DNA of 63,906 nucleotides, counting the filler, from Aduncisulcus paluster (lineage: Eukaryota), in NCBI GenBank assembly GCA_024181965.1. It is 4 parts of 4 records of this genome, joined end to end, with 100 filler letters (N's around TTAATTAATTAA, not from the genome) between each part and the next. Parts side by side here need not be neighbours in the genome. Positions count along the whole stretch, not along the records: positions 42,286 to 56,075 come from BQXS01010797.1; 3 more parts are not named here. One strand, given 5' to 3'. Below the pieces are notes generated by a model. It searched no databases. It worked only from the letters and a program-made list of their open reading frames with translations, and was not told the DNA's origin. Shown here piece after piece: positions 1 through 63,906 of the stretch (the stretch's first letter is position 1; each line of letters begins with the position of its first letter). Position numbers and translations under genes: made by a program.

Positions 1-3000
1 AAATCATCTTCTTTCTCCTCTTCTTCTTTGAGTTCTTCCCATTTTTCCTCGTTTTCTTCCTCTGCTTCGCTTGTAGGTTCGTCTTCTTCATGTTTCTCCT
101 CTTCTTTCTCCTCTTCGTCTTCGCCTCCCAAATCATCATTATCTTCCTCTTCATTTCCGACCAGTTCACCCATATCCTCTCCATCATCAACACTTCTCTC
201 ATCTTCATACAAATTATCATCATTCTCTTCAAGTTCGTGTTGATCAAGTCGTTCGCCATCCTCTTGCTGGTCCTCACTATCCATATCTCTGTCAACGCTT
301 TCTTCTTCATCCTTTTCTTGGTCGCTTTGATCGTCATTTTCTTCCTCACGTTGCTCCATCGTGCCATCAAAATCTTGTTCCATATCAATCTCGTCTTCAT
401 CCTTGTTATCTTTTTGAACGTCTTCCTTCTCCTCTTCTTCAGCGCCTTCTTCCTCTCGATCGAATCCAAGGAGTTCATCTTCATCCAATTCCTGAGCGGC
501 TTCCTTACTAACGTTGTCATCACCACACTTATCATCATCACCAAAGCCACCAGCTTCACTTTCACCAATTCTCTCCTCTTCTTTCTTTTCTTCGTCTTCC
601 TCGTCTTCTTTCTTCTTTTCAGGAGCACAAAGTCCCTTAACCACAACAGGAAGGGCGAGAGAGGAGAGAGATCTGGAGAGTTGAAGCAAGCATGATGTAG
701 CAGATATCAGCACAGATACATATTGTCTTATCGAGGCCATGGACTCTGAAAGTATCTTGATACATTCGATAATCTGATCTTTTCTGGTCTCAAACAAGTG
801 ATCCATTGAAGGGTTTGATTGAGGAAGAAGGAAAATGTGTGGAAGAGAAACGGAAAGACCAGAACAAATGGAAGATAAAGTGTTTGCAAAATGAGAATGT
901 GAGAACAAAATCGAAGGACGTTCCAAATTTTCTTCATCATTTGATGACGACTCTGACTCAATTCTTGAATCCAAAACATCACATAAGAATGAAACACAAC
1001 CGAAAGAAGTGCAGTCAAATCGTTTCTTCAATTTCTTCTTGCGTTTTTTGTTTTCTTGATCATCTTCAGAATCTAATTTTAGAACTCGATCAACTCCAAC
1101 CGTACACACACGTTTAAGATCACAAATATCAGTTTGAAGAGATTTGATAAAGAATAAGAGTGGAGTGATCGACAAAGAAGAAGGAGAAGAAGAAGAAGAA
1201 GAAGATGACGAGTGGATTTTGTCCGTGGAATCATAGTTTGATGGGAATTCTATTTCTTTGATAATGGGTTTCAAAGCCTTGTCGACCTCCCGTAAGGTCT
1301 TTGTGATGACACCACCAAGCCCACTTCTGCAAACGGCACTCTCAGAAACACACGAACGAACTTGCTTCAAGCATGTTTGGATGTTAGAAACAATGTTACA
1401 GCATTCAGCAGGGTAAATATGATATTGAGAATCGTCTGAAAGAGCCAATAATTCATCACACAGCTCAGAAAGTCGAGAGATGTGAACAAACAAATCAGAT
1501 GGAATCGAAATGATACGTTTCACACGATCAATGTGAGCACAGAGTTCGGAAACAGAAGAACTTGCCACGCCAAGATTTGAAGAATTTCCCATGACAATTC
1601 GTTTTAAGTTGCTGTAAAACATCAGACTTGAGGAATGTGTTGAATCACCACACTTGTAATCGGAAGAATCAGAAACAAACTGCTTCAAATTATCAGTAAA
1701 AATGTTCAAGACCCGAAGATTTCTTTCCATTTCTCTCAACCTTTGAAGAGATCTCAATGCATTAGTGTTGAGATATTTACATCGCATGATAATTCCTCGA
1801 TAGATTGACATTCCAATATCCTTATGGACAAGGGATTCAGCTTGAGTGAGCATGCTTAGGGCGATGGATGAAGAGGACATGATCGAAAGTAAGTACTGAC
1901 GGGCAGAAGATTGGGAGAATATGGACTCTGAAGGAGTAAATGAATTAGCAATACGACCCGGGTTAGAAAGATAAGATGGGATAACCTCCATCTCAGCGAA
2001 TATATCAACAGATTGCTCCGAAAATGAGACATTGGGGGTGTCTTTCTGATATCTCGAAATTCCACATGTATCCAAGAGATCAAGCACAGATTTCAGAGCA
2101 CGTTGACGTTGGTGTTTGTTTTCTTGTCCAGTCTTCATGCGAACTATAAGACGCCTTATTGTATTCAACGTAAGGGTGAGACTATTGCAAGCACGCAAGA
2201 CAGTGTGAGATACATCTTGTTCGATGTATTTCTGGACTTGTGACATTGAAGATTGCTCTTCTGGTTTTGGGCTGAGAATTCCAATATCCTTCAGATGAAC
2301 ACATTCAATCGTAAAATTTTTCTCAAATCGTTTCATTGTGATAACATTCACAGAAGTATCAAGGATCTCACACCAATCTCTGATCATAGATGTCAATTGC
2401 TGTTGCTGACGGCTAGCACTCTTGCGAATAATGTTCATATTCTTGCTATCCCATGTAATGTGGAGTTTGGCCTGATCAAGTATCAATTTCTTAATCTTTT
2501 GTTTCTCAGATTCTAAAAATAGTTGCACATCAGCCATCAAGAATCGCATGTCATTGCTGACACCACAACAAACAGACCCAGAAACACCCAAGAAAGAGCC
2601 TAATAATATCTTTTCCTCAGAAATGGGCTGCCTCTCTCCCTGTCGCCTCAAAGAGATTCCAGACAAAATCATATACTTTCCAATAGTGTTTGTCACACTC
2701 ACTCGGGCTGCAAAACCACCGACTGACCCATCCATACAATACTTTCTGACACATTCATACACAGCTTCATTAAGATTGTTGATATACAATGAGAATTCAG
2801 TTGGAGATACCGACAATATTGGATCATCGCTTTCCTTGGATGGATTGCAATGATTTCCTATACTGTCGTCAGATTTCAAGGAAGTAATATCCGAGACTTT
2901 GTCAATGCAGGCGTTGAGAATCGTTTGATAAAGATCCCACCATTCTCCTCTTCCTCGTTTCCTGTAATCTCTCCGGGCACTCTCAAGAAGACCCTCCCAA

Positions 3001-6000
3001 GAACTTCCTTCAGCTCTTCTCCATCTCCTTATAATATCTTCAATTTCACGCTTCACGCCTGTTCCATCATACACAGAGGTAGAGCCAGATTCGATCGAGG
3101 ACTGCTGCGTCTCTTCGGAGCTTCTTGTAGAGATAAAAATGCTATACAAGCTCCCACCGCGCCCACGTTTGTCGTATTCAACACACTGGACGTAGAGCAT
3201 CTCGAGACCAGTCAAGGCCTTGCTCAAAGGAGTATGAGATGACGGAAGGAACAAGAGCTGATTACAAAGACTCAGGAGGAGTTTAAGAACTGCGTGACGA
3301 GGGAAGAAAATCATCAGGGCAGCAATTCTTCCCTTAATCTTGTTCACAGGAGATACGAGGAGTTTCAACTCAGAGAGGGGTGCTGGGTGACGATATGGAT
3401 CATACAGACCGTGTTGAATACTCTCAAGCATCTCAGTTACCTTCTTTCTCCTCTTCTTCTTTCCGTGCCAAGCACCTCGTCTCTTCCTCTTCTTCTTGCT
3501 CTTCTTGGTGGAAGCATCAGTATTTTCATTTGTAGGCAACACAGCTTCAATTGATTGCAGAGTTCCAACATCGAGTTCATTAATGGTAATGTTGTCAAGA
3601 GTTTGATCATCTTCTTCCATTTCAATCAGTCCTTCTTCCTCATCTTCTTCCTCATTCACACGAACACCACACTCCATGTGTTTTTGAACACTGGCAACAC
3701 ATTCGAGTGCAACCTGACGACAATTCTCACTCAGTCCGCTTCTTGGGAGAATCAAAGAGGATACGTCGGCAAAAAGATCAGCAAAATCAATAGCAGAGTC
3801 TGTGATTGTTTGCGGGGCGATCGTGTATGTAGATATTCCACATACGAGATCATGGACGGCCTTCAATATCTTATTGGCAGCCTTAACTGTAGCAGAAGGA
3901 GCCGACACTCTCAGAAGACCAAGAGAATCCAATCTTTCCTGCTCAGCTGTTTGAGTTTCTTCAAACTGTCTCCTTTCATCGATCTGAGCAAGACCAGTGG
4001 TCCCGGCAGCATATCCTTCCTCAACAATACTGCCTGAGCCAGTGACATTGAAACTATTGGTGTATGTGGGGAACAAAAGCATTGCCTGGGCTTTGATGTC
4101 ATCACCATCCGTGGCGGCATTGTCGGAATCGTCAGTCTTGAAGTGACCACGATGACGGAATAGAGAAGCTGCTTCATCTTCTTGGCGCTTCTCTTCTTTA
4201 CGCAGACTACGAACTGCGGTCGTGAAATCATTAACATGGGAGAATATCGATAAAATAGATTTGTCTGAGCGTGATTTCGCACACACAGAACATACACGGG
4301 CAAAATATGACACATAGCCCAATGGAGAAGTGAAATCTGACAGCTTTTTGTGAGGGTGTGAGTGTGTCAAGGGAATGCTGGATGTGAGCATCAAGCTTTC
4401 ACGTTGACGATGCTGTACCACATCACCGACATAAGCACAGACGGAACCAGCAACAATGCAGATTCCCGTCTTCCAAAGAGAAACAGCTCCTTGCAGAGGA
4501 ACGATCGTTTCATTGTAATACAACATATCAGCATCACGGGTAACGTTACGCTCAAAAGATGATATTCCAAGTGTTAAAGTCTCACACAAAGAATAAATAT
4601 CCCTAACTTTTGAGGAAAGATAATGACCGATGGAAACAGGATCATCGAGATCTATTGATACAAAATGACCAATCAAATCGGTACAAAGCTCAAAGAAATG
4701 CCGTAATCTTTCAACACCACAAGAAACTTTCAAACGGGTACATTCGCTAGAGATTGAAGGGAATAACGACATCGATGCGGGTCTTTGACGATCCATGCTA
4801 GTCTGAGTTTCAACTTTCTCCCGAACATCTTGTTCCATTTGCTTCAACTGATGGTGATGGGGGGCAATTCGACCCACATATGTCTCAATATCTGAACATT
4901 CTTCCTCTGCAGAACAGATATCCATGCACACTGCCTGAAGCTCACTTGAAGCACTCTGAGAAACTAAAAATGGATCAGTGTGAGTTTTGGGGGCAAGAAG
5001 CAAGAATCTGACAAATCCAACAAAAGATACAATCAATCCAAGCCGGAATATGATGAGCCATTGTTGTAAAGACGAGGATAAGATTGCAGAATCACTTTCA
5101 CATGCACAAAGAGGATCTAAACATGTCAAAAGGGCATCACACATTTCAAAAACTTGATTTTTATCTTGCTCACGAACACTATGTTTCAGTGTAGAAATAA
5201 CATGGGATAATTTTGTAGATTTTGAGAAACTTTCGATAATGTCATCATCAGTGAGGTCAGGGATCAAATATCTGAGATTAAGGGACAGAATTTTCACAAA
5301 CACATTGCTTGAATTGCATATTTGTTCTCGAATAGAGAGTGTATCGGCAAGACAGACAAGATCACCCATGCTCTGAAGACTTTTCCTTCCGCTTTCACTA
5401 TCACATACAGCACAAAGACCTACTCCAGTGCCACAAACAGAGCAGACATATGCACTCGTGGCTGCTGTAAACAACTGCATTGGGGGCAGAAATACACGCG
5501 ACAATTCAGCAGGAAGATCGGAGATAACAGTGTGACTCGAGGGCGAGAGAGATCTACAGAATGATGGTGCTCCAATAAGATGAGTCAAGTTTACACCACG
5601 ATCTAAAAGAGATTCAAGAGAAAAATGTGTTTTCTGTTTCACCATTTCATTCAAGACGGAACTTGTTTTTGATTCATCTTCAGCTTTAGCATTATCACTA
5701 CCGTCTGCATGGTAATCGCCCTTCATTCTTGCATTTTGTTCCTCAAAGGTCTCAAAGAAGGCAACTCTGACCTCATCGTTATCCTCTTCATCTTCCTCAT
5801 ACATCTTGGCTCTTGGAGAACGTTGAGCCTCGGCACGGTGAACAAGGGGTGGGAACAAAGTGTGAGCACGGTGTACAGAATCAGATGACTGGGAATACAG
5901 CGTGACACGGTGCCATACAGTGGAGAATAGAGATGAGGATAATGAAATAGACATCAGAGCAGCAATCACAGAGGAGTGAACACGATTGGCTATCTCATCT

Positions 6001-9000
6001 TGATCATTTCTGTCCAGATGGAGAGCATTGAGGAAGTGAAGCATATCAGAAGAAGGTATTAGGGAAGCAATTTGACTCTTTCGACCAGAAGCCACAACCC
6101 TCTGAAGGTGATCTCTCTCTCTTATGCACCAGAGAGCATAATCATCCTCACTATAGATTTGGAATGTAGTATCAGAGCCAGAGCATTGGTCCTCGCTTCC
6201 AAAAACATTGACAGCCTCACCAAGACGACGGCCTAAACGAGTCTTGAGCACACTGACGCTTGTCTTCTCGATCTGAGAGTGGATCAGACCATGCATTTGA
6301 TCAATACCTTTCTCAACACCACGTTTAGCTTTTCTATTTTTAGATATTCCAATGCTGCTCAGAGCATACAACTCCTCAAAGTTCTTTCTTGTCGATGGGG
6401 AGAGGAAAAGAATAGAGAGAGATGGATCTTCAGAAAAAATATCAAATGCATGATCGCAAGAAGACAAAGTCACAGGAAGACGTTTGGAAATAGATATCTT
6501 TGGGGCATTTTGACCTTCTTCACCTTCACAAGCATGTTGTTCTCTTGTACTTTCACTTGAGAGATGATTCCATGAAGAGAAAACTTGTCTCACAGAGTGC
6601 TGAGACTGAGTAAAAGAGGTGAACCATTTCTCAGATCCCCACAAAGACTCATAGACACCTTCACCAGACAGAGACATGTGGACAAGATTATTATACAGAG
6701 AAATCAATCTTGAGAAACTCTCAATCTCTTTTCCCTCATGAACTGACTCAAGCTCAGACACACACTTCTCTACGCAATCGCATATCCATTCAACTTCACC
6801 TGTAGCATAACTGAGGGAGTGGAACAAAGAAGACATTGCGGCAAGCAAAGAGATGATACTTTCGTGCTTCAACAGATCAGAATGAGCAATCATAAGAATT
6901 AACTGAAGGAAAACAAGCTGGGTGCACGATATGAGGGCAAGAGAAGCCTTCAATTGTGCTTCCACCTGTTCACTGCGAATGGAATCGTTCTCTTCATATT
7001 TGTCAACTCGAGGAAGAGGAAGAATAATAAGTGAAATAAGACGAGCGACTAAAATAACAAATAACATCCAGTGTCTATTTTTGGAGCCATATTGAGAAGG
7101 AAAACGAGATATTCTTTCAGCGACAGACAATAAAATGTGAATAACATTTTGAATGGGAGTTCCACACAAGGATGCAAGAGGATGGGTGTTGAAATGTGTC
7201 GAAAACATTGGAGATAATATTGAAAACTCACTGATAGATGTTGTAATATCTTGACTTGCCCTTGGTTGAACAACAGTGTCTGAGAATGAGAATTTTATGA
7301 ACAATTGAGAGAGCAAAAGAATGGCATTTCCAACAAAAGAGTTGTCTTCAAACTTGACATCAATAACGATTGAAGGAATGGTCTGGAATCGTTGGAGGAG
7401 ACCATCTTTATGTAATTGGCTCTCCAATAGTTCTAATGTTTCATGTACAGATGGCAGAGTAGATTGGATATCTTCAGAACAATAAGGTACTTCAGATACA
7501 ATTAAGGGAAGGAAAGAAAGAACAAAGGGAACCAGGGATTGAACATGGCTTAATTTCCGAGCAAACAGAGCAGAATTGACCACTTCATTAAACACAATGG
7601 GTTGGATAATGTTATATATACTCTGAGGGTAATTTAATAGGGTTAATCCGTGATCTTCAACACATTCGGTCAATTCAGAGTTATCAACAATAAGTTTGGA
7701 ACGTAAGGTCATGTTATTATTCCAAACAATCTTAAACATTGATGACATTTGCTTTGGGAACAAGGAAGAGAGACTATTCACCAATCTCTGACACATCCGA
7801 ACACAGACTCTAGTCAATTCTGCACTCGTCAGCAAAGGAATAATTGAGTCATATAAGCAATCAATGCCCATTGTTAAGAACTCTCTGAACGATATCTCAG
7901 CAATGGCATTTCCATTAGCACTGCCATTGTGATTGGCATGTTTGGAATATATCCCATTCCACGTCTTACTTAACCATCTGTCAAGAACAGACACACTGCG
8001 GACGTTTTGGAGGCAAGACAGGTATGTCACAGCAGACAACATGTTCTTACCCCATGAATCAACACAAGAATGAACACAAGACATGCATAGGTGCACGCAC
8101 TGAGCAAGGAAAGGGGATGGAAGTGATAAAATGGAACATAATAGCATGAATGAAGGATGTGGAGAGTCAGGAGAAAAAGTAGGGGTTGGAAGTAGTGATG
8201 ACAAAATTCTATTGGCTTTCCTCTCATCACCATCAATTTCTTCCTCGTTTTCCTCGTTATCTTGCTCCTCACGAACTTCACTGAGATCAGAAGACTCTTC
8301 ATCATCATCTTGCTCTTCCTCTTCTTCCTCTTCTTCTTGGCCGTAATTGGATGAGAAAGTCGATTCATTAATTTCTTTTTCCTCACCCATAACAGGAACA
8401 TTAATTTCAACACACCGATTCCTCAGGGCTCTACTAACATCACCGGAGCTATCAATAGCATTACTAATAAGGATAACACGAAAGAGAGGGTGGGGATGCA
8501 CTGTATATGTGTGTTGAGAATCCTCATCGCCTTCAACACTTCCACGTTCGTGGATACGCATAATCCCACCACGTTCTAAGAGACCATTAAGACGATCACA
8601 CACAGCGGGAGGACACATGTCAATCCCTTCAATGATACACCACATTCCTCGCTTTGCACAGGTGACGAGAGGACCATCTTCCCATTGGAATATGGAGCCT
8701 TCAGAAGGGGTTGTGGATGAAGATATACATTCTTCCCCTTCTTCGCAATGATCTCCTTGATCCTCTCCTTTGTTTTCCTCTTCTTTCTCATTGTCTTTGT
8801 GCTTGGGTGGCCTGATAAAGGTACTTTCAGCGATCAATTCATCAAGAACACTGGCTGTGGCCTCAATATCAGGAATTGGGGGTGTGGAAAGCATGAGAGA
8901 ATTGAATTTAGACAATAATTCCTCTCCCTTTTGACCGCCGTGTTGTTTAACGACTAATAAAAGGGAAGTGAGTTGATCATGCATTGTAGAATAACTGGAC

Positions 9001-12000
9001 ACTTGCTCAAGCAGCTTCCTGGGTGAAAAAGGAAGAGTGAAAGAGAGAGATGCTGAGAATTGCTGCAGAATATCATTGACACGAGTAAGGACACACGATA
9101 TGGCATCAGTGGAAGGGATGTGACAAATACAAGAAGTCAAAGCACGTGATGCATGATCAAATGCATCACAAGATAAAGAATCTTTCTTCGAAATCACATT
9201 GTCCATCTCAGAGTTCAGAATAGTTGACCACCATTGTACTTGACGCATCAATCCTTCTCCAATTTGTCGTAAATCCTCACACACTCCTCTGGCTATCTTT
9301 ACAATATCTCTCTGTGTGAATCCACCGACAATGTCACACACGTCACTCTCTCCATGAAGAACAAGAGTGTGTGTGGGCATCTTTGTTACCTGAGAAAGGA
9401 AAGATATGATGTTGCTCTTGCCACTGTTGCTTCTTCCAGTCAAAAGAATCGGAAGAGAAGAGGATAGGGATAAAACAGCACAATGGAATAGATGGAAATG
9501 AGACATGAGAGGTAATTTGGGTGGGATTTGAGAAGAAAAGAAAGGAGAATAGAGAGAGAAATTACGATAAGAGACGGTTCCCACCTTAATAACATAACCA
9601 CAATCAGCTCCATCGTGATCTACACTTGACACAATATTTGAGGAATTGTTCAAATTCTTGAGAACATTGCCAGACAAGTGGAGAGATGGGAAGAAAGATA
9701 CATATTTATAATACCAAAACTCATATCCAGGAATATCGTCAGAACCAAGCATTTGTTTGAGACAAGAGGAAGCAAATGAATCAACAATCCGACGAACTTT
9801 CATACGATCTTTCGTGGTTCTGAATCGCACGGGAAGCATTGACTTTGCGATCGTGAATGCTTTGTACCAGAACTTCAGCATCTTTTCCTTTGAATCTACT
9901 CCCATTTGTTTGATATATTCATCTTTTATGATAATATCATACCATCTCAAGACGTCACGAAGATTCATTTCCCAAGGCTCACCAATGATCCCAATCTCTC
10001 GCGTCTTAATCCTATCAGCAATCCCAAGCACACAATCGAGCATGCTCTCACGAAGGATCGGACAGAGCTCACTGCACACACACTCAAGGACATGAATCAT
10101 ATCAGAATGGGTGAGATGATCGACATACACTTGGGTAAAACGGTTGATAAATGACTGGGGAAGACCTTTACGACCTCCTCCTTCGCATAAAGGGTTTTGT
10201 GTGGCGAAGACTCGGAATGTTGGGGGACACTGGAAGGATTCATTCAATTCAGGAACAAACACAGTGCTTCGATGGTCGAGAAGGGAATTGAGTCCCTCTA
10301 AAACCTGTTGAGGGGCAAGATTGATTTCATCCAGGAGCACCCAAGTGTTCCCTTCCTTGATAGCTCTCAATACAGGACCATCATGCCACTTGAAACATAT
10401 CTTGTGTTCTTGGAGATCATGTGATGACTTGTCCGATGTTCCCTTTGGATCTAAATCACCAGAATTTGAACTACTTGGAAGATCACATCCCATAAGATCA
10501 GCAAGATCGGTCTGGTCACTCAAATTGATCCGAACTAAGCGACATCCACAGACAGCGGCCATAGCAGCAACAAGGGCACTCTTACCCACTCCAGGGCTTC
10601 CTTCGAGCAAAATGGCCTTGTGCAGCATCATGGCACGGCAGATTCTCATTGTATTCATGGCAGTTGTTGGTGGATTGAATGAGAATGTCGTAAGAGAAGG
10701 CATCTGTTTGTGTGTAGTTTCAAGACAGAAAGGTCCAACCGAGAAATAAACAGAAAGTTTGGGTATTGGTTCCTCATGATTAGTTTGAGAAGGAGGACAC
10801 AAAATACACTCACATTTGAGAGGAATCTCCTCAGATGAACGTGTGACAATGATCTTATCTTCACCACTCTCATCTTTTCCAAATGTAACATTTCCTGCAA
10901 GAAGCTTGATGTTCTTATCATCAAATGAGCATTCACGGGTAATCAATTCTTTTATAACATCAGATTCAAGAGAATAAATATCTTTGCACACATGTTTAAT
11001 TGCTGAAAATAGACACGTAAAGCCTTGTTCGATACACATGGAATGAAGTTGAGACGTATGAGTGAACGATAGTCCAGTTCGTTGTGGAAGCCCATCCATA
11101 AACACGAGTGATAGAGCATGAATGAAAGTGGGCAATAATCTCATCCTTGATTCAGACATTCGATGTTCTTCGCCCTCTTTTGCTTCTCCTTCTTTCTCTC
11201 CATTCCAACTTCCAATCCTTCTCTGATTCGACAATAAAGCTCCACACAGTTCACTCCCACTAAGAACATCTCTAACACTCACATTCATGCGACCAAACTG
11301 TCCAGCCTTCGTCATAGAGTGAAGCCACACAAAGAAGCAAGAGAAAGCATGCGTTATGATATCGAGCAAGAGAGAAGATGTTATCGATTCATCATGATTC
11401 CAGGTTCCGACACTCACAGAATCAACGTATTTCCTCATTTTCACACTCATAATAAGCCGAACATCCTCGGCATTCTCAATGGCAGTGACCCACACGGCAC
11501 ACATCCTATTGTTGAGGGCTGGTGATAACTCTTTCTTTCCATAATCGCCACTAGGGTTCATTGTAGCACAAAAACGGAAGTGAGGGTGAGCGACAAGAAC
11601 CTCAGTGGTGTCAGATTTTTGATTCGATGATCCGGTGTTGCTCTTCTCAGCAAGAGTAAGAGTACGATCAGGCTCAAGAACTGAGTTTATACGCTCGAGA
11701 ACAGCATCTTCAGCGTTGTTGATCTCATCGATCATGAACACATTTCCGTTGCGCATAGAAAGCACGAGGGGACCATCATACCATTGGAAGAGCATTGAAT
11801 GCACTGAAATCAGAGTGTCAACAAGACAGGATATTCCTGAAATAATTGGTGACAAGTTATATTCTGAACAGAAAGAAGAAAGACAGGATAGATCTGCGGT
11901 GATATTGGCTCTGGCTTGAGAAAATGAAGGATGGCAATGGTGATACGTGCATGAAGACATATGAAAGAATGAAGATTGAAGTTGGGAAATAATCAAATNN

Positions 12001-15000
12001 NNNNNNNNNNNNNNNNNNCTGAAATAATTGGTGACAAGTTATATTCTGAACAGAAAGAAGAAAGACAGGATAGATCTGCGGTGATATTGGCTCTGGCTTG
12101 AGAAAATGAAGGATGGCAATGGTGATACGTGCATGAAGACATATGAAAGAATGAAGATTGAAGTTGGGAAATAATCAAATTCATCCATTTCGATAATATC
12201 TGAACATCTTCCTCCTTGTGATCAGAAATAAGTCCAGAGAAATCAGAGCATGTTTGAGAAAGATCTCTATAATTAGAAATAACAGACTCCAAAGAATGGT
12301 GAGAGGAAGGTTCTTGTTCCTCTTCTTGTCCTTCTTGTTCTTTCTCAGAATGAGCTATATTTAGAGCAGAAATAGCGAGGACAAAGTCATGAAGAGCCTG
12401 GTATAACGATAATATCCCATCTTCAATCTCTCTTCTCCCTCTGAAAGGACGAACTCCTCCAATGATATCACTGGTCTCAGTGTGCTGATGAGCGTTTAGA
12501 ATGGTCAAAGGGTTAATCAAAGATTGGTTAATTTGTTTTATAGTTTCATCTTTCATATTTTGTTCCTCTTCTTCTTCATCCTTGGACTCTGAACCCTGTT
12601 TGAAGGAAGCCTTATGTTTTTCCATGAGAACAGCACTAACGAGCTGGATAATAGTTGTTTTCCCACCACCAGTGGGTCCAATCAGAAGAGGAGCTTCGTT
12701 ACACTCACTTAACAGCCACCATACAACACTGTAGGCTCTTTTCATAGCCTTAGTCCAGACGATACTTGTATATGGCATCAACAACGGATAAGTAAGCTTA
12801 TCAAAGGGAACAGATGCATCCTCCTCAGTAATGCACACAGCAAGCATATTCCTCACATCTTTAGTGTGCTCATCATAGAGCTCGTCAGTGTTCAGGTTAG
12901 GACATATACCTTTGGAATTGAGGCGTTCTTTCCAATTGCCTTTCTTATCGTCTCTGTCCATCATGAAACACCATTTCTCGATGATGCTTTTGACTCTGGC
13001 TCTCCAAGCTTCATTCCTCTGACGTTCGACAAGAACAAAGAAAGATGCAACACATAGATCGCGTTCATTGGTGATGTTACGTTCGGCTATCCTGAACATA
13101 TCTCTGAGAGTGAGTGAGCTAGAGCTTGTGGTGCTGTTGTGACTGCCATTCTGTTTGTTTCCTTTCAAATTACTGCTGCTAGGGGCACCACGACCACGAC
13201 CACCAGCCAGAACCCCAAGGGATGTACTGTCGCTGCTTGTGCTCTGAGATGTAAGACCGAGATCCATTCTGCCTTGTCCTTCCATGCTCTCCCAGGTCCT
13301 TTCTCTAACAAGTTCACGACGGACGTTCACAAGAATCTCACCGTATTTATGTGCTAGAGAACATTTATCGTGTAAAATAGAAATGATATCAAAGTCGGAG
13401 ATGGAAGAGAAATGAAGTTCAACAAACCGATTTCTGAAGGCTCGACTCAACTCTTTTCGACCCCCATAAATACCACTGGGGTTCTGTGTTGCGAATAGCT
13501 TGAATGAAGGATGTGGTTTGACATACTCACCCGTGGCTGGTATGAATAACTCCCTGTTATCATCAAGGAGACGGTTGAGGGCTTCAAGAACTTCAGATGG
13601 GGCCAGATTCAACTCATCGAGAACAACCCAGGCTCCAGTTTTCATAGCACGCACAAGAGGACCTTCAAAATATTCTATTCTGGCGCTCTCTGTCATAACA
13701 TATCTTCCCACATATTCCTCAAGGTCGGTTTGTTCGTGGTTATTGATTCGAATAAAAGCATTTCCAGTCACCTTGGCCAGATATTTCACAATGCTGGTCT
13801 TTCCTGCAGATGTGGGACCTTCAAGTAATATGGGATATTGACCACACTCGACTGCACGCGATAATTCTTTCAGTTTCCCGAATGCACAGTCAGTGAGGAT
13901 AAATGTAGGATCGACCAATGACACATTAGGACCGCGAGGATGGAAGAATCCTCCGACATGCACGTATCTAGCATGTTGGGAGGCAACATCATCAATAGCA
14001 TCTTGGCCAAGACTGACGCTCTGCATCGAACTTCTCTCAAGAGCCGTCTTAATATTAGAAAGGGAGAAAGAATCTGATTCGCAACCATCCAAGGTCTTAA
14101 CGTCAGAAGGAACGGGTCTAACTGGAACATTAAGCTTTATGACACCACTGGAACTTCCTTTCTTCTTCTTTGTGGCAGTACCCAAGGAGATGTGAAGGTT
14201 GTTGATCAAGTTTTGGATAAGAGGTTTTGATTCATCACTCAACTGAGAGAGGAAATGAAGGGAGAAAGCGTCGTCAACGGCATAGAATCGACCTGCCCCT
14301 CCACATCCTTCACCATAAACATTAACAGCATAATCCTTGATGTATCGCAGAGTTCTACTGTAATTTCTAAGAGAGAAAGACACACTTTTCCCACTTGTGT
14401 CTGAGAGAGAATGACTGGAACAAAGGTCGAGGGAGGCTCTGAATATGTCAACGAAATGGGATAGATATTGCGGGCAAAATGATGAGCCCTCGAGGTAGCT
14501 CTCTGTCAAAGTCATGAGATCAGACACGCTTGTCATCATTCCGACATAAATCTCAGAGAAACACTCTCTCACGTTCGCAGGAAGAGAGGATTTACCTACG
14601 TCTGTGGCAGGATTCATGGCGGCAAAGAGACGGAATGAAGGGTGACGAACTATATCTTGATTGTCTCCTCGTTCAGTTACAAGTAAGGAACCTGAAGATG
14701 ACTCAATTAGTGAATTAAGACGGAACAAAAGAGCAGGCGGGGCAAGATTGATCTCGTCAAGGAGGATCCAGTTACCACGTTGTACAGCTGACACGAGAGA
14801 ACCTTCAATGAATTTAAAGACGGGTCTTCTCACAGCGACTTGAGCTGATGAAGAGGAAGAGGAAGATAATGTGGATTGAACTCCAGCAGTGGCAGTGTCA
14901 ATATGATCATCTTTTTCTTCTTCTTGTCTCGTTTCATCACTGGTCGTGTGATATTGAAGAAATACCTTTGGAAGCATCTCTTGAAGCGATAGTACTTCAT

Positions 15001-16687
15001 CATTCAATGATCTCCAACATTTTTTTTCTTCAGAACCAATGATTCGTTGAGATTTCCTTCTTTTCTTTAACTTTTGTTGCTTCTTGGAAAGTTTGGATTT
15101 CTTTTGTTTTTTGGTAGATTGCTTTTTCTCTTCCTGTTTTTCCATTTCCACGTCGCCATATCTCCTTTTTCCACCAAGTTGAGAAGCTTCTTGTTGGTCA
15201 GACTGATCACACAGCTTGACAAATGCCCCAACGACCCTTGAAATTCTTAACAAAACATCACAAATGTCAGGGGATGGTACAATAAGGTCTCTAATGTGTG
15301 AAATAAACACTCCATCTTCTGGACTCTTGTTATATTTGTCCAGAGCTTCAGATAACTTATCAATAAGACGACTTGAACGAGCGAGGAATACAGATTCCTC
15401 TGGAGATAGATCATTTAATTCATGGGATTCATCCATGACATCCATTTCACTGGCATCAGTAGATTGGTTATGCTCTTTTTCATTCAGGACAACAGGTTTA
15501 AACCCACCAAATAGATCACTAATGTCGCTCTGTTGGGATAAATTGATCACAGAGAGTGGGTGCTGTGTTGCTCGGGCAACATACTCCAAGGAAGTTGTCT
15601 TTCCAACACCTGTCTCACCGACAAGTAGGACGGGTTCATTGTGGACAATGCACCCAAGGAGACGGTCGATCAATTGATTTGTATGATCACAAAAGGCAAG
15701 CTTTGGAGGTTTCTGGATTGATGCCATCGTTTTTGACACCGATGATTCGCTACCATCGATATTACTAGTTTTTTCATGGAACATAGGAAGATGATAACGT
15801 TCACTAACAATACGAGCATCGGCAACATCAAAACGAACACGACGAGCAGAATACTTGTGCGTCACAGTGGAAATGGGAAAGAAAAAGGGGAAGATCTGTT
15901 TGCATACTACGTCTCTAAATAAATGCAAGGAACGTTCAATTTCTTGGTCCCGTGTGAGTTTGCGACGTGATTGTGATTCCAGGGAAGGATCCTCTTCGAG
16001 GAATAAACAAAAACAATCAATCGCAAAGAAATATAGATTTTTTCGAATTTCAGTCGAAATTTTTTCAATACCATCACAGAAAACTTTTACATCATCAGCA
16101 CGAACTGGAGAAAGTATTATGTCATGTTGGGATACATAAGTTGATATTCTGTGGCAGAATTTAAGTAGATCGTGAACTCCAATCATTCGAAATGATGGAG
16201 AACCAACTTTTTCATGAGATTGGAAGAATTTCCGAAGACTCAGAAAAAGTTGGGATATTAAAGAAGAAATGGGTGAGATAATGGGGAAAAGATTGGTTAT
16301 TTTTGAAATTATGGTTTCTTGGGTGATATTTCCAAATTGGATAAGATCATAGTTAAAGAAATTTGAACTAAAGGTGTTATACGAAAAGTATGAAATAAAT
16401 ATCTTAGATTTCAAGCGTTTTCCCTCAAAATAACCCTTTTCTTCCATGTTTTTTAACAAACCCATTTGCGTATGGGAGGCATTGGAGGCGTCTCTGATCC
16501 AAATCGGCTTGCCTTCAATAAGAGCCTCAGCCAATGGACCATATTTTTTAACGATCCTTCCAGATTCATCGGGAAGTACAGAAACAAGTAATGAAGAGAA
16601 GGGAACCGATGAATGGATCGAGAAGCAATCACTATCAAAATAATCATAAAACAATATATTTTCTTCGCCTTCAATAATTGTTATCAT
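1..16687 (-). CDS. MDN1: Midasin/Rea1 AAA-ATPase (3'-partial; MIDAS domain lies beyond the window)
   Basis: ORF 11993..16687 has Walker A motifs GETGVGKT, GPTSAGKT and GPTGGGKT, plus Walker B/sensor motifs LLDEINLA, VLDELNLA and FATQNP. After removing the 182-nt duplication plus gap, the frame continues (GSPGVGKS ~10600, GRSNSGKS ~9430) and is still in frame in the D/E-rich tail at position 1. The ORF track reports no stop-bounded ORF in this frame, consistent with it being open to the edge. Confidence 0.96.
11837..12180. repeat. Assembly artefact: 162-bp exact duplication (11837-11998 = 12019-12180) around a 20-N gap
   Basis: The same sequence flanks both sides of the N run; collapsing it restores the midasin frame. 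Confidence 0.93.
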
Positions 16688-17045
16688 GCTAGAAAATGAC
16701 TTTTTTTATGTTCTTTCTTTGGATAAATAATAAGGGCCTGGCCAAAAAGACCCGTTTATGTTTTCTCGAGATATAAGCATATTAACAATTAGTAAAGAAT
16801 TTGAAATTATATAAAGATATGATTTGTAACGATTAAAATATTTTTTATGATATTTTCTTAAGGATATCAAGCTTGAGACGTTTTCAGCCTTCACTCATTC
16901 TATGAGCTAATTTTGACCGATTTGATTTATATTTTATTAATAAAATTGTATATTCCATGTATTTTATTCATCGAATAAGAGTAATTATTCTGTTTGAACA
17001 GTTTGGAGCACAAAAATCCAGTTTTGTATAAAATAAGGGTAATTC

Positions 17046-20000
17046 ATGACTAAAATATACTCAGTCATCAGATTAAAGCCCTTGAAACCTGATGAAGAAT
17101 CATGTCTTTCTTATGTAGATTCACATACCGCATTATTCCAGCCTTCTAAAGAAGAAGAAACTAATTTTACATTTGATAGGGTATTTGGAGAGGAAGCTTC
17201 TCAAGAAGATGTTTTTAGTTCACTAGAGCATTTGATTCAAGGTGTTTTAAAAGGTAGAGATTGCTGTATTCTTGCTTATGGACTTACTGGAAGTGGGAAA
17301 ACCCGTATGTTCTATTTTCACATGTATTTTAAAAATTTCGATTATTTTATGCATTAATTTTATTTTTTATATTTATTGCACATATTTTTTATGCTCTTTT
17401 AAAAAAAATATGCCAGATACAATTTCGGGAAGTTACCTAAAAGAAAAAGAAGGGTTACTTCCTCGTTCTATTAGATATTTATTGAAAAGATCTCATCAAG
17501 ATGGAGAAAAATCGCACTCAAGCGACGATAGTGAGTCAGACTCGGATGATACAATCGATAGTCCAACTAGCCACTTTGTTGACCTTGATAGCGCAGATAA
17601 GGAATTTTCTACGCCCACTGTTTTCCCTTCTTCTCCCAAAACTCCTCTTACACGTAATCCTGGTGTCTTGCTGTCCCCTTGTCCGGCATTCCCCATGGAT
17701 TCGTTATCTCTGACTATCAGTGTTGTTGAGCTATATAATAAGCAAGTATACGATCTTTTAGACCCAAAACTATCGACAGTGAAGCTACATTACGCTTGGC
17801 AAGATGATGATAAGGTTACCAAAGAAACAGTCTCAAGAATTTCAGAAGCTCTTAGATGCATCGCAAAAGCTAATAGAAATCGTCGAACAGCCCATACGAA
17901 TGCAAATATTACCTCTTCACGGTCTCATTGCATTTATAAATTGGTTCTTAAGTCACATGATAATGAAGTTGGATGCCTGACATTTGTAGACCTTGCAGGT
18001 TCCGAAAATGCTGATGCAGCCATAACTCCGAAGCAACAAAGTGAAGGGAATAATATTAGATTTGATTTGCTCTTTCTGCAAAAGGTGCTTCGTAATTTGA
18101 GAAACAAAAAGCTTATTGGTCTTCGGGATTCAATCCTTACAAAAACTCTGGCAGCATATTTTGATCCTAGGGCCAAGCCTGGGAGCCAATCTTATATTTA
18201 TGGAAAGCCAAAAGGAGGAAGTGACCATGCTCATAAGAAAAAACACTCTTGCAAGGTCTGCATCTGTGTAACTATTCATCCTGAGCTTAAGAGCCACAAA
18301 CAAATCCTTAACACACTCAAATTTGCCAAAAGCAATAATCAAATTGACTTGGATCGTATTGCAAAAGCGACTCCAAGGTATCTGGCGTGTGCTCCGTCCG
18401 AGTTGAGTGTGCGTTCTGATATGATTCCTGGGACTCCCACAATGATGCATGATTCAAGAGCTCCTCCAAGAACCCCCACATCAAATGGGCTTATTCAAAG
18501 CACATTGACTCCCTTTTCTCACCTTAAACACACGCAGGCTCTTCTCTCATCGCCTTCTGTCTCACTGTCCCATTTCAAGAACCTTCTACTGGAGTGCGGT
18601 GTAGAGATTGTACACCCGTTCACTTCAAACAATCCAACCAAAGCTATCTCTGACGGAACAACGAGTAGCAGTAGCAGCGGTCTACGCTCACACTTTGATT
18701 CAGGGCTCAGAAGCTTTGATTCGAAGAAAGAGGAGGAGTGCACCACTACTAAGCAAACCGATTCCCTTAAGGACACTGAAGATGGCTCTGTTCTATTGTT
18801 GGTTAAAAGGGCAGACATTGATGGGATGGATCGTGAATTAAATCGATTGAAGGCTGAAGTAGAGGAAAAAGAGCTAGAAGTTGCTCTTGAGAGGGATAGA
18901 GTGTCTCGACTCGGTGAAAAATGGCTAGCTCAAGTGAGAGAAGAGAGAGAGAAAGGTGTTGAACTATTCCGTTTGTCCGAAGAACATGACACCTTGGAGC
19001 GGACGATGCTTGAGGAATGGCACGAAGGTGAGAAACAAAGAATCGAAAGGAGATATACAACATATTGTAAGATTGTTGAAAGCAGAGAGAAACGTGCAAT
19101 TAAGGAAAAAGAGGAATGGATGAAAAATGCTCATGATTTAAACTTAATTGTAAAGAAAAAAGAGGAAGAACTTTCTCATATCAAAGCTCATTTTGAGAAA
19201 CTTCTTGATTCTAAAATAGAACAGCTCGGAACTTGTCAAGAGAGAGAGAGAAAATTACTTGTAACAGTTGATGAAACCAAAGAGGCACTTGTGCACTCCA
19301 AGTTGGAAAATAATCGTTTGAAAAACGATGTTTCTCAACTAAAAACATTAATAGATATTGAGAAAGAAGAGAAAGAACAAGTTAAATATGAAAATAGTGG
19401 TTTATTGGATTCTTTAAGCATGATCAAAAAAGAACATGATCAATTTAGTGTTGAAATTCAGGAGCTTCGGCGTGCTCTGGAAATAGCCAAGAAAGATAAC
19501 GAAATATTAGATTCTGATCTTGGGAAGGTGAAACAATCTTTAGAAATTACTATAAAAGAAAAAGATGCTCTAAAATTAGATCTTGAGAAGAAAGAGAATA
19601 ATCTTGAGCAAACAAGAAGTGCCCTTGAAAAAATTCAAGAAATCCAAGTTTTTCAAGGATCTGTAGATAGTTACGAAAAATTTCACGCGGAAGAAGAGGG
19701 AGAAGAAGAGGAAGAAGAAGAGGAGGAAGAGGGAAGAAGAAGAAGAGGAAGAGGAAGAGGTGATTGAAATATTTTCGACTCCTAAACTTGGCAAGAGAGC
19801 TCAATTACCCCCGACTCCTTCTACAACGGCCAGGGATGACATGGAAAGAAATATCCGGTCAAAACGAACAAGTATCTTGAAGAAAAAACAAGAAGAAGAG
19901 GAGAAGAGGAAAAAGAAAGAAGAGGAAAAGAAAGAAAAGGAAAAGAAAGAAAAGGAAAAGAAGAAACAAGAAGAAGAAAGAAAAAGAAAGAAGAAAGAAA

Positions 20001-20389
20001 AGGAAGAGGAGGAAGAGCGGAAGAGAAAAGAAGAGGAAGAAGAACGGAAGAGAAAAGAAGAGGCGGAAAAGAAGAAGAAAGAAGAAGAAAAGAAAAAGAA
20101 GAAAAAGAAAGAAGAAGAGGCAAAGAAGAAGAAATCTGTGGCAAAGAAACCTCCAAGGGGGAAAGGAAGGAGACGTAAACACGATGAAGAAGAATATGTA
20201 CCTGATAAAGAAGAAGATGAAGAGGAGGAGGAAGAAGAAAAAGAAGAGAAACAATCGAGAATCGGCCGAGGAAGGCGCGGAAGGCGATCTAGTGTGGATT
20301 CAAGCGAAGATGAGAGAGTGAGTGGGCCAAGCACATATAGAAGGTCTGCAAGATTACGAAAAATGGCCGATTTTAATTATTTTACATAA
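17046..20389 (+). CDS. Kinesin with N-terminal motor, coiled-coil stalk and K/E-rich tail; one intron and one apparent frameshift
   Basis: Exon 1 is 17046-17304; intron 17305-17416 (GTATGT...CAG) restores P-loop GSGKT|HTISG. SSRSH and DLAGSE motifs are present. One extra base at GGG 19731-19733 in a GAA/GAG tract separates ORF 17272..19767 from ORF 19760..20389. Confidence 0.9.
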
Positions 20390-21060
20390 TTTTATTTCTA
20401 ATCGTCAAACTCTGACAAATCAAATATATTTTAAATCAGTTAATGGGAATAATTGCGAATTCGATTATGAGTCAATGACACATGGAACTTTCAAGGTTGC
20501 TTCATGCATTTATGATAAGTTGCGCAAATAAAAACAGCTCGTATCTACTACCGAGTAAATGCAAGGTAATGGATATTTGTCAATGGATTTGTGAATGAGT
20601 GGATGATATTCACGGATTATAACATCATGAATGGGGAACCATATAAATCAATCGGGCAGAGAGAAGATAAAATAGACCAAATCTGAAAAATTGACCTTTG
20701 GGAACTCAACGAGTCCCGCCATTCAATCGCATTTCAAGTTGAAACATTGGAAAATAATAAAATTAACTCTTTTTGTTGTTGTCACTATTTAAGAATTTCT
20801 CAATTCGAATATTCAAAGTGTTCGAAAACCAAACTGGCACAAATAAGTTGGAATACTCGGGACTTATGAAACAACTCGTTTCAAAATCTGATTTTGTAGC
20901 AAAAGAAAACAAACAAACTGAATTAGATTTTATCAATCAAGCAGAGAAGAAAATTAGAAGTATAGCTTCTCTGTTAATAAGTAGATGGTATATTTACAAG
21001 ATTCATAGATTTCAACTGCAACTTATCATAATATCTCGTCACTGTATAATCCACTATGTA

Positions 21061-21293
21061 AACAAAACTCAGAGTTAGAAAACGATTTTGTGAAAAGTTT
21101 TGTCAGGAGTGAATTCACAAGGATGGCATGCAATGTAAAATTCAAAGAAGATGTTTGTAAAATTATTTATATATTTTATGCAATGATAACTTCTAATTCT
21201 TATTAGACAAGTTTGGAAATATTCTTTTTGATTTTTGTGGGCCTAACATAAATAGTTGAAATTATTGTACACATCATCATCTATTTATTGAAT
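21061..21293 (+). promoter_or_regulatory. Conserved non-coding upstream element, copy 1 (similar to 44879-45103)
   Basis: Collinear blocks AACAAAACTC.GAGTTAG.AAACGATTTTG, GTCAGGAGTG, TGCAATG and TTGAA..TATTGTA...TTTATTGAAT occur in both copies. An ATG at 21408 follows, cut off by the scaffold end. Confidence 0.6.
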
Positions 21294-21412
21294 TATTCTT
21301 AATATATTTTGTCTCTATTTATGATAACCCTTTCTTTTGACTATATCTGATTATTCCATCATAACTTGCAGTTCTTCACTATTTTTTTCACTAATTAACA
21401 GAATATAATGCC

Positions 21413-21512
21413 NNNNNNNNNNNNNNNNNNNNNNNNNNNNNNNNNNNNNNNNNNNNTTAATTAATTAANNNNNNNNNNNNNNNNNNNNNNNNNNNNNNNN
21501 NNNNNNNNNNNN
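21413..21512. other. Artificial scaffold linker (N44-TTAATTAATTAA-N44)
   Basis: All-frame stop 12-mer embedded in N runs; the same linker appears three times. Confidence 0.98.
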
Positions 21513-22108
21513 TTCGCAAGCCTCCCATTCCTCTTGTATGTGTTGTTGGAGGTATTTCGGATCCATCAGAGAAGTATCTTGAACGGTTTTGCTCAGATTT
21601 CAGTGTCGACATGGTTGGAGTCGCAAGATCTTTTTTAATAACATCTTTAGTTTCCAATCATAAAGATATCGAAAGTACTTCTCAAAGTTGTGCTCAGTCT
21701 CCTTGCGAAGATCATAGAAGATATTCCACGATTCGAATGCGAGCAACATTTCATTTTATTGTTGTATTTCTTCTCTGGATTGTTGGTTTGATATTTCCAA
21801 TGATAAAGGCTGGAGTGGAGAGTGTGTACTGGCAGGAATTTATGAAAGAATTGCCTTGTTCGATTGACAACTCGAAATCAAAAAAAGGTTGGACAATCAT
21901 CAGAAAAAAAAGGAAGGAAATGACAAAGAAACAGTCTAAAAGCAGTGAAACATATTTGAGTGGACAAGTAGTATTAAAAACCAAGTCAATGGGCTTCTTA
22001 AAAAGCTGTATCTTTGTGATCTGGGCTGGAATGAAGCAAATTCTTCCAAAAAAGAGAGGTTGGGCTTCAGGAGTTCAATCATCTGATCCCAGAGAAACCA
22101 AGAAATAA
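21513..22108 (+). CDS. 5'-truncated FMN-dependent oxidoreductase C-terminus (Old Yellow Enzyme/NADH:flavin oxidoreductase-like)
   Basis: The frame is open from the scaffold edge. RKPPIPLVCVVGGISD...VDMVGVARSFL resembles the FMN phosphate-binding end of a TIM barrel (IPVIxVGGI...DxVxxGR). IKAGVESVYWQEFMK follows. Confidence 0.55.
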
Positions 22109-22234
22109 AGGGGACAAAATATTCAATCGATGAGATCTTTGACATCTCAATTAACCCTACAAAAAATGTCATGATACGATCAAGAATATAAGTTATAAGT
22201 TATAGCAATAGATATCTATATTTATATTTTACGA

Positions 22235-24448
22235 TTAAAAAGAGAATCCATAATCATCCACAATGTCACCATCCAATGCAGACACATCTTTCACAGACTT
22301 GAAAGTATCTGACAGACTCTTGGCTTCAACTTCTCCTGGTTGGTGGAAATGCTTTGAAAACAAATCCTTATATTCCTCAAATATTTTTGTAAGAATTTCA
22401 GTATCTCTCGGAGTTGGGCCAGATCTTCGACCCTTATCAATTTTAGAAAAGAATGCACATTCTCCACACACGACATACACATAAAACCGTGAAGAAACAT
22501 ACTCTAGAACCTGAGATGTTGCTATTTGAGTGAACTCAAGGACACCTTTATACATTTCTTCAACCCTCTTACAAGCATCTCCAAGGATAGTAGAAAGCTC
22601 TTCCTCAACCATTATTGGAACTAATACTGAATGGCTATTATCAGCATCGGTATGAGTATCTTTGGTTCCATCATCATCATGCTGTCCATGTTCGAGATCT
22701 TGTGATTCTGGGATGTTAACATTAACAACAGAGGGGGACTCATCTCCAAAAGATTCCCATTGCATTCCTTCTTCCTCCATTTCACTTTCTTCTTCTGATT
22801 CCTCTTTTGCTTCCTCTATCTCTTGTGATTTTCTTTCTCCCTGAACTTCTGAAGGAACATCACATACTTCATCACCATAAGGCACGCGAATAGACATGCA
22901 TTGAAGATAACAGTGGTAATTCCTTCGTAACATACAAAATCTTTCTCCATATAACATGACCAAGGAAGAACTGTCAAATAGTCTCGGTGAATCAGTGAAA
23001 CCTTGGGGATCTAGATCAGATTCTTTTCCTTCTTCTTCCTTATTAAGATCTTTCTCAATCTGAATCATCTCCTCATTGACAACAATCTTTTGCTTTCCTG
23101 TTCTCCAAAGATGTCTTTCATACTCTCTCACCTGTTGAAATACACTCAGAGCCATGTGTGGTGTTTTTGAATATTGATTTAAGTGAAACATTGAAGGGAA
23201 GTGTTCATTGGGAACGATATTATAAGACGTTGAAAGAGAGGGAGAGAGTGAAAGATAACACAGAGGATGCCTGGAAACGAGTAAATTAGGCTTTTCCAAC
23301 TCACTGCAGAACCAGCATTCATGAGCTGAGACACGACCCTTAACATCTCCATCACGATCATCAGTCACATCAGAGGATGATCTTCTCTTTCCGGGACCAT
23401 CAATATCTTCACCTTTTTCCTCAGATCTATCAGAACTACAACTGGCCGTTGATGTGCTTGATGCTTGGCTTGGGGTAGATAAGACAAATTCATGAGAGAA
23501 TGGATATTCATTGTATTGGCGAATCAAGGAAGAATTCAACCCACTTCCTTTCTTCTGCTTCACAATCTCATCTAATCGTTGCTTTATCCTCTTCTTCCTC
23601 TCCTCCTCTCCCTCGGATATACTGATACAGACTGAACTCTTCCCTCCAACCCAAGGCATAATACCAGCACACTGGCCACAAATAGAGGAGCTCCAAGGAT
23701 ATCTATAGGGTCTCGACTGAGTCTGGTTGAAAGAAGGGAATATTGTCACATAGGGTGTATGTGAGAGAAGAAATGAAGAGATGAGTGGAAAGCCAATTTT
23801 AGTATGAACAACTTCATCCAACACATCACAAGAACTGGAATCAGCAGGCGATGGATCAGAATCTTTTCCTTCTGGGGATGATTTTGAAGATATTGGAGAA
23901 TCATCGTCTTTTGCCGAATCCATTTTTGTTGAAGCATCATGTTGCGGGAGAGATTGTTTACACAATTCATATGACCACGATTCATCTGAAAATGCATGAC
24001 AAGCAGCACATGTACAATTTTTCACGTGAGTTGAAAAATGAGGAGGGGATGAGCAAATGAGAAATTGGGGAGAGGGGGGAATATGTTGAAATAACGATTT
24101 TAATGATTGTCTATGATCTAAAATATGTGCTATAATAAGATTAGGATGGGATTTAGGTGGTGGGACAATCCCATTGCCAGTAATAAGATACAAATTATCA
24201 GCAAGAACAGTTGTCGATTCTACAATAGAACGATCAATATACGCCATAGATCCTTGAACAAACACATAAACAGGAATGATTAGTCCGGAATTTTTTGCAT
24301 ATCTTCTTATAACAACACTAGGATATGAATAACAAACAACTCCCACAATATCTGGATGTTTCTCTTTGGCGAAGTTCACAAATGAAAAAAACGAAGTCCA
24401 GTCAGAATCTTTAACCTTTCCAACGACTAAGAGTGTAGTTTTTTCCAT
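22235..24448 (-). CDS. CWF19L1: CWF19-like protein 1 (Drn1/CwfJ family; lariat debranching cofactor)
   Basis: CwfJ motifs CWFC...CYLSL...IVPNEHFPS and ER...HCYLQC. The N-terminus LLVVGKV resembles the pseudo-metallophosphoesterase start. First ATG is at 24448. Confidence 0.75.
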   Translation of the reverse strand: MEKTTLLVVGKVKDSDWTSFFSFVNFAKEKHPDIVGVVCYSYPSVVIRRYAKNSGLIIPVYVFVQGSMAYIDRSIVESTTVLADNLYLITGNGIVPPPKSHPNLIIAHILDHRQSLKSLFQHIPPSPQFLICSSPPHFSTHVKNCTCAACHAFSDESWSYELCKQSLPQHDASTKMDSAKDDDSPISSKSSPEGKDSDPSPADSSSCDVLDEVVHTKIGFPLISSFLLSHTPYVTIFPSFNQTQSRPYRYPWSSSICGQCAGIMPWVGGKSSVCISISEGEEERKKRIKQRLDEIVKQKKGSGLNSSLIRQYNEYPFSHEFVLSTPSQASSTSTASCSSDRSEEKGEDIDGPGKRRSSSDVTDDRDGDVKGRVSAHECWFCSELEKPNLLVSRHPLCYLSLSPSLSTSYNIVPNEHFPSMFHLNQYSKTPHMALSVFQQVREYERHLWRTGKQKIVVNEEMIQIEKDLNKEEEGKESDLDPQGFTDSPRLFDSSSLVMLYGERFCMLRRNYHCYLQCMSIRVPYGDEVCDVPSEVQGERKSQEIEEAKEESEEESEMEEEGMQWESFGDESPSVVNVNIPESQDLEHGQHDDDGTKDTHTDADNSHSVLVPIMVEEELSTILGDACKRVEEMYKGVLEFTQIATSQVLEYVSSRFYVYVVCGECAFFSKIDKGRRSGPTPRDTEILTKIFEEYKDLFSKHFHQPGEVEAKSLSDTFKSVKDVSALDGDIVDDYGFSF

Positions 24449-25048
24449 AGAACCCTCGCAAAATAGAAAAAAAAAATTACGGATCAATCAGAAAATAATA
24501 TTAACTTTTATTCACAAATTTTGATTTATATTGGTTCAAAACCAATAAATTGATAATATATTCGACACAATATGTAATATATTGGCGTAGGGAGAAAATT
24601 ATAAAATCAAATGTAATCAAGAGCCACGTGAATGGAATAAGATTTAAAAATCCACTATATCGCTGATTTTACACAAAAAATACTTCTCGGTTGTTCTTTT
24701 CACAAAGTTTTTAAACGAGAAACACAGTACTCGAGTTCAACTCAAAAGTTTTGATTGAATCAAATCCCCTTACAAAACACAATAAGGGTTGTATGCTATC
24801 AGGTAAATTGAATTGCTTGATTGAAAATTAGCATTTACATTCGGAATCCAGATTTAAAAATACGTGTAATTCGCAATATAAAATCATCCGATCTCTGACC
24901 AACTGGATCATGCAATGAATATTCCTCCTTTTCTCTACAGATCATGAATGATTGAATATGTGTTATATGCCTCTATAATTCCAATACAATATTAACGCAA
25001 CCATTCGAAGATCATCTTGTTAATAAATTATTATTGTCATAAATATCA

Positions 25049-26116
25049 TTACTCGACTTTCTCACCCCACTCCATTCCTCTTCTTTCCTCTCTTTCAAGC
25101 ATTTCAGAGACCATATCAACAACATTGAGTTCCTTTATGCGTTCTTTTGTCCAAATGGCTGAGAAAGTAGTGGATTCAGTCGAATAAACTAATTCATCAG
25201 GTTTCTCATCCTTATTCATAGTAATAATATGTGGAAACTCGAGGATTGGAACACCATCAAGAATAGATATAAGCGTATCGGACAAAGCAAGGGGCACAAA
25301 TACTCCTGATTGCCCATATATACCCTTTTTAATGCACCTACGTTCATCGCGGGAGAACTCAGGAAGGGGGAGAGAAGATATTGGTGAGAAAAAGATAGGA
25401 TTCACAAGTAAATATGCAACGGTATTGGCGGAACCAGGAACGATTTCCTCTTCTTCCTTCCTTTTCAAAGCTTTGGAAGGTTGCACAGTGACATCTTCTT
25501 CCTCCTCTTCTTTATAAGTTGGAAAATCCTCTGAATCCAATTCACATATTAATCTACGTTTTTCTTTTTCTTTTTGAGCTAATGAAATGCAATCACGAAT
25601 AGTCGTTTGTTCGGAAATGGATATTAAAGTTCCGTCGATAGAAACTGTCCAATTAATTATACTCGATCCACAGTCATATTTTGACATATTTCTCTGATGT
25701 TCTTCCATTCCAGTTGGCAAAAACTCCACATAGGTGCCTCTTTTGGCCGCAGCTTCGTATAAAAGATCGAATCGACGGCCTACACCGGTGAACAGCAATG
25801 ATTTCGTTATGTGTCTTTTATACGCTTCCTTTTGACGTGAAGACATTCCAAGTTTTTTCAAGGACTCCTTTTTCTGAGAGCTTGCTTCCACAGATTCTGC
25901 TGCCATTAGAACAGACTTATCACGATTAAAATCATCCTCTTCATAATGCTTTCTATCAATTGACTCTGTTTTTAAGATTCCCATTTTACATTTGAACTGT
26001 TTTTGATGAGTTTTATAACAATCTAGAGAGCAGGTTATATTATGACATTGAGGACATCTATATTGGGCAGGTTTTAACTTACATATCGAACATACACCAA
26101 GAACATGTCCTGTCAT
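25049..26116 (-). CDS. ZNHIT6: Box C/D snoRNP assembly factor BCD1 (zf-HIT)
   Basis: zf-HIT motif CSIC...YRCPQC...CSLDCYKTH...C, plus LPTGM..H..N, I.WTV and C-terminal ILEFPHI motifs. Confidence 0.88.
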   Translation of the reverse strand: MTGHVLGVCSICKLKPAQYRCPQCHNITCSLDCYKTHQKQFKCKMGILKTESIDRKHYEEDDFNRDKSVLMAAESVEASSQKKESLKKLGMSSRQKEAYKRHITKSLLFTGVGRRFDLLYEAAAKRGTYVEFLPTGMEEHQRNMSKYDCGSSIINWTVSIDGTLISISEQTTIRDCISLAQKEKEKRRLICELDSEDFPTYKEEEEEDVTVQPSKALKRKEEEEIVPGSANTVAYLLVNPIFFSPISSLPLPEFSRDERRCIKKGIYGQSGVFVPLALSDTLISILDGVPILEFPHIITMNKDEKPDELVYSTESTTFSAIWTKERIKELNVVDMVSEMLEREERRGMEWGEKVE

Positions 26117-26438
26117 CTTTGATTTCCGCTGCAAAGAGTGATTATTTCATTCTTCTTGATAATAAGTGTTTTTTATCATCTCTACCAATAAATCTGGATT
26201 ATTCCAATCTTATAACTCCCAATATATTTCTAAAATGATGAATTAGTCGCAAACATAGCCAATAGCAAAAATCCAAACTATCTTGCAATTCATTCATATA
26301 ATGAATAAAAAAAAATGTTATTTATTTTAAAATTTTATATACTAGTGCATTGACCCTCCTTTTTGACTATTTTATTTCTATTGGTAGAAATGGAAAAGAC
26401 AAAAGCTCTCTTCCTTTTGCTACACTTTTCTTCATAAA

Positions 26439-29400
26439 ATGTTTGCTGTTTATGACGATTCTTCCATTTCGGAAGCACAAAAACTTCTTAGAAGTGGTGT
26501 GAAGAAAGAGAACTTGGAAGGTCTAAGAATGCTTGTATCTCACATTTCCCGTGGTAATGATATTAGTGCTGCCTTTCATGATGTTGTGAAACTTGTCGTT
26601 GCTGAGTCTTTGGAAATGAAGCGTCTTGTATACATGATTATTGCCCATTATTCCGAGTCCAATCCAGATGCTGCCATTATGAGTTACAATGTCTTCCATA
26701 AATCTCTCTCTGATCGTAACCAACTAGTTAGAGGATTAGCGCTCAGGACATTGTCTTCTATTAGAGTGAAAACTATTTCAGCTTTGGTCGCTACTGAAAT
26801 TGACAATTCTTCCAGAGATTCCTCTCCTTTTGTTCGTAAAACTGCCTGTCATGCTGCTATTAAAGTTGCTAAGTATGATGCTGACACCAAAGATGATATT
26901 ATCAAAGTAATTGGGAATCTTCTTGGAGATTCTGTTCCTGCGGTCCTTGGATCTGCTGTTGTTGCTTGGTTAGCAATTTGCCCTGATAGATACGATCTCA
27001 TTCATAAACATTTCCATTCCATTTGTGTTAACATTGCCGATACGGATGAATGGTGCCAAGTTTCAATCTTGAAGATGCTCCTCCATTACGCTCGTAAGCA
27101 TCTCATTGGTCCCCCTAATGCTGCTCCTAAACCAAAGAAAGAGGCCAAACCAGAGTCTAAAGCTAAGAAACAACCTGTTGCTCTCGACCTTGAAGATCTT
27201 GGCGCTGACTTCTGTTTTGGTCCCACCGATGAAAATGAGAAGAAACCTGAGGAGAAAGATGAAGAATCTGAATCATATTCCTACTCTGGTGAGGCTGCTG
27301 CTGTTGATCCCACTGAGCTCAAGGCCCGAATTGAACGTGATACCACCTTCATGCTCAAGTCCATTATCCATCTTTTGAAGAGCAGAAACCCTGGTGTGTG
27401 TCTTCAAGCATGTTTACTCATATATTACTGTGCCAAGCGTCCCGACACATCTAGTAAGACCGATGATGAAGAAGACCTTGGTATCTCCTCTGCTACTGAT
27501 GCTTTGTTCTCTGCCAACACTCTTGGAGCTGCTCTTGCCCGTTGTGTTGAGCTTTGTGCCCCCGAAGAGGCTGCTGTTGCCCTTGCTGCCTGTGTGAGTA
27601 TTGCCAGTGAACACAAGAAGCTCCTTATGCCCTATTACAAGGTATTCTACATCCACCGTGTTGATTCTCTGTTTGTCAAGGAGAAGAAACTCAACATTAT
27701 TGCTTCCTTGGTGTCTGAAGAGAATGCCGTTGAGATTGTTAGAGAGCTCAAGTCTTGCATCGATCACCGTGTCCATATTCCTCTTTCTGAGAAATTTTCC
27801 TCCTCTTTGATCGAGTGTGTCACACGTTGTGCCTATGCTGTTTCTACCATTCGTGGTAAGTGTCTTGATCTACTCCTCAGCTTGATTGAAGGTGGCTACG
27901 ACGACTCTATCGTTGGTGCTGCCGTTATTGGAATGAAGAATCTCCTCTCATCTAACTCCTCAGAAACTGGTCAGATTGAGTACACATTGTTCTCTGATTC
28001 ATTGGGTCATATTTGTGATCCCAGTGATGTTGCTAGGTTCCGTGGACAAGAAGCTCCTGCTGCTTCATTTGGAGCTGATTTTGCTCTCGATTTTGATACT
28101 CAAACCCAACCTGCTGAGTCCGTTGACTCTGACGAACCATACGTTCCCAAGATCCCCGAAGACGAACGTGCTGAGGATGCCCGTGTTGTTCGCCGTCTTG
28201 TTCAGCTCATTCCTGATCTCAAATCCAACCCTCCTGCCCTGTGTGCTGCCTTGTGGGTTGCTGGTGAGCATTGCAACCTTGTACCTCACTTGGTGCCCGA
28301 TATTATGAGGGTTCAAGCGAAAGATCTTCTTTCTCTTGACACTGAGGTTAAAGAAGAGCTCTGTGTGATGTCTGTGAAGGTTGCTTTACGCAGAAAAGAG
28401 ATCGCCAAGCTTATTGCTCGTCGTGCCTCTTGTTTCTCCTACTCCAAACTTGCTGATAAGAATGGTAACCGTAAGAAGGGAAGAGGAATCCCCGAGTCCA
28501 CTAATCTGCCCTCTCTTCCCCATCTTGAGGCTCTTGCCCTCTCTGTATGTGACCGTGTGCACCATCTCTGCGACTATATCCTCCGTGCATGTGCCGTTGA
28601 TGCCGACTATGATCTCAGAGATCGTGCAAGACTTCTTCAATATGCCTGCAATGGTGGAGTGAGCTGTTTCAATGTTGTCAGTGAGAATATTATCAAACCT
28701 CGTCCAACCACTGATCTTAGTGTTTCTGATGTTCGTGAGTTTGTTCTTGGAACCATCACCTTCATCCTCAACAAACCAGTCCCTGGATACATGAATCTTA
28801 GCTCTGAATGTGACCAATCTGTTGGTTATGCCGAGAGAGAAGCTGGACACGCTGAAGTGGCCGAACGTATCAAGCAAAAGAAGAGTGGTCGTAAACCCAT
28901 TAGCATCTCCTCCGTTGGTTCTGAAAGGATGAAAGGAATCAATCTCACAAACATGAAGGAACCAGAGAGTCCCTCGTTGTCGAAGCCAGTCGTTAAGAAG
29001 GCAATTGTCCCCATTGGAGAGAAGAAGAAGGACAACTTCTGGGGAGATGAAGAGGAACAAGGAGATGATGAGTACAGTTACTCTGGATACAGTTATTCAG
29101 ACGATCAGAAGGCCGAGCCCAAGAAGACAACTGCAAAGGCTGATGGCGGTTTTGATGACATTTTTGGGGCGTTCGGAGCTCCTTCCAAGTCCACTCAACC
29201 TGCTAAGAAGACAGTATCCAGTGTTCCCGCTCCAACTAAAAAGACTTCTCTTGGGGATGATCTTGATATATTGCTTGGAATGGGCCCTTCTTCCTCGTCT
29301 CAAACAGCCAAGAAATACCCCCCTGCTCCGAGAACTCAACCCAAACCTCAGCCTGTGACTCAGCCAAAACCTACCGGAATTGATGCTGGACTTGTTGCCC

Positions 29401-30071
29401 TCATGGGTGCTCCCACTCAATCTCAGCAAGGAGATGTCACTCGTGAGAAGATGACTCTCACTCTATCCAACACTGATGGAAGAGGTGTTGAGGTTACAAG
29501 TGCATTTGCCCGTGGGTTCTTTGCTCCACCAGCTGGACATATTGGTCTTCGGGTGTGTGTTACTAACCGCTCTCCTTCCCCTCTCGCTGTTAACATCAGT
29601 GGTACATGCATGTCTACTCCTGTTTCCTTCGGAAGAATGAACGTTGGTCAGGCTATCACTAAGCTCTTGTTCGTTAAGTTAGTACCTGGAAAGCCTTCAA
29701 TCCAATTAACTGTTTCTCATGGTGCTGTTCGTGTTAACTTCTCTGTTAAACCCAGAATGGGTGACCTCGTCCGCCCTGATAAGATGTCTCAGGCCCAAGC
29801 TCTCTCGATGAGGAAAAACCTCATGTCCAACATGTGCGAAATTGTTTTACCAACTGCTGATATTTCTACAGTTGATAAATCTGTGATCACAGCAACAAAC
29901 CTCAACAAAATCGCTGTTGGGTTATATGTTGGAAGAGAATTCGTTGGTAATAAGGTGGTCATTGTTTGGTGTGAACGTGCTGCAGGTTCCTTGAAATTGA
30001 GAGTTGTTGCTGAGAAGGCCAAATTTGGACAACTTCTCATGAAATTTATCAGTAAGCAAACATCTCTTTAA
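26439..30071 (+). CDS. AP3B: AP-3 adaptor complex beta subunit
   Basis: Adaptin_N motifs (KRLVY, NQLVRGLALRTLSSIRV, SPFVRKTA, DEWCQV, DYDLRDRAR), acidic hinge and ear domain. Confidence 0.92.
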   Translation: MFAVYDDSSISEAQKLLRSGVKKENLEGLRMLVSHISRGNDISAAFHDVVKLVVAESLEMKRLVYMIIAHYSESNPDAAIMSYNVFHKSLSDRNQLVRGLALRTLSSIRVKTISALVATEIDNSSRDSSPFVRKTACHAAIKVAKYDADTKDDIIKVIGNLLGDSVPAVLGSAVVAWLAICPDRYDLIHKHFHSICVNIADTDEWCQVSILKMLLHYARKHLIGPPNAAPKPKKEAKPESKAKKQPVALDLEDLGADFCFGPTDENEKKPEEKDEESESYSYSGEAAAVDPTELKARIERDTTFMLKSIIHLLKSRNPGVCLQACLLIYYCAKRPDTSSKTDDEEDLGISSATDALFSANTLGAALARCVELCAPEEAAVALAACVSIASEHKKLLMPYYKVFYIHRVDSLFVKEKKLNIIASLVSEENAVEIVRELKSCIDHRVHIPLSEKFSSSLIECVTRCAYAVSTIRGKCLDLLLSLIEGGYDDSIVGAAVIGMKNLLSSNSSETGQIEYTLFSDSLGHICDPSDVARFRGQEAPAASFGADFALDFDTQTQPAESVDSDEPYVPKIPEDERAEDARVVRRLVQLIPDLKSNPPALCAALWVAGEHCNLVPHLVPDIMRVQAKDLLSLDTEVKEELCVMSVKVALRRKEIAKLIARRASCFSYSKLADKNGNRKKGRGIPESTNLPSLPHLEALALSVCDRVHHLCDYILRACAVDADYDLRDRARLLQYACNGGVSCFNVVSENIIKPRPTTDLSVSDVREFVLGTITFILNKPVPGYMNLSSECDQSVGYAEREAGHAEVAERIKQKKSGRKPISISSVGSERMKGINLTNMKEPESPSLSKPVVKKAIVPIGEKKKDNFWGDEEEQGDDEYSYSGYSYSDDQKAEPKKTTAKADGGFDDIFGAFGAPSKSTQPAKKTVSSVPAPTKKTSLGDDLDILLGMGPSSSSQTAKKYPPAPRTQPKPQPVTQPKPTGIDAGLVALMGAPTQSQQGDVTREKMTLTLSNTDGRGVEVTSAFARGFFAPPAGHIGLRVCVTNRSPSPLAVNISGTCMSTPVSFGRMNVGQAITKLLFVKLVPGKPSIQLTVSHGAVRVNFSVKPRMGDLVRPDKMSQAQALSMRKNLMSNMCEIVLPTADISTVDKSVITATNLNKIAVGLYVGREFVGNKVVIVWCERAAGSLKLRVVAEKAKFGQLLMKFISKQTSL

Positions 30072-30173
30072 AAATAATAAATAATTCGTTTTTAAAGTGA
30101 AAGCTTTTGTGACATTATCTTTGTGGTTTGAACCACAATCTTGAGCATTGAAGGTGTGGAATAGGTAAAATTT

Positions 30174-30178
30174 AAAAA
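30174..30178 (-). terminator. RNA Pol III terminator (T5) of the tRNA
   Basis: CTTTTT immediately follows the discriminator base on the minus strand. Confidence 0.7.
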
Positions 30179-30179
30179 G

Positions 30180-30261
30180 CGGTGACAGTGGGATTCGAAC
30201 CCACGCGCTCAGAGAGCAATAGAACTCGAGTCTAACGATATAACCACTCATCCATATCACC
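30180..30261 (-). tRNA. tRNA-Ser(CGA), 82 nt, class II, intronless
   Basis: GGTGATA/TGTCACC acceptor stem with G73; D arm GATG-AGTGGTTA-TATC; anticodon loop CT-CGA-GT; variable arm GCTC-TCT-GAGC; T arm GTGGG-TTCGAAT-CCCAC. Confidence 0.93.
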
Positions 30262-30462
30262 ATAATCACCGCAAAAAAATAAAAATTATTTATAAACCCA
30301 AATTTGAAAAAACTTTTCGCATCTCAAAGTAAAATATATATTTCAATTGGTAGTATGTATTAATAAATAAATCTTGCCTGGAATATATCCTAATACCTAA
30401 GAATATTTTTTTATATCGAACTGCAGCTGTTTTTGTTGACACTTGTTTGACAAAATTGAAAT

Positions 30463-30836
30463 ATGGTATGTATAATATGGTTCTATTAGTTTTCAATTTA
30501 AATCGTGCAAATTTATTATTGAATTTTGTTCTTATTCAGTCCCAAGAAATTGATGAGATTATTAAGAGAATTACATCTCATAGAGGAGTTAAAGGTGCTA
30601 TAGTTATGAATTCTGAAGGAATACCCATCAGAACAACACTCGAAAAAGATTTAGCTACTCATTATGCCGCCTTGATATCACATTTGACCCATGAGGGATG
30701 CAAACTTGTAAATTCGACTAGTGGTGGTAAAGATGATCTCAAATTCCTCAGAATAAGAAATAACAAACATGAAATTATGGTTGCTCCAGAAGGTAAATAT
30801 GTATTAGTTGTTATCCAAGAGCCAAGCGTTGAGTAA
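30463..30836 (+). CDS. DYNLRB: Dynein light chain roadblock/LC7
   Basis: ATG, then intron 30466-30539 (GTATGT...CAG), gives MSQEIDEIIKRITSHRGVKG...GIPIRTTL...LKFLRIR..KHEIMVAP...LVVIQ. Confidence 0.95.
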
Positions 30837-30986
30837 AATTTTTCGTTTTATTGTCAATTATTTGGTTATATTTTTTGTTCTTATCAAAAATATTGTCAAT
30901 GATATGTTCTTTATTAAATGCCAAAAGCTTCGAAAAACAATCTTTTGATTTTGATAACAAAATAGAGTCCTATTCTCAACAAAAAC

Positions 30987-33210
30987 ATGGACCCTTTATT
31001 TCACGCATACTCAAAATTAAGAAGACAAAGATATAATGAATGTACAGACCTATGCACAAGTATTTTGAAAAAAAATCCCCGTGATCGGGCTGCATTGGCA
31101 ATGAAACTCCAGTCAATTGTTGAACAAAATTTTACTGATGATACAGAATTAGAGGATCAAGATTTGGGAGATGCTCTTCTCGCTATTGACGAGACAGATA
31201 AAGTATCTGAACGAAAAATATCTACCGCTGCAGCGGCAGCATCTTCAATCTCATCCACCCGAGGAACAACTGGTAGAATGACATCTCAAGGTACTCACAC
31301 TGCTGCTCGAACTGTTGCTTCACGTGGTATTTCTCGAATGGGTACCGGTGCAGCCCGCAGTGGAACATCCCGCTTAACAACCACTGCCAGATTGCCAACA
31401 GGACATGCTCGTCCTGGTACACAGAATGCAAATCTTGCTTCATCTATGAGAACGAATACTCAACGTGTTGCAACAGCCATGCGTGGAGCTGCCCAACGAA
31501 CTGCTGGTGGTCGTCCTTTGACAACTAGTGGACGTATTTTGCGTTTAGGAACAGCTATTGCTTTAAAAACAGCCAAAGAAGGGAATGGAGTTTTTGATTT
31601 GGGTAGTTTTGATCCAAGCAAGTATGCTCAAGTTCCTGTTCTGTCTCGTCTTCTGACTGATTATGTTATAAATATTGATATTACCCCTCAACGTGCACTT
31701 GCTCTTCTCTCAAGAATGCCGGAAGATAAATATACTCAATCTTTTGTTTGTGATCGTCGAGGCCAATGCATGTCCCTTCTACGGGATTATGAAAGGGCCT
31801 CAGATGAATTTACAAGAGCTGAAAGGAGTAGTCCACTTCCTCGAACCATTGCTCGTCGAGCACGGTCTCTTGCTAGGTGCGGAAGAATCAAAGAAGCTCT
31901 TGGCATCATGGCTCGTCAATCTGCTTTTTCTTCATGTGATCCACTCTATGATATTATTGGTTGCCGTATTCTCCAGAGTTTGCCTGAAATGTCTGTCAAA
32001 AGCGAAGAAAGTAAGAAAAAACAGGAACTCGAAAAAGTCCGAAAACATCGTGAAGAAGCAGAGAAGCAACAAGAAGAGAATGAAAATGACGATATTCTCA
32101 CTGGAGAAGGTGTGACTGAGACATATGATAAAGATATGCTTCAACAAACTTCTCGGGAACGAAAATTGGGAGATCGTCATGGTGTTCGGGAACAATTTGG
32201 ATTGTCTCCAACATCTTCTCCAACATCTGTTGCCGATTCCTCCCAGAAAAAACCTGGAGATCCATTCCATGCGCCATTATCTCTTCGTGAGGTGACTAAT
32301 GCCACACTTTCTGACCGTTCCTCTCTCTTGAATTTGCTCTCCATGTTCCTTCGAAGTGCTATTTCCAAGGATAATGGTAATGTCGAGGCTCATTCCCCCC
32401 TTGCTGCTGTTGAATTCAGTCAAGGGAAAGTNNNNNNNNNNNNNNNNNNNNGATCCATTCCATGCGCCATTATCTCTTCGTGAGGTGACTAATGCCACAC
32501 TTTCTGACCGTTCCTCTCTCTTGAATTTGCTCTCCATGTTCCTTCGAAGTGCTATTTCCAAGGATAATGGTAATGTCGAGGCTCATTCCACCCTTGCTGC
32601 TGTTGAATTCAGTCAAGGGAAAGTATCAAGCTCATTATCACGATACAGACGTTTATTGAGACTTATTAAGAATTCCGAAGAAGTTTGGGAGAATATTGCT
32701 CTGTGTTTGATGTCCATTGGTTATGTTGGAGGTGGATTAGGGGCCTTCGTTCGTGGAGTCAGATGTGGCAAGAGTAATGGACATACAAGTTGTTCTCGGC
32801 ATGGTGTTTTTGATATTGGATGTGCTCTTCTGAATATCGGAGACCTGAAGACGTCTGAGTATGCTTTTCATCTTGCTGGACATGGATCTCTTTGCAGTGG
32901 TGATGTTGATAGTGCCACGAGTGGAATTGGATCTCTTGGTCTGACAAATGCAGCCATTTTGACGAGACGAAGGGGTGGAGAAAAGGGTAAATTGGACGCA
33001 AAGGGATTGATAGATACAGCAATTGAGTGTGCTGATGCTGCTGTGTGGCTCGGAGATCCAACTCCTTTCTACACTCACGCCAAGATTAGTATGGAAGATG
33101 GAGATATCGGGACAGCTTTCTTAAGTGCTAATTTGGGAGTTGCAGAGGGTTTTGCTGGAATGGAATGTGCAAAACTCGTTGTAGAACTTGGTGAAGAGCT
33201 ACAAAAGTAA
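30987..33210 (+). CDS. TTC8: BBSome subunit BBS8 (TPR protein), broken by an assembly gap
   Basis: MDPLFHAYSKLRRQRYNEC..LC..IL.KNP.D and RPLTTSGR..RLGTA are BBS8 hallmarks. ORFs 30987..32483 and 32356..33210 join once the duplication is collapsed. Confidence 0.9.
32259..32624. repeat. Assembly artefact: 173-bp duplication (32259-32431 / 32452-32624) around a 20-N gap, one mismatch
   Basis: The copies are identical except CCCCCC vs CCACCC (Pro/Thr). Confidence 0.92.
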
Positions 33211-33249
33211 ACAATTTTTATTAGGGTTGCAATCGGCAAATATTCTGAA

Positions 33250-34560
33250 TTATTCATCTTCATCTTCATCTTTTTTAGGGAATGAATCAAGGAATTCCTT
33301 CTGGAATTGCTTAACATAGGCCTCAAAACCATCAATATCTTCTTGATTTCCACCAATGAGCCTGTGAATTTGAGGAACACTCTCAAAATCGAATGTATCA
33401 AAGGTTTTGGGCATCATTGGAACACATACCTTCCCCGTTTTTGGATGAATACAGAAAGGAGCCTTCAGAAGATGGTTTCTATGGGCAGAAACGCCGATAT
33501 CTATTCTTGGATATGTAAAATGATAGATAGCTTTGAAAATACTCTCACATTCCTCAGGAGACCCTGCCCTAAGTTTCCCCTCGAGGATAGAGATTCGCTT
33601 TTTCCAATCATCGGCATCGTTCAAGACTGCAGACAATGATGGGGCATTGAGAACTGCGAGGAAATGAGATAGGTGGGATTCCTTTGAAAACATGGAATAA
33701 TTATACGCGTGATATTGTTCTTCTTCTTCCTCTTCTTTATGTTTTTTGCGACTTTTCACCTCTATTTCATCTTCCTCTGCCTGACGAGAAAGTTCAGCTC
33801 CAACCATAGCAATATCATGGGAACTCAAGAGCCACCCTTGCTCAACTCCAACATAATCACGAAATAGAGGCCACAAGAGACCTCCGAATGTGCATATTTG
33901 AATGGGATCTGAATACGTCACTTGATGGTGTTGGGTGGCTGCACGAAGTTTCGGACCACTGAGACCAGAGGCAGAACTATCACTACAAATATTGAAAAAT
34001 CCGGCAATACTCTGTCTTTCTCTATCAGAAAGCTTTCTAGCTGCCTCATCGCATACCCAACAATGAATACCACGACGTCCAGAGAAAACAAAGAGCAAAT
34101 GATTGAATCCAAAGTAGTTTTTCAGTCCATATTCCAATATTTTTGCCGCAGTTGTCATAAAACGAAAGCATCTTGGGCACATATCGGTTTTGGAACAACA
34201 GGTTCGGACAATATCAAAATCAGTCGCATCGATATCAAAAACTAATTCACGCTCAATAGGCCGAAATCCATCTGCATCTTTAAGACGTTGATCCGGTCTA
34301 ATTGAATAAACAGGCCCAATATCAATCTTTATCGGTCTTTTACCAGTTAATTCCTTTGAAGCGTGAGATATTGATTCAAAAACTCTATACCTAACAAAAA
34401 TATCTCCATCAAGAGTCAGACAAATCTCTCTCCTATGTAAATAGTCCGTATCTTCATCATATTGTAGCCATTCAATTAATTCCCTTGTAGGGAAAAAATC
34501 TTGATAATACTTTGGCAATAAATGCAATAAATCAGCTCTATTATATGGTTTGGTACTCAT
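33250..34560 (-). CDS. PRIM1: DNA primase small (catalytic) subunit
   Basis: ELVFDIDATD, FSGRRGIHCWV, YPRIDIGVS and HLLKAPFCIHPKTG motifs. Confidence 0.97.
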   Translation of the reverse strand: MSTKPYNRADLLHLLPKYYQDFFPTRELIEWLQYDEDTDYLHRREICLTLDGDIFVRYRVFESISHASKELTGKRPIKIDIGPVYSIRPDQRLKDADGFRPIERELVFDIDATDFDIVRTCCSKTDMCPRCFRFMTTAAKILEYGLKNYFGFNHLLFVFSGRRGIHCWVCDEAARKLSDRERQSIAGFFNICSDSSASGLSGPKLRAATQHHQVTYSDPIQICTFGGLLWPLFRDYVGVEQGWLLSSHDIAMVGAELSRQAEEDEIEVKSRKKHKEEEEEEQYHAYNYSMFSKESHLSHFLAVLNAPSLSAVLNDADDWKKRISILEGKLRAGSPEECESIFKAIYHFTYPRIDIGVSAHRNHLLKAPFCIHPKTGKVCVPMMPKTFDTFDFESVPQIHRLIGGNQEDIDGFEAYVKQFQKEFLDSFPKKDEDEDE

Positions 34561-34718
34561 ACTTGACAGTAAAACTGTTCAGAGAATGGTAACGAAGAGA
34601 AAAAGAAGAACGATTTTCGAAAACAACCGTTGTTTTCTATGTGACATAGAAGATGTTGAAATAAATATGAATATGAGCATAGAGAAACAAATTTATTAAA
34701 TCTAAGAAGAATTAAAGA

Positions 34719-35207
34719 TTAATCATAGAATATTTTAGCTCGATTCGTCAAGAGTTTGGTCTCTCCGTTATAAAATATTGATTCAATCACCAAATTTCCA
34801 GATAAAACTTTTGCTGGCAACACATGACCCTTGTCAGCTAGGACAACTGTTTCCCAAGTATTCATAGTGTGGGGAATAACGAACCCAACATGACCAAATT
34901 CCCATGTTTCTATTAACTCTCCCTTTAAATAAACATTTTGAACAATTTTGAAATCTTTCATGGGTTTCTCCGATCGGAAAGCAATTTCTCGACTTACTCC
35001 ATCTAACTTAAGAACTTTTTTAGGTAAATGGATGACAACATCCCTTCCATCCATCCTTATATAAAATATCAATGTATAAGAACCATGAAATAATAAATTA
35101 CACTATAACTAATTCAATAACAAAACATACCAATCGTTAATTTCATAAAGGATCTTACCACCCTTAAAATCGTACATTTTCAACCATTTCACAAAAAATT
35201 GTTTCAT
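34719..35207 (-). CDS. PDE6D: PDE-delta prenyl-binding protein
   Basis: Exon 1 is 35207-35131 (MKQFFVKWLKMYDFKGGKILYEIND); intron 35130-35056 (GTATGT...AAG). Exon 2 has PKKVLK...VSREI.F.S...GFVIP..NTW...PAKVLSGN.VIE. Confidence 0.9.
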
Positions 35208-35546
35208 TTGACTTAATATTATAATAAATAATAGATTTTTAAATCTATAATGCTTTTCAAATCACCAATATCATGAAGAATTTCTGAAGACAAACCTCAA
35301 CCACTTCAATAAATATTCAAGATTTATTATATCTGTCACATTCCTTGAAAAGAATTTTGACAATGCTATTTTTTTTCAACAATGAGAAGTAAAGGCGAAA
35401 ACTCTTTTTGTCTGTGATGGAGGCATATTATCACACCAAAGCCACATCCTCCAAGCAATGGATACGAATATTCTTCGTTAGCAGTATTATCCAACTTGTA
35501 TACAAGGCGAGAGCTGACAATAAAGCTGAACGTAACACTTTTTTTG

Positions 35547-35873
35547 TTATTGTGAATATGAAGTTGGATTATATTTCATTGATACTAATTGATTCCATAT
35601 CGCAATCCCAAAGAAAACAATTGATATAACGGCAACAATAGAAATGACAATGAGATCTCGCAGAATGGATGCTTCAAGAGCAAACACAAAAGCGGCCACC
35701 AATACAATTAAATTGAGAGCAAACAAGAGAATTACATGGGAGTTCCATTCAGAAGGAATACTATCCGCTTTGGCCACATTAATAATAACAATAATACAGA
35801 GAAAAGAACAAAGAAGAATGGAGAAATTCCTAAAGAAGAGCTTTTTCCAATAAGGAACAGCTACAACAGCCAT
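35547..35873 (-). CDS. Small multi-pass membrane protein of unknown function
   Basis: 108-aa ATG ORF with three hydrophobic segments; a possible fourth helix lies downstream in another frame. Confidence 0.55.
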   Translation of the reverse strand: MAVVAVPYWKKLFFRNFSILLCSFLCIIVIINVAKADSIPSEWNSHVILLFALNLIVLVAAFVFALEASILRDLIVISIVAVISIVFFGIAIWNQLVSMKYNPTSYSQ

Positions 35874-36136
35874 AATTCAGTGATAAATATTTTTAAAATA
35901 AAGCAAAAAGTATGAAAATATATTCACAAAAGTTATAGACCGGCCAAAATAATCAGCAGGCAGTGAACTTCACTGTTTGAAACAATATTATCCAACCGAA
36001 AACTAATTATTTCCAATATTTGATGTCATAGGAATATTAAATTCTCAAAATATATATTTATTTGAACAATTTTAGTTATTAAATTTCAGAGATTTCCGCA
36101 GGATTTTGAAATCATGTTTTTTGTTGGGAAAGAATA

Positions 36137-37465
36137 ATGTCATTTGGAAAATATGGATTTTCTTCGATTCTTCAGCAAGCGTTAAAGAAAATTCATTGGG
36201 TGGAACCGACAAGTATTCAGGCTAAGACTTTTGGTCCTGCTCTTGAGCGAAAAGACATCCTTGGACACGCTCCTACGGGATCTGGGAAAACTGGAGCTTT
36301 TATATTGCCCTTATTGCAGCAAATATCTGATACCATTGAATGGGGTGGCTCTACTTTACCAATGTATGGATTAATCATCACTCCAACTCGTGTTCTTGCC
36401 AATCAAATAGCAAAAGTTATTGAAGATCTATCTGATGGATTGGATATCTCTGTTGTTACACTTATTGGTGAAGATGACTTCATTGAACAAGGATTGAAGC
36501 TTGGAAAATGTCCCCATATTATTGTTGCCACACCTGGGCGTTTGATGGAACATATTCGGGATACTCATGGATTTTCTCTTTCTAGAATTCATTATTTTGT
36601 CTTAGATGAGGCTGATAGAATGCTTTCTCTTGATTTCCAACTTGATCTCGAAAACATTATTAAATTGCTTCCTAGAGATCGACAAACAATGCTATTTTCG
36701 GCTACTCTTAAAAAAGAAGTTATGGACTTGAAGAAAATGGCTTTGACAGATGCTGTGACTCTCACTGTTAAGGAATCGGCTACTGAAAGATCCCTTGCTT
36801 CATCAACCACAATTCCCGCAAATTTATCTCAAAAAGTCATTTATTGTTCTCAAAAATATAAAAATATATACATTTATTCATTATTAAAATCAGAATTAGA
36901 GGGAAAATCAACCATAATATTTTGTAATCTCAAATCCAGAGTTGATCGATTATATCATATTCTCAACTTTTTAAAAATAGATTGTGTTCGAATTCATGGA
37001 GGAATAAGTGAAAGAGATAAAAATAGAGCCCTGAGTCGTTTTCAGTCGCAGTCATCTCTCATTCTGATTGCTACTGACATGCTTGCTCGTGGGATTGATG
37101 TTAGTTGTCTTGATTGTGTTGTTAATTATGATTTAACAATGGATTTGAAGACGCATACGCATCGTATTGGTCGGACAGCTCGTGCAGGAAAGCCTGGGGT
37201 TGCCTATACATTTGTTGGGGTTGACAAGAAATCGGAAGAAGCTGTCGACGGTTTCTCTGAACTTGAAGAGTTTAGGCACATGGAAAAAGAGATGACGTCA
37301 AAGATGGGAGCGGATCCGATTGAAGAAGTTCAAATGAACGATAAGGAAGTTTTGAAAGAGAAGGAAAAAGTGGGGAAAGCAATCGAATATGCCTCATTTA
37401 TGATCCAAAAGGAGAAAAAGAAAAAGAAGAACCTGAAGAAAGGACGTTCAAAAAAGACTGAATGA
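36137..37465 (+). CDS. DDX47: DEAD-box RNA helicase, Rrp3/DDX47-like
   Basis: GSGKT, DEAD, SAT and HRIGRTAR motifs. PHIIVATPGRLMEH..DT.GFSL is characteristic of Rrp3/DDX47. Confidence 0.85.
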   Translation: MSFGKYGFSSILQQALKKIHWVEPTSIQAKTFGPALERKDILGHAPTGSGKTGAFILPLLQQISDTIEWGGSTLPMYGLIITPTRVLANQIAKVIEDLSDGLDISVVTLIGEDDFIEQGLKLGKCPHIIVATPGRLMEHIRDTHGFSLSRIHYFVLDEADRMLSLDFQLDLENIIKLLPRDRQTMLFSATLKKEVMDLKKMALTDAVTLTVKESATERSLASSTTIPANLSQKVIYCSQKYKNIYIYSLLKSELEGKSTIIFCNLKSRVDRLYHILNFLKIDCVRIHGGISERDKNRALSRFQSQSSLILIATDMLARGIDVSCLDCVVNYDLTMDLKTHTHRIGRTARAGKPGVAYTFVGVDKKSEEAVDGFSELEEFRHMEKEMTSKMGADPIEEVQMNDKEVLKEKEKVGKAIEYASFMIQKEKKKKKNLKKGRSKKTE

Positions 37466-37508
37466 TACTTTCGGGATTTCTTTGAGAATTATGATGCTAT
37501 GAGATATT

Positions 37509-37775
37509 ATGGAAGAAACTATTCGTGAGGAATGCAAGGAACGAACTCATTTGCTCATGCTGGTAAAAAGAATGCAACGAGGTGCTATGATGCAACAACA
37601 AAAAGAACAACTTTCTCAACAACCAAAAGAATCAGTGCATAGTTCATCTGCCTCAACATCTTCTTCAAGTTCTTCAAGTTCTTCCTCTTCGGCATATTAT
37701 CGTATGAAACAAAGAGGAAGGGGAAGGATATCAAAGAGAACATATTCTGAACATACTTTATGTTCACATAAATAA
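37509..37775 (+). other. Possible small ORF or degenerate gene fragment (88 aa, Q/S-rich)
   Basis: Coding-like composition starting 43 nt after the helicase stop; no recognisable domain. Confidence 0.25.
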
Positions 37776-37931
37776 GGAACAACTGATTTATTCAGAGGTC
37801 CTTATAAATAAATAATAATAAATAAATAAATAAATAGGATCTATTCAAGCCGATGGCATGGCAATATCCAAAACCACACCGTTTCATGTCCGACTCCTCA
37901 TCGACAATTTGAAGATATCTCGGCATATTGT

Positions 37932-40900
37932 TCATCCTTCAACGCCTCCAACTACCACTCCGAAAACAGTTTCAAGTGATGCGCTTTCGAGCGTCCATTC
38001 CACGATCACTCCCTCTCTTTCAAGACTACGAAGGCATCGAAGAAGGATTCCACGCTTACCTTTAAGGGGAATTGTGTAGCTAATAATGCCTCCGCTATCA
38101 GTCAATTTGTCAAGATTCCCAAGATGTGACTGCAGACAACTCTCAACTCGGAGCTTATTATCATGGAAAGCCTTATAATATTCTTTTTTAAGATCTTCAA
38201 TCCGCACGGAAGAGAGATCACTGGCAAGAAATCCATCGCCAAGAACATCATCGGGGAATTGAATTGCCTTGTTATGAGAAGCCGTTGTGCTAGAAACATC
38301 CTTGAGAGATGGTTTGTCTTCCTTTTCTTCCCCGCAGCACCTAATGATTTCTGAAGGATCATACTTGGATAAAGTTACTCGTAAAACAGCATTGTGCTCA
38401 AACATACTCACCAAACGCACACTATCATCCAGACATACCAAGTTGCCCCGATTAATGATACAAATCCGGTCACAAAGAGCTTCAGCCTCCTGCATATCGT
38501 GGGTTGTGAGCAAGACAGCCCTTCCTTCTCTCAGAACAGGCAAGAGATCCCATACTTCGTGCTTAGTGTGTGGATCAAGACCTGAAGAGAACTCATCAAG
38601 AAGAATGAGTGAAGGACTTCCCACAAGAGAAATACCAATACTGACACGTCGCCTCATTCCTCCACTCAGAGCTGACACACGACGGTGAGTGGCATGTGCC
38701 AGACCAACACGTTTGACTATATGCATAATGTAACGATGGATGAAGAGAGACTCGGAGCAGGATGAAGGGAGGATAGACATAAAGCTGAGAATCTTCGCAT
38801 TCTTGAGACGACCTGATTTGGTGAGAGAAAGTTCATCTCGTTGGCGAAGATCGTCTTCTTCTTTCAGAGCAATGTTATAAACATCATTAAAATTACAATA
38901 CAATTCTATATGCTCATAAACAGTCATGGAAGGCCACAAACGATCAAACTGAAACACGATTCCCACCTTGGTTGTAGCCTCTCTCCTTTCCTTCGAACTC
39001 CGTGTCACACACTTGCCCCCAATCCATACATGTCCGGATGAAGGGCGTAATTGTCCACAAATCATACTGATGGTTGTACTCTTTCCAGCACCATTGGCAC
39101 CAAGAAGTCCAAACACTTCATTATTGGGAACAACGAATGAAACATCGTCAACGGCCTGGAAGTACGAAGAAATAATCTTATGATCAGAGTTGGATGCTGA
39201 GAGATTGGTGAATGATGTGAAACCACCAGTTACAGATTTTGATTCTCCGCTTGAGGAAGTGGATGAGATGGAACCAGAACCAGAAAGAGATATTAGAGAA
39301 CTTGGAGACAGAACCGATGGGATCGTGGACTGAAGTCTGGAGGCATCCTCTTCTTGCTCCTGTTGCATTCTCTCGAGTCTTTCCCGTTCTTCCCAACCGA
39401 CAGAATCTTCATCCTGATCATCTTTTTCCTTCACCTTCTTACGAATTTTAAAGATTTTGTTCAGATTCTTAACAACAAGAGCAGTTTCATTCACTTTGGC
39501 AAGCATGGCACGGCGTTTCTCTTCAATAACAGAATGACTCAATGAGTACAATAAAGAAGCTGTTGATGCATGATCTTCTTCCGGCACCGGTTGTTCGGCA
39601 GGAATCGGCTGTTTGGGAGGCAGAGTGCCATATAAACCAGAGTCAGAGTCAGTTTGATAAGACAATAGAGAGCGGTCCTCTCCGACGTTCTTTTTCTGAC
39701 TCTTCTTACTCTTTTCCATTTGTTTCATTCTTAATGCCTTCTCCTCTTCCTTTGAATCCTTTGTGAAACAGTCGGTAATGAAGAAGAGGGGATCTTTGGG
39801 AATCTCTCCCTCGTGAGGAATAACGAGGGATAAATATGTCCCAATGAGAAAGTATATCACCCCATAAACGAACATTTCGGTCAGAGTCCCGACATACATC
39901 CTGACATTATCATTCATGTTTGTCCAGGAGGTGAAAAGAGCAGACGTTGGAACACGAGTGGGACTGCCATCTTCATTTGAGCTGAATGGGGTCATAGGAG
40001 TCAGTGTCCCTATCCCCCGACAGAGAGAAAACACGGGGTACAGGAAATCCAGGAACCCGTAGTTGGACCCGGTCATGTCCAGCATCGCATATGTCATTGG
40101 CGTGAATAGGATGAGGATAACAATGATCATGACACCGATCTTACTCGTGGAAAAGAAAGAGGTGAGGAAAAGGGAGTAGGAAGAAGAGATAAAACTCCAT
40201 CCAATGGCAAGAAAAAGGAATGCGAAAAAGGAATTGTTCATTGCAACGGGATTAACCGTGACGGCCATGGTAAGGTAGGTCACAATGGATACAATAAAAC
40301 AAGAAATAAAGAAAGTGACCCACCAGGACAGGAAGAATGACCATTGCTTTAGACCATATAGCTCCAGATTACCCTTGAGCTTGTTTTCTCTCTCTCCAAG
40401 GAAAACTTCTGCATTCATCATCATAATAAATGCGAAACAAATAAACAGGAAAGGATAACCAAACTCGGGAACACCAAAGTCAAGATAATAAGATAATTCT
40501 TGAATACGGGCAGATTTAAGGGTATATTTATACAATTGAACTTCTTGGGCCTTTAACCTATAATATAACACATTGAACATGTTTTGAATTAGCCCAACAA
40601 TAGAAAACATTGAAAACTCTGGGGTTGGAATACCTTCATTAATAAAGATACTAGAAGAAGCATGGTTAGTGAAATTAAAATATGTATGCTCTGCAACATC
40701 AACAGGATCCCAAGTACTTGAGGGGTGGTTACTATCTCGCTGAAAAATGGGAGCATTTGTGTAATTTAATGACATGATAGTTGTGGGAACATAATCCGCA
40801 TAACGGAGGTACATGTCAAGTGGATTTATACCATTAAGCTCAATTAATTCCTGGGAAATCCAATCGTCAATGGGATAAAACCCTTCTGGATCACATATGT

Positions 40901-41492
40901 TCTCTTCCAAGTCTTGGTCATAGTAACAACTTGGAGGGAAATCAGAAGGATCCATAATTGACTTAAAAGGTGTATATACGGTTTCATTTGTGTATCTTTG
41001 TGTGTTTAACTTCATATCAGACATTGATAACAAACCATCCCCATATTTGTCCGAATTTTGATATCCAAACGGGGTAGGTATTTCATCAAGATATGATTCA
41101 TAGCTAGAAGTTCGAGATTGATGGGAAATATCATTACTAATTGGACATAAAGTCGTGCTTTCAGTAATAATACATCCAGATGAACTACCTTGGTATGGAT
41201 GGTTTAAATTACCCATTTTAGTCCATTCATCAAGTTGGGTTTGGTTGTTATATTGCAAATATAACCATAAATACTTCTTACTATCCCAGCCCCCAATTGT
41301 GGTATGGTTGGGGGAAATAATAATTTTTCCACTTTCTTGGGTTTTAATGATCAAAATAATCAAGAAATACAAAAGTAAAATGAAACATAATAGAACAATG
41401 GGAAGAGCAATTTGACATATCGCCAATCCCTTCGCTCTAATTGTCAATTTATAGTTTTTTTCAAGTAATATAACAAATTGTGATTGGGCCAT
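37932..41492 (-). CDS. Half-size ABCA-family transporter (TMD with large exoplasmic loop plus one NBD)
   Basis: N-terminal LLEKNYKLTIR then TM1, ERENKLK...GL loop, Walker A GANGAGKS, signature LSGGMRRR, LLDE..SGLDP, LTTH and C-terminal SLETVF. Confidence 0.93.
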   Translation of the reverse strand: MAQSQFVILLEKNYKLTIRAKGLAICQIALPIVLLCFILLLYFLIILIIKTQESGKIIISPNHTTIGGWDSKKYLWLYLQYNNQTQLDEWTKMGNLNHPYQGSSSGCIITESTTLCPISNDISHQSRTSSYESYLDEIPTPFGYQNSDKYGDGLLSMSDMKLNTQRYTNETVYTPFKSIMDPSDFPPSCYYDQDLEENICDPEGFYPIDDWISQELIELNGINPLDMYLRYADYVPTTIMSLNYTNAPIFQRDSNHPSSTWDPVDVAEHTYFNFTNHASSSIFINEGIPTPEFSMFSIVGLIQNMFNVLYYRLKAQEVQLYKYTLKSARIQELSYYLDFGVPEFGYPFLFICFAFIMMMNAEVFLGERENKLKGNLELYGLKQWSFFLSWWVTFFISCFIVSIVTYLTMAVTVNPVAMNNSFFAFLFLAIGWSFISSSYSLFLTSFFSTSKIGVMIIVILILFTPMTYAMLDMTGSNYGFLDFLYPVFSLCRGIGTLTPMTPFSSNEDGSPTRVPTSALFTSWTNMNDNVRMYVGTLTEMFVYGVIYFLIGTYLSLVIPHEGEIPKDPLFFITDCFTKDSKEEEKALRMKQMEKSKKSQKKNVGEDRSLLSYQTDSDSGLYGTLPPKQPIPAEQPVPEEDHASTASLLYSLSHSVIEEKRRAMLAKVNETALVVKNLNKIFKIRKKVKEKDDQDEDSVGWEERERLERMQQEQEEDASRLQSTIPSVLSPSSLISLSGSGSISSTSSSGESKSVTGGFTSFTNLSASNSDHKIISSYFQAVDDVSFVVPNNEVFGLLGANGAGKSTTISMICGQLRPSSGHVWIGGKCVTRSSKERREATTKVGIVFQFDRLWPSMTVYEHIELYCNFNDVYNIALKEEDDLRQRDELSLTKSGRLKNAKILSFMSILPSSCSESLFIHRYIMHIVKRVGLAHATHRRVSALSGGMRRRVSIGISLVGSPSLILLDEFSSGLDPHTKHEVWDLLPVLREGRAVLLTTHDMQEAEALCDRICIINRGNLVCLDDSVRLVSMFEHNAVLRVTLSKYDPSEIIRCCGEEKEDKPSLKDVSSTTASHNKAIQFPDDVLGDGFLASDLSSVRIEDLKKEYYKAFHDNKLRVESCLQSHLGNLDKLTDSGGIISYTIPLKGKRGILLRCLRSLEREGVIVEWTLESASLETVFGVVVGGVEG

Positions 41493-42185
41493 TTGGAATT
41501 ATGCAAATAATGAAAATATCTGTGAGAAAGGGTTGCCAAACTTGAGGCTCCACTACGAAATTTTTTGGGGTGTCTGGAAGCCGTATTTTTTCTCTTCTCG
41601 TTAGTTTCCACCAAAAGGTATTTATGAAGCCAAAAATACATCTTCCAGAAACCAAATCCTATTTTGCCTCTGGAGGAATAAAATTGGTCATCCAAAATCG
41701 ATTCAGGAAGAAAGCATATATATTTATTTTTGTATTGTCAAAAACAGGAGATAATCTTAATTTACATATGAAAAACCATCAAAATAAGATAAAAAACATA
41801 ATACTGTATAGTATTTTCGCAAGTAGCGAAGAGAAATCTTATATATATGACTGGAAGCAGAAGAAGGAATACAAAAAAGGAACGCTTGGGAAGACTGAGC
41901 AATCGAAAAGATAAAACACAACAGGAAGAAATCAATCATCCTCCAAATATTGCAAATTGATTATAAGGCATGCTCCAAACAACAGAAACACCTCTGATAT
42001 ACCATTATGTGATAAACCCAGTGAGATACCAGTGATATCTTTGTCATGAAATGGCAATAAATTTGTTAACGCCATCCTCAAATCCAGAAATGTCATATAT
42101 TACCAAGAACAATCACAAAAACTAAAACCATCAAAAAAACGGTGGTACAAAAGAATCATAGAATTCATCATTCATATACTGATTA

Positions 42186-42285
42186 NNNNNNNNNNNNNNN
42201 NNNNNNNNNNNNNNNNNNNNNNNNNNNNNTTAATTAATTAANNNNNNNNNNNNNNNNNNNNNNNNNNNNNNNNNNNNNNNNNNNN
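42186..42285. other. Artificial scaffold linker
   Basis: N44-TTAATTAATTAA-N44. Confidence 0.98.
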
Positions 42286-42675
42286 AGTCACAGGAATAGA
42301 ATTGTATCTATTATCCTCTCCTCCAAACCTGAGAGGAACAATATGATGCCAAGTATAAGATGAAAAGTTTTCATCCTCCATTCCAGTCAAATGTCGCCAG
42401 AAATGAATGGTAGATTTAGGGGTTTGACTAAAACACCGAACAGAGTATTCAACATAGGTATAAGATTTAGTTTCGCCAACAACGACGGAACCTACGTTAG
42501 GTTGTAAAAGAAATTGAATCCAAATCATCGTCTTAACGGAACTATTCTTGATGTAGGAGCGAACGTAATCCGAAATAGGGGATGAGTGTTTTTGAAGGAT
42601 ATCAGAAAGAGCATTGATGTATTCGTTAAAATCTGAGACACATAATCTCATTGACTTGTGTTCTTTTTCAGGCAT
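42286..42675 (-). CDS. 3'-truncated protein with an HNH-endonuclease motif
   Basis: YTWHHIVPLRFGGEDNRYNSIPVT matches HHIxPLxxGGxxxxxN. The frame runs into the scaffold end before the final His. Confidence 0.65.
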
Positions 42676-43005
42676 TTAAAAGGAATCAACGTGAGATAAT
42701 AAATCGAGGTATAATTGAGAATAAATCGTAAATTGACAAATTAAAACCTTGACAATTCAAAGGAAAATCAAATGACTGGTTTTTATACAGACTCAATGGG
42801 AGCAAACTTCAGGGTTTCTTTCACTCAAACCTAGAGCTCCAAATAAAGCTGTTCTAATTATTTGAGAAGGTGTCTCTTAACTTTCTTTGATTTTACTAAT
42901 AATTATTTAGCAGGAAATACAAATTATATTGAGTCTTAAAATCGAATGTGAAAATTTCCAATTTGGAAAGGTAAACACAAATATATTCAAATATTTTGAT
43001 AAAAT

Positions 43006-44361
43006 ATGGATCAAAAGCGTAGGTTAGAAATGCTTAAACTTGCCGAAGAGGAGGAACGGATGGCAAGAATTAACAAAGCAAAAGTATCCGAAAGATGGAG
43101 GTCTGTGCTGCGAGAAGTTAAGAAAGAAGACCTTGTTGAAGAGTTAGAGCTATTATCTCAATCGTATGAACGTCAACTTGATACAAAAGATGGTGTTATC
43201 CGTTTATTGAATTCATATTTGGAATTGGCTGATGAGCAGCATAAAAGAGAAGTTCGTCAGCAGGTGTCCACACTTGATGAGATTGCATTACTTGGCAAAA
43301 GGCATTTATCTAAACTGCAGAGTGAGTTTGATTCATCGAGCGCGGCTCTGAAGGAAGAATATAAAAAAGAAATGGAAGAGATGGAACGCCGTCATTTGTA
43401 CCAGGTTAGGACGCAAGCTGCAATCATTCAAGCATTGAAAGCTGAGCAAAGTCGTAAAGAGAAGTCCCTAAAAGATGATCAAGAGGCTCAATTGTCTGCT
43501 CTTCACAGTAGTAGTCGTGAAACCATCAATATTATGCGTTTAACACTCAAAGCACGTCAAGATCAGCTCAAAGAACATTTCAAAGAATCGCATGCCGCTT
43601 ATGTTGCTGCCACAGAACAACGTTCACGGAACTACAAGGCTCTCCGTAATAACGACCAACGTAAGAGTGCAGACATCACCGAACAGGCCAAGAAACTTAA
43701 GAAATTGCAGGCTTCACTTGCCAAATGGCGAGCCAAGCTTTCATCGACAGAAGCCGAGTATGCAGGTCGAAATGCCACTCTTCGGGAGGAAAAAGCTGGT
43801 GTCACGAGACATTTCTCATCATTGAAGCGAATGATGGTCCATATGCGTGAAGAGGAACGCAAACGTCTTGCTCGTCTTGTGCTTAAGACCAAAGAGGTTG
43901 AGAAGAAACTTGAGAGTCAGAAATCCCAAGGTGAGCGTGTTCTTCGTCTTGCCCAACTGTGCATGAAGCTTGAGACTGATTACGAGCGCATCCGTCCCTT
44001 CGCAAGCCATATTGAGAGCATCGAACTCAAGGATGAGATAGATGCAGAACGTGAGGAAGAACTGAAGCATCGAAAGGAAGAAGAGGAGATGGAAGGCGAG
44101 AAAGCCGAGGTTGACAAAGAGATCAAAGAAGTTATTACGAGTGCTGAGGGTTTACGTCCATTCTACCGTCGTATGAATAGAGTTCTGATGGATAGATTGG
44201 CTCTGGAGAGACAACAGGCTGCTCTAAGAGAGGAGAATCGTCTATTGAGAGAAGCTTTGCAGGAGTTCTTGGATGGTCTGACCATTAATGATCACACATT
44301 CGACCAAGAGAATCCCATTATGGTCGTCGAAGGGTTTGATGTACGGGAACCTGGATTGTAA
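43006..44361 (+). CDS. CCDC65: Dynein regulatory complex subunit 2
   Basis: WRSVLREVK..L..ELE.LSQ.YER..D.KD.VI and F..R.N.V.......LREEN..LR..L..FLDG.TI.......NP motifs; coiled coil throughout. Confidence 0.9.
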   Translation: MDQKRRLEMLKLAEEEERMARINKAKVSERWRSVLREVKKEDLVEELELLSQSYERQLDTKDGVIRLLNSYLELADEQHKREVRQQVSTLDEIALLGKRHLSKLQSEFDSSSAALKEEYKKEMEEMERRHLYQVRTQAAIIQALKAEQSRKEKSLKDDQEAQLSALHSSSRETINIMRLTLKARQDQLKEHFKESHAAYVAATEQRSRNYKALRNNDQRKSADITEQAKKLKKLQASLAKWRAKLSSTEAEYAGRNATLREEKAGVTRHFSSLKRMMVHMREEERKRLARLVLKTKEVEKKLESQKSQGERVLRLAQLCMKLETDYERIRPFASHIESIELKDEIDAEREEELKHRKEEEEMEGEKAEVDKEIKEVITSAEGLRPFYRRMNRVLMDRLALERQQAALREENRLLREALQEFLDGLTINDHTFDQENPIMVVEGFDVREPGL

Positions 44362-44878
44362 GAATAGATTTTAGATATTAGATCATTTTAATAGGCATAA
44401 GAATCGTTATCATTTTATTAAAATATAGTAAAGTAAATATTATTATCTAATGATTATTATTGTCAACGTCTGCTTTTTGTGCATGATCCTCTTATGATCC
44501 CTCTAAACACGGGGGGATTGAGTTTCTGAATTGTCATGCATTATCCATTCAGATGATGAAATATCATGTTTCTGGTGTTTAATGAGTCAGAGATTGGCAT
44601 AGTTGATCGAAGATATCTCAATGGATATAGAAGGTCACGCTAGAAAAGATAGAATCCGACTTCTCACCAAAATAATCAAAACTTCAGAAACTATCGGTAT
44701 ATTAATTCAATAGTAAAATTTCTATTCAGATTGTGGCTAATTTAAGAAAGAAAACAAAAACAGGGATATCAACGCCTATCATGGAATCCTTGATATGCAC
44801 CGACAACATTTATAATTTAACGTCATATATTGTAACTTTATAATCATCATATGTTGTAACTTTACAATGCAATATGCG

Positions 44879-45103
44879 AACAAAACTCGGGAGTTAGGAA
44901 ACGATTTTGAGTCAGGAGTGGAATAGCAAGACTAGCTTCCAATATATGTTAGAAAGAAATCATCTGTATTTTTTAATCGATATATTCTGCAATGTCATTT
45001 TGCAATGTTATTATACAGACTTTTGAATTCTGAAACTTCATTTCTTCCCGTTGTAAAAGAAATATTGAAAATATTGTATGTCATAATTTTTCGTTTATTG
45101 AAT
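44879..45103 (+). promoter_or_regulatory. Conserved non-coding upstream element, copy 2; possible 5'-UTR intron 45076-45277
   Basis: Collinear similarity to 21061-21293; GTATGT at 45076 and CTCTTCAG at 45277 precede ATG 45295. Confidence 0.6.
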
Positions 45104-45294
45104 ATTAAATTCTTGTCAATCCATAATCACCCCATTTTATTCATTGGTTCTATCGCTGGCTGTTCTTGTCGTCATTTCCTCCTTGAAACTCACTAAATGT
45201 TCGATAATTGTGGTATTATTCTTTGTTAAAATATCATATTGTTTAATTTTAATTTATTTTATTCGTATTCTCTTCAGAGATAATCTCAAATATT

Positions 45295-46911
45295 ATGGAT
45301 CCGATAGTAGAGTCCCCAACGTTAATTCATGAAGGAAATGCATTTTGTTGTCCAATTCCCCGAGATTCTACCAATATTACGAATCCAATGTGTTCAACAA
45401 TCGAAGCAGTGAATACCACCAAGGAAGTTGGTGATAAAGACTATGATCAAACATATGACGCACAATGTATGATTAAAGGAGGGAATTCTTATGAAGAATA
45501 TACCTATATATCCCTTCCTTTCTCCTCTTCTTACATTAAAGGCGCTTACATCTGTATCGGAGGAGAATCGACTTCGCATCTCATCTTTTCCTTATCTTCT
45601 TCAACAGGAGAGAATATGTCAAAGAAGTTTGAATTTCCTGAATTAGAAACATGTCGTTGGTTCTTTCTGTCTTTTGATATCTCTGATGTCATTCTGTGTA
45701 AAATTACTGGGAAAGGAAGAGGAGAAGAGTTTTTTAGAATCGAATCTCTCTTTTTCATCAGTAGAGAAGAAACCTCTGAGGAAATCAAAGCCCGTGAAGC
45801 TAAAGAGAAACTATGGGCTGAAGCTCCAATTGTGAAACCAGAGTTTGTAAAGGAAGGAGACAACAATCGTTTATCTAGAGGAGAAAATAATATTCCCATT
45901 CCCCGTGACGATCCATATGTCAAAAAACCTTTAGTAGATTCGGTTTATTGTAAGGACGATTCGAATTGTAAGGAAAGTAATGGGTATAATAGGAGTTCAG
46001 ATGCACAAAAAATGTTAAAAGGGGAACATGACGTTGACTTGTCTTATCTTTCCATCCCTTTTCCAATGCCTTCTCAAACATCACCTAGTTCCATGAAAGG
46101 TGCTTATATCAGTGTGGATGAAGATTCCAGTTCACCCTGTCTTCTCTTCACTTTCACTGATTGTGATGGTAAGAAGACATCCAAAAAGTACGAATTCAGA
46201 AGACCTAAACATTGGTGTGAATGGCATTTTCTTCCCATTGATTTGTCGAATATTGTATTGTGTGAGATTGAAGGAAAAGGAATGTGGAAAGAGAAGAATA
46301 GTCGATCTTTTTGCATCTATTCTTTGGTTTTCCTCCAACAACGTATTGTATCTGGAAAAGTGCAGTATATTCATGACGGATATGCCTCAAGTATTCCAAT
46401 ACCTCGAGATGCTCCGACTTTTATCAATCCATTTTTTTCAGATATTACTGCAACAGCAAGATACAAAGGGCATGATGGAGATGACATTGTTAGTAATTGG
46501 GCAAAAAGTATGATGATGGGCGATGATCCATTTACAGAATTCTATTCTTGTATTTCCATTCCTTTCAAAGAAGAACCTCCCACTTCTATAAAAGGTGCAT
46601 ATATCTGTGTAGGGAATTTGTCTAGCTCCAATTTAACTCTTCTTTTCACATTCAATGCTTCAACTGAAAGTGAAATATCATATTTATATAAATTTGACAG
46701 GTTTATTGTTGATGCAATTGAGAGAAGAGAAAACAAATTTTGGTTTTATCTTACAATTAATCTCCCTGATGTGGTGTCGTGTATTGTTGAAGGTGGTGAG
46801 AGAAAAGGAGAGAATTTTAGAGTCATTTCCCTTGCTTTTTATCGAAAAGAAACCCCTGCTGAAGAGATTAGTAGAAAAGATAGAGAATTAGCTCAAAAAA
46901 AATGTGGGTAA
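45295..46911 (+). CDS. Lineage-specific repeat-domain protein, units 1-3 (~170 aa each); probably the 5' part of the next ORF
   Basis: Each unit carries PIPRD...SIPF...KGAYICV...LLFTF...W.FL.I.L..V..C.I.G...F.I.SL.F. The ORF ends at an A8 run overlapping the next ATG. Confidence 0.85.
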   Translation: MDPIVESPTLIHEGNAFCCPIPRDSTNITNPMCSTIEAVNTTKEVGDKDYDQTYDAQCMIKGGNSYEEYTYISLPFSSSYIKGAYICIGGESTSHLIFSLSSSTGENMSKKFEFPELETCRWFFLSFDISDVILCKITGKGRGEEFFRIESLFFISREETSEEIKAREAKEKLWAEAPIVKPEFVKEGDNNRLSRGENNIPIPRDDPYVKKPLVDSVYCKDDSNCKESNGYNRSSDAQKMLKGEHDVDLSYLSIPFPMPSQTSPSSMKGAYISVDEDSSSPCLLFTFTDCDGKKTSKKYEFRRPKHWCEWHFLPIDLSNIVLCEIEGKGMWKEKNSRSFCIYSLVFLQQRIVSGKVQYIHDGYASSIPIPRDAPTFINPFFSDITATARYKGHDGDDIVSNWAKSMMMGDDPFTEFYSCISIPFKEEPPTSIKGAYICVGNLSSSNLTLLFTFNASTESEISYLYKFDRFIVDAIERRENKFWFYLTINLPDVVSCIVEGGERKGENFRVISLAFYRKETPAEEISRKDRELAQKKCG

Positions 46912-49900
46912 ATTCTTTGACTATAAAACCTGAATTTATAAAGGAGGGCATAGGATCTTCTATTCCCATTACACGAGATAATCCGTTTGTCATACATCCT
47001 ACCTTAGAGGTTACGGGAAAAGACGAAGTAAGTTGTGTAGAATCTGAGCATCATAATCAAAGTTTACATGCACAAAAAATATTTAAAGAGGAAATTTATG
47101 ATAAAGAGTTATTATCCCATCTTTCCATCCCTTTTCCATCATCAATTACAGAGCCACTGCGTATGAAAGGTGCTTATATCTGTGTGAATAAGCTTGATAG
47201 TTCACCTCAACTTCTCTTTACTTTCACTGATTGTGATGGTAAGAAAACATCCAAGAAATACGAATTCAGAAGACCTGAATGTTTATTTGAATGGCACTTC
47301 CTTCCTATTGATTTGATAAATGTTGAATTGTGTGAGATTGAAGGGAAAGGAGAGTGGCTGGAGAAGAACAGTCGACGCTTTAAAATCAATTCCCTTGTTT
47401 TCATCAAAGGAGATTTTTGCCAATTCCCTCATTCAAAAGTATTTGATACAAGTGAAACTATTACTCGTTCAAAGCTTGTTAAATGCATTCGGGATCAGGA
47501 AAATGAAGATGAATTGGAGAGTATTATTTGGTATTCTCATGTTTTCGATAAGGATATTGTTTCTAATCTATTTGATTCGGAGCTTCTTGAAATGATCAGG
47601 AGGATTCCTCTCCCCGATCCTCGGCTCTATAATCCCTTCGTAGCTCCAGCTATCGATATATCCAAACAATTTTATCATCTTCGAATTATTGCTCATTCCG
47701 TTCAGACTGATATTCCAGTTGATGATATTATTGAATTGTATAGACATATTGGTTTTGGTGCGAGTCATAATCATCGAGTTCTGTTAATTGAGTTACCTCA
47801 AGGACATATTGTATATACATCTAATAGGAATTCTCAAGTTGAAAAAATTGATTGTTATCATGTTGCAGAAAGTATGAAATCTAATATTTTCACTCTCAAA
47901 GATTTCCAATCTGCTCTTGAAGATCCAGATCAGTTTGGTCTTGAGTTACTCTATCGTGGAATCATTGCAAAATATATCCCTGTGAATACCATTGAGTATT
48001 ATGAAGGTGAAGAAGAAGAAGAGGAAGAAGCTTCTAGTTTATTAGATCCCAGGATATTAGATCTATCAAAATATGGCGATGATGTTTGTTCTGCATTAAC
48101 CCTTAGCAATATAAGTAACTTTCAACAAGAATTTAATGGCAAGCGACTTATTGACTATGCTGCTTATTATGGTGATCTATTGGTGATTCGAGAACTTGTT
48201 CGTCATAAAGATTATAATTTTGATTCCGTAAATCGTGAACTTTCGTATATTTTTGATTCTAGGACAACTCCAGAAGGAATTCCTCTTGGGGCGTCACTTG
48301 ATAAAGATTCTGGATTAACCGCCATTGAATTTGCTATCAAAAGTCCTTTTCATGATTCAGCAGAAGTTATTTCTGAACTATTGCAACTACCTATGGATAA
48401 GGGTGCAAGCGATAAAATTAAAACATTTGTTAACAAATATATGAAATCTGATTTGAGTCTTCTTGGATTGGCTGTTGAGTGCGATAAAGCAAATATTGTA
48501 AAATATTTGCTGTTCAACCTTGGTGTTAATCCTTGCCAACCCATTCGTAGAGGTTGTTTTAAAACTCCTTTAGCCAGAGCTTTATCAAGAGAGAATGGCG
48601 AAGCATGTGCAAACTTATTGGTATCCGTGAAACATGATTGGCCTGTTGGTTTAAAATTGGATAAATATGATTGGCAAATTAAATTAACAAATCGTATTGA
48701 AGAATGTACAAAGCTTTTGCAGGGTAATATTGGAGAAGTTGAAACGGAAGAGGGAAATATCAATTTATTTGAGGAAATGAAAGAGTTGAATTGTGAGATT
48801 CGTAACCAAATGGATTTGCTGAAATCCTATAAAAAGTGGCGTGATGAATCAACCAAAAAAAGTACAATTCAAGAATACAACACTCAAATTAATTTTTTGG
48901 AAAAAGACATCGAGGAAATGAAACATAAGCTGGTCGAAATGAAATCCTCGATGGAACGTATGACAAACCGCATAAAAAATAAGATTGAAGCTAAAATGAA
49001 ATCCAAAGAAATTTTGCCCACTTGGAGATCCCTTGATAATCATTCTGCCGCATATGTTGCGTTCAAAGCGTATCAATTTAACATATATGCCTTTTTGAGA
49101 AGTAATCGTTATTTTCCACTTGAAGATGAGCGAAAAGATGGATCCATGTCGGTAGAATCTCTTGATGGTTTTGATCGGATGTTTCTAAAAAATTCATTTG
49201 CTGATAGATCTGTTCGCATGGATACATCCCTTGTAATGTTCTTACTCTCTAAAACACGTATTTTGCAAGAAGATAAAACTCTTTTTGATATTATGCGGTC
49301 AGCTTATGAAGATTTAAATGAAATTCCACTGATTCGTCCCATTATTCAAGTGCTTGAAGCTCATCATGGAAATCTGGATATTGTTGTTGATTTTGACAAT
49401 GATAATGTCGGTGAAGTTTCGGCTTCTTCTGCTGAAGATTCTATAGGTCTTGCAGATTATGATGATGGTCGTATATTTATTGCCGCAAATCGATTCCATC
49501 GTGAAAAATGGGATTATTCTCAAATGGTTGGAACAATTGCTCATGAACTTACTCACTTGGCAATGCAAGATGTTTTTCAAAATATTTATAAACCATATTC
49601 TGCCTCTTTTGAAATTGATTCAAGAGAAGATACCGTGGAAGAAAAAGAAATTGAATCTCGTATTCCAGAAGAATATCGAATTATAGATAAGATACCAAAA
49701 GGGTTAAAATATGCAATATATGAAGCATTTTTAAATTTATACTCAAAGAGCGAGGGAGAACAGCGTATTCCTTTCCATCTCCATTTTCCTGATACAATTC
49801 TTGGGAGAGTTTTTAGATGTTATACAGCAGATTTGTGGTTTCGTGAAATTATTGTACGTGTTCCAGAATTGTTGGCTACATTTGGACAGGGGGAGGGAAA

Positions 49901-50378
49901 GAAAAAACTTATAAATACTGCTCCCAAGTTATTATCATGGTTTATAAAACATGTAAAACCAAAATGTGATGAATATATTATTACAGAAAACAAAGGGACT
50001 TTATATGGAACTGACGCTCTTCCAGAGAAACAACTCTTTGCTTCATCAAGTATGATCCATGGTCATGATTATGCTTCTGTAATAAGTTCCATATTGGCCC
50101 CATTAACACCAAAAGACAAAGAAGTGGCTTCAATTTTGACACAACAAACCATTGCAGATAGAGAAGTTGATAGAGATAGAAAAGACTCACGAGATAGTTA
50201 TGATTTGATTCAAGTCAGTGATATTGTTCCTGATGAATTAGAAACTACTCCATCACATCCATCTTCCAACACATATCATTTTGATATGTTACTATTGGTT
50301 GTATTCATTATATATCTATTATTATCATTATATATTATTATTGAACAATGTTCAATCGGTTCGTGTTTCTATTTTTAG
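46902..50378 (+). CDS. Repeat unit 4 + ankyrin repeats + coiled coil + HExxH metallopeptidase-like domain + C-terminal TM helix
   Basis: Ankyrin-like segments GKRLIDYAAYYGDLLVIRELV, GLTAIEFAI, LLGLAVECDKANIVKYLL and TPLARAL. GTIAHELTHLAMQ at 49542-49556; hydrophobic tail LLLVVFIIYLLLSLYIII. Confidence 0.85.
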   Translation: MWVNSLTIKPEFIKEGIGSSIPITRDNPFVIHPTLEVTGKDEVSCVESEHHNQSLHAQKIFKEEIYDKELLSHLSIPFPSSITEPLRMKGAYICVNKLDSSPQLLFTFTDCDGKKTSKKYEFRRPECLFEWHFLPIDLINVELCEIEGKGEWLEKNSRRFKINSLVFIKGDFCQFPHSKVFDTSETITRSKLVKCIRDQENEDELESIIWYSHVFDKDIVSNLFDSELLEMIRRIPLPDPRLYNPFVAPAIDISKQFYHLRIIAHSVQTDIPVDDIIELYRHIGFGASHNHRVLLIELPQGHIVYTSNRNSQVEKIDCYHVAESMKSNIFTLKDFQSALEDPDQFGLELLYRGIIAKYIPVNTIEYYEGEEEEEEEASSLLDPRILDLSKYGDDVCSALTLSNISNFQQEFNGKRLIDYAAYYGDLLVIRELVRHKDYNFDSVNRELSYIFDSRTTPEGIPLGASLDKDSGLTAIEFAIKSPFHDSAEVISELLQLPMDKGASDKIKTFVNKYMKSDLSLLGLAVECDKANIVKYLLFNLGVNPCQPIRRGCFKTPLARALSRENGEACANLLVSVKHDWPVGLKLDKYDWQIKLTNRIEECTKLLQGNIGEVETEEGNINLFEEMKELNCEIRNQMDLLKSYKKWRDESTKKSTIQEYNTQINFLEKDIEEMKHKLVEMKSSMERMTNRIKNKIEAKMKSKEILPTWRSLDNHSAAYVAFKAYQFNIYAFLRSNRYFPLEDERKDGSMSVESLDGFDRMFLKNSFADRSVRMDTSLVMFLLSKTRILQEDKTLFDIMRSAYEDLNEIPLIRPIIQVLEAHHGNLDIVVDFDNDNVGEVSASSAEDSIGLADYDDGRIFIAANRFHREKWDYSQMVGTIAHELTHLAMQDVFQNIYKPYSASFEIDSREDTVEEKEIESRIPEEYRIIDKIPKGLKYAIYEAFLNLYSKSEGEQRIPFHLHFPDTILGRVFRCYTADLWFREIIVRVPELLATFGQGEGKKKLINTAPKLLSWFIKHVKPKCDEYIITENKGTLYGTDALPEKQLFASSSMIHGHDYASVISSILAPLTPKDKEVASILTQQTIADREVDRDRKDSRDSYDLIQVSDIVPDELETTPSHPSSNTYHFDMLLLVVFIIYLLLSLYIIIEQCSIGSCFYF

Positions 50379-50589
50379 ATTTATTACATTTTGGTTCCGC
50401 GTCATAGAGCATTGGACTCAATGAGAAAGCCCGAATACAAGATTGATTTTGTGATTTAGTTTCCGCTAATACAGTATTGTACAGTAATACCATTAATAAT
50501 GGTCCATTCCATTATCTGCTATAGTTCACTATAATATAAAATACATTTATTGCCTGGAAAGGGATACAAAACAACGAGCATTCATTCTT

Positions 50590-51030
50590 TCCACTACTTC
50601 TCTTCCTCTTCTTTCTTTTCTTCTCCAATTTCATCTGTCCCATATGTTCCTTGATCAAACATCGCTTCAACACCTCCACCTGTGCGTTCAATCAAATCAT
50701 ACATAGATTGTCTCAAAGATCTTTCCTCATGACTTCGTAATTGATGTCACGGCATACTTCTCACCAGATCCTTCATCAGCATTCATCTTGCTCAATTCAG
50801 CTTCACTCGGATCATTGGTGTCAAAAAGGTCACAATCAATTTCTTGAGAGAGGATTCGTCAAGTGTCAATTTAGAACAATCATTATTTTCATCATGATCA
50901 GCATCGCCGAAATCAGAAGACATACAAGCACATTCATGTTGGACAAATAAGGATAAACATTCGAAACAGAGCGTGAACAGGGCTCTATCAGATGTAAGAG
51001 CAGAGGATGAATCTCCAATGGAGCTTGGAA
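50590..51030 (-). pseudogene. Mosaic of decayed gene fragments
   Basis: Coding-like minus-strand pieces: LFTLCFECLSLFVQH...LIVTFLTPMIRV, then a frameshift to EAELSKMNADEG; separately LRSHEERSLRQSMYDLIER...EEKKEEEEK*. No proper starts. Confidence 0.45.
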
Positions 51031-51033
51031 AGA

Positions 51034-52015
51034 TCATAAAGATTATAAATTTGATTCCGTAAATTCTTATGGTGAAACCGCCATTGAGATTGCAATTATG
51101 AGACATGATTCTCCAGAAATTATTTCTGAACTATTGAAACTACCAATGGATAAGAGTGCAAGCGATGAAATTATGAGATTTGTTAACAAATATATGAAAT
51201 CTGGTTGGAGGCTTCTTGGTTTGGCTGTTCAGTGTGATAAAGCAAATATTGCACAGTATTTGCTGAAACTTGGTGCAAATCCTTGCGATAAAATTCATAA
51301 AGATGGTTCTGAAACTCCTTTAGCCAGAGCTTTATCAAGAGAGAATGGCGAGGCATGTGCAAACTTATTGGTATCCGTGAAACACGAATGGCCTGTTGGT
51401 TTAAAATTGGATAAGTACACGTGGCATAAAACCTTGAAAACGAAGATTGATGAATGTACAAAAATATTGGAAAAAGGAAAAGTTTATAAAATCGAGGAGA
51501 AAATGGACTCGGGGGATATTTTCCGTGATTGGAGATCACGTGATAATCAATCAGCTACATGTGTTGCTTTTAAAGCACATAACTTTGATATGTATGCCTA
51601 TTTGAGAACTCACCGTTATTCTCCTTCTGATACTGAACTACAAACAATGTTGATTGATAATGATGAAGATCGAAAAGCTCTTGCAAAAGCATTGTTGAAT
51701 CAATCTGAAAGTATCAATTCCTCTCTAATCTTGTTTATGCGCTCTAAAACACGTATTTTACAAAAGGGTGAGGTTTTTGAAAATGAACTGGAAAAAATTT
51801 ACCAAAAACTCGATAAGATTCCAATGATTCGCATTATCCTCCAAGTTCTTGAAGCTTATCCGGGGAAATTGGATGTAGTTGTTGATTTTGATCGCGATGT
51901 TGTTGATGAAATGACACCAACTGCTAAATCAAAAAAACATAGCAGGGTTCGAGGAAATGCATCCGTGACTACTAAGAACCAACCACACCACATCGCCCTC
52001 CGATGTGCTCATTAG
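51034..52015 (+). pseudogene. Paralog of the ankyrin region of 46902..50378, truncated at both ends
   Basis: DNA similarity begins abruptly at TCATAAAGATTATAA (51034 vs 48203), with an in-frame TGA upstream at 51008. Near-identical TPLARALSRENGEACANLLVSVKH; similarity ends ~51925, before HExxH. Confidence 0.75.
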
Positions 52016-52129
52016 TGAAAATATGATTTGTTAGAGTTCTCGACATTATATATCCAATGAATTTCACCTATACAAGATTATAATCTTGAAGATGATCATG
52101 ATTCATGAATATCCATTAATTTTATTTGT

Positions 52130-53242
52130 TTAATATAGACTTTTGCACCATGAGAATTCGTTCAGATTTGAATGTTTTATGAATCTTTTCATGTCTCTTT
52201 CTTTCATTACAATTGACCTCTTTTGCTGCCATTCTATTATCCAAACATATCTAAAACGTGTTTTTGTTGGTATTTTGACTGTAGAAACTGTTGGAAATGG
52301 AACAATCAACCCGAAAGAAGTTGTTTTCCCATCAATATTTGTACCTTTCTTTGTGATTGAAGCTGACTGGAGGCTTGGGTAACAAGAAGGAAGAGGAAGA
52401 ATGGAAATGTGACAGAAACAATGGAAAGAACGGTAACAAAATAAAAATATTGGGTCATTTTGAAGAAGATTAACCCTTTTGCCTTCCATCTCGGGTTCAA
52501 TTTCATCACTGTCTTCATCAACAAGATATCTTGGCACGTTCTTACGACATTTTTCATATCTCAAGGAACAAATATTAAATAATTTCTCCAATGATGTGAT
52601 TTCTTTCTTTCTATCACCATCTCGGCAGCACAAACATAGAATTCCACGATGCATCATTAATTGGAGAGTTTCAGTTGTCAAACACTCAACAAAGGAGGAA
52701 ATATAAGTAAAAACAAACGAAATATCGACTTTAATTTGTGATTGCGGGGAAATGGAAGGAGAAACTCGCTTACAACCGTGGGAATGATGAAACGAAGAAA
52801 AATCAATAGAATCTTCGGATAAACTAGTTTTCTTCTTTATCTTCCGTTTTTTTCTCATGATTTTCCGTTTCGTTATCGATAAAAATATTTTCTTGGACTC
52901 TTGACCATATTTGGAAATGTATTGAGATGAATCAAAGAAATCGGGATGAGAAACACAAGAACACTCTTCACAAACTGCTCTATCACAATCATAACAATAT
53001 TCAGAGGAGGAATCACAATGACAAAATGGATTTGACGGATTTATGGATGGGTTGCCATCAAAGTAATAATAGGAGAGTTCTGACCGAGCCATTTGAGGAG
53101 GAACATATTCTTTTTTGCAATGTTCAGAATTAAATGTTGAATATATAAATGATTTTTTCACTTTTGGTTGTTTTAAAACATCAATTAATTGAGATAATGA
53201 AGATATTGGTTTTGAAGGGACTGGTAAGTGAAAAAGAATCAT
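52130..53242 (-). CDS. Hypothetical protein with a Cys/His cluster (B-box-like)
   Basis: 370-aa ORF; CHC...YCYDCDRAVCEEC.C.SH followed by a basic NLS-like stretch. Confidence 0.6.
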   Translation of the reverse strand: MILFHLPVPSKPISSLSQLIDVLKQPKVKKSFIYSTFNSEHCKKEYVPPQMARSELSYYYFDGNPSINPSNPFCHCDSSSEYCYDCDRAVCEECSCVSHPDFFDSSQYISKYGQESKKIFLSITKRKIMRKKRKIKKKTSLSEDSIDFSSFHHSHGCKRVSPSISPQSQIKVDISFVFTYISSFVECLTTETLQLMMHRGILCLCCRDGDRKKEITSLEKLFNICSLRYEKCRKNVPRYLVDEDSDEIEPEMEGKRVNLLQNDPIFLFCYRSFHCFCHISILPLPSCYPSLQSASITKKGTNIDGKTTSFGLIVPFPTVSTVKIPTKTRFRYVWIIEWQQKRSIVMKERDMKRFIKHSNLNEFSWCKSLY

Positions 53243-53576
53243 TAAATATCCATAAAAGAAATAAAATAACTCCTACAAAACAAAGAAAAATGAACAACAC
53301 ATTTTAGAATTTCTTATTTCCACCAAACTCCAATTTGTCATAAATAATTGTGAAATATTGGCAATTTACTTTTAAAAGTGCTGTAAATTTAATATAATAA
53401 TAAAATTAAATGAATAGACAATTATTTTTGCCAAATATAATAAGTAGATCTTCAAGAAAACAAAATTATCAGAAAAAGACCTAAATTAACATAGAAATAA
53501 AACAATTACATGCATAAAAATCCTGTAAAAGTAATCCATTAAGTTATTTTGTTGTATGTAATCAAGTATCCATCAT

Positions 53577-55079
53577 TTACCAAATCTCGTTGATCCATCT
53601 CCTAATATAATCTTCTTCCGTGTGCCTGGCTTCTTGCAAAAGGAAAGAATCATCGTCAGTTGGTGTTACTAAATCACATGCATGACCAGCCTGGTACGAA
53701 AATACGACTTGAGAAGGTCTAAGATAGAAATCGTCAGTCTCAGTATAACCAGCTTCTATCCAGGGATCATCGTGACCATTGACAAAGCTTATCTTCTGTC
53801 CCTTTAATCCAACTCCACCAAACTCACGAATAGTTCTCGCTGCATCGGGGAAAGGACCGTTTTCACTGAACAAGGAACGATCAAGACCATAAATATAACT
53901 CACTCGGTCGAAATGTCCTTCTAAATCGACAGAATATGAACGGAGACTGGTTTCATCGAGATATGTCTGGTAATATGGTAATTGGGTAGCCTTTTGCCAC
54001 CACCAGCAACGACTACTGTCAGACTGAACGATGGTTGTATCAGCAAGATGCTCTTGGTTGTAATCTTGAGGATCAGGTGCAACAACGTTGAAGAAAACAT
54101 CATTCCACTCAACCATAACAGCATCTTGGTAATCGCTGTATGAATTGTAATCCTCAGGGAGAATGGTGGAAAAGCGATCACACAAAGATGATTGATTACC
54201 GTATTGGACAAGTCCGACGTGTGTATCGGCCATCATATAGAAAAAGTCAAACATATTCAAGTCATCAGCGTTATAATCGGCCTTACAATCGGGGTAAGTA
54301 TCTTCCAATCTGTATGTGCTCGCATGTATGGCATCAATACAATAATCGGGGATAACTTGCGTTAAATGGTGATCGAACTGCCAGAAATCAATGATAGGAT
54401 TAACGACAGCAGAGGAAGCAACAGTTCCTTTAACTAAATGGGGGAATTTGGTTTGGAAAAAGGCAACAAATGCCCCAGGATAGGAGGCTCCAAACATAAA
54501 AAATGGGATATCATCAGATCTTCCAGTTTCGTCGGCTAATTGGGCTTTCATTTGTTGAATGAAATTAGCGGTATCAACAAGAGCTTGATCGGTGGTGTGG
54601 TAGCGTAAATTATCGGTATCCCATATGTCAAATGGTTGACTGGCACCGTAAAATCTATGTTCGAGTGTGAGGACAAGGGCATTATACTCTTGGGCGAGCT
54701 CGATGGGGAAGAGACGGTAATCGGGGAAACCAGAACATCTAATACAAAAGAAAAGATAAAAAGACAGTTGTAGTTGAATATTTAGAAATAAAATAATTAA
54801 AAAAAGAAAATAATACAATAAATAATCAGATTATATAAGAGTTAAAACTAAAAAGGCACATGAGACATACTCATATTCTCCACATTGATATAAGAAAACT
54901 GGACCAGTATTGGGATCGAAATAATCTCTGATTTCGTAATAACGAGCGGTAAATTCGCGTCTATCAGAGGGTTTGAAATTATCCAGTTTGGCAGTGTAAG
55001 TATATTGGGTTTCGGTATAACATAAAGCTAACCCAAGGATAGAAAGAAGAATATATACTTGTAGAATATCAATCTTCAT
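53577..55079 (-). CDS. Serine peptidase family S28 (secreted/lysosomal)
   Basis: Signal peptide; exon 1 is 55079-54871, intron 54870-54739 (GTATGT...TAG) gives CGEYE|CSG. LEHRFYG.S.P, QAL.D, nucleophile GASYPG, NG..DPW and GHACD motifs. Confidence 0.94.
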
Positions 55080-55451
55080 TGAAAGTGATCAAGACGACAA
55101 AACCAATCCAACTTTTCAAGTCTTACTTTGATCACTTATTTATAAGATTATTATGAGTTAAAATTATATATTAGGCTATATATTGATATTTATTTTGCAA
55201 AATTAAATAAATATTTGATTATAAATATTATGGTAGTTTTAAAAATTATGATGAATTCATATTTTTCAATTTCAGTGACTAGAAACAAAATTGATTTATG
55301 ACCTCTGGATCAAACATATTGTCTATTTTTCTTGCATCGCAAATTGTATGTAATTAGTTAGGTTCTATTTTCTTTGTTTATTTCTTGATCTTTATTTTGT
55401 TTCAGACTTCTTACATTCCTTTTAACTGTTTGTTCTTTGTTTAGATTAAGT

Positions 55452-55871
55452 ATGGCTCGTACTAAACAAACTGCTCGTAAGAACGCCGGTAAGGCCCCAC
55501 GTAAGCAAATCGCTGTTAAGGCTGCCCGTAAGACCAGCACCACCGCTGCTGGTGTTAAGGGAGGTTCCACTGGAGGTCTCTCTCGTAAGTTCAAGCCCGG
55601 TACCGTGGCTATCCGTGAGATCAAGAAGTTCCAGAAATCTACTGACCTTTTGATGCGTAAGGCTCCTTTCCAACGTCTTGTCCGTGCTATCGCTGTTGGT
55701 ATCCGTTCCGATCTTCGTTTCCAGGCTCAGGCTTTGGCCGCTCTTCAAGAGGCCTCTGAGTCCTACCTTGTTTCTATGTTCGAGGACACCAACCTTTGTG
55801 CTCTCCACACTAACCGTGTTACCATCATGGACAAGGATGTCGATTTGGCTCGTCGTCTTTCCCACAAGTAA
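55452..55871 (+). CDS. H3: Histone H3, divergent (139 aa)
   Basis: [10 protein letters not shown]...PGTVA.REI...PFQRLVR...DLRFQ...EDTNLCA.H..RVTIM. Strong codon bias; probable 5'-UTR intron starting at GTATGT 55346. Confidence 0.97.
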
Positions 55872-55934
55872 GCTCATCTAATATGTTGATCCTTTAATTT
55901 GTGGCCATATTTAATTAACCCTTTTTCTTTAAGA

Positions 55935-55950
55935 AGTGTTTATTAACACT
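55935..55950 (+). promoter_or_regulatory. Candidate histone 3' stem-loop (6-bp stem, 4-nt loop)
   Basis: AGTGTT-TATT-AACACT, 64 nt after the H3 stop. Confidence 0.35.
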
Positions 55951-56075
55951 AACTTCATTATTTAAGTTGAAATGGTTCTACCTTAAACAGTGTCAGTCAA
56001 ACTACAATGTGTATGGGTTTTTTTGTGATAAAATTATTTAAATAATATTTCTCCTGTATCTCCTGTTATTGAATA

Positions 56076-56175
56076 NNNNNNNNNNNNNNNNNNNNNNNNN
56101 NNNNNNNNNNNNNNNNNNNTTAATTAATTAANNNNNNNNNNNNNNNNNNNNNNNNNNNNNNNNNNNNNNNNNNNN
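56076..56175. other. Artificial scaffold linker
   Basis: N44-TTAATTAATTAA-N44. Confidence 0.98.
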
Positions 56176-57844
56176 TGATTGAGACTCGCTCGAATAGAAG
56201 AGTATTGGGAATGTCCTGGGGTCTATCGGCAGAGAATGCTCTCCTATTCTGCTCTTTAAATGTTGAAAATATTGTTTGGATGGATCGTAAAAGAACCTTT
56301 GCCAAGTCAATAGAGTCTGACATAGTCGAGGAAGAGCAAGAGGAAGAGGAAGAGGAAGAGGAAGAGGAAGAGGCTGGAGATCTACTTCCACTTCCTGTCA
56401 GGGTAGAGCGGCCAAGACCACCCCTTCGCTGCATTGGGTTTCTTCCGGCAAACTTCCAGGATGAAAGACAGGCAACAATAAGACCAATTGTATGAAATCC
56501 CAAGATAGAAAAGGGTGAATTATGAAGATCTAATGGATATGATTGAGAGTTCTGAACGGCATAGACGCTATCTATTGTGGTTCCAGTAGTTAAAAAGGTG
56601 CTAATTTGACGGATACGAGCCGACAGAAAGGACATAATTGACAAATCGGATGGCCAGATCTTGACACTTCGAAGGAAACATTGCTCAATAAATAAATTAT
56701 CGTATTTTACCAAAAAGTCATTGATTTCTTTATACATTGATGGATTGGAGCCCTTGTTGGTGGGATCAAAGTAAGTTTGAAGTATGGAGGACAAATCTAT
56801 CTTCTTGGAGTAACACTCACACTCATGCTGTATGGAAGGGATGAATATAAGCTCACACAGAACCTTAATGTACTCTAGAACAGATTTTGGGACAGTAGAA
56901 CACACTGATATTATCCAGGAGGCGCACGAAGCACAGGATATACAAATTGAGGAAATAATGGTATAAAGGGCGAGAAAATTATCACGGTCAATCCGTTTAG
57001 AGTTATTGGGGGATCCTAATTCACCCCAAAGAGGATTTCCTTGAGAAAGAATCTCTCGGAGGAAACGAACAGAATCCGCTCCACATGAACAAATATCATC
57101 AGTAACTGAGGCATAAATATCTATTAAAATTCGACGAGAGGATGGAAATCGAACGCGATTACTACCTTGGATTATGGAAGCAAAAAGAAAAACGAGTCGA
57201 AGTTGAAGTTCTCGGGCGATCGCTAATAATTTAAGAATAGATATTGAGTTGGATGAGGCCAAATTAGCTAGAGAGACAAATGATTTCTTAGATTTCTCAA
57301 CAATAACAGAATTGGGACAGAATAAAGAAAACATGGAAAACATGGTTTCAATCTCTGATATTGGATTCAATATGTTGGATTTCAATCCTTTTGACAAAGC
57401 TTGAATAATATTTGGAATAATTTTGAAGGTACATTTCCTGGTAAAAAGAATTGAAACAATCGAAGATGCATGAGACACAATCTTCCACGGTAATAATTCA
57501 ATATGTGGGGCAAATGGCATTGATTCTTTTTTAATGGTATCTGTTTTTTCTGTCAATAGTGATATAGGAGATAAAATCAATGAAATAAGGGTAACACATA
57601 ATGATTGGATAAGCTCTTCCTTAACTTGATAGTCACGCATAGAATTTGTTACAAAATGATTAATTCTTGTTAAAATAAAGACTTTCTTGTTAAGGGATAA
57701 TGAATCTTGAAGTAATAATGGGATAAGTATTGATATCAATTCTTCATTATCTGCATGATCAATAAAGAACTTTTGAGCATATTGAACCTCTTCAAATGAG
57801 GTTTGACTATCTATTCTATTCAAATTACGAAGAATTTCTTCCAT
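56176..57844 (-). CDS. 3'-truncated alpha-solenoid protein, possibly karyopherin-beta (importin/exportin) family
   Basis: Long helical ORF. The N-terminus (EEVQYAQKFF...LI.LL....L.LNKKVFIL..I..FV) resembles an IBN_N domain; the family call is tentative. Confidence 0.5.
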
Positions 57845-58028
57845 TGAGCCTATCAAACATAAAATAACATCATGTTATTTTGTATATTGGGTATTTCTTG
57901 ATTTGTAAAGTATTTAAATATATTTTCAAAGCAGAAATTTCCCATGAAAATCTATTTTACTTTTTAATGAAGGTACTTTGCTGGGGTTTTTCATTGAAAT
58001 TAGAATTTCTATTTGTCAACAATCGAAT

Positions 58029-59174
58029 ATGGAATCTGGAGATTCAGATGTGCCTTTGTATCAATATGCTCACGTACAAACAATAATATCCAATGTTGAT
58101 TTTGAAACTGAATTGACTGAAGAAATATTACAAGCTCCTCCATCCCTTGAGCCTGTTTCAACTTCAGGTGGAGTTGGAGGAGACAAAGAAGATAAACTCG
58201 AAGCTAAAGATTTAGAACAGGATTTAGCTGCGACCTTGCCACAAGATGAAGCTTGGAGATTAGTTACTGTTAAAATAGATGAAACACGTGAGAAAGAACT
58301 AACCGAAGATTCAATTGTTCAATGTCAAGCATATATTAGAAGATATCTCGCATGTTTAGAAGTTCAAAGAAGACGTGAAGCTGAAGAGGAAGACCGGCAA
58401 CAAATGGAAGAAACCGTTCGTGATGCGCAAATTGAAGAAGGTAAACAGAGGGCTTTGGAAGTCTCAAGGCGTACTAATCCCCAAAATGCTCGGGATTTTC
58501 AAATATTATACGATGAATTGGCCGCATGGGTTAAAGGTGAATTATTGAAGATTGATGACAAACAGTTGGCGAGACCATACAGAATGGCTGCCTTATCGGA
58601 GTTATTAGAGCGTGAAACCGAGATTCTCCAGCAAATTGATCGTCTTAAATCAAAGAAATACAAAGAACGTTCTGACATTCGATTCAGACGTATGCTTGCT
58701 AAATTGGCTGAGCCTGAAGAATGGAAATGTGGTCTCACCCATACTCCAATTACTCTTCGGGCCAGAGATGTTGCTCTTCTCTATTTTGAATTCACAAATC
58801 CTTCTCCCGATCTTGACACTCGTTTGGACAGTTTATTGCGGACAAAGTGGGCCGTCAAAGCCCTAGATTCGCCAGAAGCTGAGGAGATGTGTGGTCTTAT
58901 TGATAGAGAAGCTGATTTATTATATCGTGGAAGGTCACCCGGATCTCTGAAAGTTCTACGCAAGCGCAGTTCATTCCTGCTCTCTGAGATCTCGAAAGAT
59001 CCTGCCTTTAACCCTGCAATTAGGTCTGTTATAGAGGATAAATTGGATCACTGGAGCAAAGAAGACTATGTTAAGGCCTTCCTAGATGCCACTGAGGAAA
59101 AGGAGGAGGTCTTCGTTGAAGGTCGTGGAGTCATGATCAATCGTGGGACAGAATATAAGGAAATCATTGTCTAG
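58029..59174 (+). CDS. IQUB: IQUB/FAP253 radial-spoke protein (short form)
   Basis: IQ motif IVQCQAYIRRYLA, plus RRTNP...DF.ILY.EL..W, TP.T.RA, RLD.LL..KW.VK, LIDREADLL.RG and P.FNP. Confidence 0.88.
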   Translation: MESGDSDVPLYQYAHVQTIISNVDFETELTEEILQAPPSLEPVSTSGGVGGDKEDKLEAKDLEQDLAATLPQDEAWRLVTVKIDETREKELTEDSIVQCQAYIRRYLACLEVQRRREAEEEDRQQMEETVRDAQIEEGKQRALEVSRRTNPQNARDFQILYDELAAWVKGELLKIDDKQLARPYRMAALSELLERETEILQQIDRLKSKKYKERSDIRFRRMLAKLAEPEEWKCGLTHTPITLRARDVALLYFEFTNPSPDLDTRLDSLLRTKWAVKALDSPEAEEMCGLIDREADLLYRGRSPGSLKVLRKRSSFLLSEISKDPAFNPAIRSVIEDKLDHWSKEDYVKAFLDATEEKEEVFVEGRGVMINRGTEYKEIIV

Positions 59175-59432
59175 ATTTTGTACATTTATAATTTATAAGT
59201 ATTAATATTATATCATGAATTTTTTCATTTTTTGTTAGAGATCTAACGATCTATGTTAGTTTATTCTATTTCTATCTTTTTTTTTTTTTTTTTTTTTTTT
59301 CTCAAAATAGATCATTTTGGAAATATTTATTAATTATTCGTTGGATAATGCTTGAAAGTCTCAACATTGGAGACAATAATATTGAATAAAATGATATTGG
59401 GTGCGATATTGATATATTTGTGGAAAATTTGA

Positions 59433-60190
59433 CTATTTCTTAAAAGATTTTCTCTTTTTCCCCTTGCCACCAGGACCTGACATTCCTTTTGAACGTTTTT
59501 GTTTCCCTCTCCTTTCGATTTCTCTATCTTTCCTCCGCATCACACCCCTTTCTCTTCGAACGTTCACATGCAAAACACCATCTTTATAAACTCCAACAGT
59601 ACCTTTCTCATCACGATCCATCAATCGTTTCTTGCCTTCAAAACCCCTTGCACGGCCAGCCAACATTTTTTCTTCCTCACGCCAGGTCATACCACGAGAT
59701 GAGTCTTTGTTATGCTTTACAATGAATCGTTTATCATACTTATTAGCTGTCATACTTGTTGTCAAAATTGGAACCTTGAATTTCTTTCCATCGACAAATT
59801 TATGATAATATAGACCATCATCAAGAGCTTGCTTTTGTAACCTTTCAAGTTTGCTCTTTTGAGCTTTATGAACTTCTGCGAGATGCGAAATGCATTGTTT
59901 TGGACCTTTTCTAGACTTAGCACCGAGTTCAACCAACCTTTCTCTATTATTTCTGATTCTTCCCTTCTTAGCATTGCCTGAAGTAGATGTCTTAATACAA
60001 AAAATATAATAGTATAGATTTTAAGAATATATACGAGAATTAACAGTCATAAGTAAAGCTATATAAAGCGAAATCGACGATTGTAAGAAATTTAGAAAAT
60101 ATCAAGATAAAAAACACATACAAGATCCCGGAATAGATTCGAAATCTCATCTGACGCAAATTTAAACTCTTTCTTTTTTTCCTTTTTCAT
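59433..60190 (-). CDS. Faf1/C1orf131-like SSU processome factor
   Basis: Exon 1 is 60190-60122; intron 60121-59991 (GTATGT...AAG) joins in frame. Motifs L..LGAK, A...GL and VGVYKDGVLHV; basic C-terminus. Confidence 0.7.
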
Positions 60191-60542
60191 TTATATTTCA
60201 CAGAAGGAAGAAAACATGATGGGGATACAACTAGTTGAAAGATGTGGATATGATAAGTATTTTTTGATTTGTACAAAACTAGAATATACAAAGACATTAA
60301 TATAATCCATGGATTCTATTGGAATTAGGTAATTTTATCAATCCTTCATAAAATCAGAGAATATCAATGTAGAACTGATATAAAAGGGTGTGTCAGACAT
60401 GAAATAGCAAAATTAAGATATTTATTGGTTTCCTAGTATTTTGTTTCTTAATTTACCATGAGTTGAATATTGAGAAAATGATCCTAATTTAGATCCACAC
60501 AATTCATGTATCTAAAAGATCCTTTGCACGTTCCTACTTAAG

Positions 60543-61068
60543 ATGGTATGATATAAATATTACATTAAATTTGATAAAATTGGTATATCTTTTTATATTC
60601 ATTTTATTTTTCGATTATAACTTACTCTTTTCCATTGTTTCCTTAATTTCCACGAAAACTATTGATTTAGGCCCGCAGAACAAAGAAGGTTGGTATTGCT
60701 GGTAAGTACGGTACTCGTTATGGTGCCTCCCTCCGTAAACAGGCTCGTGCCATCGAGATTAAGCAACACTCCAAGTATATGTGCCCTTTCTGTGCCAAGC
60801 TTCGTGTTAAACGTGCTGCTTGTGGTATTTGGCAATGTCGTTCTTGTGGTAAGACCATGGCTGGTGGAGCTTACACTCTTGAGTATGTTTTTTGTAAATT
60901 GTTTTTCGTCATTTGATTTTGCTTTTGTTTATATATTTATTAAAATATCAAATTTTTTATTTTACTATTTTAAATATTGTGTTCATTACTTTCAAAATAT
61001 ACTATAGTACTGCTGCTGCTGTCTCTGCCCGTTCTACTGCCCGTCGTCTCCGTGAGAGCGCTCTGTAA
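60543..61068 (+). CDS. RPL37A: 60S ribosomal protein eL43 (L37a), two introns; missed by the ORF track
   Basis: Exons 60543-60545, 60671-60882 and 61008-61068 give [24 protein letters not shown]...CPFC...GIWQCRSC...GGAYTLDT...RRLRESAL. Confidence 0.97.
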
Positions 61069-61439
61069 ACGGTATAAACAATAAAGCTGTGGTCTCAATT
61101 GATATTTTAACTCCTGAGTTTTAAATGTCTTTTTCTTTCTTGCTGGAGAATTCTCTGTTATTTTCACAAGTAGAATAATTCAAGATCAACAGAAAATAAA
61201 TCTTTATTTGTCTAATTTAATGACTTCGATTAAATGAATTAGGGGTCAATTTTGTTAACTCAGAAACAAAACCTTTGGATTTGCATAAAGTGCTCTACAT
61301 GAAAAATGAAGATCTAAAATTTGGAGCTTCATAACGAATTCAGCATTTTAAAGATAATAATGCAGATATATATATATATATAATTAAAGTTTCTTTGTCA
61401 CTCGATATTACAAGTAACAAATCAAAAAAAAAAAAAAAT

Positions 61440-62966
61440 TCAGACTTTTACATCATCCATTTCAAATTCGATGATTTCAGTTGCATCCTCTTTATCTGCC
61501 AATTTCTTTGACTTGGCGATAATATTGAGGATAAGAGGAAGAGATACGCAGGTGCTAATGATGGTGGCAATAGGTTGGACATACCATATTCCTTCGATCC
61601 CAAGGGAGGTCTTTGGAATGACGAGGGAGAGGATTAAAACACCAATTGGTTGTATGGCACCAATAACTAAGCTAAACAGAGCTTTTTGAGCCACTTGGAA
61701 ATATCCCAAAAGCAAATAAGAGAAAGGGAACATCCAAAGCATTGAAATGGAGATTCTCATGGCTTTTGGCGCTATCTCAAGGAATAATGGGTCAGAATTG
61801 AAAGCTTTACAAATGGATGGGGCGAATATCTCAACCATAGCAAGAAAGAATCCACCAATTAGAAGCATACAGATCAAGGCATATTTAATAATTAAATAAA
61901 CTCGTTTAGGCTGTTTCTTACCAATGTTATACCCTACAAAAGGGACAAATCCCATAGCAATACCCATGGCTGGCATTCCAATGAGAGTAAAGATCCTAGT
62001 AATCGCTCCCATAGCAGCCTGGTACGTTTCAACACTCTCAGCTGGTAATTCACGCTTGAAAGTGATATTGAAGATGATGGGAGCGATTTGACTCCCTGTG
62101 TTGCTCAAGAGTTGACCAAGACCCAAAGAACATATCTTGGCAATCATTTTCCAGTCAACACTCCCTTTAATTGAGGAAAGAGACAGATTAATAGTGGCTC
62201 CACTCTTTGAAGAAACGAAAAACCAAACCATCCATACACCAACGATGAGCTGAGAAACAACGGTAGAAATCGCAGCTCCTTGAGTTCCAAGACCATTTCC
62301 ACCATCGCCATTTGGCACAAGAAAGATAAGAATTGGATCAAAAGCAAGATTGAGCAGAACAGAGATGACTTGTCTCCACATGGATAAGTTGGCCTTGTTC
62401 TCAACACGTAAAAGAGGGCCAACGGCTGCAGTTAGAGCATATCCGATGGGGAAAATGCTGATTATAAGGGAATATTGTCGGGCTTTTTCAAGAGTTTGCT
62501 CTGTAGCTCCGAGAAACTCCAGAATGGGGTCAAGACAAGGAACAAATATCGCAGGTAAAATAATGTTTAGTAGAATCATCACAATCCAGTAATAAGTCAG
62601 ACCTTTTCTGGCAATTTCAATTTTACCTTCACCAAGCGCTGGGGACATAACAGCAGCTGCTCCCACACTAAAACAAGCATTTAAAGCCAAAAATACACCA
62701 ATTTCAACGACCATAAATAAAGACACTGCGGCTAAATCATTTTTACCATATTGACCAATGAAAATTGAGTCCACAGTGGAGTAAAGGGCGTTGGTAAACA
62801 TGGAGATGATGGAAGGAACAGATAACGCTAATAATGTCTTCAGAACGGGGGCTGATCCTAATAAATGATGCTTATTTATCTCTTTTTGCAACTTATCATT
62901 CTTGCGTTTGCAGCAACCTGAAGTTTGCTCCCTTTCAGAACAATCCAATTTAGGTTCACTTTCCAT
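61440..62966 (-). CDS. MATE-family efflux transporter
   Basis: About 12 TM segments; LSVPSIISMFTNALYSTVDSIFIGQ, LN...DPILIF, LG.QGAAISTV.SQ and P.VGYNIG motifs. Confidence 0.93.
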   Translation of the reverse strand: MESEPKLDCSEREQTSGCCKRKNDKLQKEINKHHLLGSAPVLKTLLALSVPSIISMFTNALYSTVDSIFIGQYGKNDLAAVSLFMVVEIGVFLALNACFSVGAAAVMSPALGEGKIEIARKGLTYYWIVMILLNIILPAIFVPCLDPILEFLGATEQTLEKARQYSLIISIFPIGYALTAAVGPLLRVENKANLSMWRQVISVLLNLAFDPILIFLVPNGDGGNGLGTQGAAISTVVSQLIVGVWMVWFFVSSKSGATINLSLSSIKGSVDWKMIAKICSLGLGQLLSNTGSQIAPIIFNITFKRELPAESVETYQAAMGAITRIFTLIGMPAMGIAMGFVPFVGYNIGKKQPKRVYLIIKYALICMLLIGGFFLAMVEIFAPSICKAFNSDPLFLEIAPKAMRISISMLWMFPFSYLLLGYFQVAQKALFSLVIGAIQPIGVLILSLVIPKTSLGIEGIWYVQPIATIISTCVSLPLILNIIAKSKKLADKEDATEIIEFEMDDVKV

Positions 62967-63906
62967 TTCTAAACACTGAAAGCAAAATTGAATGGTCAAG
63001 AAAGGTAATTTAATTTCCCAGAAGAAATCTTCTGACGCAGATTAAAGGAAAATTACCTGCGAATTAATCTTTCCCTGCTGAGATGTTTCAAACAGTCAAG
63101 TGACTCATTGCTCCTTTTTTTCCGTTTCTCGACCAATATTGATCTCGACCTTGGCTCTTGGTTATTTTGAAATCCTTGGAATCATAAATACTCCAATGTG
63201 ATTATTTTCATTCGATCTATGATCTGGTCACCATCATTTGGTGTTTGTAATTCACACCGTTTCGGCACAATTGAGGGTTATTTCCTGTTTCAAATGGCAT
63301 AGAATTTATTTCTTTTGATGTATTTGTTTTCTGAAACATTGATATGAGGCTGGGTTGGTGTTGTCAATTCAATTGATCATATTGTGTTTCGAAATGTATC
63401 CACAAACAATCTTAAACTTCTTTTTCTGTGTCATTTCTTTCTTTTTTTGCTCTCAGAGTGACATTCCTTCCGGATACTTAGGTGAAACAGACGTGTATTT
63501 GAGAGTCACTGGTTGTTGCGGTATTTCTTTCTTGTCAAGAAATTCTTGAAAAAGATAAAAAGCCATTTTAGGTTAAGGGTAGCTACTCTGCTTGATTTCG
63601 ATTGAGTGGTGCCTCCCTTAATCAACCCTATGTCAGAATCTGACAGTCAGATGGCATTCGCGTTGGACTCTAAAGAGTTTCCTGCAGGAGGAGGTGTTTG
63701 GGGTTATGCGATGAAACGTTGTGTTTTTATAACACTGGACGAAGTCTTGTCGTTTTATTATCTTATGGTAATGAAATGGACATTATTTCTAGTTTACTAC
63801 TGTGGACTGTTCCCTTTTTTGTTGATTGCTAGGGTGTAACGTCATGTATATTTCTTGATTTATAGCATTGTCAAGAAATAAAGATGGAATTATTTAGTAA
63901 TTCATG

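Follow-up and report, generated by a model that had tools for sequence, protein, structure and literature searches.

The best structural neighbours of the modelled zincin domain described here are the PPEP peptidases (PPEP-1, PPEP-2 and PPEP-3) and the catalytic domain of anthrax lethal factor, of MEROPS family M34. These peptidases and the zincin domain all carry an HExxH motif, a downstream Glu on a later helix (a predicted one in the zincin domain), and a Tyr a few residues before that Glu. The Tyr-Glu spacing is 7 in PPEP/lethal factor peptidases, and 8 residues in the zincin domain. The mutant names E143A/Y178F stand in the PDB titles for PPEP-1, and from these names we assume catalytic roles for E143 and Y178. 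PPEP and lethal factor lack the ankyrin-like cap at the N-terminus of the zincin domain, as well as an insertion of about 40 residues that the domain has in the protein from Aduncisulcus paluster (P0002, see below); moreover, the protein is predicted to be cytosolic and membrane-tethered, whereas PPEP and lethal factor are secreted. No lethal factor or PPEP chain in the PDB was found by phmmer with P0002 (E ≤ 1) or by hmmsearch with the profile of the zincin alignment (E ≤ 10), and the profile matched only designed PDB proteins, at E ≥ 0.27.

The same zincin domain and helical cap are carried by arthropod NACHT-ankyrin proteins (for instance Chamberlinius hualienensis CHUAL_006847, Dryococelus australis PR048_026930, and Ornithodoros turicata LOC135386295), which are 29-33% identical across 89-92% of the query region and have the same invariant residues as P0002. 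In the arthropod proteins, however, the zincin lies N-terminal to a NACHT NTPase, long ankyrin arrays are situated elsewhere in the protein, jelly-roll units are absent, and the sequences fall in another part of the tree than P0002. The ankyrin-zincin order of P0002 is found in a Legionella qingyii protein (WP_110142733.1; 28% identity over P0002 710-1025, E 2e-34) and in two Rickettsiales MAG proteins; these three bacterial proteins, with open frames of 845-1,049 aa, are placed with short forms in trees and have neither jelly-roll units nor the coiled-coil insertion. NLR/STAND immune receptors are built around a central NACHT or NB-ARC domain, whereas no NACHT or AAA match was obtained with either part of the A. 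paluster protein. The putative ankyrin-linked zinc protease of A. paluster is of an uncharacterised type that also occurs in NACHT proteins of arthropods and in a small number of intracellular bacteria.

The A. paluster gene occupies 45295..50378, on the + strand like every feature given below, of the window, by which we mean the whole stretch of 63,906 nucleotides, filler included, that was analysed. It appears there as two ORFs, 45295..46911 and 46902..50378, the products of which (538 and 1,158 aa) are referred to as P0001 and P0002. The two ORFs overlap in a run of eight A residues (46895..46902), which is all that separates them and which is one base shorter than in the contigs of two public runs, X1 and X2. 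Adding one A fuses the frames into a single ORF, P0001 1-536 followed by P0002 1-1158, through the sequence ...RELAQKKMWVNSLTIKPEF, which resembles the linker between units 1 and 2, ...REAKEKLWAEAPIVKPEF. The additional A, behind 46894, was present at all of the depth in the public run contigs (1352.3/1352.3 in X1 and 4.1/4.1 in X2, one contig each). We therefore attribute the apparent frameshift to a missing A in the A8 run, and the joined ORF is 1,694 aa long. The original prediction had joined the two ORFs into one gene of an estimated ~1,690 aa with the architecture described here, and all of the features that it listed were found where it had placed them.

If the frameshift were real, the locus would encode a short four-unit protein and a 1,158-aa ankyrin-zincin protein starting from the ATG at 46902, or would be a pseudogene. 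The window itself does have A8 with an ATG exactly at 46902, and the public annotation also crosses the A-run by an intron, which suggests that the run is A8 in that assembly too. A second ORF beginning at 46902 would, however, start within the linker of a jelly-roll unit (KPEFIKEG), the conservation of both frames reaches the A-run, and the contigs of both runs uniformly carry the added base, which leaves this alternative barely plausible.

The public model to which the intron belongs (GKT34337.1, here P0012, from A. paluster), the exons of which match the window at 100% and 99.8%, is a 2,092-aa protein in which the zincin gene is fused to DRC2 (dynein regulatory complex subunit 2), an intron covers the frameshift, and another last exon replaces the hydrophobic tail, so that the membrane helix is missing. 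P0012 is the deposited annotation, and its predicted introns at 44341/45309 and around the A-run have GT..AG ends. Nevertheless, the DRC2 ORF stops unaided six codons past the proposed donor, contig 9 of X2 covers 43035-44871, that donor included, without a splice, and neither the joint 44340>45310 nor any joint near 50286 was found among the 15 of 19 joints listed. Each frame of the stretch that the intron over the A-run takes out has homology to other inter-unit linkers, and conserved linker residues would be lost with it; furthermore, the ATG at 45295 fits the usual N-terminus of the unit family, and relatives too finish in a hydrophobic segment. The depth of X2, a run only guessed to be RNA, was 188 over DRC2 and 3-9 over the zincin gene, which argues against a fused transcript, and evidence for expression of the zincin gene is correspondingly thin. 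GKT34337.1 is probably wrong, and that it should be correct in full seems to us very improbable.

The culture of A. paluster contains food bacteria (PMC9933649), and the nearest named sequences outside A. paluster in the tree are bacterial, as would be expected if the module were a bacterial contaminant or if an assembler had joined a protist repeat family to a bacterial ankyrin protein. A chimeric or contaminant join was one of the outcomes by which the original prediction proposed to be refuted, and the reads point the other way. The depth of X1 was flat, 1,233-1,250, over DRC2 and the zincin gene, with 1,233 over the module against 1,250 over the flanking eukaryotic genes, and an independent contig (X1 contig 6, 47328-48591) spans the junction of unit 4 with the module at ~47420. 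The GC content of the gene (0.34-0.35) equals that of its surroundings, it lies among eukaryotic genes (midasin, kinesin, adaptin, primase, DRC2, S28 peptidase, and IQUB), the same unit-to-module junction was recognised by eye at another locus (P0062), and a tandem paralog fragment lies downstream of the gene. Contamination or chimerism is thus scarcely credible. We consider it likely that the locus is one intact nuclear gene of A. paluster, or of a near-identical strain, and that its 1,694-aa product, made of four jelly-roll units, an ankyrin-zincin module and a C-terminal helix, is a tail-anchored cytosolic protease. From N- to C-terminus, the product would be composed of jelly rolls in the order A-B-A'-B, a conserved region, ankyrins, a coiled-coil-like helix, the zincin, and a hydrophobic helix.

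The four N-terminal units of about 170 aa each are unit 1 (A-type, 45295..45810), unit 2 (B-type, 45811..46353), unit 3 (divergent A-type, 46354..46899, followed by a helical linker into the A-run), and unit 4 (B-type, 46902..47420, which is also detected as nucleotide repeat D1 at 80%). The units were delimited by an alignment with 28 invariant columns, in which identity to unit 1 is 34-39% and units 2 and 4 share about 57% of their residues. An AF2 model of the first two units (pLDDT 92, pTM 0.87) gave 270 Foldseek matches at E ≤ 0.001, among them the tandem CBM32-1/2 pair of ZmpB (E 1.3e-7), which matches both modelled units. With the same model, VIA returned 59 chains at Z ≥ 8, including 7jnb (Z 12.6), APC10 (Z 11.4), IFT25 (Z 10.9, rmsd 2.9 Å, 118 aligned) and DOC domains (Z 10.2-10.6), and the single-unit matches had an rmsd of 2.7-3.6 Å over 115-139 residues. 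As modelled, the units are jelly rolls of the galactose-binding-domain-like fold, which they have in common with CBM32, F5/8 type C, APC10-DOC, IFT25 and PITH domains (Z 9-12.6, rmsd ~3 Å, ~120 residues per unit); the VIA rows are tied within 1-2 Z, so that the units are assigned to the fold and to no subfamily of it. They differ from those modules in being without a sequence-family match and confined to one lineage, in numbering hundreds of copies, and in their expected cytosolic location. No Pfam family was matched in P0001 at E ≤ 1, including F5_F8_type_C, ANAPC10 and PITH.

The expectation that the N-terminal units represent a lineage-specific, expanded family was borne out, as at least 186 proteins carry the unit at E ≤ 0.001 and all 120 of 120 among the matches listed are from A. 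paluster, the draft genome of which has 15,316 predicted proteins (PMC9933649). A search for other domains joined to the units, which the original prediction had proposed, uncovered fusions to kinase, thioredoxin and MSP domains. Unit paralogs are ~60% identical with most positions conserved, and in 59 aligned unit sequences the most variable positions cluster in inter-strand loops.

Unit 4 is followed by a conserved region (P0002 ~175-405, 47424..48116) that is common to the short-form relatives; it is LRR-like in some of them (LRR_4 in 1 of 22), and in P0002 it matched nothing in Pfam or the Atlas. BLASTP aligned P0002 242-607 with residues 169-498 of a relative, P0003 (31% identity, E 2e-41), and P0002 680-1046 with the same protein at E 4e-52. 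Probable ankyrin repeats (P0002 ~406-600, 48117..48701) open with the conserved motif GKRLIDYAAYYGD. The Ank_2 match in P0002 itself is weak (residues 419-544, E 1.4e-4, 22.8 bits against a gathering cut-off of 27.3); however, Ank_2 was detected at E ≤ 0.01 in all 22 aligned short forms, a count that includes the row of P0002 at 23.5 bits, and ten tabulated short forms scored 27.5-49.8 bits. The repeats are followed by a heptad-rich charged helix (P0002 ~608-700, 48723..49001), which is probably a coiled coil, judging from its sequence: 40% of residues 608-700 are charged, 35-residue windows within 643-705 have hydrophobic residues at 7-10 of 10 a/d positions and lack Pro and Gly, and there are weak Pfam rows of the coiled-coil type. 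Residues 608-680 fall in a BLASTP gap, being inserted relative to P0003, and are absent also from the downstream paralog fragment.

The zincin (gluzincin-type) domain with its N-terminal ankyrin-like helical cap extends over P0002 700-1025 (48999..49976), as defined by the alignment, an AF2 model, VIA, and 1,574 related clusters. The sequence GTIAHELTHLAMQ was found, in which HELTH corresponds to P0002 881-885 (49542..49556), and His881, Glu882 and His885 (1417, 1418 and 1421 of the joined protein) are conserved in 139, 141 and 142 of 142 aligned relatives. The distal Glu that had been chosen as a possible ligand, in WFREIIVRVP (P0002 979-988), is Glu982, which is invariant (142/142), and Tyr974, eight residues upstream in YTADLWFRE (49821..49847), is conserved in 126/142; Glu982 is the candidate third zinc ligand. 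In the AF2 model (pLDDT 69.9, pTM 0.70, 69 residues below 50), HELTH is within a predicted helix at model positions 173-193 and Glu982 within another at 277-295. A wide VIA search with this model yielded lethal factor (1yqy_A, Z 9.7, rmsd 5.1, 174 aligned), PPEP-2 (6fpc_A, Z 8.3), PPEP-3 (9g0j_A, Z 8.2) and lugdulysin (Z 7.9), values of 8-10 being modestly above the background stated by the tool, and the majority of the best 50 rows were zinc metallopeptidases or zincin-like domains, judged by title. Foldseek gave no PDB match at E ≤ 0.001, although its top rows were nonetheless zincins. These searches support, with a model of moderate confidence, the predicted zincin fold of the HExxH domain.

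No peptidase family of Pfam, NCBIfam or PADLOC reached threshold on P0001 or P0002, and the weak Pfam links of the module relatives are to DUF6782 and SprT-like. Of all Pfam families, only DUF6782 (PF20573), a putative metallopeptidase family, matches the zincin domain recurrently. Its matches are in 7 of the 22 short forms and 3 of the 24 long forms (with a best E of 8.7e-10, in one long form), and there is none in P0002 at E ≤ 1. Five tabulated matches in ten short forms scored 17-21 bits against a cut-off of 27, and the aligned profile positions, ~26-101, cover the strands and the HExxH helix, that is, the N-terminal third only. No mention of DUF6782 was found in the literature searched.

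An insertion of about 40 residues in P0002 (within 897-964, model 198-265), missing from most relatives, lies between the helices that carry HExxH and Glu982 and might obstruct or control the active site. The domain might be zincin-like in fold and yet be an HExxH-type oxygenase, a metal enzyme of another kind, or a binding domain without catalytic activity; the insertion, unique and adjoining the active-site helix, and the failure of peptidase family models to match at threshold would both be in keeping with this, as would the presence among the structural neighbours of the ChlB HExxH oxygenase domain (Z 6.8), SjiH-Ni (Z 6.9) and YbeY (Z 6.0-6.3). Peptidases are, however, the best neighbours and make up most of the rows listed by VIA, and the near-invariant H-E-x-x-H...Y...E set of the 142 relatives fits the peptidase pattern; a non-peptidase is unlikely. 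With His881, Glu882, His885 and the candidate ligand Glu982 intact, we infer that the domain is a gluzincin-type zinc metallopeptidase, which would hydrolyse peptide bonds.

Similarity to P0003 stops at residue 1046, and beyond that point neither BLASTP nor the short-form alignment detected similarity to relatives; the linker (P0002 1026-1128, 49977..50285) leads to the last feature (50286..50378), which consists of a hydrophobic helix, MLLLVVFIIYLLLSLYIII (1129-1147), followed by 11 further residues and the stop codon. Residues 1123-1154 are the only segment of P0002 at or above 1.6 on the Kyte-Doolittle scale, with a peak of 3.09 at 1129-1147, 11 residues from the end. The Kyte-Doolittle scan of P0001 revealed no strongly hydrophobic segment, hence no signal peptide. 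A single transmembrane helix at most about 30-50 residues from the C-terminus, in a protein without an N-terminal signal peptide, is the sequence pattern of a tail anchor, and on this ground we expect all of the protein to lie on the cytosolic side. Hydrophobic segments recur at the C-termini of P0003, P0014, P0090 and other relatives. By sequence, the protein would be tail-anchored, a class that enters the membrane post-translationally, and would be tethered there with its bulk in the cytosol.

The ankyrin-zincin family, which is without a Pfam model, comprises 1,574, 1,143 and 594 clusters at E ≤ 1e-3, 1e-10 and 1e-30, respectively. Its named members are from arthropods, Legionella qingyii and A. 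paluster. The original prediction had placed the motif string in dipterans and other arthropods; arthropods (millipede, stick insects, beetles, and tick) indeed account for 10 of the 15 organism-named relatives, but no dipteran is among the 15. In bacteria the module is sporadic: a pattern scan of 185,579 species representatives detected 4 loci, and when genomes were sampled from the family to which the L. qingyii genome belongs, 3 of the 149 that were scored carried it.

In the tree, the four copies from A. paluster are a monophyletic group that forms a clade with P0003 (support 99), nested in a short-form clade (97-99) that holds a Rickettsiales MAG and apart from the arthropod forms. Elsewhere the ankyrin-zincin(-TM) part is a free-standing protein of ~770-1,050 aa, so that a module joined to a lineage-specific domain, as the original prediction had it, is a fair description. 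The further claim that a foreign module was grafted is conjectural: the tree places the copies, as one group, among short forms that include a Rickettsiales MAG, and a transfer could have run either way.

Under the explanation that we favour, the conserved-region/ankyrin and zincin parts with the C-terminal helix would be the older module, found alone in the ~770-1,050-aa proteins, which in A. paluster would have been joined to the organism's own jelly-roll family before it was duplicated. A protein or glycan located at the membrane surface would serve as the target of the jelly-roll, ankyrin and conserved-region modules, the coiled coil may allow the protein to pair, and the zincin domain would cleave the bound target or a protein next to it. 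The target could be a molecule of an invader, detected by variable jelly-roll units and acted on by the tethered protease, in which case the protein would be a sensor-effector of innate defence. This role is suggested by analogy, entirely from the association with NACHT in other organisms and the expansion of the units. Among the long forms sampled, 19 of 24 combine the zincin domain with a NACHT STAND NTPase, relatives are present in intracellular bacteria, the unit proteins are a lineage-specific expansion within the predicted proteome, and their variability is concentrated in the loops. On the other hand, the protein has no NACHT or other switch domain, PADLOC gave no match, most unit positions are conserved among the paralogs, and the fusions of the unit family to kinase, thioredoxin and MSP domains fit a general adaptor equally well. 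We regard a defence function as doubtful. A bolder version, in which the ankyrin-capped zincin is a mobile effector module of conflict or immunity, common to arthropod NACHT receptors, effector-like proteins of intracellular bacteria and A. paluster, and became an NTPase-free sensor through transfer between a protist and its intracellular bacteria and the addition of hyper-expanded, loop-variable units, is decidedly unlikely; if true, a free-living metamonad would have a protease tethered to the membrane that recognises patterns and acts in innate immunity as a sensor without an NTPase switch.

The genome of A. paluster has at least four copies of the module and one truncated tandem fragment, located downstream of the gene at 51034..51910. 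The fragment was identified by tblastn (57% and 44%), by translation, and by nucleotide repeats D2-D4, D7 and D8 at 72-97%. It matches P0002 435-627 and 694-828, corresponding to ankyrin repeats and the start of the zincin domain; it has no coiled coil and stops before the HExxH motif.

Two ORFs on the plus strand, P0001 (45295..46911, 538 aa) and P0002 (46902..50378, 1,158 aa), meet at a run of eight A residues (46895-46902), and the addition of a single A fuses their frames to read ...RELAQKK-MWVNSLTIKPEF, which mirrors the linker joining unit 1 to unit 2, ...REAKEKLWAEAPIVKPEF. Contigs from two public sequencing runs, X1 and X2, were compared with positions 43000-51000 of the window. The additional A accounted for the entire depth at the run of A residues in both (1352.3 of 1352.3 in X1 and 4.1 of 4.1 in X2, one contig in each case), indicating that the split is a one-base homopolymer error of the assembly and that the gene is a single ORF. 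The two ORFs had been taken as one gene in the original prediction, and the contigs bear this out, the joined ORF encoding 1,694 aa. The features proposed for the protein were all confirmed: four N-terminal units of ~170 aa; GTIAHELTHLAMQ, with HELTH at P0002 881-885; WFREIIVRVP, with its Glu at P0002 982; and a stretch at P0002 ~608-705, probably a coiled coil, that is heptad-rich, 40% charged and free of proline. The hydrophobic segment at the C-terminus (P0002 1123-1154 of 1,158) is the sole strongly hydrophobic one, and none is found at the N-terminus; the protein has one hydrophobic helix, at its C-terminus, and lacks a signal peptide. The ankyrin repeats were detected by Ank_2 at E<=0.01, but the match in this protein is weak (22.8 bits versus a cut-off of 27.3). 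A Pfam scan at E<=0.01 matched Ank_2 in all 22 aligned short forms, relatives with the ankyrin-zincin layout, P0002 included.

It could be argued that the gene is a contaminant or the product of a chimeric join. [quoted passage not shown] The other ORFs of the window are ordinary eukaryotic genes, encoding midasin, kinesin, adaptin, the DNA primase small subunit, BCD1, a DEAD helicase, an ABC transporter, DRC2 (NYD-SP28), an S28 peptidase, IQUB and MatE, and the GC content of the gene (0.34-0.35) is like that of its surroundings. X1 depth is flat, at 1,250 over DRC2 and 1,233-1,244 over the gene, and a separate X1 contig (47328-48591) spans the join of unit 4 to the remainder of the protein. 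Given these observations, contamination or a chimeric join is very unlikely.

Downstream of the gene lies a truncated tandem paralog (51034-51910, plus strand) that comprises ankyrin repeats and the beginning of the zincin domain. At the nucleotide level it is 72-97% identical to 48203-49415; the coiled-coil insertion is missing, and the copy stops before HExxH; an Ank_2 match is retained in ORF 51098..52015 of this area. Summed contig depth is strongly raised in the intergenic regions flanking the gene, upstream at 44869-45215 (up to 61,648) and downstream at 50476-50742 (up to 16,064), versus about 1,250, and contigs break at both; both stretches are presumably either repeated elements or flanking sequence that members of the unit family share. 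At the intergenic position 50804, an extra A was seen in about half of the depth (X1 3814.3 of 7818.7, X2 22.9 of 67.4), which is either a polymorphism or a difference between paralogs.

A profile search returned a public gene model at this locus, P0012 (GKT34337.1, 2,092 aa), named 'Dynein regulatory complex protein like protein [Aduncisulcus paluster]'. The identity of its exons to the window is 100% over 445 aa and 99.8% over 520 aa. The model (43006-50378) fuses DRC2 (NYD-SP28) to the gene through an intron at 44341-45309, which accounts for its name. The DRC2 ORF stops on its own six codons past the 44341 donor (VREPGL, then stop), an unspliced X2 contig (43035-44871) crosses that donor, and the typical N-terminus of the unit family, M followed after ~15 residues by HEG..CCPIPRD, fits the ATG at 45295. 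A second GT..AG intron is laid over the run of A residues, between TPAEEI and RSSIPITRD, and deletes linker residues conserved among units. At the other end, a short alternative exon replaces the last 30 residues, which hold the hydrophobic helix; this exon (IALDSMRKPEYKIDFVI) was not found in the three plus-strand frames of 50201-51200, and hydrophobic C-terminal segments are also present in the relatives P0003, P0014 and P0090 (Kyte-Doolittle >=1.97), with others visible in A5, the alignment of short forms. Neither a joint 44340>45310 nor any joint near 50286 occurs among the 15 of 19 joints listed. X2 depth is 188 over DRC2 versus 3-9 over the gene while X1 is flat, a pattern that RNA would give, the kind of X2 ('RNA?') being only a guess; stretches for which no X2 contig is listed (such as 50158-50334) are no evidence regarding expression. 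We conclude that P0012 is probably wrong in fusing DRC2, in placing a false intron over the homopolymer error and in losing the membrane anchor, and proteome-based analyses of A. paluster should allow for this faulty model.

A search with P0002 740-1040 yielded nine proteins, whose domains were aligned with that of the window (alignment A1). Invariant positions include D830-F831, H881, E882, H885, N894, P898, Y974, E982 and R986 (P0002 numbering). Among 142 near-full-length relatives, H881, E882 and H885 are kept in 139, 141 and 142, the distal Glu in all 142, and the Tyr eight residues ahead of it in 126; the alignments thus show an intact, conserved catalytic motif. The AF2 model of the domain is moderate (pLDDT 69.9, pTM 0.70), its low-confidence part being an insertion of ~40 residues that most relatives lack, and it places Glu982, the candidate zinc ligand, within a predicted helix. 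In Foldseek against the PDB no match reached E<=0.001, but every top row was a zincin (Wss1, lethal factor, PPEP, collagenases and selecase). In a wide VIA-align search of 48,161 representatives, the nearest neighbours were the catalytic domain of anthrax lethal factor (Z 9.7, 174 residues aligned), PPEP-2 (8.3), PPEP-3 (8.2), Lugdulysin (7.9), Collagenase T (7.1) and Wss1 (7.0), these Z values being modestly above the background stated for the tool. Most of the 50 rows listed are, by title, zinc metallopeptidases or zincin-like domains. On the basis of these neighbours, the domain has a zincin fold, closest to those of lethal factor and PPEP, at Z values modestly above background.

Only two sequence models, DUF6782 and SprT-like, touch the domain. 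DUF6782 matches seven of the 22 short forms (the five tabulated among ten score 17-21 bits, below the 27-bit cut-off) and three of 24 long forms (best E 8.7e-10); the SprT-like matches to relatives are weak, and P0002 itself matches neither model in Pfam. Searches of PDB sequences gave two irrelevant rows with P0002 (phmmer, E 0.14-0.28) and designed helical proteins only with the A1 profile (E>=0.27). NCBIfam and PADLOC returned only coiled-coil or ankyrin noise for P0002 and its relatives. ESM Atlas leads for the zincin part (0.89-0.91, mostly Bacillota clusters, 139-141 shared features) were set aside because scores in this range are reached by chance, and P0002 175-405 gave no usable match there.

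The protein belongs to a wide ankyrin-zincin family. The A1 profile matches 1,574 clusters (50% identity) at E<=1e-3, 1,143 at 1e-10 and 594 at 1e-30, with members of 161 to 4,082 aa among the matches listed. An organism is stated for 15 of 39 relatives checked by name (nine from the region search and 30 looked up): ten are from arthropods (three millipede, four stick insect, two beetle and one tick), four from A. paluster and one from Legionella qingyii. The arthropod contigs range from 27 kb to 159 Mb, and eight of the ten exceed 12 Mb. A pattern scan of 185,579 prokaryotic species representatives gave four loci: a single Rickettsiales MAG has two, and L. qingyii and a Gammaproteobacteria MAG have one each. 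Of 149 genomes scored in a sample from the family to which the L. qingyii genome belongs, 3 had a match. Two open frames of about 498 aa in genomes of that taxonomic family (L011 in G145 and L012 in G135) match the zincin profile at the catalytic core only (~124-277; E 2.6e-28 and 7.7e-24) and are shorter forms lacking the helical cap.

Short forms (about 770-1,050 aa) have the full layout of P0002 175-1050. The relative P0003 aligns with P0002 242-607 (31%, E 2e-41) and 680-1046 (34%, E 4e-52), P0002 608-680 being an insertion relative to it. Among the 24 long forms scanned, 19 carry NACHT and 21 Ank_2, and in three tabulated NACHT forms the zincin is N-terminal to NACHT. Three metagenomic proteins of about 1,850-1,930 aa (P0009-P0011) combine the conserved, unassigned region (P0002 ~175-405), ankyrin repeats, zincin, NACHT and a C-terminal repeat array; P0011 has an extra weak N-terminal OTU-like match (PF02338, E 0.044). 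In the 155 best family members, a profile of the units matches only P0002, P0005 and P0012, and, among the members examined, only A. paluster showed the combination of four jelly-roll units, ankyrin repeats, zincin and tail anchor. A homology search with A5 was flooded by ankyrin words, and of its 16 matches P0062, an N-terminally partial A. paluster protein, was alone relevant, so that the taxonomic range was not extended. P0062 starts with the end of a unit, and its junction to the module (conserved region, ankyrin and zincin) is, by eye, that of the protein in the window, which argues that the fusion predates this duplication.

Two trees were constructed, one with FastTree from 142 zincin domains and one with IQ-TREE (LG+C20, SH-aLRT) from 60 rows, comprising 57 chosen relatives, two Rickettsiales frames and the domain from the window. 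Only segments spanning at least 240 profile positions were kept, and P0012 was omitted from both because it is the same gene as that of the window. In both trees the four A. paluster copies form one group (support 89), to which P0003 is sister (99), inside a short-form clade (97-99) that includes the Rickettsiales MAG proteins, and the arthropod NACHT forms are placed elsewhere. The original prediction held that the module was foreign; as the trees lack a root and most taxon labels are missing, such an origin is possible.

The N-terminal units gave a confident AF2 model (units 1-2, built from an alignment of 59 two-unit sequences; pLDDT 92, pTM 0.87), in which each unit is a jelly-roll beta-sandwich of the galactose-binding-domain-like kind. 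Foldseek returned 270 matches at E<=0.001, the best being ZmpB's tandem CBM32-1/CBM32-2 pair (E 1.3e-7). With VIA-align the matches were 7jnb over both units (Z 12.6), APC10 (11.4 and 10.9), IFT25 (10.9; rmsd 2.9 A, 118 aligned), the DOC domains of HECTD3, CUL7 and HERC2 (10.2-10.6), Muskelin discoidin (10.2), many CBM32 modules (~10) and PITH (9.8); since these rows are tied, the fold can be assigned and the subfamily cannot. No Pfam model matches the units. Inter-strand loops usually form the binding face of galactose-binding-domain-like folds, and the most variable positions of the 59 aligned unit-family sequences cluster in these loops.

The units belong to a large family whose expansion is lineage-specific. 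It comprises at least 186 proteins (E<=0.001, 295-942 aa), compared with 15,316 predicted proteins in the announced draft genome (PMC9933649), and all 120 matches listed are from A. paluster. Summed contig depth over the unit cores (45670-46470 and 47005-47538) reaches 407,593 versus about 1,250 for single-copy sequence (~300x), which fits hundreds of near-identical genomic stretches. Most members are free-standing A+B two-unit proteins that are about 365 aa long and lack a signal peptide. Precomputed Pfam matches reveal fusions to kinase (P0196, P0215), thioredoxin (P0213, P0257), MSP (P0260) and chromo/integrase (P0270) domains. The thioredoxin fusions resemble the Trx+PITH layout of TXNL1, PITH being among the fold matches of the units. 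A jelly-roll family confined to this lineage has been recruited into several fusions, with kinase, thioredoxin, MSP and the ankyrin-zincin protease.

The joined protein is probably tail-anchored with every domain in the cytosol. Its jelly-roll, ankyrin and P0002 ~175-405 regions would recruit a target, which the zincin would then cleave, and molecules may pair through the coiled coil. The protein lacks an NTPase switch. A defence role is a possibility suggested by the NACHT association elsewhere in the family and the expansion of the units.

The chemistry and folds of the 1,694-aa protein are of known kinds. The ankyrin-zincin family itself has neither a Pfam model of its own nor a solved structure, and no description of it was found in the literature searched. 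The zincin domain is not described in nine relevant passages of PMC8195603, whose supplements or figure source data could list it. The same literature yielded no mention of DUF6782 and no tail-anchored ankyrin metalloprotease effector of Legionella. What the searches define is a large metallopeptidase-like family of 1,574 clusters with near-invariant catalytic residues. Its domain is N-terminal in many arthropod NACHT-ankyrin proteins and is present also in Legionella and Rickettsiales, so that the biochemistry of any member would inform both invertebrate NLR-like and bacterial effector biology.

Elsewhere in the window, two adjacent minus-strand ORFs, 3-11960 (3,986 aa, open-ended) and 11993-16687 (1,564 aa), each have midasin-type AAA_5 and AAA-lid matches and probably belong to a single midasin gene that either a short intron or another assembly error has divided.
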